In this document: piece after piece, positions 1 to 44,081 of the stretch
Layout: each line of letters opens with the position of its first letter
Position numbering within the stretch: position 1 is the first letter of the stretch
Assembly (NCBI GenBank): GCA_013215145.1
Contig: JABSRP010000053.1
Coordinates: 1-44,081, forward strand
Direction of reading: 5' to 3'
DNA from: Pseudobacteriovorax sp.
GTDB lineage: Bacteria; Bdellovibrionota_B; Oligoflexia; Oligoflexales; Oligoflexaceae
Length of the DNA: 44,081 nt
Made by a program: the position numbers and the translations under genes
Notes under the pieces: model-generated
What the model saw: the letters and a program-made list of their open reading frames with translations, nothing else
What the model was told of the DNA's origin: nothing
The model's database searches: none

Positions 1-284
1 CTTGCAAGGATTCCACTTCCTAGGCAATATTGTCACTTCCACTCGGAGATTGTTAGGTTTCCGTCCGACCATTACAATTGATTGGGCCTCCTATGAGTAC
101 AAGACGATTTGAGAAACTCGATTTGATGGCCTCCCCTATGAAAGACATATTAAACCGCAAACTATTGCAATTTGGAGGGTATGTTTTTAGAAAATTTTAT
201 AAGTATTTAATCTAAAATTTATTATTGAGCGAGTGATTCAATCAGATTATTTCAACTGGGTATAGTTTAACGCACCTGAGGAAT

Positions 285-328
285 ATAGTGTGCCCGATTT
301 GAAGCTATAGTGTCCCCAAATTGAAGCA
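285..328. repeat. Two tandem imperfect 22-bp direct repeats (tatagtgtgcccgatttgaagc / tatagtgtccccaaattgaagc) inside a ~930-bp non-coding stretch
   Basis: Read directly from the sequence; 18 of 22 positions are identical and the copies are head-to-tail with no gap. Confidence 0.6.
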
Positions 329-928
329 AATCAAATTTTTCTTGTAAATGACGGAGGAAACCATGTCTGAGAGCGAGGGTTTGAATAAGTCAGATTTAAA
401 AAGATAGCTATTTCATAAACTTGGCTGTTGTCGTTAAAAAATTCGCAGGGTTCATTAATGTAAACTTTGCCCCTAAGATCAAGCTTTTTGCCGAAAGCTC
501 TCTGGGATAATCTTGCTCGTCGTAATCGTCGGTACTTTAGGGACGAAAGGCCAGGTTTCCAGGTACAGGGTAGTAGTGAGTCAATGTCGACTACTGGTTA
601 TCCGCTTGCATACCGGACCAGAATATCATCAAGATATGTTCAACGATTAATACCGTATAGCGCGCAAGTCATTATAAAACTATAGGATCCAGATAGAACC
701 ACAAGTCAAAGGTGATGGTTTTCGTTTAAAGAGTTTTCGAAAAAACGAGGTCTATGTGCGAGTTAACTCGCTAGGAAGACTGAACATCCAACTTGTATTA
801 TGGTCCTCTCAATACACTAAAATAGAAGTGCCTTTGTTGTTAAAACCCATTTCCATCCAGCGATACATGAAATAGTAGCTCAAAACTAAAACAGATATAC
901 CGCTGGAGAAATAGATTGACTTCTTACG

Positions 929-1252
929 TTACAATAGTGTCACATTGTAAAACCTGCAGTAACTTCCACCAGACTCAGAGACAACGTCATAGTTTATATA
1001 GACTTTTGATCCACTCGCTTTAGCTGTCAATAGAGTTGAAAGAATGGCTTTTTTACCTTCTTCAGACGAATCTTTATAGAAGTGGAATCCGTCCCTCGAT
1101 GCAGGACACTTGCCGGAGTCTTCAGAGATAAAGTAGTTTGCGCCCCATTTAGCATGAACGGCGATTTCTTTTACTTTAACGGTAGCAGCTGCACCAAATG
1201 CACTTCCGTTAAGTATAAGAGAAAGGAGAGCAAGCCCAAGTAGTTTTTTCAT
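929..1252 (-). CDS. Small secreted protein (107 aa). It has an N-terminal signal peptide and two Cys in the mature part
   Basis: The ORF starts MKKLLGLALLSLILNGSAFGAAAT, a classic Sec signal with an AFG-A cleavage context. The reverse complement shows GGAG about 9 nt upstream of the ATG. No domain recognised. Confidence 0.6.
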   Translation of the reverse strand: MKKLLGLALLSLILNGSAFGAAATVKVKEIAVHAKWGANYFISEDSGKCPASRDGFHFYKDSSEEGKKAILSTLLTAKASGSKVYINYDVVSESGGSYCRFYNVTLL

Positions 1253-1786
1253 TTTTAGTTTCCTATTTTTAAATTCATTTTGTTAACGTAAAGAGGAGAA
1301 ATAAGTTTGAAATTTATTGCAGAATTTCTTAAGAGAAACGTAATTTCTTCATTAACATATTTGATTAACAGTAAAAAAATCTATAGACTAGGAGCTAACA
1401 CCCTGATTCACGAGGGATTTTATCTCTATCTGCGCTGAGAACTCCCCTAATAGAGACTGCTTACAATAACTAGAATAAATATGTTGCGTTGCCGTGGCTT
1501 ACGGATTTACCTCACCCTGGATAACTCTTAAAAAAATCTATTTTATATCAATGATATCATATGGTTAACGATCATAGTCGCAACGTTATTTTACCCACTA
1601 AACTTCCTCATATCCTCTAACTATCGTCCGTAACCGCCAATAAATATCCACTTAAACTCAAACACGATTGGTTTTTCCTTCCTTTAAACCCCTAGCAATC
1701 AAACCATTTCCAAGATATTCCTTACTGTGGTTCGTTAAAAAAGATGCTTGAAGCCTAAAAAAAACTAATAACTGGAGTGATCAAAC

Positions 1787-2086
1787 ATGAGTTTTGAAAT
1801 GGTAGTGGGATTGAATGTAAAAGATGATGCCTTATATGCTTCATACAGGGATGCAATGACCCCCATTTTAGTTAAGTTTGGTGGTGGATTTCGATATGAT
1901 TTTGTAGTCTCACAGGTTTTAAAAAATGATGAAAGAAGACCTATCAATCGAGTTTTTACAATTCACTTCGAAAACAAGGACAGCATGGAAAAATTTTTCT
2001 CAGATCCAGAATACGTTAGTGCAAAAGAAATGTTCTTCGAGAAGTCAGTCGGAGATACCACCATCATTTCGCAGTACGAAAGATAG
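1787..2086 (+). CDS. DUF1330 family protein (Dabb-like, ~99 aa)
   Basis: The length and pattern (KFGGGF ... RVFTIHFENKDSMEKFFSDPEY) match the DUF1330 family. A GGAG sits 8 nt upstream of the ATG. Confidence 0.55.
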   Translation: MSFEMVVGLNVKDDALYASYRDAMTPILVKFGGGFRYDFVVSQVLKNDERRPINRVFTIHFENKDSMEKFFSDPEYVSAKEMFFEKSVGDTTIISQYER

Positions 2087-2198
2087 TAGTCAAATGCCAT
2101 GTTCACAGTTCAAGGAGAATCCTTGGGCTCCACTGCCCTACCATCAGACAAATTTCTGCAGAAAAAAATATGAAAATTACAATTGCTATATCGAAAGG

Positions 2199-5100
2199 CT
2201 AACCTGCTTCGTCGAATTGATGTAAGTCAGATTTTGTCTTGGAAACCAAATCGCTGATCTCACCCGATAGTTTTGTAGACCGACCTGCTAGCTGCTTAAC
2301 TTCAGAAGCTACTACAGCAAACCCTTTACCAGCTTCCCCGGCTCGTGCAGCTTCAATGGTTGCATTTAAAGCCAATAGGTTCGTTTGACCTGCTACCTTG
2401 ACAATTGATTTCGAGGATTTTTCGACGTTTTCTAACACGTCGCTGACTATTCTTCGCGACTCGATGATGGCTAAATTTTTTTCCGTTTGATCATTGAAAA
2501 TCCCGATCACATAGGCTAGTTCACCATAACCATCTGGTATAGCCTGCAAGGTTCCTGTTGCATAAACTGTTTCATTATCACCACAGGAAACTTTCAAATC
2601 AATTTTCTGACTTTTGCCTTGAATGGCATGTTCCCATTGTTTCTTATCAAAGACTTGGGAAGCGTTTAAAATGGGTTCTGACATGTGATCGCTAGAGATT
2701 TTGAATGTTTCCTTGGCTAATTGGTTGCTTCTCCTCAGTTTTCCAGAAATATCCCACTCCATAACTAGGCTTGAATTTTCAATAGACTCTATTTTCTTGC
2801 TTGATTCAATCGACAAGTTTTTAGTTGATGAAATATTAGCCTGTATCGAAATAAATCTTTCAACGTCACCGTGCTGGTTTAAAATAGGATTAACAGATAA
2901 TGAAATCCAATAGGCTTCCTTACTTTTAGTGTAATTTAGAATCTCCGTATAGAAAGGTTTTTTATTTTCCAAATTCGCTCTAATATCACTAATTGTATTT
3001 TTATCTGTCAAAGGACCTTGGAGTAGAGTTCCAGGCTTATTGCCCTTAGCATCCTCGAAAGTATAACCGGTTAATTTAGTAAAACCAGGATTGACATATT
3101 CAATCTGACCTTTTGGATCTGTTATCACAACACTATTGTCCGTCTCGTTGGCTACGAGCGATAGAATTTCAATTTTCTCTCTCTCTAAAATTTGCTGTGT
3201 TATGTCAACAGCATATTTTACAACTTTGAATGGCTTGCCAGAGGCGTCGTTTATTGGATTATAGGTTGCTTGAATCCAGACCTTTTTTCCATGATTTCCA
3301 ACGCGTTCATATTCCCCCTCTTGGAAATGACCCTCCTTTAGATTATTCCAAAACTCTCTATATTCTCTTGAATTTGCATAATCAGGAGTCGCAAAGATTC
3401 TATGATGCTTGCCTTTGATTTCATCTAGTCTGTACCCCATACAAGCTAAAAAGTTTTCATTGGCATCAAGTATATTTCCCTCGAGGTCAAATTGGATCAC
3501 AGCTTGGGATTTTCCTATCGCTTCAATCTGTCCCTCATAATCAGCACTTTTTAACTTATCATTGGTAATATCTGTTGCGTATTTAACAACTTTAAAGGGT
3601 TTACCTGATGGGTCACAAATAGGATTGTATGTGGCTCGAATCCAAACGCTTTCGCCATTTTTTCTAACCCTTTCAAATTCACCTTCGTGGTAATGCCCAG
3701 TTTTCAATTTTTCCCAAAATTCTTTATATTTCGTAGAATTTGCATAATCTGCTTTAGCAAAGATTTTGTGATGACGTCCTTTAATCTCACCTAATTGGTA
3801 ACCCATGCAAGTTAGAAAATTGTCATTTGCTTCAAGTATATTTCCTTCGAGGTCAAATTGGATCACAGCTTGGGATTTTCCTATCGCTTCAATCTGTCCC
3901 TCATAATCAGCACTTTTTAACTTATCATTGGTAATATCTGTTGCGTATTTAACAACTTTAAAGGGTTTACCTGATGGGTCACAAATAGGATTGTATGTGG
4001 CTCGAATCCAAACGCTTTCGCCATTTTTTCTAACCCTTTCAAATTCACCTTCGTGGTAATGCCCAGTTTTCAATTTTTCCCAAAATTCTTTATATTTCGT
4101 AGAATTTGCATAATCTGCTTTAGCAAAGATTTTGTGATGACGTCCTTTAATCTCACCTAATTGGTAACCCATGCAAGTTAGAAAATTGTCATTTGCTTCA
4201 AGTATATTTCCTTCGAGGTCAAATTGGATCACAGCTTGGGATTTTCCTATCGCTTCAATCTGTCCCTCATAATCAGCACTTTTTAACTTATCATTGGTAA
4301 TATCTGTTGCGTATTTAACAACTTTAAAGGGTTTACCTGATGGGTCACAAATAGGATTGTATGTGGCTCGAATCCAAACGCTTTCGCCATTTTTTCTAAC
4401 CCTTTCAAATTCACCTTCGTGGTAATGCCCAGTTTTCAATTTTTCCCAAAATTCTTTATATTTCGTAGAATTTGCATAATCTGCTTTAGCAAAGATTTTG
4501 TGATGACGTCCTTTAATCTCACCTAATTGGTAACCCATGCAAGTTAGAAAATTGTCATTTGCTTCAAGTATATTTCCTTCGAGGTCAAATTGGATCACAG
4601 CTTGGGATTTTCCTATCGCTTCAATCTGTCCCTCATAATCAGCACTTTTTAACTTATCATTGGTAATATCTGTTGCGTATTTAACAACTTTAAAGGGTTT
4701 ACCTGATGGGTCACAAATAGGATTGTATGTGGCTCGAATCCAAACGCTTTCGCCATTTTTTCTAACCCTTTCAAATTCACCTTCGTGGTAATGCCCAGTT
4801 TTCAATTTTTCCCAAAATTCTTTATATTTCCTAGAGTTTGCATAATCCGCTTTAGCAAAGATTTTGTGATGACGTCCTTTAATCTCATCTAATTGGTAAC
4901 CCATGCAAGTTAAAAAATTGTCATTTGCTTCAAGTATATTGCCTTCGAGATCAAATTGAATCACAGCCTGAGATTTTCCAATGGCCTCGATTTGCCCTTC
5001 GTTGTCTGCCCGACGTTTTTTTTCCTCGGTGATATCAGTCGCATATTTTACTACCTTGTAAGGCTTTCCGGAGGCATCTTTGATGGGGTTATAGGTTGCC

Positions 5101-5756
5101 TGTATCCAAATGCTTTCGCCATTTTTACCGACTCGTTCAAATTCTCCTTCGTAATAGGTACCTGATTTGAGATTACGCCAAAAATCTTGATACTCTGGAG
5201 ATCTAGCATAGTCTGGTTTTGCAAAGATTTTATGATGCTTACCCTTTATTTCGTCAATTGTAAAACCTACGGTCTTCAAAAAATTCTCGTTTGCATCCAA
5301 GATAATTCCATCAAGATTAAATTGAATCACTGCCTGAGACTTTCCTATAGCCTGGATTTGTCCCTCGAAATCGGCATTTTGCATCTTGTTTTTTGTAATG
5401 TCAGTAGCAATTTTTACAATCTTGTAAGGCTTCCCCAAATCGTCAAAAATAGGGTTATAACTAGCTCGAATCCAAACGCTTTGACCACTTTTTGAAAAGC
5501 GCTCAAACTCTCCTTCTTGGTATTTCCCGCTTTTTAGAATTTTCCAGAAGTTTTTATATTCTTCTGAATTGCGGTATTTTTCATTAACAAACATACTATG
5601 ATGCTTCCCTTTTATCTCCTCTAAGCTGAATTCAACAGTTGTCAAAAAGTTCTCGTTCGCATCTAAAATATTCCCATCTAAATCAAACTGGATGACAGCA
5701 GACGATTTGATAACTGCTTCAAGAATTGCCTTAATATCATTTGAATTAAAATCCAT
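2199..5756 (-). CDS. Soluble chemoreceptor-like protein of 1185 aa. It has at least 9 tandem PAS domains, 7 of them a 122-aa unit, followed by a short MCP signalling-domain fragment
   Basis: A 122-aa PAS unit (…[22 protein letters not shown]…GRHHKIF…[28 protein letters not shown]) recurs 7 times and is followed by 2 further PAS-like modules. The C-terminus contains the canonical MCP hairpin-tip motif [35 protein letters not shown]. No hydrophobic TM segment is present. Confidence 0.85.
3481..4945. repeat. 366-bp tandem repeat array inside the PAS-MCP gene. Four units begin at 3481, 3847, 4213 and 4579, and 3481-~4827 is 100% identical between units
   Basis: Direct comparison of the four stretches shows identical nucleotides over about 1.35 kb. 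The flanking units, down to ~3230 and up to ~5700, are progressively diverged copies of the same 366-bp/122-aa PAS module. Confidence 0.9.
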
Positions 5757-5997
5757 GCGAACCTCCTAAGTTGCTAATCTAGGTTTTCGGAGAAAATAGA
5801 AAAAAATTAATATCCTGGATATTTTTTAATGCTTTTTCAGAGACATATAGAGATTTATAACTCTAACGAATAAGTCTTTTTGATGGAAGTGTCTATTTCC
5901 AAGAAGAAATTCTGAGTTTGGTACTAAGGGTGGGTTACCTTCGATTTCAACCTTTGCATAGCAAAAAGGAACTCACTCATTGCTATGCACGAAGACC

Positions 5998-6636
5998 TTA
6001 TTCTATGCTGTCGCTTTCTTCTTCCGCCTTATCATCGTCTTGGTCTTCTTCTTCATTGTCATCGTCTTCGTTTTCTTCTTCGTCTTCATTATTTACAGTA
6101 TCAAGGTCACAGTCACTCGAAGGTACTGTTTCATACTCGAATTCACCAATGGATGCGCTGTTAAGCTCAGTTTTGAGAACCTGTGCATTGCAGAAGGATT
6201 CGATTTCGACCTCTTCAACAGATGTCATGGCAACCTCAACACAATAAAGACCGTTCGGATTGCCTAAACTTACTTCGATTTCACCAGCGTTTTCTCCAGG
6301 GATTTTGATAAGTACAATTTCTGGTGTTTCGGTTGTCTGTGCATCTTCGATCTCTATTTCCTCTATGTTGTTAGGGACGATTGCCTCGATGATGCGATAG
6401 TCAAGGGCATCGCCGACCTTGAAGTCTTCTAAGTTTTCCATTGCTGAAAGGCACGAGCCGAGAGTCCCTGGAATGTCGCCTGTCTCAAGTAGGTTCTCCA
6501 CTTGGATTTCGTTTAAAGCAGCCTCGCGATTAAACTGATCTGATCCTGTGAATTTGGTATCGTTAAGATTATCAGAATTACAGTTTGCTTGGCTCAAAAG
6601 ACTAAGACTTAAAGTCAGTTTCAGTATTTGTTTCAT
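5998..6636 (-). CDS. Secreted, highly acidic protein with a poly-Asp/Glu C-terminal tail. It may be a lipoprotein
   Basis: The ATG at 6636 gives MKQILKLTLSLSLLSQANC…, a signal peptide with Cys directly after it. The ORF also extends to a TTG at 6672. The C-terminus reads NEDEEENEDDDNEEEDQDDDKAEEESDSIE. Confidence 0.6.
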   Translation of the reverse strand: MKQILKLTLSLSLLSQANCNSDNLNDTKFTGSDQFNREAALNEIQVENLLETGDIPGTLGSCLSAMENLEDFKVGDALDYRIIEAIVPNNIEEIEIEDAQTTETPEIVLIKIPGENAGEIEVSLGNPNGLYCVEVAMTSVEEVEIESFCNAQVLKTELNSASIGEFEYETVPSSDCDLDTVNNEDEEENEDDDNEEEDQDDDKAEEESDSIE

Positions 6637-6785
6637 AATGGATTCAAAGCAGGCTGCATGCTCAAATTTCAAAAAAAGAAGTAGAGCACAGCCTGAGTCT
6701 TCTTCAAGAACTCAAGCTTATTTCCTTTGACCCAGATACGAACCAATACCGCAAACTCAAAGAAGACTTTAGCTCACCGGTTGCG

Positions 6786-7055
6786 GTGCCTGGCCTTGGA
6801 GTGCGACAGTTTCATATGAAAATGATCCAACTATCGATGGAAGCGCTTCAAACTGTACCATCAGACAAACGCGATATATCAGCCGTTACGATAGCAACTT
6901 CCGCTGAGGGAAGAGAGTCGATTCGAAAAGAAATTGAGAATTTTAGGCGCTATTTGCTGTTTGTTGCTAGTCAGTACCCAGAGAAAGAGGAAGTACTTGA
7001 AATTAACTTTCAAATGTTTGACTTGACAAGAGAACCTAAAGGGAACGCTTCATGA
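6786..7055 (+). CDS. Small hypothetical protein (89 aa). Its stop overlaps the start of the next gene by 4 nt
   Basis: ATGA overlap with the downstream lipoprotein gene. No domain recognised, so coding status is uncertain. Confidence 0.3.
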   Translation: MPGLGVRQFHMKMIQLSMEALQTVPSDKRDISAVTIATSAEGRESIRKEIENFRRYLLFVASQYPEKEEVLEINFQMFDLTREPKGNAS

Positions 7056-7990
7056 AGACTTTACAGCTTATTATCGTTTTTCAGTTTTTGGTCTTGTCAT
7101 GTGGTGTCAATACCGGCAATCCCTCAAATCCAACCCTAAGCGACAGTACATTTGTTTTGGGAATCCCTGAAGATGCCGAAGGTCGGACGATTCATCTTAA
7201 TGTGCTGGGGATTTCTGTGATTGAGTCTGACGATGTCGATACCGAAGTATTTGACCAAACCAGTAGAGTCACTTCGGGGCAAACCAGTACCTTATTTTCG
7301 TCGGAGTCCATTGATTTCGACGATAGCCAGGCTATCGTAGTGATTCTAGATAAGGCGTCTCCGATTGAATTAACGGCTGCGGATGGCAGTTCCTTGGAAT
7401 TGAATATCACTCCCATCGCAGAACTGATCACATGGCAGGTAGCTTGGCTGGGAGGCCTGGATACCGAGTATGCCATATATATCGATATTGCTAGTTCAAC
7501 CCAGTCAGTACAGGAAGATGAAAAGGTCTGGAAATTTTCCTATGATTTCTTTTCGAGTATTTCCAGTCTTTCGGCTGCCCGAGATGTCGTCCAGACCTAT
7601 TGGGCCGATGCTGATCTTGACAGCAATGCTTTGGTTTTTGATCCTGTGATAGAGGATCCCAATATTACGCCAGTCGATATCGACGATAAGTGTTCTGAAT
7701 CAGCCGTTTGCGATGATTTTGACGAGGATGAAGGCGTTCTACAAGTTACCATTGGTTATGATAATGCCGATCAAATTTGTATTTACGAGAGTGATGAGGA
7801 CAATATTGAAGGCGATACCAATTGCAGTGAAGCGGAGGCTTTAAACAATATCGGAGACGATAGACGTTTGGTTTCGGCAGTCGACGTGGGAGATTATCTC
7901 GTAGTTTTAAAATCTGGTACTCAGGTTCTGACCCAAACACCCGTAACTGTCGTCCGAGGTGTCGTGACGACAGTTGATATAAGTCCCTAA
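7052..7990 (+). CDS. Acidic lipoprotein of unknown function (312 aa)
   Basis: Signal peptide followed by the lipobox FLVLSC. The mature part is Asp/Glu-rich. No known domain. Confidence 0.65.
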   Translation: MKTLQLIIVFQFLVLSCGVNTGNPSNPTLSDSTFVLGIPEDAEGRTIHLNVLGISVIESDDVDTEVFDQTSRVTSGQTSTLFSSESIDFDDSQAIVVILDKASPIELTAADGSSLELNITPIAELITWQVAWLGGLDTEYAIYIDIASSTQSVQEDEKVWKFSYDFFSSISSLSAARDVVQTYWADADLDSNALVFDPVIEDPNITPVDIDDKCSESAVCDDFDEDEGVLQVTIGYDNADQICIYESDEDNIEGDTNCSEAEALNNIGDDRRLVSAVDVGDYLVVLKSGTQVLTQTPVTVVRGVVTTVDISP

Positions 7991-8032
7991 GTCCTAATTT
8001 TGCCCGAAATCTATGAATTGATTGGAATTTTT

Positions 8033-8410
8033 ATGAAAGAAAAAATCTTTATTTTGGGATTGGCGTTGCTAGCGACTCATGAATTGGATGCTATGATCCA
8101 TAAAGAATGGGAGCTTTTGATGCCTTTCTTGGAAAGTAAAACAGGTGAAGTGGTGTTCATACTTTTACATATACTCATCTTTTTTGCTAGTCATCACTAT
8201 ATTAGCCATCCTAACGAGCCAATTAGGTACCGTTTTAAAACTCTGATGTCCTGGTTTTTACTGCTACATGGATTAGCTCATTTTGTATTTAGCCTTTTCC
8301 ATGAGGGCTACAGCTTTTCTCCCCCCATCGAGAGCATAACAGTCTATGGGGGAAGTTTATGTGGGTTGTTGTATTTGCTGCTTCCTGCGAAAACTGGACT
8401 TAAAACCTAA
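8033..8410 (+). CDS. Small integral membrane protein of unknown function. The ORF extends to 8000
   Basis: 3-4 hydrophobic helices. The ATG at 8033 gives MKEKIFILGLALLATH…. No domain recognised. Confidence 0.5.
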   Translation: MKEKIFILGLALLATHELDAMIHKEWELLMPFLESKTGEVVFILLHILIFFASHHYISHPNEPIRYRFKTLMSWFLLLHGLAHFVFSLFHEGYSFSPPIESITVYGGSLCGLLYLLLPAKTGLKT

Positions 8411-8454
8411 GTGACACGATGGATGAGGTCCAGCTGTCCGGACCAAGTAAGTCG

Positions 8455-9747
8455 CTATAGCCAGTGAGGTCTGTAGCATGTATTTTGCGGCGCTAAAATC
8501 TCATTGTCACTGTCATTTCGAATTGTCCCTGTGATACCCCAGTCGTTATTTTTGACCCTCAACTGAGTATCGTCCTTAAGGAATAATGCGATATTTGATT
8601 TCTCCACCCGATTATATAGGAGGCAGGCATTGACTCGTGCCATGAATATGGCTGCTAGATTATAGACATTAGGAGAGGTGCTCGAGATCATATTCTTCTG
8701 GACAGTGATTGCTTTAGGTGTTGACTGAGTCGTACTGTCTGCGGCTGCTGTTAGCTTAATACCAGAGACGTAGTAACGATCTCGCCATGGAAAAATTGCC
8801 TTATCAAGTACACAGTAATTATTTCTTATATATATCTCTTCACTAGTGGCGGGAAGTGTCCCTTTGATACATGTTGATGAGGTTTTGCCTGTGATCCTAT
8901 TGTTCATGATCGTAATACGCCTAAGCTTGAGACCTTCGCCATTGGCACCTCCGTCAGCACCAAAGAAGATTCGAGTGACAGTGGCGTCATTTATCACGTT
9001 CCCATCGATGATGAGATCTTCTGTGATATTGTCGCGAATATCAGAAGTCGCTCCTGAGCGGGAAACCACAGTAATGCCGTTATCGTTGACAAAATCGAGG
9101 TGGTTATTGCGGATCAAGATACGAGATCCTGGTCTACCAACTTTTATACGGCCTCCGTGTGATAGCCGATTGCCCTCTATTAGTATATCTTTTGCTCTCA
9201 AGACAACGATATATTGTCTTTGCTGGGATCTTTCATGACTTTTGCGATTGGTGCTGTCGAAGAATTGATTGTCCCGTATGGTGATATGCTCGGCATGCTT
9301 CATTCTGATGACAGAGGCAAAGTTTTTCTTATCTCCATTCATATCGAATCCACAGTTTTCTATAGTTACCTGCTCTATAGGTCCATCTAGCTGTTTAGCC
9401 TTTACGAAAACCGGGTAACTGGTTCCTTGGGACTTTCTGAAGACTGCTTGAGTGGGGCTACTACAAAATACTGACATATGGCTGTGCAGTTCCAAACTAC
9501 GAGATAAGACGTAAGTCCCGGCTGACACGTAAAGATGTTTCCCATTTTCTCTCGCTGTTTGCAGCCATTGACGGGCACAATTGGTGGCATCTTCCCTAGG
9601 TGTGCCTGAGCAAAAATCTCTAATATCCAGACGGTTAGATGGAATAAATGAGCTTTGATCTCCTACGGTATCGACCCACTGGGGTAACGCAAGCAACTGG
9701 GTCGAAGCCAAAATAAATCCAATAGTTAATAAAGCCTTGGGTTTCAT
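8455..9747 (-). CDS. Secreted right-handed parallel beta-helix repeat protein. It is pectate-lyase-like, and may be a polysaccharide lyase or glycosidase
   Basis: Signal peptide MKPKALLTIGFILASTQLLA. Repeated beta-helix rung motifs are present (IRDNQF, IEGNRL, IRNNHLDF, IIDGNVIND, IMNNRITG, IRNNYC). Confidence 0.7.
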   Translation of the reverse strand: MKPKALLTIGFILASTQLLALPQWVDTVGDQSSFIPSNRLDIRDFCSGTPREDATNCARQWLQTARENGKHLYVSAGTYVLSRSLELHSHMSVFCSSPTQAVFRKSQGTSYPVFVKAKQLDGPIEQVTIENCGFDMNGDKKNFASVIRMKHAEHITIRDNQFFDSTNRKSHERSQQRQYIVVLRAKDILIEGNRLSHGGRIKVGRPGSRILIRNNHLDFVNDNGITVVSRSGATSDIRDNITEDLIIDGNVINDATVTRIFFGADGGANGEGLKLRRITIMNNRITGKTSSTCIKGTLPATSEEIYIRNNYCVLDKAIFPWRDRYYVSGIKLTAAADSTTQSTPKAITVQKNMISSTSPNVYNLAAIFMARVNACLLYNRVEKSNIALFLKDDTQLRVKNNDWGITGTIRNDSDNEILAPQNTCYRPHWL

Positions 9748-9899
9748 ACATCCTCCTTTTGTGCCTGTAGCTTAGCACCGAGCTAGGAGATTTATGATAA
9801 ATTGTCGGCATGATGAGAACAATCTGTTCTCAAAACCTTGATTTGGAGATCACTGCGTAAAAGGTCTAGTGACGTGCCTCCGGAAGTCTCCGATTCTGA

Positions 9900-10934
9900 T
9901 TAGTTTCTACTGAAGAACTCATCAAAGACCTCATCACTCCAGTAAGCGATGCCTTCGGCTTGATTGGGGGAGTGCCATGATTCTTCGGATTTATGGCTTG
10001 GATTGACACAAGCTACGGCTAGAAATAGTAGGCAGAGTGAGGCAAGTAAAAGACTTCGGTTGTTTGGACGTGTGTCTTTGAACGCTTCGATACGACTTCT
10101 CAGTTCACTTTTTCCCAGCTGGTGCCCTACAGTCAGCGGATTTAGCGAACCTTGTAAAAGGAGCTGGCAGTTTAATAGGGTAGCAGCGTATTTCTTACGT
10201 ATTGTTTTGCCCAAGCAAACCTGTCGATCGCAGCTTATTTCCATGGATTTGTTTAGTTGTTTAGCTAGAAAAATCAAAAATGGAGAGAACCATAAAACAC
10301 ACTTTAGTACTTGCATATAGGCATTGAGCTGAATATCTCTCCGTTTAATATGGACATTCTCATGCTCTAGGACTAATGCTAGCCCTTCGTCATCTAAACT
10401 CTTCGTCAGTATTTGAGGAATGAAAATTCTTGGACTAAAGACTCCGTACGACATGGGAGATAGGTTTGATTTATGGGTGTATACTGGGATCCCCTTAAAC
10501 TCGAATGCGCAGTGGGATGAAGCCTCTAGCTGTCGCATACGATTAAGGGCAAATACTAATTTCATTAGTAAGATGGATAGAATAATCGCATAGATTCCCC
10601 AGACGTAGATAAACATGGAGATTGTTGTCGGTTTCACTTCCCTTGACAATAACTTTGGCTCCATGATCTCTTCCATTGTACTAAAGATTAGTGAAGGATG
10701 ATCCTTATTTGGGGTTCTGAAGGTTGGGGTCACAAAATCTTCTGTATCAGCTATTTGAGATATCTTCGATGTTGGGAAATCAAAACTAGGAATAAAAATC
10801 AGCAGAGGTAATGCTAGTAAACTGATTCTCAAGTAATGAAACAAACCATGGGCCGCTACTCTCCCTCGCAAGAAAAACCAACCTACACAAATGAGAAAGG
10901 GATAGATAAAGGCATAAAGGAAAAAAATCATCAA
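9900..10934 (-). CDS. BlaR1/MecR1-type M56 family membrane metalloprotease signal transducer. It lacks the C-terminal beta-lactam sensor domain
   Basis: N-terminal TM helices are followed by the M56 signature SPMSYGVFSPRIFIP…LVLEHENVHIKRRD (an HExxH zinc motif) and MEISCDRQV. After a final TM segment only about 40 residues remain. Confidence 0.85.
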   Translation of the reverse strand: MMIFFLYAFIYPFLICVGWFFLRGRVAAHGLFHYLRISLLALPLLIFIPSFDFPTSKISQIADTEDFVTPTFRTPNKDHPSLIFSTMEEIMEPKLLSREVKPTTISMFIYVWGIYAIILSILLMKLVFALNRMRQLEASSHCAFEFKGIPVYTHKSNLSPMSYGVFSPRIFIPQILTKSLDDEGLALVLEHENVHIKRRDIQLNAYMQVLKCVLWFSPFLIFLAKQLNKSMEISCDRQVCLGKTIRKKYAATLLNCQLLLQGSLNPLTVGHQLGKSELRSRIEAFKDTRPNNRSLLLASLCLLFLAVACVNPSHKSEESWHSPNQAEGIAYWSDEVFDEFFSRN

Positions 10935-11302
10935 TCTAACTCACCTAGAAGTTGACGAATGCGCTCGATTTCATCCGATGAAAGCTTCTGATTCTCGATC
11001 AAATTCAATGCAAGATCAAAAGCCTTCCCCTCATAGACATCTTCAATGAGATTTTCGGCTACAGAATTTTGATAGCTAAGACGGTCAATGCGAGCGGTAA
11101 AACGATGCTCTTTCTCTGAATTGTCCTTTTTTAGATAGTTTTTCTTGACAAGATTATTCACTGCAGTTTGTAGCGAAGTATAGGCAGGAGGCGGATCTAG
11201 CATATTCAAGATATCACGAACACTGGCTCGATCATGATCCCAAAAGAGCTTCATAATTTTTAATTCATGGTCCGTAAGATTTTTATTTATGGGGCGACTC
11301 AT
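10931..11302 (-). CDS. BlaI/MecI/CopY-family winged-helix transcriptional repressor
   Basis: The protein is 123 aa. Its N-terminus LTDHELKIMKLFWDHDRASVRDILNML…YTSLQTAVNNLVKKNYL fits the penicillinase-repressor fold. Its stop overlaps the start of the M56 gene by 4 nt. Confidence 0.8.
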   Translation of the reverse strand: MSRPINKNLTDHELKIMKLFWDHDRASVRDILNMLDPPPAYTSLQTAVNNLVKKNYLKKDNSEKEHRFTARIDRLSYQNSVAENLIEDVYEGKAFDLALNLIENQKLSSDEIERIRQLLGELD

Positions 11303-11344
11303 AGTGAACTCCCTCCGATGCTATATGCTAAAGAAAGCCGGATA

Positions 11345-12208
11345 TTACCGGCTGAAAATTTCGATACTTCCTGCTCCTGTGGAAATATCCACGGGAACCT
11401 TGCCGTTTTTAAGCTTATAGCTTAGGCGTCGATCTACCGACTTGAGGAGCTTTTTGTCTCGATCAAATAATAGAACCTTACCAAACCCAGTAGACGCATC
11501 GAGGGATACGTCAGCAGATGATGGCAACTGAAGCACGATATTACCCCCACCTGTGCGTAAACGTATACCTTTTTTGATAGGTTGATCCATGGAAACATTC
11601 ATAGAACCGCCGCCAGTTTCGGCTTTCAATTCACCAGCCACCTTTTCTAGGTTCATAGAACCGCCGTTGGTAGTGAATTTAAGCTTCCCTTCTGAACGCT
11701 CAGCATGAATAGAGCCTCCATTGGTCTCAACGTCGATATCTCCTGAGACGTCTTCCAGATGGAGCGAGCCACCACGAGACTTAACCACTGCTCTGCCTGA
11801 AATTTTTTCCATGTGAATAGAACCCCCGCGGGTCTCTCCTGCGACATTACCCCTTATATTTTCGATATGCAAAGATCCGCCGGCAGTTCTAATTTTGACT
11901 CCGGAGATTTTGGGGACCTCAAGTTGGTAGCGAACATTACCATTGCCGCCTTTGATCCTGGCACGAATGATGAGTTCTTTGCCTTTAGTGGAACTTTCCA
12001 GCGTAACATTGTCATCTGATACTCCCCAACCAGATACAGTTAATTTAACGTCTTTTCGGTCGCTTCCCTCAATAAAAATTGGTCCAGCATTGGTTTCAAA
12101 GTCAATCACTGGATTGACGGAAACCTTGAAAGTCCTTTCGATATCTTTGCTCAAAGCATTATCTGCGGCAAAAGTAATTAGTACAAAGCTCATCAGTAAT
12201 TTCAGCAT
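11345..12208 (-). CDS. Secreted DUF4097 (toast-rack, putative-adhesin-like) beta-helical repeat protein
   Basis: Signal peptide. A repeated GGS(I/L/M)H(M/L/A)E…(I/V)SG unit (GGSLHIENIRG, GGSIHMEKISG, GGSLHLEDVSG, GGSIHAERSEG, GGSMNLEKVAG) is typical of DUF4097. It is the first gene of the operon shared with the BlaI and M56 genes. Confidence 0.65.
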   Translation of the reverse strand: MLKLLMSFVLITFAADNALSKDIERTFKVSVNPVIDFETNAGPIFIEGSDRKDVKLTVSGWGVSDDNVTLESSTKGKELIIRARIKGGNGNVRYQLEVPKISGVKIRTAGGSLHIENIRGNVAGETRGGSIHMEKISGRAVVKSRGGSLHLEDVSGDIDVETNGGSIHAERSEGKLKFTTNGGSMNLEKVAGELKAETGGGSMNVSMDQPIKKGIRLRTGGGNIVLQLPSSADVSLDASTGFGKVLLFDRDKKLLKSVDRRLSYKLKNGKVPVDISTGAGSIEIFSR

Positions 12209-12237
12209 GTCATCCTCGATGGTTTAGTCGGATAAAT

Positions 12238-12282
12238 CTCCTAGTTAACTAGTAGGTTGACTATCTACTAGTTAACTAGGAG
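12238..12282. promoter_or_regulatory. Perfect 18-bp inverted repeat with a 9-bp spacer (CTCCTAGTTAACTAGTAG-GTTGACTAT-CTACTAGTTAACTAGGAG). It is a candidate operator for the BlaI-family repressor
   Basis: Verified base by base. It lies 30-74 bp upstream of the DUF4097-blaI-M56 operon start at 12208, in the divergent promoter region shared with the alcohol dehydrogenase gene. Each arm contains the self-palindrome CTAGTTAACTAG. Confidence 0.5.
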
Positions 12283-12454
12283 ATGTCAAGCGATAATGCC
12301 TATACGCAGATTCCAGTCGTTGAGTTGTTTCTTATGCATCTCCATGTTTCATCTTTTTCTCCGTGGAATATGGTTAAAATGAAAGTCCCCACCCATTTTT
12401 TTAGGGTGATGACTTGTGACCTTGAACTTACTACCCCCTGTTTAGGAGACCCCC

Positions 12455-13600
12455 ATGAATAACTTTACGTACTATAACCCTGTCAAAATTGCATTTGGTT
12501 CGGGATCAATAGCACAGGTAGCGGATCTCATACCCTCTGATGTTGCGGTCATGATTCTCTATGGTGGTGGCAGTATTAAAAAGAATGGAGTTTACGATCA
12601 GGTCGTCTCAGCGCTCAAAAATCATCGTTGTGTTGAGTTTTCTGGTATCGAGGCGAATCCTACTTATGAAACTCTTATGCAGGCCGTAGAAAAAGCGCGA
12701 GCAGAAAATATCGGCTACCTATTGGCAGTGGGAGGCGGTTCGGTTCTGGATGGGACCAAGTTTGTAGCCGCAGCTATACCTTACAAGGGAGATGCCTGGG
12801 ATATTCCCATGAGTCAGGCAAAAATCGATTCGGCAGTTCCTCTTGGGGCTGTATTGACACTTTCTGCAACAGGTTCAGAGATGAATTGCTTTTCAGTGGT
12901 TTCTCATAAGGAAAAGAAGTTAAAGAAAGGTTGGGCTAACGAGAAGGTCTATCCACAATTTTCGGTTTTAGACCCTAAGGTTACCTATTCCCTCCCGGAT
13001 CGGCAGGTTCTAAATGGAGTTGTAGATCCCTTTGTTCATGTCACGGAGCAATATCTTACTTATCCCAGTCAGGCTATGGTCCAAGATAATTTTTCCGAGG
13101 GTGTGCTTCGCACATTAATCCATTATGGACCTAGAGCTCTTTCAGAAAAAGAAAACTATGAAGTGCGTTCAAATCTTATGTGGGCAGCGTCCAATGCCCT
13201 CAATGGACTCATTGGTAGTGGAGTCCCTCAAGACTGGGCCACTCATATGATTGGACATGAGCTTACTGTATTATATGGACTCGATCATGCGCAAACCCTT
13301 GCAGTGGTATTGCCAAGCTTGCTTAGATACAAAGTCGATAAGAAGGAGGAAAAGCTAGCTCAGTTTGCTGAGGCCGTTTGGAACATTAAAGATGGATCTC
13401 CACGTGAAAAGGCGCTTGGTGCTATTGATCGAACAGAACAATTCTTTAGAGATGTTGGGGTAAAAACCAAGCTTTCGGAATACTCCGTGGCTCAGGATGC
13501 TCCACAAGTAGTTGCCTCTCGACTGGACTCAGCAGCTTTAGGGGAGCACCGCGACATTAAGCGAGACGATATAGAGGCCATATTAAAAATGGCATTTTAA
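12455..13600 (+). CDS. Iron-containing (group III) alcohol dehydrogenase, YqhD or butanol-dehydrogenase-like
   Basis: The GGGSVLDGTKFVAAA NAD(P)-binding motif and conserved His-rich metal-site regions are present over a 381-aa length. AGGAGA lies 6 nt upstream of the ATG. Confidence 0.85.
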   Translation: MNNFTYYNPVKIAFGSGSIAQVADLIPSDVAVMILYGGGSIKKNGVYDQVVSALKNHRCVEFSGIEANPTYETLMQAVEKARAENIGYLLAVGGGSVLDGTKFVAAAIPYKGDAWDIPMSQAKIDSAVPLGAVLTLSATGSEMNCFSVVSHKEKKLKKGWANEKVYPQFSVLDPKVTYSLPDRQVLNGVVDPFVHVTEQYLTYPSQAMVQDNFSEGVLRTLIHYGPRALSEKENYEVRSNLMWAASNALNGLIGSGVPQDWATHMIGHELTVLYGLDHAQTLAVVLPSLLRYKVDKKEEKLAQFAEAVWNIKDGSPREKALGAIDRTEQFFRDVGVKTKLSEYSVAQDAPQVVASRLDSAALGEHRDIKRDDIEAILKMAF

Positions 13601-13609
13601 CCGGAAGCC

Positions 13610-13628
13610 TCTGCCCCTTGCGGGCAGA
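13610..13628. terminator. Bidirectional rho-independent-type hairpin between convergent genes (tctgccc-cttgc-gggcaga)
   Basis: A 7-bp GC-rich stem with a 5-nt loop lies 10 nt after the ADH stop and 7 nt before the GNAT gene stop. A short T-run follows on the + strand. Confidence 0.5.
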
Positions 13629-13634
13629 TTCTCA

Positions 13635-14483
13635 CTATTCTAATATGATAGCATAGTGACCAATAGTCCCATAGCCAAGACCTTCGTATACCTTTCGTGC
13701 AGGTATGTTGCTTTCTCCAGTAAAAAGAATGTTTCGCGTATGACCATGAATTTCGATGCAATCGGCTAAGATATGCCGAATCAATCTTTTAGAAAGGCCG
13801 CGAGACCGATGCTCTCTTTTTGTGTAGACCCCTCCTAACTGTCCTCTGGTCTCAAACTTTCCATTGAGACTAGCTACAGCAAGCAATTCATCTGCAGACC
13901 AAAGTCCCCACCAGCAGTTTTCTTTAACCATGGACTCAAAAAGCCTTCTCCTCTCGTCTTCGGAGATGATTTCTTGAATCCCCGTATCTTGTAGAAAACC
14001 TTGTTGCAGAGGAGTCCACGCTTGAAAGTCATCTTTGGTCAATAGCCTAACGGATTCATCTCGAATTTCACCTTCTGGAATAAGGTTACGGTCATATAGG
14101 ATTTCTTTTGATACATAGCTAGGCTGATAATCCGGATTCCGCTTGCAATAAGTATGGTATAAGGGCTCAATGCCGGTCCAATCGCCAATGAAGCCACCCA
14201 CCACCCTTTGGGTTTCTTTGCAGAAGTCCAGGATTATGTTGGGGTCAATAGCCTGTGTGGATTGATAAAGTATGTTTTTACGATTGCCATGAGAGAAGAC
14301 GGTAGTGATGCAATCGTTTTGATCTCTCAAGATAAAGTAATCGGAACTATTGAGATGGTCCCCACAACGAAAGCCGAAATTCGCGAGATTAGATAGTAAA
14401 AATTGTGCCTGGTCTGCATATCTTCGCAGAAAATCCATGGTCTCCGATGCGCTTTTTGCGGTTACGGCTTCGATCTTTATCAT
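13635..14483 (-). CDS. GNAT-family N-acetyltransferase with an N-terminal extension
   Basis: C-terminal acetyl-CoA-binding motifs (…HRSRGLSKRLIRHIL… and …TGESNIPARKVYEGLGY). Confidence 0.7.
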   Translation of the reverse strand: MIKIEAVTAKSASETMDFLRRYADQAQFLLSNLANFGFRCGDHLNSSDYFILRDQNDCITTVFSHGNRKNILYQSTQAIDPNIILDFCKETQRVVGGFIGDWTGIEPLYHTYCKRNPDYQPSYVSKEILYDRNLIPEGEIRDESVRLLTKDDFQAWTPLQQGFLQDTGIQEIISEDERRRLFESMVKENCWWGLWSADELLAVASLNGKFETRGQLGGVYTKREHRSRGLSKRLIRHILADCIEIHGHTRNILFTGESNIPARKVYEGLGYGTIGHYAIILE

Positions 14484-14739
14484 ATTGCATTACCCTTTTA
14501 GCATTTTTGCAGTGCCCTTTGAGGTCTTTGCCAATTCGTCCTCGCTAAGTTCATAACTAGAATTTTGGTTGTCAATTGGCAAGGTCTATGTTCATCGAAA
14601 TGTTTAAGACATCTATTTGACGACCAAATTTTTGACAACCGTCTACAATATCGACTGTTAGGGTAGTAGTCGAACCGATATTGGTAGGTTTGTATCTTAG
14701 GATAACCTTTTAGGGTTTTTTTCAGCCAAATCTATTTTT

Positions 14740-15525
14740 TTAGATCAGTTCCATCATGGAGTGGTCCTCTAAGCCCTTCTCAATCTCTTCGAATAGCTTT
14801 TGCCAGTTTGCGCTGCCGAGGTTTTTCTTGTCGATAGCCAAATGGTGGAATTTACTCGCCTTTGTTTGTCTCAATCTGAGAAAATCCATATGACTAAACT
14901 TTTCTTTTGATAGATGGTTTAGACTTTTATAGCAAACTAGTTCATCTCTGGGCCTGCAGGCGACCAAAGACTTTACCGGAAACTCGTTGCTATCAAGGGT
15001 GTCTCGGACAGCATCTAGAGACTCAAAAAGAGCCCTGTAGAAACTCATCGGTAGATGGTCGTGCCTTCTAATCCCGTCTGGGGAAAGGCTTTTTATCGAT
15101 AGGCCGGGAAAAATTCTACTGGGCCATTTCAATAGTTTACTGCGTTTGCGGAGTGTGATGGCAGGTGCGATCATCACAGCATAAGAAAATGTCGATGATT
15201 GGGTTGAGAGTACATGATCCATAAATACCAAAGCACCTGTCGAAAAACCTAGAAAATAAGCGGGTAAGCTAGGTTGATTCTTACGGATATCAGCAACGCT
15301 TGATTCGAGACTATTGAAATTTTCTAGCCAAGAGTGCCGTGAGGGTTGGCTCCAGTCGCTAGTGTTTTCATGCCCCGCTAAGGTCAAGTTTAGAGTAATA
15401 AATCCAAGATCTTGAAGCTTTGTTCGAATATCTGTTAGGCAAGTCGCCTGATTATTCAAGCCGTGAGCTAAAGCAAAAATTCCTCTAGGGTGCTTTTTAG
15501 GAAACTGAATACAAACGTGACTCAT
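14740..15525 (-). CDS. Alpha/beta-fold hydrolase, lysophospholipase or S33-like
   Basis: The HG oxyanion-region motif (FALAHGLNN) and the nucleophile elbow GFSTG (GxSxG) are present. Length is 261 aa. Confidence 0.65.
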   Translation of the reverse strand: MSHVCIQFPKKHPRGIFALAHGLNNQATCLTDIRTKLQDLGFITLNLTLAGHENTSDWSQPSRHSWLENFNSLESSVADIRKNQPSLPAYFLGFSTGALVFMDHVLSTQSSTFSYAVMIAPAITLRKRSKLLKWPSRIFPGLSIKSLSPDGIRRHDHLPMSFYRALFESLDAVRDTLDSNEFPVKSLVACRPRDELVCYKSLNHLSKEKFSHMDFLRLRQTKASKFHHLAIDKKNLGSANWQKLFEEIEKGLEDHSMMELI

Positions 15526-15916
15526 GGGTTCTCCGCGTCAAAAAGAATCATCAGTAAAGCAGTGTCTGAAATCTATATCTAATTGAAATTATTGAACTGT
15601 TTTTGTTATTCCTCTAGTTCAAAGGCGACGTCAGTGATATTGCTTATATCTCTAACACACAGTCCAAATGCGCTAAACAGGAAATTTGGCTGCATTTGCC
15701 TTCTAGATTTTTTTTCTAGATGTCTTGTTTTTAGCAAGGTTAATGCCAGCGATTTATCTGTGACTGCAATTGATTAGAATCCTTATAAAATGACTGTGAA
15801 ACTAAGAAAAAAGTGTTAGTTGTAGTGTTATAGGCTCCAAACATGGATTGGTTATCCATGATCGAGACGTATGGAACTCGTGTTAAAGCCTGCATACTGT
15901 TTAGGGAGAACTCTGG

Positions 15917-16831
15917 GTGCCGCATTTACAATACTCTGGATTAAATCTCAGTCGCGATGTTGACTTTACAACTATGGACCACCTTGGTGATAATGGTTGT
16001 TCCTGTGTTATTCTTCACGTCAAGAAGGATAAGATTCTTTGCGATATTGACGATGAAAACATCAGTCTCAGTTTGTCTTCCTACAATAAAGATTCTATTC
16101 AAGGAGAGATTTTGTTTCTCGGTGCTCTAGATGATCGCTATTATTTTGTCGAGGCGGGCACTGATGGTGTACAAAAAGATACTCAGAAGTATATGAGCAT
16201 AAGGGCCGTGACTCAACAATTATCATCTTTTGAGTCGGCGCTGGCTGCCTATGCCAAAGGTTTGTTGGAGTGGCACGAAACTCACCGCTTCTGTCCGGCC
16301 TGTGGCAGTGCAAATACCTTACAACAATTCGGTGCTCTAAGAATCTGTACTAACGAAAGCTGTCGAAAAGAATCCTACCCAAGGATCAATCCAGCAGTCA
16401 TCATGCTGGTAGAAGCGGAAGTGGGAGATCAGACCAAGGTTTTGTTGGCTCATCACAGACACTATCGCAAAGGGCATTATTCGACTCTTGCCGGATACCT
16501 TAGCCTGGGGGAATCTCTAGAGGATGCGGTGAGACGAGAGGTTTGGGAAGAGACTAGGGTGAGAGTCTCAAACGTCCAATACTGCGGATCTCAGCCCTGG
16601 TCTTTTTCAGGATCCATTATGATATTGTTTACAGCGAAAGCCGAAACCACTGCGATTGAGCCTGATGGTGTGGAAGTGATTGATGCTAGGTGGTTTAGTC
16701 GAAACGAAATTATTGAACGTAAACTATTCTCCTCACCGGATTCCGCATCGGGTTATCTGATTAAAGCGTGGCTTGAAAAAGATGCTGATGATTGTGAGGA
16801 GGCTTTGAAAGTTGACCCTAGCAAAGGCTAG
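15917..16831 (+). CDS. nudC: NAD(+) diphosphatase NudC, a Nudix hydrolase with a C4 zinc ribbon
   Basis: The zinc ribbon is CPACGS…CTNESC. The Nudix box is GYLSLGESLEDAVRREVWEETRV. The start is a GTG preceded by GGGAGA. Confidence 0.8.
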   Translation: MPHLQYSGLNLSRDVDFTTMDHLGDNGCSCVILHVKKDKILCDIDDENISLSLSSYNKDSIQGEILFLGALDDRYYFVEAGTDGVQKDTQKYMSIRAVTQQLSSFESALAAYAKGLLEWHETHRFCPACGSANTLQQFGALRICTNESCRKESYPRINPAVIMLVEAEVGDQTKVLLAHHRHYRKGHYSTLAGYLSLGESLEDAVRREVWEETRVRVSNVQYCGSQPWSFSGSIMILFTAKAETTAIEPDGVEVIDARWFSRNEIIERKLFSSPDSASGYLIKAWLEKDADDCEEALKVDPSKG

Positions 16832-16864
16832 GGTCATGACAATTGAGCGAGTCCTAGGCACCAT

Positions 16865-17335
16865 TTACCTGCAATTGACATAAGAGATTCTATTAAAGAA
16901 AGTCTTAATGTTTGAGCCAAGAGTCAGGTGATTGGAAATATGAAATCCATCAAAGGCTTGAAGATCTTCGTCTGTGGAAAGTCTGATGGTTGATCCAAAA
17001 AGCTCCGAGCCACCAGAGCGTTCCTGCTGCTCATATATGAGCTCTCCTCTATCAAAGTCGTAGCGCACAGTTACGCTTCGGCTTATCTCAATGCTTTCTT
17101 CTGATGCAAACGGTAGTAAATCTTTTGGTATGCGAAGCTCTACAAGGGCAGGTCCAGCATCTATACCACCTATGGCACCAGCAAGTAGACCAGGTTTTTC
17201 CAATCCATCGAGGTTAATGATGATAAATCGATCGTTCTCACTAATCTCAGTTGAGCACTCCTCAGCGTTGGCAAAACTTAGCTGACTAACGAAAATTAAG
17301 GTAAGAAAATTAAAAAGTCTGTAGGTCATGAGCAT
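16865..17335 (-). CDS. Secreted hypothetical protein (156 aa)
   Basis: Signal peptide MLMTYRLFNFLTLIFVSQLSFANA. No domain recognised. Confidence 0.5.
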   Translation of the reverse strand: MLMTYRLFNFLTLIFVSQLSFANAEECSTEISENDRFIIINLDGLEKPGLLAGAIGGIDAGPALVELRIPKDLLPFASEESIEISRSVTVRYDFDRGELIYEQQERSGGSELFGSTIRLSTDEDLQAFDGFHISNHLTLGSNIKTFFNRISYVNCR

Positions 17336-17598
17336 TCTCCACTTAACGGGTTTGATATCGATAGGTATGTTTGCTATCCACGTTCCTCTTACGACAGTTC
17401 GAACGTTAGTTCAAACATTTAATAGACGTGTTCTGAAAAATATTGTATAATAAATACAAGCAGTTACATGAATTAAGTCAAAATATTTCAGTGATCTTAT
17501 CTAGTAAAGATTAACTAGATGGTTCTTTAGGTAAACCATCCGCAGTTGAAATGATGAATTAATTTCGGTAATGAGCCCTTACAGCATTCTGCTCAATA

Positions 17599-17952
17599 CT
17601 AAGCATCGAATGTCATGACGCTAGCAGTCGTGCAGAGAACATATATCAGCATGATGATCCTATCTATGCGTTGCTTGTTCAATCCTTTAGCGATGAATGA
17701 CTCTATGAGCCAATAAATGTAGGAATCGGTTTGGTTAGTGAGTCCTCGCTTTTCTCTGATCAGCCAGTGAAGCTTTGTTAGGAGGCAAAATCCGGGATAG
17801 GTGAAATAGCCTATTCCAAACCAAGAGACAGCCACCAACCCTTGTACGATTAAATGATATTCATGAGTGGCTGGATGAGCCCATCCAGCAATACTAAATA
17901 GAATAAAGATACAGTGAAAGGCGTGAAGACTGTAATCCATGATCCTAAGCAT
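17599..17952 (-). CDS. Small multi-pass membrane protein of unknown function. It is the last gene of the GlpD-like/DegT operon
   Basis: 3 hydrophobic helices. The start is ambiguous: the ORF extends to 17976, with an ATG at 17952 (8-nt overlap with the DegT stop) or at 17940 (4-nt gap). Confidence 0.45.
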   Translation of the reverse strand: MLRIMDYSLHAFHCIFILFSIAGWAHPATHEYHLIVQGLVAVSWFGIGYFTYPGFCLLTKLHWLIREKRGLTNQTDSYIYWLIESFIAKGLNKQRIDRIIMLIYVLCTTASVMTFDA

Positions 17953-19192
17953 TTTGCTTCCTCCAGGTTGATTCAATAAGCTCAGCAGAATTCATCACTT
18001 TGTCGAAAGCTTTTATGTACTGGGGAATCAACTCCTTATGGTCGATGAGCATAGGAATAGCGAGCATACTCTTACAGGTTGCCTCAGTAGTGGGTAGTGT
18101 CACAGAGCTGTAGTCTGGAATGTTACGATGTTCCAACCGAGAGAATTGATTGAAGGTACCCTCGGTAAAAAACGGCTGCTGATGCAGCAGTGGGTATCGT
18201 GGGACACCGATCATACATCCCTCTGCCTGAAGGGCAGCTTCTAATGCGCCTACGCTAATCAACTGTTCATCTTTCACTTGTGCTATAAGTTCGAAGAAAA
18301 CTCTTTTATTTGGCCGAGAGCTCTGACAAAAACTTAGTTGATACTTTTGTAGACCTTCTATTAGCATGTGACAGTTCATTTCTCTTTGTTTATTGGTATC
18401 ATCTAAACGCGCTAGGCTGTTTTTTGCAATTAATGCTGAGATGGGAGCGATTCTGGTTTTTAACCCAAACCCCGTCCCCGCGAAACGTCTAGCAGGTGAA
18501 TCTAGCTCAATAATGCGCGTAATGTCGCCAAGGCAGCAGGCTTTTTCGAAAAAACTATATTCATCACATAACAGGATTCCTCCTTCGCCGCCTGGAGCAA
18601 GTTTATCTCCTTGCAATGAAAGAACGCTAATATCTCCAAAGGAGCCACAGGGTTTTCCCTTATAGATAGCACCATGCGCATGAGATGCATCTTCAATCAC
18701 TTTCAAATTATGACGTTTCGCTATATCCAGGATCTCATCAACTTGACAAGGCATACCCCAGAGATGAACCATGACGATGGCCCGGGTTTTTTCGGTAATC
18801 AATGACTCGATATGTTTTGGGTCTGGTCCGAGAGTCATCGTCTCTGACTCGCAGAAGACCGGAACGGCACCGAGCCATGTCATAGGAGAGGCGGAAGCCC
18901 AAAAAGTTGCAGCAGGTACGATCACCTCATCTCCTGGTTTTAGACCTATAGCAAAGAAACTAGCGAGAAGAGCAGCAGTACCATTGCAGTGAGCTAAACC
19001 GTAGCGTCTTTCTGTTTGCTGACAATAATCTTGTTCCAGTTGTCTAATAACCGGGTGCGTAGAAAGGTCCCCATGTTTCATCAGCTCTGCAACGTCTTCC
19101 CAATCCTGTTTTTGGTATTTAACTCTTGTTTGAAATTGATGAACTTGATGGATTTCTTTTTGTCCGCCAAGGATTGCTGGTAGCTGTTTCAT
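17945..19192 (-). CDS. DegT/DnrJ/EryC1/StrS-family PLP-dependent aminotransferase
   Basis: Family-typical N-terminal region (…ASFFAIGLKPGDEVIVPAATFWASASP…), a central HLWGMPCQVDEILDIAKRHNLKVIEDASHAHGA segment, and Lys in SLQGDKL. Confidence 0.8.
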   Translation of the reverse strand: MKQLPAILGGQKEIHQVHQFQTRVKYQKQDWEDVAELMKHGDLSTHPVIRQLEQDYCQQTERRYGLAHCNGTAALLASFFAIGLKPGDEVIVPAATFWASASPMTWLGAVPVFCESETMTLGPDPKHIESLITEKTRAIVMVHLWGMPCQVDEILDIAKRHNLKVIEDASHAHGAIYKGKPCGSFGDISVLSLQGDKLAPGGEGGILLCDEYSFFEKACCLGDITRIIELDSPARRFAGTGFGLKTRIAPISALIAKNSLARLDDTNKQREMNCHMLIEGLQKYQLSFCQSSRPNKRVFFELIAQVKDEQLISVGALEAALQAEGCMIGVPRYPLLHQQPFFTEGTFNQFSRLEHRNIPDYSSVTLPTTEATCKSMLAIPMLIDHKELIPQYIKAFDKVMNSAELIESTWRKQNA

Positions 19193-19196
19193 AATT

Positions 19197-20693
19197 CTAT
19201 CCTTTCATTCTCATAGTAATTGTCGACTTGTAATCATCTACTGAAGCTTTTGCTTCAGTTTGATTGTTATGCTTTAGCGTAAGCGCAATTCTGTATAGAA
19301 CGCCCTCATGCTCAAAGTTTTCTCCAAAAGCTCCGTTGGGTACCCACTGAGCTAGATTAGTACGTCGCCTTAAGTAGTCCTCGAGTTCAAGGCACTGTGT
19401 TTGGTCGCGAGCCCATTGAGGATGGATCACAGTAAAACCTAAAATGTGGTCTGTGGGCGCGGTTTCTTCGGTTTTAAATGGTGGTGGTACTGGCTTTTCT
19501 TGTGCTTGCCTAATTAGCTTTTTAGCATGTTTAACGACACGTAGAGCGCCTTCACGACTACCGGTTATTTTTCCCCCATAGATAGTGATCCAAGGCTGGT
19601 CTTTCTGAGCATAAATAATGTGCTTTCGAGAAATCGCTAAGGAGGACTGAGGTAGTTTCTTTCCTTTTTTAACAGCAAGTGGCCGAATACCGACTCTGAT
19701 CGAGACGATGTCTCGACGACTTTTCTTCTCGGAAAAGTGCTGATTATATTTTTGTAATAGCCAATCGATATCTGTTTTTGTTGCTGAGAAACCTTCGTTT
19801 ATGGAATTGAGGTAGGTTTCCGTAGGACCCCACGTGGAGGTAGGGCCAAATGGAAGAAAGCAAAGGGTATCGCCATTTTCGCCCATTTCCACAACAATGG
19901 GATTCTGATGCTCCTTAGCTCTCTTAAAGTTAATGCTAACCCCTTTACTGAGAGCATGCTTATAAGGCGTCTGAACCTTTGCTAGATCGTTGATCGCATC
20001 AGCCCAGACACCCGCCGCATTTACGATAAGTTTGCATGGAATCTCCAAAATTTTATTGCTTTGCCGGTCACGGATTTTGACAACATGTCCAGTCTCCAGA
20101 GTTTTATGACTTATGAACTCGCAGTAATTAATGGCAATAGAGGTGTTTTGGTTGTTATGGATTTTCTCGTTTACATGGGATGCATCTGATGTGGAGAGAA
20201 AGCCCTCCTGAAATTTCAGAAACCTTTTTTTGTGTTGACCTTCGGTTAGGAGTGATTTACTCGGGCACTGACCTGTGATCTTGGGGATATCGCGCTTTAA
20301 CCGGCTCATGATCCAGTAGAACAGAACTGCAACATACATGAACAGAGTAGGGACTTTGCTATCGCTGTCTCCAATAAAGTATATATCCCTAGCTATCACT
20401 GAGGATTTGGCATGTTTAATAAGATGATCCCTTGCTTTCGAAAGTTTCCAAACGGACTTTATATCGAACTGCTTTAAGTAAAGGAGTCCTCCCCAGATCA
20501 TCATGGAGGACGCTTGACTTGTGCCGCTAGCGAAATCACTGCGATCAATCAGTAGAGTTCTGAACCCTCGAGTGGAAAGTTCCTGAAAGCAACTTGACCC
20601 TGAGATTCCCCCTCCTATGATGAGGACATCGAAGTCTGTGGATTCAATCCGTTTTATTCTTTGTTTGCGATCCATGGGCTTCTCCTGTTTCAA
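19197..20693 (-). CDS. FAD-dependent oxidoreductase of the glycerol-3-phosphate dehydrogenase/oxidase (GlpD/GlpA) family
   Basis: The N-terminus DVLIIGGGISGSSCFQELSTRGFRTLLIDRSDFASGTSQASSMMIWGGLLYL closely parallels the GlpD FAD-binding region. Its stop is 4 nt from the DegT gene start. Confidence 0.7.
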   Translation of the reverse strand: MKQEKPMDRKQRIKRIESTDFDVLIIGGGISGSSCFQELSTRGFRTLLIDRSDFASGTSQASSMMIWGGLLYLKQFDIKSVWKLSKARDHLIKHAKSSVIARDIYFIGDSDSKVPTLFMYVAVLFYWIMSRLKRDIPKITGQCPSKSLLTEGQHKKRFLKFQEGFLSTSDASHVNEKIHNNQNTSIAINYCEFISHKTLETGHVVKIRDRQSNKILEIPCKLIVNAAGVWADAINDLAKVQTPYKHALSKGVSINFKRAKEHQNPIVVEMGENGDTLCFLPFGPTSTWGPTETYLNSINEGFSATKTDIDWLLQKYNQHFSEKKSRRDIVSIRVGIRPLAVKKGKKLPQSSLAISRKHIIYAQKDQPWITIYGGKITGSREGALRVVKHAKKLIRQAQEKPVPPPFKTEETAPTDHILGFTVIHPQWARDQTQCLELEDYLRRRTNLAQWVPNGAFGENFEHEGVLYRIALTLKHNNQTEAKASVDDYKSTITMRMKG

Positions 20694-20792
20694 TCACCAC
20701 TCTGATAAGGACTTATCGCCGATTGGTATCGAAAATTGACATTTTATGATATAGTACTGAATAACGGTACTTTAGGGGGCGTGAGGTAGGTT

Positions 20793-21554
20793 GTGGCTGA
20801 TCAAGTGGATCGTATCCTTTCGATATTAAAACGAATTATAAAGTCTAGAGGGAAAACCTATCGCGACATTGCTGAAGGTCTAGGGATTTCTGAAAGCAGC
20901 GTAAAACGGGTGTTTTCCCACCAGACTTTTTCCTTGGCTCGTATGGAAGAGGTTTGCAACCTGATAGGAATTTCGATTTACGAAGTTTGCCGCATCGCGG
21001 AAAGCATTCCTGGTCAATCAGTGAGTCATCTTCCCTACGAATTGGAAGATATTCTAATCAAGGATGTTAAGTTTGCTACGTTAACCTACCTATTGATTAA
21101 CGAATGGCAAGTAAAACAGATATTAGCTGATTATCGATTCACAAAGGAAGAGGTACAAGGATACCTGAAAATTCTCGAGGACTATCAAATTTTAGAGCGG
21201 CATCCAAATTTTCGAATCCGCATGCTTGTCCCCAGGAGTGTCAGTTGGATTCCAGAAGGACCTCTAGAAAATCATTTTCGAGACTGGGTGAAAAAAGAGT
21301 TTTTGAATGATGCCTTTCAAGACGAAATGAGTTTATTCCGATTCTCTAGCGGCGAATTATCTGAACGATCTCAAAAAATTTTGCATAGAAAGATCAAGGA
21401 AACCATAGATTTATTTGACGAATTGGCCTCATTTGATGCATCTCTTGATCGTTCAGAAACAGAAAGCGTGGGAATGATAACCGCTATAAGACCGTGGTCG
21501 CTTCCTGCGTTTGAAGCATTGAAGCGTAACAGTACCTTGAAGGAAAACACATAA
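20793..21554 (+). CDS. XRE-family helix-turn-helix transcriptional regulator with a C-terminal domain of unknown function
   Basis: N-terminal HTH (KTYRDIAEGLGISESSVKRVFS). It is divergent from the GlpD-like operon, separated by 99 bp that contain a TTGACA. Confidence 0.7.
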   Translation: MADQVDRILSILKRIIKSRGKTYRDIAEGLGISESSVKRVFSHQTFSLARMEEVCNLIGISIYEVCRIAESIPGQSVSHLPYELEDILIKDVKFATLTYLLINEWQVKQILADYRFTKEEVQGYLKILEDYQILERHPNFRIRMLVPRSVSWIPEGPLENHFRDWVKKEFLNDAFQDEMSLFRFSSGELSERSQKILHRKIKETIDLFDELASFDASLDRSETESVGMITAIRPWSLPAFEALKRNSTLKENT

Positions 21555-21612
21555 ATTTTATGAAGGATCAAAAAAGTAGATGATAGGAGCCTTTAAATAG
21601 TCTTCCCCATAC

Positions 21613-21642
21613 TTACAAATCGTGGAACCCTCATGATACAAT
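21613..21642 (+). promoter_or_regulatory. Candidate sigma70-type promoter for the solute-binding-protein gene (TTACAA -N18- TACAAT)
   Basis: Hexamers read directly from the sequence; the spacing is 18 nt. It lies about 85 bp upstream of the TTG start. Confidence 0.3.
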
Positions 21643-21724
21643 ATACCCGAACTCAATCAATTATTTGTATCCATTTTTTGGGTGGCTTTGATTTTTCCTA
21701 TCTTAATACTGAGGAGTTAGAGAA

Positions 21725-23017
21725 TTGAAACTGAAGTGGCTAACTACAAGAAACAGAGTCAAGCAAGCACTTTCGGGTGGTGTTTTAGGAATTACCTTGA
21801 GTCTTGGCTCAAGTTCAGCCCTCGCAGATACTGTCGAAGTCTTACATTGGTGGACCTCTGGGGGAGAGAAAGAGGCTGCAGATCAACTTAAGGCAAAAGT
21901 TGAGGCTGATGGTCACACCTGGAAGGACGCGATTATCACCGGAGGTGGCGGTGATAATGCTATGAAAGTTCTCAGGCAGCGTGCTGTTTCCGGCAATGCT
22001 CCATCGGTAGTACAGATGAAGGGACCAGCTATTCAAGAGTGGGGTACCTACCTTGTGGACGTGGATGCGGCAGCCAAAAAACTCTCCTTCGATAAAATTC
22101 TACCTACCGAGGTAAAATCGGTGATGAAACATAAGGGCAAATACGTCGCTGTCCCCGTTAATGTTCATAGGACCGATTGGGTTTGGGCCAATAAAAAGCT
22201 TGTCGAGCCAATTTTGGCAAAAGCTAAAAATCAAAAAGGGTTTGATCAAATTCTATTTGTCGGAAAAGAGCTTAAGAAAAAGGGGGTCCAGGCCTTCGCT
22301 CATGGAGGGCAACCATGGCAAGATGCTACTGCTTTCGAGGCCATATCTCTTAGTGTAGGTGGCCCAGAATTTTACCAAAAGGCTTTTGTCGACTTAGATC
22401 TTAAAACCCTAAAGGGACCCAAAATGAAGGATGTTTTTGAAAAAACGAGAGAGTATACCAAACTATTGGATCCAAATCGAAAGGGTCTAGACTGGGACAA
22501 GGCCACTAAACTTGTCATTGAAGGAAAGGCCGGGATGCAGTTGATGGGGGATTGGGCAAAAGGAGAGTTTCTGGTCGCAGGTCAAAAACCCGGTAAAGAC
22601 TTTTTATGTTTTCCTGTTCCTACTGCTGGTCAAAGAGGTTTTTTGTTTAATATAGATAGTTTTACTTTCTTCAAGCAAAAATCGGGATCTGGAAAAGCGA
22701 CCCAGGGTCAACTTTCCTTTGCTAAACAGATTTTGACTCCTGATTTCCAACAGTCCTTCAATCTAAAAAAAGGGTCGATCCCAGTAAGGGTTGACTCCAA
22801 AGTAGGTGCTTTCGATAAATGTGCTAAAGACTCATTTTCTGACTTCACAAATGACAAAGTACGTCGCTTGCCGAGTTTTGCTCATAAGATGGCTATGCAA
22901 CCAGATGTTGAGTCTGCAGTTGTGGAAGTGATCACTGGATTTTTTAATAGCAATATGACTCCCGACTCTGCCGTGAAAAGACTGAGTTCTTCCGTCGAAG
23001 AAATCATCGAAGATTAG
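21725..23017 (+). CDS. ABC-transporter periplasmic solute-binding protein, family 1 (sugar or oligosaccharide binding). It is an orphan, with no permease or ATPase genes adjacent
   Basis: Signal peptide followed by VEVLHWWTSGGEKEA, typical of MalE-like sugar SBPs. The start is TTG, with a strong GAGGAG 7 nt upstream. Confidence 0.75.
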   Translation: MKLKWLTTRNRVKQALSGGVLGITLSLGSSSALADTVEVLHWWTSGGEKEAADQLKAKVEADGHTWKDAIITGGGGDNAMKVLRQRAVSGNAPSVVQMKGPAIQEWGTYLVDVDAAAKKLSFDKILPTEVKSVMKHKGKYVAVPVNVHRTDWVWANKKLVEPILAKAKNQKGFDQILFVGKELKKKGVQAFAHGGQPWQDATAFEAISLSVGGPEFYQKAFVDLDLKTLKGPKMKDVFEKTREYTKLLDPNRKGLDWDKATKLVIEGKAGMQLMGDWAKGEFLVAGQKPGKDFLCFPVPTAGQRGFLFNIDSFTFFKQKSGSGKATQGQLSFAKQILTPDFQQSFNLKKGSIPVRVDSKVGAFDKCAKDSFSDFTNDKVRRLPSFAHKMAMQPDVESAVVEVITGFFNSNMTPDSAVKRLSSSVEEIIED

Positions 23018-23259
23018 AATGGCTAAGCAATACGCCATAACGGCTATTTGGTCTGAGTGAATCTAACTCCTGCAATAGTTTTCATTTACAGTATCAGCAA
23101 TTTACCAGCCTCATGGGTTTGAGGCTTCTGTTGTCCAAGCACGACAAAATCCAAAAAGACAGCAAATTGATTGCAATAAATTAGCTTTAGGGGGGTCCTT
23201 GACGAAAAGGGCTCTCGTTAACGAGCTTTGTTTCTTTTCATTAAGATAAGGAATAGGTC

Positions 23260-24087
23260 ATGAGTTTTGATCAAGAGGCCTGTTTTCAAAATCTATCTTT
23301 AGTGTTTCGTCGATATCGCGGTTCTGGAGATAGTTTTGTCATAAATAATATTTTGTCAGAAGACGAAACGGATAAATCCGAAATTTTTTTTGACGATCAA
23401 TTTCTACAAAAAAGCGATTGCTTGAAAGAGCGTCTACCAAAAATCCTGAAAACTCTATGCGATGATGATTGGTCGGGACCTTCCAGTGCTTGGGAAAAAC
23501 TGTTTCGTTATCTTGTAATATTTCGGTTTTATGATTGGTCGATAGAGGAACGAGATGCTGTATTGTCGGCCATTCATCTCTGGATGATTGATCTTGATGA
23601 GAGTGGCGATCATGATACCTACGGGGTGATTTCTGATGCTGCTTTTAACACGGGTTTTGATCAGGTACTTTTTGGTGCTGATGATGAGGAGGGGCCGACT
23701 TGGAAAATTACTTTTCAGCTAAAAAGATCGAAGCTCTATATTCTCCTAAGGAACTTAGTTCCCATGAAACTAAAACAATCTGAGATTTTGATCAACGAGA
23801 GTACAATAAGGGTGCTGAAATGGCATGATTTAAGCGATTTAAAGCAGTTTTTTGAAAGTATCGGTTCAGATTTTCTTTGGATGTACTCTTTTACTGAACT
23901 TAATTTGTCATCCTTGCGATTGAAGAACTGTGAAACTCATGTGTCCGGCGGAAAAAAGCAAATTGAGTTTTCTATTTCACTGCCAAGGCATGAGGATCTT
24001 CAAATATCTACTGCAGTTTTAGAATCTTCGGCTGAGGCACTATGTGCCTCGCTCGAACTAGATGGTTACGAAGTCTTGCATAACTAG
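23260..24087 (+). CDS. Cytoplasmic hypothetical protein (275 aa)
   Basis: Long ORF with a GGAATAGG upstream. No recognisable motifs. Convergent with the amylase gene, with a 4-nt overlap. Confidence 0.45.
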   Translation: MSFDQEACFQNLSLVFRRYRGSGDSFVINNILSEDETDKSEIFFDDQFLQKSDCLKERLPKILKTLCDDDWSGPSSAWEKLFRYLVIFRFYDWSIEERDAVLSAIHLWMIDLDESGDHDTYGVISDAAFNTGFDQVLFGADDEEGPTWKITFQLKRSKLYILLRNLVPMKLKQSEILINESTIRVLKWHDLSDLKQFFESIGSDFLWMYSFTELNLSSLRLKNCETHVSGGKKQIEFSISLPRHEDLQISTAVLESSAEALCASLELDGYEVLHN

Positions 24088-25742
24088 TTGCTCTGAAAAA
24101 TTGCAGGAACAAGTTTCTTGGGAACGAAAACAGCAGCCGATCTCCCAGGGAGGGTAACAGTCAGCGATCCATTCATAGCTTTGATTTCTTTTTGGTTGGA
24201 GCGGCCAAGGATATCGACATATACCTCTCCATCATTGGCGTTATTCGAAAGCGAAAGTGTCACGGGAAAGCTTGGCGGTAAAAAACCATTGTTAAACACA
24301 ACCACTGCGTTTTCATCATTGTGAGACCTTTCAAATGCCCAGACATTGGAGTTTTGAGGTCCGTTCTGTCGCCAAACCTCTCTATAAGAACCTATTTGAA
24401 GAGGGGTATAGTTCTGTCGAATTCTAAGCAAGTCTTTTACCAATGTAAAAATTTTATTGGGTTCTGGTAGGAATCCCTCGTATGTCCCTAGTCGTCCTTG
24501 CTCCGAAAAAGCCCATTCTGGCATAAATCGACGGTTATAAGGATCTCTCCCACCAAACATTCCAATCTCGTTTCCATAGTATATTTGTGGGACACCAGGG
24601 ACTGTGAGCAGTGCGGTCAATGCCAGCAAATACCTCTCTTGTTTTTCCTCTAGTGATATACCCTGAGACATCTCTTCCAAAAATCTAGGAACATCATGAT
24701 TGTCTAGCAGATTGATCATGTAACTAGCGCGCTCTTCTCCGTATCGAGTGATGGTTTCCGACATCCGTGCTGCGACTGCATCGACGGAACCACCGCGAGC
24801 AAAGGTATCAATAAATGCCCGCCTTAGGGGAAAGTTAAATAAGCCGTCAAATCCAGCCTCAAGGTAACGATCATATTTGTAAAACGATCCCTCATCTAAG
24901 AGTTCTCCAATCACATAAAGGGAGTTGTCCCTCGCAATCATGCCTGGGATCCATTGGTTTTTGAAATAGAGAGGATCCACGTGTTTGACGGTATCCATTC
25001 GGATGCCATCAATATCAAATCGATCAATCCATCTTTGATGTAAGTCCACGAGATAATCTCTGACATCCTTTCGGCGATGATCAAAGTCTGGTAAACCAGC
25101 GAGAGAGCAAAATATTTCAGGATCGCCTTGTGAGCTGCAACTGCTCGGTTCAGTAAACCATTCAGGTCTTTGGTGGAAGATAGTGGCCCCGTATCCTGCA
25201 TGATTAACCACCATATCGAGCATCACTTTCATTCCTTGGGAATGGGACTGGTTGAGCAAATGATCAAATTCAAGGGCTGTCCCAAACCTTGGATCTAACT
25301 CTAGCTGGTAAGGGATTTTGAAGTCTGCCCAGTATCCAGGGAATCCGCAGTTTGCGCCAGCTTTCTCTGCGACACCTTTATACAGAGGAGTGATCCAAAG
25401 AGCGTCGGCACCCAAGTTGCTAATGTAGTCCAAACGTTGGGTGAGGCCGTCAATGTCTCCACCTTGATAGGCATGAATGTCATTGGCTTGGTTGCAGGTC
25501 TCAACCCCGTTTAGCGTATCATTACCTGGATTTCCGTTGCTAAAACGATCGACTACAGTAAAGTAGATCACTCGGCGTCTCCAGTCTGTCAGGGCATCCT
25601 CATCCCTTGGGCTTACTGAGACGGTGTTTACCTCTGCAACCTGTGCGAAATTCATAGGATAACTTGTCGTTAGGCCTGATACCGCTGCAATAAAGAATAC
25701 TAGTTTTCTTGCGCTCATCATAAGGAATGTCTCCCTGAACAT
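24084..25742 (-). CDS. Secreted GH13 alpha-amylase-family glycoside hydrolase
   Basis: Signal peptide. All four GH13 conserved regions are present: LDMVVNHAG, GIRMDTVKH, VIGELLD and LLDNHD. Confidence 0.9.
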   Translation of the reverse strand: MFRETFLMMSARKLVFFIAAVSGLTTSYPMNFAQVAEVNTVSVSPRDEDALTDWRRRVIYFTVVDRFSNGNPGNDTLNGVETCNQANDIHAYQGGDIDGLTQRLDYISNLGADALWITPLYKGVAEKAGANCGFPGYWADFKIPYQLELDPRFGTALEFDHLLNQSHSQGMKVMLDMVVNHAGYGATIFHQRPEWFTEPSSCSSQGDPEIFCSLAGLPDFDHRRKDVRDYLVDLHQRWIDRFDIDGIRMDTVKHVDPLYFKNQWIPGMIARDNSLYVIGELLDEGSFYKYDRYLEAGFDGLFNFPLRRAFIDTFARGGSVDAVAARMSETITRYGEERASYMINLLDNHDVPRFLEEMSQGISLEEKQERYLLALTALLTVPGVPQIYYGNEIGMFGGRDPYNRRFMPEWAFSEQGRLGTYEGFLPEPNKIFTLVKDLLRIRQNYTPLQIGSYREVWRQNGPQNSNVWAFERSHNDENAVVVFNNGFLPPSFPVTLSLSNNANDGEVYVDILGRSNQKEIKAMNGSLTVTLPGRSAAVFVPKKLVPAIFQSN

Positions 25743-25902
25743 AGGTTTTCATTTGGCTGTGAAAAAGCTCCTACTCTCGTCTAGTTCATGATCGTTGGAT
25801 TAGTCGAATGAATAATAGAAATCAGAAATATGAAATTTAATAATGAAAGGTATTTTGATCCTGTTATGTTTAATGTGCTGTCAAAACGTACAGGTCTGGT
25901 CC

Positions 25903-28761
25903 CTAGGAGGCTTTTGAGTCCGAGGCGATGGCTAGAGAAAGCCTTGTAAATTCTACTATATGATTGGGTAGGAAAATCTGAAAGGAAAAAGCGTAAGACC
26001 TACTATCTTTACTAGATTCGGCAAGACTCACATCGACTGATCCTCCCTCAACTTCGATAAACTCTTTCACAACATCTAAACCGACTCCACGTCCCGATAA
26101 ATCCGAGACTTCGCTCTTAGTAGAGAACCCCGGGATAAAAATAGTCCTTGCTATCTCAAGTGGAGAAGAGAGATCAGCATGCCTCCGCTCGGACATCTTG
26201 GAGGTCCTTTCTTTGAGTTTGTGCAAGTCAAGACCTGAGCCATCGTCGGCATAGGTAAGCTGGATTCCGTTGTTAGACATGGTGACCGAGATTTCGATAT
26301 TTCCCATCTCGTCTTTCCCTTTTTCTTTTCTGATATTCGGCGGCTCAATGCCGTGGTCCATACTATTGCGGAATAAATGGACAAAAACGTTTTGGATTAG
26401 CGTTGCGTACTCCATTTTAAGACTAACCTCATCACCTGAGTAGGTGATATTGGGCATTGGTTTGTCTAGGTTTTGGGCTATAGATTCGAGAGACTTTACA
26501 ATATCTGTGAGAATATCTTCCAAGGATAGCTTGGTCATTTGAAATAATTTATCCCTCACGAGAAATAAATCTTGTTGGCTCTTTTCGGATTGAACGCTGT
26601 TGCTACTCTGATCGATCATCTGAAAGATTTCGGAGATTGCCAATTTCGACACCTGAATGCTGTTATCGTCGGACTGTGATTGATGGAGAGCCTCCTCTTT
26701 CAATCGCTGGTATTCATCTATTTCCTCGGATACTGCCTGGACTTCTGACAACATTTGCTCTCTATCCCATAGGGACGGTGTATCCCTAATTTGGGAAAAT
26801 CTGTTTTCTGCATGGTGAGTTTTTTCGGCCAAAAAGCTGAACTTGTAAGTGCGAGCTAACCCCTTCAATGTATGCATGTTTCTAAAAATAAGGTTAATTC
26901 TTGACTCCCTATCCAGCCCTTCATTTTGAATAGAGTCGCGACATGAAGCCGTTAACTTGCGGCTGGTTTGGATGATATCTCGAAATTTTTCTGGCTTTAC
27001 TTCGATGATCTCGTGGAGGTATTTTAGCTCGCTGGTTACTTTTTCGTTCTTTGCCCTTAATCGTCTGATTTCCGTGGAATCTCTGACTGCAACGATGATT
27101 TTTTCAATACTGGAATCATGTTCATCGATAATATAAGACCAATCGATATCGAGGTATTTTGCCTCATCACCACTCCCGATCGAAATTTCCTTGGGTAAAA
27201 GATGTTCGTTGGCCTCAAAGACAATAGCATCTTGTCCCACAACCGACTGAAGGGTAGCTTCCACCTGGTTCTTTTCATTGGTATCCAAACTACTATGGGC
27301 AAAGAGTAGATCCCTTAACAAAACTTTAGGCGATAGACGACCTGCTAAAATCACCTCAAGCTCACTAGAGTATTCAGGATCAATAGTGAGGTTATCATTT
27401 GAAATCGAAAAAATTCCTTGCCTGAGGGAGTCTAGAACGGATCTAATATGCCTAGTTTGGCTTGCTACTTTTCTATCTAAATTTTCAATATGTTCATTTA
27501 ATTCTTTGTTCAATCCTTTGATGGTGGTCTCATCTTTTTCAACCTGAGCAAAAGCATTAGAAAAGCGCATGGCTATATTACTAGCTTGAAAAAGGATAAG
27601 TAGCATGAGCCCGTAAGATAGCAACCAAGATCCTTGGATATATGCCATAGAAACCAGAATATCGTATATTATACTAAAGAAAAAAATTGCTGCTCCAGCA
27701 ATAGCTACCGAAGCCCCAATTTCTTTTTTGTAGGCAGCGCGGAACATTGTTGTGAATGAATAGATGACGCTGAGAATAATAATGAGATGAAAAAATGGCA
27801 GAAATTTCCCATAGGTTTCTTGCTCTCCTATAAGAACTATCATACAGCCGATGATACCTGCAAACCAAATAACCTTTCCACCCCGTGGAAAATATTTTGT
27901 GTAGCTGCTTTTCACGAAGGACATAAATAAGGGTCCACCAATGACGATGGCCAAAAATTCCAATTTTTTAAACCATTCGCTATCGATATTAGGAAAGTTA
28001 CGAATTAAAAGGTTACCATCTGCGGTGCTGATGCGCCTCGATACAATTGCTATGCAAAACAACCCAAAGTATAAGGGAGCCTTACTCTTGGATCGTATCA
28101 TAAATAGTATTAAATGGTATATTCCCATGATGGCAATAAAGCCAATTACGATGCCATTGAAATTGATTTCGTCGATGAACTCGTCAAAGAAAAAAGAGTT
28201 TTTGTGTAGAGACATAGGAGTCCAAAGCCCACCCGAATTGTGGTGAAAGGCAGAAACTTCAAGCCAAATCTTCGCAATACCCTTTTTATCGGACCTAATG
28301 GGGACGTAGGTCGCTCCTCGTCCAGCGGCAGATGTGGCTTTGCTTTTTCCCACCACGCCGCTGGAATCAATATACTTCCCATTGACGAAGATCCTCCAAG
28401 ATGATCCCAGCTCGGGAACGCGTAGGTAAATAAGCCCTCTTGGTTTTTTTAGGTCTAGAAATAGTTCGTAGGTCGCGAAACCTTGTTTCTTTATAAAATT
28501 GTGTTGTTTTGAGAGTTTGTCCCACTTAGTAGGTATACGGACTTTGAGAGACTTTTGAATTTTCCGTGATTCACGGTTTAACTCCGATAGAAAAATTCCC
28601 CAGTAGAAATTCCATTCTGCATCGAGAGAGACTTTGCTTTCAGATATGTCTCCTATCGCGACTTGGTGTCTGGTTGATTTAGCCCAAGAATTGCTAACAG
28701 ACCCTATAGCCAAGGTTAGAGTGAGTAAAAATACTGTCTTAGTTATATTCGGCAATCGCAT
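25903..28761 (-). CDS. 7TMR-DISM receptor fused to a CheA-type histidine kinase module (HPt plus P4 ATPase) of 952 aa. It has no P3/P5 domains and no receiver
   Basis: A signal peptide is followed by a periplasmic 7TMR-DISMED2-like domain (…LRVPELGSSWRIFVNGKYI…) and 7 TM helices. A ~250-aa helical linker follows. The HPt motif is IFRNMHTLKGLARTYKF. The CheA-type catalytic domain reads HLFRNSMDHGIE…, ADDGSGLD and SGRGVGLDVVKEFIEVEGGSVDV. The ORF ends about 40 aa later. Confidence 0.8.
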   Translation of the reverse strand: MRLPNITKTVFLLTLTLAIGSVSNSWAKSTRHQVAIGDISESKVSLDAEWNFYWGIFLSELNRESRKIQKSLKVRIPTKWDKLSKQHNFIKKQGFATYELFLDLKKPRGLIYLRVPELGSSWRIFVNGKYIDSSGVVGKSKATSAAGRGATYVPIRSDKKGIAKIWLEVSAFHHNSGGLWTPMSLHKNSFFFDEFIDEINFNGIVIGFIAIMGIYHLILFMIRSKSKAPLYFGLFCIAIVSRRISTADGNLLIRNFPNIDSEWFKKLEFLAIVIGGPLFMSFVKSSYTKYFPRGGKVIWFAGIIGCMIVLIGEQETYGKFLPFFHLIIILSVIYSFTTMFRAAYKKEIGASVAIAGAAIFFFSIIYDILVSMAYIQGSWLLSYGLMLLILFQASNIAMRFSNAFAQVEKDETTIKGLNKELNEHIENLDRKVASQTRHIRSVLDSLRQGIFSISNDNLTIDPEYSSELEVILAGRLSPKVLLRDLLFAHSSLDTNEKNQVEATLQSVVGQDAIVFEANEHLLPKEISIGSGDEAKYLDIDWSYIIDEHDSSIEKIIVAVRDSTEIRRLRAKNEKVTSELKYLHEIIEVKPEKFRDIIQTSRKLTASCRDSIQNEGLDRESRINLIFRNMHTLKGLARTYKFSFLAEKTHHAENRFSQIRDTPSLWDREQMLSEVQAVSEEIDEYQRLKEEALHQSQSDDNSIQVSKLAISEIFQMIDQSSNSVQSEKSQQDLFLVRDKLFQMTKLSLEDILTDIVKSLESIAQNLDKPMPNITYSGDEVSLKMEYATLIQNVFVHLFRNSMDHGIEPPNIRKEKGKDEMGNIEISVTMSNNGIQLTYADDGSGLDLHKLKERTSKMSERRHADLSSPLEIARTIFIPGFSTKSEVSDLSGRGVGLDVVKEFIEVEGGSVDVSLAESSKDSRSYAFSFQIFLPNHIVEFTRLSLAIASDSKAS

Positions 28762-28956
28762 TCCAAAAAAATATTTTTATAGTTTGTCTTTCGGCAATCG
28801 GAAAGTTAAAGCTATCTTTTAGCAAATTTTCCATGCGTAGCAAGAAAGGTTTCTTTCTGTTCTTTAATGCGATTTGGTTTGTAGATTAGCGCGAGAAATT
28901 TCGGGGGTATAACTACTATATACTTATGGCAAATAAGCCATAACTTTATCGTTTTA

Positions 28957-29403
28957 TTAAGAGCGGCAGGGAAGTTTGAATTCTTGATGTATATCGTTTT
29001 GTGTAGCTATGAACTCCTTCTCTACGCGATGACCATCGAGACTCAAAAACAGTAGCCTGTGCTTTTTGCCATCTTCCAATCTTTCAGTCATCGTGACCCG
29101 ATAATCGTGAGGTTCTACTTCTTTAATGACATGATTTTTATGATTTCGGAGTTCGAGCTTTGTTCGGAAAAGTGGGACCGTGTTGGCACAATTGAGCGGG
29201 CTTCTGATGGTAATGGTTATATCCACATGCTTGACTGCTCTGGCTATAACATTGGTCAAGCCTGCCTGGGATGTAATAGGTGTTGAGATGGGAGATGTGG
29301 GCAGTACATCATCTTTGTGAGCCCAGTAGCAACTGGTTTGAGCTGTGACAACTAATACTAGGCTCGCTACCGCAATTTGGGTTCTATGCTGAAAGGCTGG
29401 CAT
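28957..29403 (-). CDS. Secreted hypothetical protein (148 aa)
   Basis: N-terminal hydrophobic signal segment. No domain recognised. Confidence 0.45.
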   Translation of the reverse strand: MPAFQHRTQIAVASLVLVVTAQTSCYWAHKDDVLPTSPISTPITSQAGLTNVIARAVKHVDITITIRSPLNCANTVPLFRTKLELRNHKNHVIKEVEPHDYRVTMTERLEDGKKHRLLFLSLDGHRVEKEFIATQNDIHQEFKLPCRS

Positions 29404-29776
29404 GTGTAAGTTATCATCCCTAATTGTCAGACTCGAAACGTCTTCTTATTATAGCAAACGTTGCCCTTATTCACTAAAACATAGCCAGATATGGCTTCGT
29501 GAATACTGACGTTTTGGCAATAAATTTATTGCGACAAAATTTTCAACAACGTGACGATAGAACACAAAATACTTCAGATTAGTCAGTGGTATCGATCTAA
29601 GTTTAAACAAGTAACTTTTTAAGTTTCTGACTTAATAAGGATTTTCGGAGTTTATGGATTCAAGCTCCTAAACTCAAACGATTAATTCTCATAGGCAAAC
29701 CTTTACTACCGACAACTATCAGCAACCGAAGGTTACACGGTTTTGCTGCTAAATCGGATCAAAAAAGGAATTTGAT

Positions 29777-31405
29777 ATGAGGTCTTATTTACCATCTGGG
29801 ATATTTTTCACCGTCCTAGTTAGTCTGACTCTATCTTGCGGGAGTAAAGATGAGGAAGACGGAGATGTTTCTGCTACGAGTGGAACAGAGTTTAACGAAG
29901 ACGGTTTTCTGGACAGTGGCGTTGGAGTCCTTCGGATCGGAGTCAGTGCCGCCTCCGGAGAAACCGCCACAAGTGGACTTAGAGTTGCCGAACCCACAGA
30001 TCCAAACGAAAAATACTATTTTGGCAAGCGCTCTCTGGGTGGCGGAGCCGATGAACTGACGATTTATATAACAAAAATGGTGCTCAAAGACAGCAGTGCC
30101 AGCGAAGAGGTTCCCATTTTTGTCAACCCAGATGGTAAACCGCTTAGGATTGTGGGAAATCGGGTAGATATGAGCAACTTTTTTACTGAAATTGGATGCT
30201 ATAGCGAGGCAGGAGATGTCTTACCAGATCCATGTCCGTGCGGTGTCGATGTCGACGGTAATATTATCGAACAGGTTGATGCGTTAAATGATGATGGATC
30301 TGTCGCAACTGATCCCGAAACGGGTGAAGTCCTAAAAGCTTGTCCGCTAACGGAAACATCGGACACTGGCGAGCCACCAGTGGTTGAGAAGAATCCTATT
30401 GCGTTTATTAACGTGTCCCAGGTCGGTAGTTTCGATACCTTGAAGGTTAGTTATCGGAATGATGCTTTGGCATCGGGTTGCGTACAGGGGTACGTCCAAA
30501 GAGCTGACGTCCCTGATTCCGACGAAAATGCTCACAATGTGGTTGAGTGGGAGCGTTACTGTACCAAGTCGGCCCAAGGTTCCGATAAAACGGAAGCTGG
30601 TGAAAGCTTTGCAAGATCAACCTTTGCTGACGCGACAGGTACCGCCGAGGGAGAGCTTCAAACCATATATCTGACAGCACAATACACTGGAGAAAATCCT
30701 ACCGCGAATGCAGATTATGAGATCACTGGCGGAATCACTATCACTGAAGATGATTCTAATAGCCCACAGATCACCATGCTTATCGATGTCGGTAGTCTTT
30801 TGCGATTTCATATCGATGACAATATCGAGGGACGTAAGCATAACGAGTTTGAGACATGGAACGGAGCCTTTTTCTATGTAAGACAATTTAGTGCCCAAAA
30901 CTTTGTATTTGTCGGCGAAGCAGGCTCGATTCGTGGGTATACCTTGGAGTTAAATCTAAAAGAACAGAATGAAGATCTCTTGAATACTCCATCGGGAACC
31001 GCAGCTAATCCGTCGGCCTATGATGAGTGCGTTCTTACCAACAACGACTGCTCCTTTGTGGGTAAGGGAAGAATCTCTCTTATTTATGACAAAGACGGCA
31101 GCCCTTTGCTGTTTAACCTGACGACAATCGTTGGTAATTCCTGGGATTTTGCTACGCAAAGCCGAGAGGGAGCCGAAGCTGGACAGGCTATCTCCGCCGA
31201 TGAAAGCCTTGCTGGAACGTATAAGCTTGAGTATGAAAATACAGACGGACAAGGAGATGTGTCGGATACTAAGATATATCAACTGGGTCTTGATGTGGAT
31301 GTTGGTTCAAGTTTTACCTCCTATGGCTATCGATTTATTCAGACTTCTGCCGGAGAAACACGGATGTATAACTGGGGTAAGCTAGTAGGTACGAGAGAGT
31401 ACTAG
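29777..31405 (+). CDS. Large lipoprotein of unknown function (542 aa)
   Basis: Signal peptide with the lipobox LTLSCG. The mature part is Gly/Asp/Thr-rich. No known domain. Confidence 0.6.
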   Translation: MRSYLPSGIFFTVLVSLTLSCGSKDEEDGDVSATSGTEFNEDGFLDSGVGVLRIGVSAASGETATSGLRVAEPTDPNEKYYFGKRSLGGGADELTIYITKMVLKDSSASEEVPIFVNPDGKPLRIVGNRVDMSNFFTEIGCYSEAGDVLPDPCPCGVDVDGNIIEQVDALNDDGSVATDPETGEVLKACPLTETSDTGEPPVVEKNPIAFINVSQVGSFDTLKVSYRNDALASGCVQGYVQRADVPDSDENAHNVVEWERYCTKSAQGSDKTEAGESFARSTFADATGTAEGELQTIYLTAQYTGENPTANADYEITGGITITEDDSNSPQITMLIDVGSLLRFHIDDNIEGRKHNEFETWNGAFFYVRQFSAQNFVFVGEAGSIRGYTLELNLKEQNEDLLNTPSGTAANPSAYDECVLTNNDCSFVGKGRISLIYDKDGSPLLFNLTTIVGNSWDFATQSREGAEAGQAISADESLAGTYKLEYENTDGQGDVSDTKIYQLGLDVDVGSSFTSYGYRFIQTSAGETRMYNWGKLVGTREY

Positions 31406-31950
31406 CGATAGGTCTGTTTTTTAGATGAACACATCAATTATGAATTGATTGCTCCCCATGTGAAGGGGAGCTGCCTCTATTTAAGTTCCTAGATACTATA
31501 ACAAAAAATGATTTCTGCAAAACTTTATTCTATTATATTAAACAGACGTTTCTCGCTTACGTTACTAGACTTAAAAAATCTTGTTCAGAGTGTTAAGTGA
31601 ATTTGACAAAATGTTCATTACCTCACGTAGATTTTTTGACATTTTTCCTGGAATTGTCAAGTTTTTGGGGATGAAATGTCTAAGGTTCAAACAGATTTGG
31701 TTACCAACCATATCATTTAAGGCACATACAGATGGTATATTATCTGCTTTAGAAAAGATACAACTGCCAAGAAAACATGACAATCAACGATTGTAGATAA
31801 AAGAGAGATGTCCAAAATTTCTTTCTAAGAAAGATCATCCTATCTCTTTAGTAATCTGCAGAATTGCTTGAATACGGAAACAAGTGATTGCTGATGATCT
31901 TGAATTTTTGGAACAAAAGTACAACAGACGTTAATTGAAAGGAAACTGTT

Positions 31951-33054
31951 ATGATGATTCGAGCAAAGCACTTATTACTTGTAGTAGGAATTTTAGGAAC
32001 AGCATGTAAATCAGAAAAACAAGATAAAACAAATTTTGATGCTAATGCTGCTGATGTAGTGGCTGAGGTTCAAGATCCAAATGCCGTTGATCCGGCCGTT
32101 GAAGATGTTAGCGAATCCGTTCAAGAGGCTGATGCTATCATCCCAGGACAGATAGAACTTGTAGATGATTTTAGTCCATTCTCCGAACAAATTGCTGCCA
32201 CGGTTGCACAAGTGTCTGCAGATATAGATGGGAAAGATGTCGCCTACACTCTTGAATTTGATGAAGATGAGTTGGACGACGATGAAGATAACCTTTTCAG
32301 CCTATACTTTACGAGTTTAGTCCCATTCGCAATGACAACTACCGATCAACTAGCGGTGACAGCAAGTACCTGTATGAAGGATGCGCTAGATCCTACGGCG
32401 AAAGCAAAAGTAAACGGAGGATTAGTCTACATACAGCAGGAAGAGACGTCCTATCCTGAGGAATGCACCCAAATTGTGATTAAAGAAACTTTAGATAAAC
32501 TAGGCGAAGTTGCTGGTAATCAGATTATAGAAGTCGAAGTCAAACGAAGCATGCAGAAATTTATCGAGTGTGAAAACGCTATTGAAGTTATACCCGGAAT
32601 GAAGGTAGCTGAGATTGATGGGCTTTGCGGTCGCGTCAAAAACGAGACTCAGGTCTTTACTAGGCAGGTAAATCGTTTTGAAGTAACTCCTGAGGGTGTC
32701 ATCATCCAATCTCTCAGTTCCGATACATATACCCAAGTTATTGTGGGTACTGCAGATAATACATGTAAGAAAGCCTTTGTTGAGGATAGTACTAACATCG
32801 TAGATTGCAAGACGATCGAAACTATCGAGCGCGATGGTGTTATCACAGAAAAGATCATCAGAAATTGGGCCAATATAGAGGGTGTGTCTCAAGTTCTTCT
32901 ACCACAGTCAGGTATTTTAACTATGGAAGTTAACAATGTGACTGCAGAAATCGAGTTTGTTGGTGATGATTCCTACGATTTAGAGGTGGAAGGCGATGGT
33001 TTCGATGAAGAATTAGAAGTTTCCAATGAATTCCTTGCCGAATTAAACGGCTAG
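31951..33054 (+). CDS. Acidic lipoprotein of unknown function (367 aa)
   Basis: Signal peptide with the lipobox LGTAC. The content is strongly acidic. Confidence 0.6.
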   Translation: MMIRAKHLLLVVGILGTACKSEKQDKTNFDANAADVVAEVQDPNAVDPAVEDVSESVQEADAIIPGQIELVDDFSPFSEQIAATVAQVSADIDGKDVAYTLEFDEDELDDDEDNLFSLYFTSLVPFAMTTTDQLAVTASTCMKDALDPTAKAKVNGGLVYIQQEETSYPEECTQIVIKETLDKLGEVAGNQIIEVEVKRSMQKFIECENAIEVIPGMKVAEIDGLCGRVKNETQVFTRQVNRFEVTPEGVIIQSLSSDTYTQVIVGTADNTCKKAFVEDSTNIVDCKTIETIERDGVITEKIIRNWANIEGVSQVLLPQSGILTMEVNNVTAEIEFVGDDSYDLEVEGDGFDEELEVSNEFLAELNG

Positions 33055-33513
33055 ATTCCGCATAAAGGTGGTCTGCCTGAAGGGTAGACCACAGCTTATT
33101 CGACCTTATGTCTCTTACATAGCATCCACCCTTCAAAAACCGAGTCTATCTTCCCCTTTTCCGATTAAGAATGAATCCCCAGAAAATGAAACCCTTAGAG
33201 CTTTGATGGGCCGAGCGAAACTGTGTTTTTTAATATAGCCATATTGGCGTAAATGAAAAAAAATGCAATATCTCGTGTTATTTAGCGTCCTATTAGAGAC
33301 AGTTCGCATAAATATAGATAGCAGCGATCTCAAATCTTGGAAGACATACTATAGGTATTCGTTTGGCAGTACCGCTTAGCATCAGAACTTTGATGAGCTG
33401 ATAAAGTATGAAGATAGTTTTTCGGCTGTGTTTATAGGTGTTTGGCGCAATATAAGGGATCCGATTTCATGGTTTGATCCCCGTGTCCGAGATGAGGGAA
33501 AAGGAGAGTTATC

Positions 33514-34122
33514 GTGGACTTTTTGAGTTTAGCGTTTCGCTTACCAAGCTTGCCTTTCTCAATTCTGTTTGGACTTTCGATTCTCTATTGGGTGGGTACC
33601 ATAGTCGGGTTTTTCGACTTAGATGGTTTGGACCTAGATTTCGAGATAGGCGACGTTTCAGCTTTGGGTAAGGTCTTAGACCTATTTGGAATTGGTAGAG
33701 TTCCAAGCTCTATTTGGCTGAGCTTTTTTGCCTTAAGCGCCCTAATCTTATCTATAAACCTTAATCACCTTGCCGATTCAGTGATTCCCACCTGGACCGA
33801 TAGCATACGGCTAGTGGTATTTGGTATTCCGGTAGTGATTGTTTCCTCGTTGTTGGCAAGGCTACTGTCATCGCCTTTTGCTCCTCTCTTTCGAGGATTA
33901 AATCGACAAAAGGTGTTTTCGATTGAAGGAAAGACTGTACATGTCACTTCGAGCTCGGTGGACCAGAGTTTTGGAATAGCAGAGTTTCGTGATGGCGGCT
34001 CGCCCATTATATTAGATGTCCGCAGCATTGATGAGGAAACCCTTGTGAAGGATGATTTGGCTGTTGTGGTACGCCATGACAAAAAAAATAACACCTATTA
34101 CATTCATAAACATATTACTTAG
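33514..34122 (+). CDS. YqiJ/NfeD-like inner-membrane protein (the short NfeD form with a C-terminal OB-fold). It is the flotillin partner
   Basis: N-terminal TM helices, a FGIGRVP motif, and a C-terminal beta-rich segment (GSPIILDVRSIDEETLVKDDLAVVV). Both match the E. coli YqiJ layout. GTG start with AAGGAGAG 5 nt upstream. It is followed 16 nt later by a flotillin gene, as in yqiJ-yqiK. Confidence 0.65.
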   Translation: MDFLSLAFRLPSLPFSILFGLSILYWVGTIVGFFDLDGLDLDFEIGDVSALGKVLDLFGIGRVPSSIWLSFFALSALILSINLNHLADSVIPTWTDSIRLVVFGIPVVIVSSLLARLLSSPFAPLFRGLNRQKVFSIEGKTVHVTSSSVDQSFGIAEFRDGGSPIILDVRSIDEETLVKDDLAVVVRHDKKNNTYYIHKHIT

Positions 34123-34137
34123 TAGAAGGTTTCAGGT

Positions 34138-36132
34138 ATGGAAAATGTTTTTATTAATTCAGGAATTGTCATTTTTGCAAGTGTCAGCTTGTTTATCTTG
34201 GGAATCGTATTTTTCATAACGCGTTTCCTGAGAAAGGTTGAACCAGGAAAAGCTCTGATTATTATTAATCCGTTCAAAAAGAATATGGCTGTTAGCTTCA
34301 CAGGAGGCGTCGTAATCCCTGTCATCCATCGTGCTGAGGTTATGGATATTTCGACCAAACAAGTTGTGGTTGAAAGGCGTGGAAAAGATGGTCTGATATG
34401 CAAAGATAATATTAGAGCTGATATTTCAGTTAACTTCTATATCAGAGTCAATAATACAGTAGAAGACGTGCGCAACGTTGCTCAAAGTATTGGAGTTGAT
34501 CGAGCCTCCCAGAAAGAAACCTTGGATGAACTATTTCAGGCCAAATTTTCGGAAGCTTTGAAAACAGTAGGCAAGAAGACCGATTTCGAAGAGCTTTTTC
34601 AGGAACGCGCTTTGTTCAAAGAAAAAATTGTTCAGGAGATAGGGCAAAACCTCAATGGCTACAGTCTGGAAGATACAGCCATTGACTATCTCGAACAAAC
34701 AGGTCTCGAATTTTTTGAGCCAAACAACATTCAAGATGCAGCCGGTATAAAAAAGATTATTGATATCACATTAGAGTTGAAAGAGCAGAAAGAAAAGCGT
34801 GAAACGGAAGCAACGGAGCGCATTCTTGAGCTAGACAGACAGAGGGCTGAGGCTAAGGCGCGTCAGGAAGCCGAAATCGCCATTCTCCAGGCGAGAGAAA
34901 ATGCTGAGCAGGAAAAAATCATCCAAGAAGAAAGGCAAAAAGCCGAACTTGCAAAGATCCGCGTTGACGAGGAATTACGAATTGCAGCGGAAAATATGGA
35001 ACGTCAGGTTGAAGTTGCTAAAAAAAGTAAGGAACGCACGGTTGCTGTTGAGACAGAGCGAGTTGAAAAAGAACGAGATCTTGAAAAGACTGACCGCGAA
35101 AAACTAGTTGCGCTTGCAGATATCGAAAAAGTGAGAGCGGTTGAAGATCAGAAGAAAACGATTCAAGAAATCATTAGACAGCGTGTGGCACTAGAACGAT
35201 CAGTGGCTGAGGAAGAAGAAAAGACTAAGGATACGGTAGCATTGGCTACTGCTAACAGAAACAAAACAGTACAATTAACAGCGGCGGAGGCCAATGCTGA
35301 AGAAAAGTTAGTAACCGAAATTAAATCTGCTGAAGCCAAAGAAAAAGCAGCAAAATATGCAGCTAATGAAATGGCAATACGCGCGGAAGCTGAGCTTGCT
35401 ACATCTAATCAGATCGCCGACGCAAAAAAAATCCTAGCCGAAGGGATCATTGCCGAATCTGCTGCGGTAGGTTTGTCTGAGGTGAAAGTAAAAGAAGCTG
35501 ATGCTGATGCTGTTCGGAAGCTGGGAGAGGCCGAAGCTCATGCCTTGACCTTCAAGTCTAGAGCTGAAGCCGAGGCCATTCGGGAAAAAGGAACCTCTGA
35601 AGCGCAAATTATTGCTGATAAGGCCAAGGCTATGCATGATCTAGACGAGGTGGGAAGAGAGCACGAAGAGTTTAAAGCCAGGCTTAATGTCCAGCAAGAA
35701 CTGGCTCTTGAAAAATTGACTGTTAGTCGCGATATAGCAAAAAATAATGCTCAGGTGATTAGTAAGGCTCTAGAAAATGCAAAGATTGACATCGTAGGAG
35801 GTGACCAAATATTCTTCGATAAACTAATTTCGGCAGTGAGTAATAGCAAGTCAATTGAAGCTCGTTTTCCAGAAGATGGAGTCTTAAATCAGGTCAAGGA
35901 TGTTTTTTTATCTGATGGAAACGGTGAGTTGATGACCAAGCTAAGAGGAGTCATTGATACTCTTGGTGTTGGGTCAAAAGCAATGAAAGATTATAGTATC
36001 GCGGGACTACTTAATAAATTGCATAGTGAGACAAAGGATTCGTCGATTCAGGGTGTTATATCTGGACTTCTTAAAGATGCTGAGTCCGCTGGGATCAATG
36101 ATCAGTCTTCGCAAATATTGTTTAATAAATAG
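34138..36132 (+). CDS. Flotillin-family SPFH/band-7 protein (664 aa, YqiK-like)
   Basis: An N-terminal TM helix is followed by an SPFH domain and a long Glu/Ala/Lys/Arg-rich coiled-coil (the flotillin-type EA repeat region). It is tightly linked to the NfeD-like gene upstream. Confidence 0.8.
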   Translation: MENVFINSGIVIFASVSLFILGIVFFITRFLRKVEPGKALIIINPFKKNMAVSFTGGVVIPVIHRAEVMDISTKQVVVERRGKDGLICKDNIRADISVNFYIRVNNTVEDVRNVAQSIGVDRASQKETLDELFQAKFSEALKTVGKKTDFEELFQERALFKEKIVQEIGQNLNGYSLEDTAIDYLEQTGLEFFEPNNIQDAAGIKKIIDITLELKEQKEKRETEATERILELDRQRAEAKARQEAEIAILQARENAEQEKIIQEERQKAELAKIRVDEELRIAAENMERQVEVAKKSKERTVAVETERVEKERDLEKTDREKLVALADIEKVRAVEDQKKTIQEIIRQRVALERSVAEEEEKTKDTVALATANRNKTVQLTAAEANAEEKLVTEIKSAEAKEKAAKYAANEMAIRAEAELATSNQIADAKKILAEGIIAESAAVGLSEVKVKEADADAVRKLGEAEAHALTFKSRAEAEAIREKGTSEAQIIADKAKAMHDLDEVGREHEEFKARLNVQQELALEKLTVSRDIAKNNAQVISKALENAKIDIVGGDQIFFDKLISAVSNSKSIEARFPEDGVLNQVKDVFLSDGNGELMTKLRGVIDTLGVGSKAMKDYSIAGLLNKLHSETKDSSIQGVISGLLKDAESAGINDQSSQILFNK

Positions 36133-36140
36133 GTATAGTA

Positions 36141-39100
36141 GTGACTATCAGTAATACGCTTACAGCTACGGGCGGCAACTTTGATATCATTAGAAAAAGA
36201 CTGATAACACAAAGCAAAGCCCTTGAGACGATACTAACGGATCTCAATCTAAGACGTAAAGATACCTTTGGAACTATCGAAAACAAGATTCTTTCGTCGG
36301 ATCGAGTTAATACACCTATCCCCTGTGTGGCTCGCGATATGGTAGCTCAGGGGGATACGTTACTTATGGCGTTTGAGGTCCATTTTGGATTAAAATCTTC
36401 GGTAAATGTTTCTGATATTTTTAGAACCTATCAATATATAGACGATAGATTTCAAGAGGTCGAAGCGACACTTATTGATGATGAACAGTTCTATCGCGAT
36501 CTTTCCGATTTGACTAAATTCTACAAAGATTGCCGATTTGCTAGATTTTTGAAGAAAAAAACATTTTTGTACATGATCTTTCATGTGGGGCGCGGTAGAG
36601 ATAAAAAAGTCTTCAAATGGGCCATTAATCCCGATGATAAACTAACTTATGTTGATAATAGATCAGATTTTGAAGTCGCTGATCCACCCCAATATAGTTT
36701 TGATTGGGAACGTATCACGCGCGATGATCATGTGTATATTGGTGAACCTCATATTAACGTTTCAGATCGACTGTTTGTTGACTGCTTGGGTGGATCGCTT
36801 ACGATAAGGATCGAGGATAACACCGAAATCGGTCATACGATTCTTCAAGAATCTGTTGATGAAACGGATCAAACCTTAGACGATGCGGTTATCGAATACG
36901 CCGTATTGGATCATATTATTATTCTCAAGATACTTCCCTACCGAGAGCAAGATGCCCGATACTTTATATATAACGATAAAAACGAAACCATTAAAAAGGT
37001 AGAGGATCTAAAAAACTGTGGAATCGCACTGCCTGAAAACGATGGACTGATGTTTCCTAACGGTTATTATCTAAGGAATGGTACTTTCCGTTCGTTTTCG
37101 CTAGAACGAAGCGATATGAAGTTCCAACAGTGTTTAGAAAGCCTGAATGGAGAAGATCTACTTTATGCCTTTCATGACCACGAGATGGGCGAATATATCT
37201 TAATCCAATATAACCGTATTGAAAAAACGGTAGGTCAACCTATTACCTGTCATGGATATGCTATATTTGGTAACGGAAAGATGGTGGTTTTTGGGGCTTC
37301 GCAAGAACCTATGAAGAGTCATAGTATTCAAACATGGAGCACATCGTTTATCGAAGATGCTAGCGTCTTTGAAGCTTCTGATGAATCTTCTATGGCGCGC
37401 ATAGGTAATAAAACATTGGTTGATGGTTTTTCTGACCTGTGGGAGATAACCAATTTAGCTAAAAAAGAAGAAAATACCTTAGCGGAATATAATGAATTAT
37501 TGAGGTTCATCCGAGAGTCTCAGGATAGGCATTATTGGTTTAGTGAAGAAGAGTTTTCCCAAATAAAACAAAAATTAGCTGATCTTCTGTCCACTGCTAC
37601 TTCTGCCGTCGATGAATTTGAAAAGGTGATTAGCGCAAAGAAAAAAAGTCATAAAGATTTTCAAGAGGCTGAGATCAATGTACAAAATCTTATTGATGCC
37701 ATAAAGATAGAGGGATTCGAAACTATTGATCCCTTCATTGAAAAGATCACCGATCTTAGATTGCAATTGGGTGAGGTTCTCTCACTGGCGGAAAATCAGT
37801 TTGCAAATGCCGAAGGGTTGGAAGTTCTTGAGGGACGACTTAAAGCAGAGCTGGATCAGCTAACGAGCTCTTGTAGTCGATTTCTTATGAGCCAAAAAGC
37901 GGTTCAGCCATTTCATGATCGTTTGGAGCAGATCTTATTGTCTATGGAGTCCGTAGAACGCTCAAAAGATCTAGAAAATGTTGATGCTGAAATCGCGAAA
38001 TATACTCTTCACCTAAATACATTAACGGATCTTATAAACGATTTGGCTACTTCCGATCCGAAGGATTCGGTTCAAATCATTGAACAATTATCTCAACTTA
38101 TTGCCGGGTCAAATCAAGTTAAAGCAAAATTCAAATCTATTCGAACCAACCTGCTTCACGAGGAGTTAGGAACCGAGTACCAAGCGCAAATGACTCTTCT
38201 GTCGCAATCGGTTTCTAGTTACCTGGAGCAAGTTGAATCTCTAGAAGATTGTGATAACTTTCTTGATCGAGTTCTCGGCAATCTAGAATCACTAGAGGTT
38301 AAGTTTTCCGAATTTCCAGACTATCTAAATGATCTTGCTGAAAAACGTGATGAATATTTTTCCGTGTTTCAGTCAAAAAGGGTTCAAATACAAGAAGCCA
38401 GCAATAAAAAAATAATGGCAATGATGGACTCTGGAGCGCGTCTTTTGAAAAGTATAAAAAAGCGCTCGATCCACCTCGAAACGTGTCAACAGATTTCTAC
38501 TTTTTTCGTCACCGACAGTATGGTTACCAGATTACAAACAGTTGCTGATGAGATGGCTAAACTAGGTGAGACGGTGAAAGCTGAGGATTTAAGGGGGCAG
38601 CTTAAAAAAATTAGGCAAGATGCCTTAAGGCAGCTGAAAGATAAACAGGATTTATTTCAACTTGGTGAAAATATCATAACTTTGGGTCAGCATAGTTTTC
38701 AAGTGAGTGACCTGTCGGTGGATCTCTCCATTATTGAGCGTAGCGATGGACCCAATATTCATATATCTAGTACTGATTTTTTTCAGGCTATTCCAGAAGG
38801 AAGTTTGAACTCTTCAAAAACTCTGTCTCAACAAACAGTCGTCAGTGAGACAAAAAAAGTATATCGATCGGTTTATCTCGCTTATTATTATGTGCAGAGT
38901 CTATATGCTGGCGAGAGGCCTTTAAATTTAAGTCAATTGCTCTCTAACTCAAGTAGTCTAGACGGTGTAGAGGATGAAGCCCTCGAAAAAGATATCCTTT
39001 CTTTTATGCAGAGTAGGTTAGACGAAGGCTATGAAAAAGGCGTACACGATAGAGATGGCTATAGAATTATCGGTCGTATACTTCCTATTCTCGCTCATGA

Positions 39101-41078
39101 CCCTGTACAGAGATTTCATCCTGTAACACGAGCGCTAGGATTTTTATTCTCTAAATATGAGGAAAATGACAGTTTAAGCGTCATTCTTAAAAAAATCCAG
39201 TCTTGGTCTAAAATACAAAAACAAAATCTCGCTCGTAATCCAAAAAACGACTATATTGAAGAACTTCGTTGCGAAATCAAAAACTTTCTTTCGGCATCTA
39301 ATTTGGATGATTATGTAGGCTATGATCATAAAGTAGCTCACTACCTAGCACATCAATTTTTGCTACAGGAAGATCACCGGGACCACTATTTTGCTAAAGA
39401 GTCCTACGAATTATATAATGAGTTTACCGAGTGGATCAAGCAAGGTGATCTGAAGGATAAAATCCTTTCACTGGTGGATGGGGTTGATCACTTAGGTGAT
39501 AAAATTGCGATATTATTTGATTGGTTGCAACAATTTCAAAAGACATTTAACAGTGGAAAAGACGACTTTGTACTGGAATCAGTGATTATAGCTTTGGAAT
39601 TACAATTTACGGCAGCAGATAATCAAAATTTCCAGATGAAAAGGCTAGTCAACAGTAGCATATTTAGTGTAGATGGACTCATTGGAACTCACGAAAACCT
39701 TGATCAAGGAAAACTTAATACTTATGTATTTGAATTATTTTCTCAGGTGGAAACCTATTTAGAAGATGGAAGAGACGCGTTTCTAAACTTCCAGATCGAA
39801 AAGCAAAATTTAATCAAACAATATCGGCAATCGTTTAAACTTGATCAGCTGCAACCGAAAATTCTTGGATCGTTTGTTCGCAATCAGTTAATTCAGGAAT
39901 CATACCTGCCAAAAATTGGTGAAAACTTTGCAAAACAAATCGGAAGCTATGGAAATGATAAGCGTGTTGATCTGATGGGTCTGCTCCTTTTGATCTCACC
40001 CCCAGGCTACGGGAAGACCACATTAATGGAATATGTGGCTCAGAGGCTGGGTCTGATATTTTTAAAAATTAACGGCCCAGCGATTGGTCACAGTGTAACA
40101 TCTTTGGACCCACAGGAGGCACCAAATGCGACGGCTCGGCTAGAAATTGAGCGTCTTAACTTTGGTTTCGAACTTGGGAATAATGTTATGATTTATATCG
40201 ATGATATCCAACACTGCCACTCTGAGTTTCTTCAAAAATTTATTTCATTATGTGATGGCCAGAGGAAAATCGAGGGAGTTTGGCAAGGTAGTCCGAAGAC
40301 CTATGACTTTCGAGGTAAGCGTATTGCAGTGGTCATGGCAGGAAACCCATATACCGAGACGGGTGAGGTCTTTCGTATCCCAGATATGTTATCAAACCGA
40401 GCCGATATATATAATTTAGGTGATATGCTAAGTGGTTCGGAGGATGCGTTTCTACGATCTTATATAGAAAACTGCCTTACCTCCCACCCTGTACTTGCGA
40501 AATTGACAAATATTGACCAAACAGAGACTCAAAAGCTCATCGAACTGACGGAAGAAAATCATGAGGACTTAGGGACTCTTGTAAAACGTTCCGTGTCTGA
40601 AGGTCATCAAGACTTAGCCAATATGCTAGTGAAGTGCGTATTCGTACGAAATATTGTTCAGACTGTTAATCAAAGCTACATAGCCTCGGCAGCACAGGAT
40701 GACTCATTTCGGACCGAGCCAGGATTTCTGTTGCAAGGTAGTTATCGGGATATGAATAAAATCATGGGAGGGATTCAACCTGCTATGAATGAGTCGGAAC
40801 TTTTGGATCGTGTGATCGATCATTATCGTTTTGAGTCGCAGTTGCTTACCAGTTCTGCAGAGTTCAATTTTTTACGATTCCTTGAACTCATCGATCGCTT
40901 GGACGATCGAGAGAAAGTCAGAATCGAAGAGATACGTGGCGAGTTTAGAAAAACTCAACGTCTATCTTCTGCAGGCAAAGATGGAATAGGGAATATTATA
41001 GGCCAATTGGATCAATTTAACGTAAAATTTGATGAACTAGTTAACGTCTATCGCAGTCGGATAAAACAACATGACTGA
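36141..41078 (+). CDS. Giant 1645-aa protein with a C-terminal MoxR/AAA_5-type AAA+ ATPase module. The N-terminal ~1270 residues have no recognisable domains
   Basis: Walker A is LLLISPPGYGKTTLMEY (aa ~1285). Walker B is VMIYIDDIQH. Sensor-1 is VVMAGNPY. The central region is long and helical, coiled-coil-like. GTG start 8 nt after the flotillin stop. Confidence 0.7.
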   Translation: MTISNTLTATGGNFDIIRKRLITQSKALETILTDLNLRRKDTFGTIENKILSSDRVNTPIPCVARDMVAQGDTLLMAFEVHFGLKSSVNVSDIFRTYQYIDDRFQEVEATLIDDEQFYRDLSDLTKFYKDCRFARFLKKKTFLYMIFHVGRGRDKKVFKWAINPDDKLTYVDNRSDFEVADPPQYSFDWERITRDDHVYIGEPHINVSDRLFVDCLGGSLTIRIEDNTEIGHTILQESVDETDQTLDDAVIEYAVLDHIIILKILPYREQDARYFIYNDKNETIKKVEDLKNCGIALPENDGLMFPNGYYLRNGTFRSFSLERSDMKFQQCLESLNGEDLLYAFHDHEMGEYILIQYNRIEKTVGQPITCHGYAIFGNGKMVVFGASQEPMKSHSIQTWSTSFIEDASVFEASDESSMARIGNKTLVDGFSDLWEITNLAKKEENTLAEYNELLRFIRESQDRHYWFSEEEFSQIKQKLADLLSTATSAVDEFEKVISAKKKSHKDFQEAEINVQNLIDAIKIEGFETIDPFIEKITDLRLQLGEVLSLAENQFANAEGLEVLEGRLKAELDQLTSSCSRFLMSQKAVQPFHDRLEQILLSMESVERSKDLENVDAEIAKYTLHLNTLTDLINDLATSDPKDSVQIIEQLSQLIAGSNQVKAKFKSIRTNLLHEELGTEYQAQMTLLSQSVSSYLEQVESLEDCDNFLDRVLGNLESLEVKFSEFPDYLNDLAEKRDEYFSVFQSKRVQIQEASNKKIMAMMDSGARLLKSIKKRSIHLETCQQISTFFVTDSMVTRLQTVADEMAKLGETVKAEDLRGQLKKIRQDALRQLKDKQDLFQLGENIITLGQHSFQVSDLSVDLSIIERSDGPNIHISSTDFFQAIPEGSLNSSKTLSQQTVVSETKKVYRSVYLAYYYVQSLYAGERPLNLSQLLSNSSSLDGVEDEALEKDILSFMQSRLDEGYEKGVHDRDGYRIIGRILPILAHDPVQRFHPVTRALGFLFSKYEENDSLSVILKKIQSWSKIQKQNLARNPKNDYIEELRCEIKNFLSASNLDDYVGYDHKVAHYLAHQFLLQEDHRDHYFAKESYELYNEFTEWIKQGDLKDKILSLVDGVDHLGDKIAILFDWLQQFQKTFNSGKDDFVLESVIIALELQFTAADNQNFQMKRLVNSSIFSVDGLIGTHENLDQGKLNTYVFELFSQVETYLEDGRDAFLNFQIEKQNLIKQYRQSFKLDQLQPKILGSFVRNQLIQESYLPKIGENFAKQIGSYGNDKRVDLMGLLLLISPPGYGKTTLMEYVAQRLGLIFLKINGPAIGHSVTSLDPQEAPNATARLEIERLNFGFELGNNVMIYIDDIQHCHSEFLQKFISLCDGQRKIEGVWQGSPKTYDFRGKRIAVVMAGNPYTETGEVFRIPDMLSNRADIYNLGDMLSGSEDAFLRSYIENCLTSHPVLAKLTNIDQTETQKLIELTEENHEDLGTLVKRSVSEGHQDLANMLVKCVFVRNIVQTVNQSYIASAAQDDSFRTEPGFLLQGSYRDMNKIMGGIQPAMNESELLDRVIDHYRFESQLLTSSAEFNFLRFLELIDRLDDREKVRIEEIRGEFRKTQRLSSAGKDGIGNIIGQLDQFNVKFDELVNVYRSRIKQHD

Positions 41079-41826
41079 ACATAACGAGCCCTTCTCCGTC
41101 GTCGAGACACTGAAAATTCTGCTATTACGCAAAGAATTTATTGTTTCAACGGCTCTTTTGGGTTTTTGTCTCAGCTCTGTTCTAGTATTCGGAGAATCGG
41201 CTTTTTTGAGCTTTGCCTTAGTCTCTGTTTTTTTATCTACTGCAATGATTGCAATTTTGAATCTGAAATTTCGTAGAGATATTCTTCTAGGTCGTGCCAT
41301 TGTAGATAAAAGTAGGCTGGCCATAGAGCAGGAAAAAGAGTCATCAATCTACAATAAGATCATCGATGAATTGGAAACTTTTGAGTTGACGGCAAAGATG
41401 ATACGAAAGTCTGTCAAGATAGAGTCTCAGGCACGATCTCAACGTTCCCATTTGCTTAGCTGTTTGGAGAAGAACTTAGTTAAGGGTGAATTAACCTACT
41501 ATCGGTACCTTTCAGCTGCAGATGATGTTTTTGATCACATCACTCATAACCAAGAACAGCTCAAACGATACTATGAGCAGCTGGCAGACCTAGTTCGAGA
41601 TAAAAGTACCGACTTAGGTACGCAACTAGTTCAGCCTATATTCCATGAGATTTCCTTACTTCACAGTAGTTGTGATGAGAGTATCTTAGCTTTATCTCAT
41701 CTCATTGTTTCGCTGGAAAAGATGAATACAGGAAAGGATGAGTATGAAGTTTCGCTGAAGTTGGAAAGGCTCCGAGAGCTTGCAAACCAAGCACAACGAT
41801 ATGATAAAAAAGATCAGAGTTTCTAA
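41071..41826 (+). CDS. Membrane protein of 251 aa with two N-terminal TM helices and a C-terminal coiled-coil. It is translationally coupled to the giant ATPase gene
   Basis: The ATG at 41071 overlaps the upstream stop by 8 nt. Two hydrophobic helices span about aa 25-75. The remainder is helical with heptad-like repeats. Confidence 0.6.
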   Translation: MTEHNEPFSVVETLKILLLRKEFIVSTALLGFCLSSVLVFGESAFLSFALVSVFLSTAMIAILNLKFRRDILLGRAIVDKSRLAIEQEKESSIYNKIIDELETFELTAKMIRKSVKIESQARSQRSHLLSCLEKNLVKGELTYYRYLSAADDVFDHITHNQEQLKRYYEQLADLVRDKSTDLGTQLVQPIFHEISLLHSSCDESILALSHLIVSLEKMNTGKDEYEVSLKLERLRELANQAQRYDKKDQSF

Positions 41827-41987
41827 AGGCGTTTAATATCTCTGAACAGATTGGAAAAATGAAAGCAAATATATCGGTCGCTATGCTAAAGGTATCCTAA
41901 TAATTTTCCATTAACTATCTAATAAGTAGCTTTGACAGATTTGGTTTTTAGTCTTAGGCTGTTTTCTCTATATCGAGAGGAGAAAAA

Positions 41988-42437
41988 ATGGCTAAATATA
42001 TCGTAATATTGCTTCTTTTACTTACATTTGAGGTTTCAGCTTCTGAGACTAATCATTTTTGCGGAAAGCTGATTTATGTGGCAACTGCTAGTGACTCCAG
42101 GTCCGACTGGGTCAGCTCTTTGACTCTCGTAAACGATCGGATAGTCGATAATGTTGATACCGAAGAGAATGAGACTTTTTTAAAGGTGACCGACGACCTT
42201 GCCATTCAATCCTTAGAGAATCGACTAGATCTCGATTTCTATTCCTATGGATTTACATCACAGCTATTTTCCGAAAATCCTAAGTCTATCGCAGCCGAAA
42301 ACCTTTTTTTCTGTTTAGATGGTTTCGAGAAGCGAGCGTGGCGAGGTTCTTGGACCGGGTCGTCAATAGAAAAAATTAGAATATGGCGCGATTTTATATT
42401 TGTGGATGAACTTAACTTGATAGATGAATCAAGGTAA
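41988..42437 (+). CDS. Secreted hypothetical protein (149 aa)
   Basis: Signal peptide MAKYIVILLLLLTFEVSASE. GAGAGGAGA RBS. Confidence 0.55.
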   Translation: MAKYIVILLLLLTFEVSASETNHFCGKLIYVATASDSRSDWVSSLTLVNDRIVDNVDTEENETFLKVTDDLAIQSLENRLDLDFYSYGFTSQLFSENPKSIAAENLFFCLDGFEKRAWRGSWTGSSIEKIRIWRDFIFVDELNLIDESR

Positions 42438-42483
42438 GTTCATCGATCGCTTAGCTAGTTTTGTGAGCTAAAAATTCTTGACT

Positions 42484-42843
42484 TTATAGGTCTTTTTCTT
42501 CGCCAGCGCACAATACTTCGCTTTCAGCCTTTCGATAGTAACTGTATATGACGGTGGTTTCTGGTCCGCCATTCACAGAAACTTCTGTTGGCTGCTCGCA
42601 AACTTTATCGTATTTTGATTCATCGCAGGAACTAGCTTGAAATGTACCACCTAACAGTTGGCACTCTTGTGAAAAAGTCGCTGATGATGGGCTTATTTGA
42701 TAACAGCTTTCAAGGTCACTATTGAATTCTACGGTTAAGCAGCTTCCACCAGCTGCAGCCTGGCTGCTATTGTCACTTTTATCTTCTTTTTCTGAACACG
42801 CTGACGCTACAAGCAATAAGCTTGCTACTAAGATTCGCTTCAT
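42484..42843 (-). CDS. Small cysteine-rich secreted protein or lipoprotein (119 aa, 8 Cys)
   Basis: Signal peptide MKRILVASLLLVASAC. 8 Cys in about 100 mature residues. Confidence 0.55.
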   Translation of the reverse strand: MKRILVASLLLVASACSEKEDKSDNSSQAAAGGSCLTVEFNSDLESCYQISPSSATFSQECQLLGGTFQASSCDESKYDKVCEQPTEVSVNGGPETTVIYSYYRKAESEVLCAGEEKDL

Positions 42844-43171
42844 GATTCCCTCTAATTTGTAACGTGCGGTCGCTTATCGGTAAAAAAGATATCTGGCTTG
42901 ATGAAGAATCAAATTAGCCTTTGATTATCGTTAGTAATGAACGCCAATTTTTTTTGATCGTCTCTACCTCGTGACCTCTGTCTGCGGGATCATGATTTAA
43001 AGCCGATTCACCGGAAAATAGTCATCTTAATTAGAAGTTTATCGAATTTTGAGCGCCAATCCTGTGGGGCACAGAAATTGCTGTCCTTAGACCAAGTATT
43101 TTAGTTTCGACAGGACGTTGATCCTAATTCTTTGACAGAATTATCATTATAAACCACTAGTTGAGGTCAAA

Positions 43172-44059
43172 ATGCCCCGTAAAATCAAGATTCATCAGGT
43201 GCCATTTGGTATGCCAATATCCATATATAAGCGATCATTTTCTATGCTTCTGTCAAATTTTTTGGTACTTGGATTGACTGGCTTCGGTCTTATGATTTTC
43301 TTAACCGGACTCTCCCTCCTAGGTCCCTTGGCCTTGATCGGAATGATGATTGCTCCGTTTTTATATCTAGGGTTTCTTAAGTTATGTCGTGCGATTGAAG
43401 ATGGATCGGATCTAAGTTCAGATACGTTTTTCTCAGTATTTAGCCAATGGAAGCCGATTTTAGGTATTTCCTTGATTCAGTTCGTGCTCTATTTAGTCGT
43501 TGGTGCGATCTTTATAGCCATATTTTTTACAGGAGCAATGGGAGACATTTTTCCGCTAAATATGTTTACCGAGATGATGTCAAACCCAGATGTCTTGACA
43601 GGAAAGGTAGATGAAGCGGAGATGCAATCACTGGTAGAAAAACACTTAGAGCAGATGCCTGAACCGGATGTTGATGCTATAATTGGTTCTGTAATCAAGT
43701 CTATGGCGTTTTTACTTCCTGTTTCGATCATCCAGTGTTTGCTAATTCTAGGGACTCTGTTTTTAGGTGGTCAGCTGATTACTCAAGATGAATCGAGCTT
43801 TTCGGAAGGGATGAAAGCTGGTCTAATGGGTATTATCAAAAATATTCCATTTTTGATTTCGTTAGTGTTCTTTAGTTTTGTTTTTTCACTTTTAGCCTTT
43901 ATCATTACTCTTCCCATCACGATTTTCACCTTTGGGATTGGTACTTTGTTGGTTATGCCGATCTATATGACCATTATAGGCTGTGTCATATACTTTACTT
44001 ACAAAGTGTATTGCCAACCCGGAAACCCAACTTCCCGCCAATCTCTTGACATAGATTAA
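43172..44059 (+). CDS. Polytopic inner-membrane protein of unknown function (295 aa)
   Basis: 6 or more hydrophobic helices. RBS GAGGT. No domain recognised. Confidence 0.55.
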   Translation: MPRKIKIHQVPFGMPISIYKRSFSMLLSNFLVLGLTGFGLMIFLTGLSLLGPLALIGMMIAPFLYLGFLKLCRAIEDGSDLSSDTFFSVFSQWKPILGISLIQFVLYLVVGAIFIAIFFTGAMGDIFPLNMFTEMMSNPDVLTGKVDEAEMQSLVEKHLEQMPEPDVDAIIGSVIKSMAFLLPVSIIQCLLILGTLFLGGQLITQDESSFSEGMKAGLMGIIKNIPFLISLVFFSFVFSLLAFIITLPITIFTFGIGTLLVMPIYMTIIGCVIYFTYKVYCQPGNPTSRQSLDID

Positions 44060-44081
44060 GCCATCTTTGCAAGCTCAATTT

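Follow-up and report, generated by a model that had tools for sequence, protein, structure and literature searches.

We found that g1, g2 and g3, three of four adjoining genes in the window (the whole 44,081-nucleotide stretch of DNA analyzed here), form an operon that, as judged from sequence comparison, is conserved across many bacterial phyla and that encodes a YqiJ-like membrane protein, a YqiK-type flotillin and a giant ATPase. We put at about even the chance that the locus belongs to a conserved membrane-maintenance or envelope-stress module in which g3 would be the ATP-driven partner of a flotillin scaffold; that the products make up a flotillin-organised, ATP-driven machine can reasonably be inferred. 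Bacterial flotillins and PspA are both large membrane-bound polymers, and we know of no account of how their assembly and turnover are controlled. Since g3 has at least 597 relatives among species-representative genomes, lies beside flotillin and YqiJ in nearly all related genomes examined and is often co-encoded with PspA, the giant ATPase is the obvious candidate energy source for these processes. The family is at present apparently mislabelled 'DNA repair ATPase', and a corrected label together with tractable carriers (Vibrio campbellii, P. fluorescens pQBR103, Myxococcus and flavobacteria) makes the question testable. The window's own addition is one more divergent member of the triad and a lineage-specific fourth gene.

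Layout of the locus and its membrane proteins

ORF calling placed four plus-strand open reading frames at 33514-41826 (Table 1), matching the coordinates and the four same-strand genes given in a preliminary description of this DNA. Its spacings of 8 nt (g2-g3) and -8 nt (g3-g4, an overlap whose junction, …CAT GAC TGA, contains the g4 ATG) were reproduced, and its 16 nt between g1 and g2 measured 15 nt. An identical copy with unchanged gene calls is present on an ENA metagenome scaffold. The locus is more than a chance arrangement, because relatives were found for all four open reading frames: those of g1, g2 and g3 in 60-80 loci, with the g1-g2-g3 order repeated across phyla, and one of g4 in the closest g3 relative. 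A sigma-70 promoter scan of the upstream gap gave nothing above shuffled background, so the operon promoter is placed there only presumptively; promoter and terminator scans at the operon likewise did no better than shuffled sequence.

Table 1. Positions of the genes, the upstream gap and the g3 domains within the window
Feature	Position	Strand	Details	Assignment
Upstream intergenic	33055..33513	+	459 nt, sole long non-coding stretch ahead of the closely spaced genes	Presumed operon promoter
g1	33514..34122	+	202 aa, GTG start	YqiJ/YuaF-type (short NfeD-like) inner-membrane protein
g2	34138..36132	+	664 aa, ATG start	YqiK-type flotillin
g3	36141..41078	+	1645 aa, GTG start	Soluble, DUF3686 / 'DNA repair ATPase' family
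g3 residues ~50-404	36288..37352	+	AlphaFold model and Foldseek	Beta-propeller (DUF3686 core)
g3 residues ~417-1230	37389..39830	+	Helices in model covering 417-720; DUF7902 at 586-668	Long helical/coiled-coil region
g3 residues ~1281-1517	39981..40691	+	Walker A GPPGYGKTT, Walker B IDDIQH, MAGNPYTE, NRAD	MoxR-type AAA+ module
g3 residues ~1518-1645	40692..41075	+	Helical in model; motifs e.g. QGSYRxMN	Conserved C-terminal helical domain
g4	41071..41826	+	251 aa, ATG start	Clade-specific accessory gene

Hydropathy analysis assigned three hydrophobic, TM-like segments to g1, one to g2, none to g3 and two to g4. The g1 protein matched Pfam YqiJ_N (PF21001) at 24.1 bits (cut-off 23), and its family profile aligned with E. 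coli YqiJ (hhalign probability 95.6, E 1.2e-8) in a match running through the C-terminal part. The NfeD OB-fold domain (PF01957) was weakly represented, in one of 13 g1 family members (E 0.0049).

The g2 protein begins with an N-terminal membrane anchor (residues 9-27), followed by an SPFH/Band_7 domain (PF01145, residues 33-218; 32.6 bits, cut-off 23.6), a long helical region rich in E/A/K/R/Q (62% of residues 221-500, with 1% P+G) and a family-specific C-terminal region. Only three of 13 g2 family members reached Band_7 at E<=0.01, so the family is divergent. Its profile nevertheless aligned with E. coli YqiK over 393 columns (hhalign probability 99.95, E 2.4e-38, 30% identity), extending past the SPFH domain into the coiled coil. 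These two alignments bear out the preliminary assignment of the first two genes as a yqiJ-yqiK-type pair. No g2 family member matched the Pfam Flot C-terminal signature (PF15975) at E<=0.01, and PDB sequence searches with the g2 protein and its family profile gave no match. The E. coli yqiJ-yqiK pair, of the B. subtilis yuaF-floT kind, is homologous to g1/g2 and shares their gene order and TM topology, but it has no ATPase downstream, yqiK being followed by sib/ibs genes; g2 is also ~110 residues longer than YqiK, with its C-terminal ~230 residues unaligned.

Two N-terminal TM segments, as the preliminary description had proposed, followed by a helical-looking soluble part, make up the g4 protein. 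The closest g3 relative carries, at the g4 position, a gene for a 255-aa product that shows 32% identity to g4 across 130 aa and has the KGELTYxRYLSAA motif in common with it. No g4 homologue was found in the 80 surveyed loci (the best 80 of at least 597 g3 relatives), which sets aside g4 as a conserved operon component. When 1.8 billion representatives were searched exhaustively, g4 matched only itself and one distant homologue (P0123, E 5e-4), and searches of Pfam, NCBIfam, PADLOC and PHROG gave no family match. From these comparisons, g4 is a lineage-specific addition that evolves fast. The P0123 gene adjoins a TelA gene, a neighborhood that was counted toward a role in membrane stress.

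The giant ATPase

Full-length DUF3686 (PF12458; 487 bits, positions 2-448 of 448), DUF7902 (PF25472; 54 bits), and AAA (PF00004) and AAA_5 (PF07728), both above Pfam cut-offs, were all matched by g3, which thus has the family's combination of DUF3686, DUF7902 and AAA in one protein of ~1600-1900 residues. Full-length relatives (n = 341) were 36-46% identical, and g3 aligned end to end with 21 of its relatives. Many relatives carry an extra 80-250 residues at the C-terminal domain (low-complexity, TPR or ankyrin). An AlphaFold model that includes the propeller (m45edbfe2331a; mean pLDDT 80.8, ~28 strands) gave WD40-type Foldseek matches (Elp1, DCAF1, IFT-A, Fbw7, Sec12 and Vps11).

The fold of the AAA+ module is nearest to MoxR members and has a beta-hairpin before sensor 1; its top matches were CbbQ and NorQ, with RuvBL, Cdc6 and MCM at lower Z. 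The preliminary view was likewise of a 1645-aa protein carrying a MoxR/AAA_5-like ATPase. Walker A is invariant, as is Walker B, which has Asp at the catalytic Glu position of hhhhDE. Since these catalytic motifs are invariant across phyla, g3 is probably an active ATPase, and because Walker B reads DD, not DE, slow or regulatory hydrolysis is possible. Motif and alignment comparison found no classical aromatic pore loop.

Compared with MoxR chaperones (CbbQ-CbbO, NorQ-NorD, RavA-ViaA), which are ~270-500 residues long, the g3 ATPase is preceded in the same chain by ~1250 residues that comprise the propeller and the coiled coil, differs by its Walker B DD and is only 13-14% identical in sequence. 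Known MoxR ATPases act with VWA/MIDAS partners, whereas no VWA domain was found in the four proteins or the flanking open reading frames.

Conservation of the triad and its accessory genes

For the linkage survey we took the 80 best-scoring loci, 67 of which, from at least seven phyla, had enough upstream DNA. In 65/67 loci a flotillin gene preceded that of the ATPase on the same strand, and in 60/67 a YqiJ-like gene lay upstream of the flotillin. The preliminary description had held that the ATPase-flotillin coupling would fail if g3 homologues routinely lacked flotillin/NfeD neighbors; with this degree of linkage, that refutation fails. Two loci, L019 and L023, had no flotillin within 10 kb of upstream DNA each. 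The triad occurs in Bacteroidota, Planctomycetota, Verrucomicrobiota, Myxococcota, Desulfobacterota, Clostridia, Actinomycetota and Gammaproteobacteria. Pairwise-identity matrices of flotillin and ATPase were correlated (r = 0.88; Mantel 0/999), so the two may be inherited as a unit, a correlation that shared phylogeny alone may explain.

Accessory genes found with the triad all encode membrane-stress proteins. In Bacteroidota loci these are CesT_Tir_1 (188 bits) and PspA (145 bits), and the full CesT/Tir-PspA form was found in 15-18 Bacteroidota loci with g1-g3 homologues. The order is YjfI-PspA-...-SPFH-ATPase on pQBR103 and Tir-PspA-DUF1449-flotillin-ATPase on a Hymenobacter plasmid; in one further locus (L016) PspA lies directly 3' of the ATPase, and Vibrio and Luteimonas relatives have TelA-like and single-HKD PLD-like genes downstream. 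Neither PspA nor CesT homologues were detected anywhere in the 44-kb window, which also contains no TelA or PLD genes.

The YqiJ-flotillin-ATPase triad was previously described by comparative genomics (Ravi et al., mSystems 2024; PMC11237479), both with CesT/Tir-PspA and in more widespread 'abbreviated' operons, the Dokdonia donghaensis ANH61663.1 neighborhood being an example. The preliminary statement that no flotillin operon of this composition had been described is therefore withdrawn. That independent inference reached the same membrane-stress conclusion. The published operon and the window have in common the order YqiJ, flotillin, propeller/coiled-coil/AAA+ protein; unlike the full form, the window is without PspA and CesT/Tir, and thus corresponds to the 'abbreviated' form, to which it adds the two-TM g4, undescribed in the paper. 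The paper offers no structure, AAA+ clade assignment or experiment. Our literature search found no experimental work on the triad and no paper mentioning DUF3686 or PF12458.

Possible roles of the module

An SPFH scaffold role is established for YqiJ/YqiK-type and NfeD-SPFH pairs, to which g1 and g2 are connected by homology. In a membrane-maintenance module, the three-TM YqiJ-type protein and the flotillin would together form an SPFH scaffold anchored to the inner membrane on its cytoplasmic side, and the soluble, 1645-residue g3 would be its dedicated ATP-driven partner. The propeller and long coiled-coil arm might dock onto the scaffold or its clients, and the MoxR-type AAA+ ring (its fold seen in the model, its hexameric state presumed) would remodel, load or take apart the flotillin assembly at the expense of ATP and could do likewise with the PspA polymer in loci that co-encode it. 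With no aromatic pore loop and a Walker B DD, g3 is most likely a chaperone-like remodeller working in the MoxR manner, not a threading unfoldase. The two-TM g4, translationally coupled to the ATPase, would take the place of the accessory genes of other loci (PspA/CesT, TelA-like, PLD-like) and is probably a membrane adaptor. Since the window is without PspA, CesT, TelA and PLD, its link to stress is by association with its relatives. In B. subtilis, PspA is reported to depend on an SPFH protein, YdjI, for its recruitment to the membrane (PMC8581546), which was counted for a membrane-stress role. Counted against such a role were the missing VWA/MIDAS partner, the Walker B DD and the two flotillin-free loci.

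A distinctly less probable possibility is that flotillin and YqiJ enclose the AAA+ protein, as HflK/C does with FtsH, in a quality-control machine acting on membrane-protein clients and not on the scaffold; such action would be extraction, unfolding or complex maturation. The same linkage to flotillin and YqiJ (65/67, 60/67) fits this arrangement, as do the precedents of HflK/C-FtsH and the prohibitin-m-AAA protease, in which, as here, an SPFH scaffold and an AAA+ ATPase are coupled, genetically or physically, at the inner membrane (a functional analogy), and the top fold matches to CbbQ and NorQ, MoxR relatives that mature or repair client enzymes. However, g3 differs from FtsH-type proteins in having no TM anchor and no protease domain, its AAA+ module is of the MoxR type and has no classical-clade aromatic pore loop with which to thread a substrate, and six 1645-residue subunits would make a very bulky hexamer to fit inside an SPFH cage. 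The recurrent co-encoding of PspA, a polymer needing assembly control, also fits scaffold remodelling better. On the side of a client-directed machine, unfolded proteins are reported to be stabilised in S. aureus by FloA/NfeD (PMC11222466).

We consider improbable an anti-phage or abortive-infection system, also raised in the preliminary description, in which the flotillin and YqiJ would serve at the membrane as effector or sensor and g3 would be an NTPase switch. Patchy spread over distant phyla at 35-40% identity, megaplasmid copies, small variable genes that some relatives carry within or next to the operon (AbiEii, DMP19-like, DUF559, DUF4258), a single-HKD PLD/nuclease-like gene attached in some proteobacteria and the fast evolution of g4 would all suit defence. 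Yet PADLOC returned nothing above noise for the four proteins (mad8 16.8 bits, Cas4b 15.8 bits), its hits to g3 and g4 lying below that level; the neighboring genes in the window included no defence gene, a search of 2.9 million viral contigs gave no copy, and the recurrent partners (PspA, CesT/YjfI, polyamine-operon genes and TelA) belong to stress responses, not defence. Least credible by far is a DNA repair ATPase, as the source names (Pfam DUF3686 'ATPase involved in DNA repair', NCBI 'DNA repair ATPase') have it: although there were weak RuvB matches in the Walker A region (18 bits; cut-offs 27 to ~300) and the lower-Z fold matches to RuvBL, Cdc6 and MCM, we found no DNA-binding domain, repair-gene neighbor or publication on a repair role of the DUF3686 family, and the name appears unsupported.

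Returning to g3 as a partner of a membrane scaffold, we raise tentatively the rather doubtful further idea that the DUF3686 ATPase is the missing bacterial remodeller of membrane scaffolds, a functional analogue of Vps4 that would recycle or assemble flotillin cages and PspA polymers, with g4-, TelA- and PLD-type genes as interchangeable membrane adaptors or effectors. As in ESCRT-III/Vps4 (and PspA-PspF), many g3 relatives are AAA+ ATPases co-encoded with PspA, an ESCRT-III-superfamily polymer. The parallel is by analogy only, because g3 belongs to another AAA+ clade, has no MIT domain and is without PspA in the window, and because, according to a 2025 review, bacteria seem to lack a Vps4-like ATPase, with none known for bacterial PspA (PMC7619361).

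Layout and products of the four-gene operon

The preliminary description had proposed four same-strand, tightly packed genes, and ORF calling bore this out (genes 1 to 4, see table). Genes 2 and 3 are separated by 8 nt and genes 3 and 4 overlap by 8 nt, as originally given, with the ATG of gene 4 sitting within the final codons of gene 3; the first spacing was corrected from 16 to 15 nt. Non-coding DNA of 459 nt lies ahead of gene 1, and an identical copy of the operon with identical gene calls was present on an ENA metagenome scaffold (L084). Since promoter and terminator scans of the operon performed no better than shuffled controls, it is the spacing of the four genes that suggests their co-transcription. 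Hydropathy placed three TM segments in gene 1, one in gene 2, none in gene 3 and two in gene 4, the last as previously predicted. The operon-flanking genes (542, 367, 149, 119 and 295 aa) matched no Pfam, PHROG or PADLOC family.

Coordinates of features in the window and at loci carrying relatives of the operon
Feature	Locus	Coordinates	Strand	Remarks
Gene 1, YqiJ-like	window	33514-34122	+	202 aa, GTG start
Gene 2, flotillin	window	34138-36132	+	664 aa
Gene 3, ATPase	window	36141-41078	+	1645 aa, GTG start
Gene 4	window	41071-41826	+	251 aa
Operon-flanking genes	window	29777-33054		
Operon-flanking genes	window	41988-44059		
PAS-array chemotaxis protein	window	2199-5756	-	1185 aa
M56 peptidase and upstream ORF	window	9900-11302	-	peptidase 344 aa, 116 bits
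ORF upstream of M56 peptidase	window	10931-11302	-	123 aa
Small variable genes	L015	8603-9689		
Small variable genes	L035	8085-9383		
Small variable genes	L011	818-1258		
Small variable genes	L019	8407-8730		
Ten-gene block, pQBR103	L086 (NC_009444.1)	84437-97641		
Vibrio campbellii PLD-/TelA-like locus	L088	12855-14630		
VWA-OmpA-P0123-TelA row	L083	2104-6629		

Genes 1 and 2 are homologous to E. coli yqiJ and yqiK, in agreement with the pair first named for them. Gene 1 narrowly passed the Pfam YqiJ_N cut-off (24.1 bits against 23), and a profile built from its relatives aligned with E. coli YqiJ (hhalign probability 95.6, E 1e-8). The gene 2 product carries a Band_7/SPFH domain (32.6 bits, cut-off 23.6) and its family profile and the E. 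coli YqiK sequence could be aligned across 393 columns (probability 99.95, E 2e-38); on sequence grounds, therefore, it is a divergent YqiK-type flotillin. Only 3 of 13 members of the gene 2 family reached Band_7 at E≤0.01, none of the 13 matched the Pfam Flot model, and the C-terminal ~230 residues of gene 2 did not align with E. coli YqiK. PDB sequence searches with both proteins and their family profiles returned no matches.

Gene 3 encodes a full-length member of a family that NCBI names 'DNA repair ATPase' (Pfam DUF3686, 487 bits; DUF7902, 54; AAA, 28). In the structure modeled for residues 1-720 (pLDDT 80.8), a helix at the N terminus is followed by ~28 strands (residues 50-404) and then by long helices, and Foldseek matched the strand region to WD40-type propellers (Elp1, DCAF1, IFT-A, Sec12, Vps11). 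Residues 1225-1645 were modeled (pLDDT 77.6) as an AAA+ module in which a beta-hairpin separates Walker B from sensor 1; PDB sequence searches with gene 3 gave P-loop matches to p97 and RuvB only. The motifs GPPGYGKTT, IDDIQH (Asp where Glu is usual), MAGNPYTE and NRAD are invariant across phyla, and no aromatic residue was found in the segment after the second strand, the classical AAA aromatic pore-loop site. C-terminal extensions of 80-250 residues, low-complexity or ankyrin-/TPR-like, were present in 36 of 79 gene 3 relatives (e.g. L006, L002, L019, L035), and some database relatives (P0007, P0035, P0069) bore N-terminal TPR, ankyrin or HEAT fusions.

Linkage of the ATPase gene to flotillin and YqiJ genes

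A scan of genome contigs with the single gene 3 protein returned no relatives, so an alignment-based degenerate pattern was applied to one genome per species, and of at least 597 relatives the best-scoring 80 (35-39% identity) were retrieved with 10-kb flanks. These 80 loci came from Bacteroidota, Planctomycetota, Verrucomicrobiota, Lentisphaerota/Kiritimatiellota, Myxococcota, Desulfobacterota, Clostridia, Nocardiopsis and Gammaproteobacteria. Simple ORF calls from each locus were searched using the window proteins as queries, followed by the family profiles, and linkage was counted on the 67 loci in which the sequence ahead of the ATPase gene ran to 3.5 kb or more. A flotillin gene was found upstream in 65 of the 67, on the same strand in every one and within 150 nt of the ATPase gene in 36 of these 65, and a YqiJ-like gene preceded the flotillin gene in 60 of 67, upholding the proposed linkage of gene 3 to the flotillin/NfeD pair. 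L019 and L023 clearly departed from this pattern; in these two loci, and in the short contigs L004 and L011, the upstream genes were unrelated or small and selfish-looking. Pairwise identities of the flotillins correlated with those of the ATPases (r = 0.88; Mantel 0/999); the two genes travel together, and shared phylogeny alone could yield the same correlation.

An operon combining CesT/Tir-PspA, a band-7/flotillin protein, an AAA+ ATPase, a 3-TM YqiJ/YuaF protein and sometimes PLD was described by Ravi et al. (mSystems 2024, PMC11237479; preprint 2020), together with more widespread abbreviated operons of only flotillin and the YqiJ/YuaF protein, sometimes with the ATPase. Their account is a single paragraph, without experiment, and their table lists for Dokdonia the order YqiJ-YuaF, Band-7+CC+Flotillin, Betapropeller+CC+AAA-ATPase; the same order was found in our surveyed flavobacterial loci, with homologues of the window genes. 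Because that paper describes such an operon, the initial view that no flotillin operon of this composition had been described was wrong. The core of the operon is already known, and the window adds one divergent member and a clade-specific fourth gene. The finding is real, and the operon is an attractive candidate system of a known and computationally defined kind. The literature searched made no mention of DUF3686 (PF12458) and included no experimental work on a flotillin-linked 'DNA repair ATPase'/MoxR or on the pQBR103 PspA/SPFH genes, and a P. aeruginosa SPFH paper contained nothing on such an ATPase.

Accessory genes and the clade-specific fourth gene

PspA, TelA and PLD genes are recurrent partners of the YqiJ-flotillin-ATPase triad in relatives; none of these, nor CesT, occurs in the window. 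In 15-18 Bacteroidota loci, CesT_Tir_1 (131 aa, 188 bits) and PspA (239 aa, 145 bits) lie directly upstream of the YqiJ gene, and a Hymenobacter plasmid has the order Tir chaperone-PspA-DUF1449-flotillin-ATPase. On pQBR103, a megaplasmid of P. fluorescens SBW25, ten genes form a single block on one strand, in the order YjfI-PspA-rhomboid-DUF2491-DUF350-DUF1190-glutathionylspermidine-synthase-like-YqiJ-like-SPFH-'DNA repair ATPase'; this block offers a tractable system for functional work. PspA directly follows the ATPase gene in an Anaerohalosphaeraceae genome. Two further genes come after the triad in Vibrio campbellii, one PLD-like with a single HKD (motif HHKFAIFD) and one TelA-like. The PLD-like family recurs in L076, L056 and L072, whereas L077 and L079 have the TelA-like family, the carriers being proteobacterial and verrucomicrobial relatives. 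Genes downstream of the ATPase gene are heterogeneous and mostly unrelated to one another.

Variable small genes (DMP19-like, DUF3997, AbiEii) are common between the flotillin and ATPase genes in Bacteroidota, a position that appears to be an insertion hotspot. DMP19-like, DUF3997, AbiEii toxin, DUF559 and DUF4258 genes were seen there or just upstream of the ATPase gene.

Gene 4 matched no family in Pfam, NCBIfam, PADLOC or PHROGs, had no homologue in the 80 loci even with a three-sequence profile, and retrieved only itself in a word-indexed search. Besides gene 4 itself, an exhaustive search of 1.8 billion representatives returned only a borderline match, P0123 (264 aa, 26% identity, E 5e-4), and one repeat protein that was spurious. 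A 255-aa gene begins 6 nt after the closest gene 3 relative (P0002, 46% identity), encodes two hydrophobic segments and shares with gene 4 the motif KGELTYxRYLSAA and 32% identity over 130 residues. From this comparison of sequence and position, gene 4 is judged a real gene, positionally conserved, fast-evolving and clade-restricted. The gene for P0123 lies immediately upstream of TelA in the row VWA-OmpA-P0123-TelA, which suggests a small 2-TM family associated with TelA and loosely ties the gene 4 family to a membrane-stress theme. Gene 4 as an XpaC-like protein or PspA substitute was unsupported, with no XpaC/Halogen_Hydrol or PspA match in Pfam at E≤5. The C-terminal extensions of long gene 3 relatives were rejected as fused equivalents of gene 4, having low-complexity, TPR or ankyrin sequence and no TM segment.

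Proposed function and other genes of the window

SPFH and NfeD partners are known to build large assemblies anchored in the membrane, and MoxR ATPases to act as hexameric remodelers in the manner of chaperones. We consider it an even chance that the soluble ATPase remodels the flotillin/YqiJ scaffold, and PspA where present, with gene 4 as a lineage-specific membrane adaptor. The ATPase would dock on the scaffold via its propeller and coiled coil, spend ATP on this remodeling, and act as a MoxR-like remodeler more probably than as a threading unfoldase. According to a 2025 review (PMC7619361), bacteria appear to lack a Vps4-like ATPase for PspA, and the B. subtilis SPFH protein YdjI is reported to bring PspA to the membrane (PMC8581546). 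That the ATPase is the bacterial ATP-driven remodeler of flotillin and PspA scaffolds is a more novel reading, possible though unlikely.

A close rival, which we think possible though unlikely, is an HflK/C-FtsH-like arrangement, with the scaffold confining an ATPase that acts on membrane-protein clients. The defense or abortive-infection role raised in the preliminary description fits the patchy distribution, plasmid copies and variable inserts, but PADLOC was negative for the operon and its neighbors, 2.9 million viral contigs held no copies, and the recurrent partner genes belong to stress response, not defense, making this role improbable. The database label 'DNA repair' is without support, and we give such a function very little credence.

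Elsewhere in the window, a conserved Fe-ADH has at most 61% identity to any database sequence, with matches from mixed phyla; sampling of the source lineage is very sparse. A BlaR1-type M56 peptidase and the predicted ORF directly upstream, overlapping by 4 nt, resemble in their arrangement a BlaI/BlaR1-like sensor-repressor pair. A further protein has an unusually long PAS array, in which eight PAS domains precede a methyl-accepting chemotaxis signaling domain.

Follow-up and report, generated by a model that had tools for sequence, protein, structure and literature searches.

The 1645-aa protein described here is encoded within a window of 44,081 nucleotides (the whole stretch of DNA that was analysed, contig JABSRP010000053.1 of Pseudobacteriovorax sp.), as the third gene of a four-gene operon. 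The genes of this operon, and the features of the ATPase itself, are as follows:

33514..34122, + strand: YqiJ/YuaF (NfeD-like) gene, first in the operon; 202 aa, Pfam YqiJ_N (E 4.2e-5), 3 predicted TM segments
34138..36132, + strand: flotillin-like gene; 664 aa, Pfam Band_7 (E 1e-7), one TM segment
36141..41078, + strand: ATPase gene; 1645 aa, GTG start, soluble beta-propeller/helical-rod/AAA+ protein
36276..37355, + strand: predicted beta-propeller, aa ~46–405, ~29 strands in roughly 7 blades; core of DUF3686
37356..38660, + strand: helical rod, aa ~406–840; long helices, three-helix-bundle/spectrin-like, includes DUF7902
37896–38144, + strand: DUF7902 (PF25472), aa 586–668, within the helical rod; Pfam E 1.5e-14
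38673..39635, + strand: predicted small beta-hairpin domain (aa 845–880), then helical domain (aa ~890–1165); AF2 models, no fold assigned
39963..40430, + strand: AAA+ alpha/beta core, aa ~1275–1430
39996–40019, + strand: Walker A, S1286-PPGYGKT-1293; the Lys is K1292
40191–40214, + strand: Walker B, I1351-YIDDIQH-1358; D1354 and D1355
40335–40349, + strand: sensor-1, MAGNP 1399–1403; N1402
40392–40406, + strand: candidate Arg finger, R1420
40431..41075, + strand: lid and C-terminal helical region, aa 1431–1645
41071..41826, + strand: 2TM gene; 251 aa, 2 TM segments, helical remainder

Upstream of the YqiJ/NfeD-like gene lie ~460 nt of non-coding DNA. The flotillin-like protein is composed of an N-terminal TM segment, an SPFH/Band_7 domain and a long charged coiled coil, and the stop codon of its gene is separated from the GTG of the ATPase gene by 8 nt. 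This GTG, proposed in an earlier sequence-only reading of the locus together with the 1645-aa frame on the + strand, was borne out: the N-termini of homologues line up with it in the alignment, while the first in-frame Met is located only at about residue 67, so that a start there would cost conserved residues. A chance reading frame is excluded by 341 homologues, of which those listed are full-length (E = 0) and contain DUF3686, nearly all of them also DUF7902 and the AAA domain; the protein is thus a member of the DUF3686-DUF7902-AAA+ family. No TM segment is predicted in the ATPase, while all three of its operon partners have at least one; in the best reading of the locus, the ATPase forms the soluble part of a conserved membrane module.

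At first sight about 1270 residues of the protein seemed unassignable and its N-terminal two-thirds helical, and neither description survived. Residues 28–465 match PF12458/DUF3686 over nearly the whole profile (positions 2–448 of 448, 487 bits, E 5.3e-146), residues 586–668 match PF25472/DUF7902, and the region of aa ~46–405 is an all-beta propeller by AF2 modelling (two models of the protein, pLDDT 84.8 and 85.8; mostly 85–94 within this region), the helical parts being limited to aa ~406–840 and 890–1165. When the model was compared with PDB structures by Foldseek, the matches of top significance were predominantly beta-propeller proteins (E 2.6e-7 to ~2e-4, 50 listed), and DUF3686 is, as judged from the modelled fold, a beta-propeller. 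Its invariant residues in the family alignment include H204, E225, N227, T228, D248, N336-G-E-D339, H394 and W399. A search for a cryptic nuclease, protease or effector domain within residues 1–450 had been advised; no nuclease or protease match was obtained there. Novelty had also been said to fail if the N-terminus proved to belong to a known family such as a BREX, Druantia or condensin component; since DUF3686 is a known Pfam family, the N-terminus does, in the letter, belong to one. BREX, Druantia and condensin components themselves gave no match in Pfam or PADLOC. The spectrin-like character of the rod that follows comes from the fold search, and the helical domain at aa ~890–1165 is poorly conserved, with family conservation falling to 0.35–0.43 over aa 900–1200.

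The AAA+ module was correctly placed by the sequence-only reading, at about aa 1275–1430, and lies within the most conserved stretch of the protein (aa 1250–1450, 0.83–0.87). Its Walker A sequence SPPGYGKT was also read correctly, with its Lys misnumbered (K1292, not K1291), and its description as degenerate has to be abandoned: SPPGYGKT is kept in 120 of 120 homologues, at 36–46% identity, and constitutes a family signature. Sensor-1 is present as described. Walker B, which had been called intact, is conserved and is not the canonical AAA+ form, hhhhDE being replaced by VMIYIDDIQH, in which the DD pair (D1354-D1355) is invariant in the aligned members. DDIQH, MAGNPYTE, NRAD and QGSYR are all found in the window protein and are invariant or nearly so in its homologues; the last of them (aa 1532–1536, in the C-terminal region) may hold the sensor-2 Arg. 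Because Walker B ends in DD instead of DE, robust hydrolysis is not guaranteed. The DD form is similar to the Walker B of DnaA and suggests hydrolysis that may be slow or stimulated by a partner.

As for its place among AAA+ proteins, the fold search of the model put the core and lid closest to MoxR members, CbbQ and NorQ being the nearest chaperones, within a MoxR/dynein/midasin-like group. The AF2 models predict a pre-sensor-1 beta-hairpin between Walker B and sensor-1 (aa ~1376–1389, pLDDT ~89–95) and, at the position of the helix-2 insert (aa 1312–1329), a conserved loop with no hairpin. Sequence and profile searches against the PDB matched just ~35–45 residues around the P-loop (p97, RuvB and related proteins, best E ~1e-3); they showed no similarity to solved AAA+ proteins outside this element and gave no help in placing the clade. 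The AAA+ core is related to those of MoxR proteins (CbbQ, NorQ, RavA) and of the dynein and midasin modules, and several differences separate the ATPase from MoxR: MoxR proteins are ~270–500 aa long, whereas the ATPase has 1645 aa with ~1270 residues of N-terminal domains; they carry DE in Walker B instead of DD; at the position of their helix-2 insert, the conserved loop is predicted for the ATPase; and they normally act with a VWA/MIDAS partner, which the ATPase lacks. The absence of a VWA gene had been pointed out before and holds for the operon proteins of the window and for the 25 commonest Pfam families listed among 150 same-strand neighbours of homologues.

The family is encoded in at least 584 species-representative genomes from many phyla, including the genera Pseudomonas, Proteus, Providencia, Stenotrophomonas and Myxococcus, and the propeller domain is found in 556 cluster representatives; it is N-terminal in the listed full-length ones (~1600–1900 aa), and most shorter ones resemble fragments. 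Identity within the family is flat, 36–40% over many phyla, and the window protein shares no more than 46% with any other known member among the matches listed. The module was found on megaplasmids and chromids, including pQBR103. The family is named "DNA repair ATPase" by NCBI and "ATPase involved in DNA repair" by Pfam. Literature searches found no experimental work or dedicated paper on the DUF3686/DUF7902 family, nor any link between flotillin/SPFH proteins in phage defence and a DUF3686-AAA+ system. Operons of PspA, CesT/Tir and band-7 proteins with a beta-propeller, coiled-coil and AAA+ ATPase were described computationally (Ravi et al., 2024, mSystems, PMC11237479). The earlier view that this gene represents new biology is weakened, since both architecture and operon are already contained in that description. 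The window protein shares with the published family its domain order, Pfam families, invariant ATPase motifs and the order YqiJ/NfeD-like, flotillin, ATPase. The copy in the window adds little, being a divergent member accompanied by a lineage-specific fourth gene.

The gene order of the window recurs in related loci and matches the arrangement of the family. In 62 of the 65 loci with enough upstream DNA, the ATPase gene is immediately preceded by a co-directional flotillin orthologue, and these orthologues, at a median identity of 43%, are about as conserved as the ATPase; the adjacent flotillin is absent from the other 3. Ahead of the flotillin gene there is usually one for a YqiJ/NfeD-like membrane protein, and often genes for PspA and a CesT-like protein. 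The YqiJ/NfeD-like cluster was found in 45 loci, always 5′ of flotillin in those where the two genes had been called, and an NfeD-type partner is typical of SPFH operons (PMC2636767). PspA accompanies the module in 18 related loci by orthologue clusters, and Pfam searches of the 150 neighbours gave PspA 14 times, YqiJ_N 6 times, and CesT_Tir_1 and DUF2170 5 times each. On pQBR103 the order is PspA, rhomboid, DUF2491, DUF350, DUF1190, GspS, a hypothetical protein, SPFH and then the ATPase, the hypothetical protein occupying the NfeD position by position alone. PspA_IM30, CesT_Tir_1 and DUF2170 were not found in the scanned ORFs of the window, a set that leaves out a few of ~100–150 aa. Compared with the full operon, the window thus lacks PspA and CesT/Tir, and therefore represents the abbreviated form (PMC11237479), extended by a 2TM gene that is translationally coupled and common only to its nearest relative. 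The genes 3′ of the ATPase vary between loci (PLD, rhomboid and TM proteins). Many of them clearly have housekeeping roles and no relation to the module.

Since a flotillin gene precedes that of the ATPase in almost every case, the ATPase most likely powers the remodelling of membrane scaffolds; for the fuller proposal, the best reading of the data, in which a soluble, ring-forming ATPase acts at the inner membrane to remodel assemblies of flotillin and PspA, the chances appear about even. The AAA+ domains would form a ring, as suggested by the invariance of the candidate Arg finger R1420 and by the hexameric state of the nearest structural relatives, and ATP would be bound and hydrolysed through K1292, D1354/D1355 and N1402. 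The force would then pass via the helical domain and the rod to the N-terminal propeller, which may dock on a membrane-bound partner, presumably the cytoplasmic flotillin/NfeD assembly and, in operons that include it, PspA. In envelope stress, flotillin/PspA scaffolds would thereby be assembled, taken apart or turned over at the expense of ATP. Functional analogues would be Vps4 in its action on ESCRT-III, or FtsH inside its HflK/C housing. The likeness to the former lies in functional logic, a soluble AAA+ ring (putative here) being encoded beside membrane-scaffold polymers, of which flotillin belongs to the SPFH proteins and PspA is homologous to ESCRT-III; the likeness to the latter lies in the genetic coupling of an SPFH protein to an AAA+ ATPase, together with an NfeD-type partner (PMC2636767). 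Sub-membrane dynamics were also proposed for the propeller-AAA+ ATPase in the computational survey (PMC11237479).

A more specific form of the proposal is put forward tentatively, with odds clearly below even: that the protein forms homo-oligomers, belongs to the MoxR/dynein/midasin clade and serves as the dedicated, hitherto missing factor for ATP-dependent assembly or disassembly of bacterial flotillin (SPFH) cages, a "Vps4 for flotillin". The invariant His/Asp/Glu/Asn constellation of the propeller (H204, E225, N227, D248, N336, E338, D339, H394) would then be the site at which the flotillin tail, or else a ligand derived from the membrane, is recognised; this site would be coupled to the ring by a lever of helices, and the variable downstream membrane proteins, here the 2TM protein, would adjust the activity from lineage to lineage. 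Several observations speak against scaffold remodelling. Walker B has DD in place of DE; the window has neither PspA nor CesT, and 3 of the 65 loci have no adjacent flotillin; the variable downstream genes (PLD, rhomboid, TM) also fit a conflict system; and MoxR proteins, the nearest structural relatives, are maturation chaperones, which speaks against polymer disassembly.

The first alternative is one that we regard as rather unlikely: the flotillin/NfeD microdomain would be only a dock, at which the ATPase, as a chaperone of MoxR type, would mature or extract membrane proteins or complexes other than flotillin, much as FtsH is corralled by HflK/C. Both the closeness of the AAA+ core to CbbQ and NorQ and the linkage to flotillin are compatible with such a chaperone, and the variable membrane neighbours (rhomboid, Peptidase_M50B, 2TM) could be its clients or co-factors. 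However, the VWA/MIDAS adaptor, normally the client-engaging part of MoxR systems, is missing, and besides flotillin, NfeD and PspA there is no conserved gene that would be a candidate client.

Less probable still is a role in conflict with phages, in which the ATPase would sense infection or membrane damage and signal to a variable downstream effector (a PLD/HKD hydrolase, a rhomboid protease or a small TM protein), leading to abortive infection. The slot 3′ of the ATPase indeed differs between loci, with translational coupling in some of them (in 4 loci a rhomboid gene begins before the ATPase stop, PLDc_2 is found in 9, and the window has its 2TM gene), a divergently encoded XRE-type HTH regulator accompanies the module in 9 loci, mostly of Bacteroidota, the module is carried on megaplasmids and chromids including pQBR103, and the flat identity over many phyla is compatible with horizontal transfer. 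Yet PADLOC-DB v2 gave no significant match for any operon protein (best E ~1e-3, over a small part of each model), the marginal ones being mad8 at the P-loop region (E 9e-4) and Cas4b with the 251-aa protein (E 3e-3), and a search of 50,697 phage records brought up no homologue. The genes around the operon in the window are of an ordinary chromosomal kind and form no defence island, the commonest partners are envelope-stress proteins (PspA, CesT/Tir, YjfI, polyamine genes), and many of the downstream genes are the unrelated housekeeping genes noted above.

Very improbable is a genuine DNA-repair ATPase of SMC/RecN coiled-coil type acting on DNA, a reading already disfavoured, whose sole support is the inherited database name and a long helical rod that is superficially SMC-like. 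The ATPase is an AAA+ and not an ABC/SMC head; no SMC, RecN or ABC match was found in Pfam or NCBIfam, and no DNA-binding or nuclease domain by Pfam, NCBIfam, PADLOC, PDB sequence search or fold search; the only repair family matched was RuvB, at the P-loop alone (18 bits against cutoffs of ~280–300); and the conserved partners are membrane proteins. No paper supporting the name was found, and "DNA repair ATPase" is a mislabel without support, which matters for annotation, as the label is widely propagated. A pseudo-ATPase or purely structural scaffold, implied by the word "degenerate" and by the Ser of Walker A and the DD of Walker B, is equally improbable and was rejected, since both variants, like sensor-1 and the candidate Arg finger, are fixed family-wide in the most conserved region, a pattern that points to a functional nucleotide site under purifying selection; the GKT and DD motifs, whose loss in orthologues would have spoken for a chance match, are kept throughout the alignment.

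Scaffold remodelling concerns how bacterial flotillin scaffolds are assembled and turned over and how they connect with the response to envelope stress, for example that of PspA. A large, well-conserved ATPase encoded almost always beside one flotillin subfamily is the obvious candidate for the energy-consuming step, and its presence in the tractable genera named above makes the idea directly testable.

The fourth gene of the operon, which shares its first 8 nt with the end of the ATPase gene, encodes a 251-aa protein that Pfam, NCBIfam and PADLOC assign to no family and that has no relative among 83 related loci; its sole match in the database search was a 99%-identical copy. Direct pairwise comparison showed that the closest relative of the ATPase has a 255-aa gene at the equivalent position, with 32% identity over 130 aa (E 2e-8), and the 251-aa gene is a lineage-specific fourth gene of the operon.

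The 1645-aa ATPase belongs, as a divergent new member, to a family known from computational description and without experimental study; the best-supported reading is that of a soluble, ring-forming AAA+ machine that would remodel flotillin/NfeD and PspA scaffolds. Its gene comes third in a row of closely spaced genes on one strand, and a 460-nt non-coding gap precedes the row:

33514-34122, +, first operon gene: 202 aa, YqiJ_N match, three TM segments
34138-36132, +, flotillin: 664 aa, one TM segment, Band_7/SPFH, long charged coiled coil
36141-41078, +, third operon gene (ATPase): 1645 aa, GTG start
41071-41826, +, 251-aa gene: two TM segments plus helices, start overlapping the ATPase stop by 8 nt

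The sequence-only reading was right that the ATPase ORF is real and starts with GTG, since this codon, located 8 nt past the stop codon of the preceding gene, matches the N-termini of aligned homologues, and a start at the first internal Met (about residue 67) would cut off conserved residues.

A search of 5.8 billion proteins gave 341 homologues. The best 120 of them (E = 0, 36-46% identity) are nearly all aligned across >97% of the query and nearly all combine DUF3686, DUF7902 and AAA; the closest relative among the matches listed is only 46% identical. The window itself matches a metagenome scaffold in ENA. Where source names are given, the listed homologues are called 'DNA repair ATPase', 'AAA family ATPase' or 'MoxR-like ATPase'. 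In a pattern scan that took one genome for each GTDB species, at least 584 relatives were confirmed, found in Verrucomicrobiota, Bacteroidota, Planctomycetota, Myxococcota, Clostridia, Actinomycetes and Gammaproteobacteria (Pseudomonas, Stenotrophomonas, Lysobacter, Providencia), and homologues are also carried by megaplasmids and chromids, pQBR103 among them.

The system was already described by Ravi et al. (2024, mSystems, PMC11237479; bioRxiv 2020). The operons in that paper include a CesT/Tir-PspA pair, a 3TM YqiJ/YuaF protein and, in some, a PLD (HKD) hydrolase; operons without PspA (abbreviated) are spread more widely than full ones, a Dokdonia example in the supplementary table has the same gene order, and chaperone-like, ESCRT-analogous sub-membrane dynamics were proposed. 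Compared with these operons, the window copy contributes only the abbreviated form and a lineage-specific 2TM partner. That NfeD-type genes pair with SPFH genes is long established (PMC2636767). The literature search found no paper mentioning DUF3686, PF12458 or DUF7902 and no experimental study of the ATPase.

Gene context was analysed in 83 related loci. The flotillin linkage is near-obligate: of the 65 loci with 3.2 kb or more of upstream DNA, 62 have an orthologue (median identity 43%, conserved about as well as the ATPase) immediately before the ATPase gene and on its strand, which upholds the earlier suggestion that flotillin is relevant. ORF clustering across the 83 loci placed an NfeD-like protein in 45, PspA, a frequent partner, in 18, DUF2170/YjfI in 10, an XRE-type HTH regulator and a PLD/HKD hydrolase in 9 each, CesT_Tir_1 in 7 and a rhomboid protease in 5. 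The Pfam census of 150 same-strand neighbours counted PspA (14), YqiJ_N (6), CesT_Tir_1 and DUF2170 (5 each), PLDc_2 (4) and DUF4178 (3). pQBR103 encodes, in this order, PspA, rhomboid, DUF2491, DUF350, DUF1190, glutathionylspermidine synthase, a hypothetical protein at the place where NfeD would be expected, SPFH and 'DNA repair ATPase'. What follows the ATPase gene differs among loci and is often unrelated. In Phytomonospora, Providencia, an Oleiphilaceae bacterium and Limnobaculum (loci L061, L068, L075, L082), a gene for a rhomboid intramembrane protease overlaps the ATPase stop or comes straight after it, while that of pQBR103 (L084 430-984) adjoins PspA; the part of the 2024 operon description used here (PMC11237479) makes no mention of this partner.

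Among the rival explanations, most weight is given to a client chaperone working on the flotillin platform, which fits a MoxR-like logic yet lacks the VWA adaptor: no VWA domain occurs among the recurrent Pfam families of the 150 neighbours, and the sequence-only reading had noted none in the window. A conflict system whose effector slot varies comes second. PLD, rhomboid and TM proteins downstream of the ATPase speak for it, as does the occurrence of the module on megaplasmids; however, the PADLOC search was negative, no homologue was found in 50,697 phage records, the genes around the ATPase are ordinary ones, and proteins of envelope stress are its most frequent partners.

With Pfam, PF12458/DUF3686 ('ATPase involved in DNA repair') covers aa 28-465 (E 5.3e-146, whole profile) and PF25472/DUF7902 aa 586-668 (E 1.5e-14), while PF00004 (AAA) and PF07728 (AAA_5) score barely over threshold at aa 1282-1409; NCBIfam gave RuvB matches alone, sub-threshold, in the P-loop region. 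A literal DNA repair function, third by weight, is opposed by the finding of no DNA-related domain or gene context, and the name given in databases, 'DNA repair ATPase', lacks support. Two AlphaFold2 models from 56-sequence alignments, of aa 1-880 (mean pLDDT 84.8) and aa 841-1645 (85.8), predict the following architecture, in which the motif positions are entered:

aa 12-43: N-terminal helix
aa ~46-405: propeller, about 29 beta-strands
aa ~406-840: rod, long helices
aa 845-880: small beta-hairpin domain
aa ~890-1165: helical domain, poorly conserved
aa 1196-1267: two long helices
aa 1275-1430: AAA+ alpha/beta core
S1286-PPGYGKT-1293: Walker A (Lys, K1292)
I1351-YIDDIQH-1358: Walker B
1399-1403, MAGNP: sensor-1
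aa 1431-1645: helical lid and C-terminal region

DUF3686 is a divergent propeller of roughly seven blades, since the most significant of the 50 Foldseek matches listed from the PDB (E-values 2.6e-7 to about 2e-4) are mostly beta-propeller proteins, i.e., the Elp1 WD40 domain, Kelch KLHDC3, CyRPA, sialidases, paraoxonase, prolyl oligopeptidase and the clathrin N-terminal domain; none of the 50 is a specific close relative. Its invariant polar residues (H204, E225, N227, T228, D248, N336-G-E-D339, H394, W399; aa ~201-400, window 36741-37340) are reminiscent of a ligand- or metal-binding pocket. The propeller alone as query gave 556 cluster representatives; among the full-length ones listed it is N-terminal in proteins of 1600-1900 aa, and most of the shorter ones look like fragments. 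A few homologues (P0007, P0035, P0069) carry TPR, ankyrin or HEAT repeats before it, which suggests extra protein-protein docking modules in some lineages.

By structure comparison the nearest AAA+ clade is MoxR/dynein/midasin-like. Between Walker B and sensor-1 (aa ~1376-1389) the model predicts a beta-hairpin, like that of pre-sensor-1-hairpin clades; at the helix-2 position there is a conserved loop, NGPAxGHxVTSLDPxxAPN, with no predicted hairpin. R1420, at the end of the helix preceding strand 5, is a candidate Arg finger by its usual position. No hydrophobic segment was found in the ATPase, and it is predicted to be soluble.

The motif xxSPPGYGKT is present in all of the best 120 of the 341 homologues, so the Ser that replaces Gly at the first Walker A position is a family signature. 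In alignments of 56-61 sequences aa 1250-1450 are the best-conserved part, and the P-loop, YxDDIQH, VxMAGNPYTE, PDMLxNRADxYNLG and QGSYR are invariant or nearly so, which contradicts a pseudo-ATPase, the last of the rivals. The first observation is confirmed in part: 'degenerate' is refuted by these motifs, 'unassigned' (about 1270 residues) by the two DUFs and 'helical N-terminus' by the beta-strands. Its interpretation is likewise supported in part, in the affinity to MoxR, the lack of a VWA partner and the relevance of flotillin. The first reading also missed that Walker B in aligned family members is DD instead of the AAA+ DE. DnaA, a slow, partner-regulated ATPase, has a similar box (LIDDIQF against YxDDIQH, both DD), and by this analogy regulated hydrolysis is plausible for the window ATPase.

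In the remodelling reading, the soluble AAA+ machine would oligomerise into a ring, and its propeller, carried on the helical rod, would have the cytoplasmic flotillin/NfeD assembly, the putative ligand, as its docking site, and also PspA where encoded. ATP hydrolysis would then remodel, assemble or disassemble these scaffolds, with envelope stress as the presumed trigger. The family lends itself well to experiments on how flotillin and PspA scaffolds in bacteria are supplied with energy.

The 251-aa protein is a lineage-specific fourth component. The database search with it gave only a near-identical copy and no family; the 255-aa gene that takes its position after the closest ATPase relative (L086:4603-5370) encodes a product with 32% identity to it over 130 aa (E 2e-8), and both have the motif GELTYxRYLSAA. 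Beyond the operon lie a 149-aa protein with a signal-peptide-like N-terminus (41988-42437, +) and a membrane protein (43172-44059, +) with a sub-threshold BPSS1780 match (NCBIfam E 2.7e-12, 46.4 bits vs cutoff 90), neither conserved near ATPase homologues. Just upstream, the ORFs 29777-31405 (542 aa) and 31951-33054 (367 aa), both +, matched no family in Pfam, NCBIfam or PADLOC, and neither has a counterpart in the surroundings of ATPase homologues. Elsewhere in the window, the three-gene row 9900-12208 encodes a BlaR1-type M56 sensor peptidase (9900-10934, -), a BlaI-type repressor (10931-11302, -) and a Toastrack/DUF4097 protein (11345-12208, -); since PMC11237479 singles out Toastrack as a domain that partners the PSP envelope-stress system, the row may form a second module of this kind in the window. 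A 1185-aa methyl-accepting chemotaxis protein with eight PAS domains (2199-5756, -) is encoded in a stretch with GC of 0.36-0.38, below the rest of the window.
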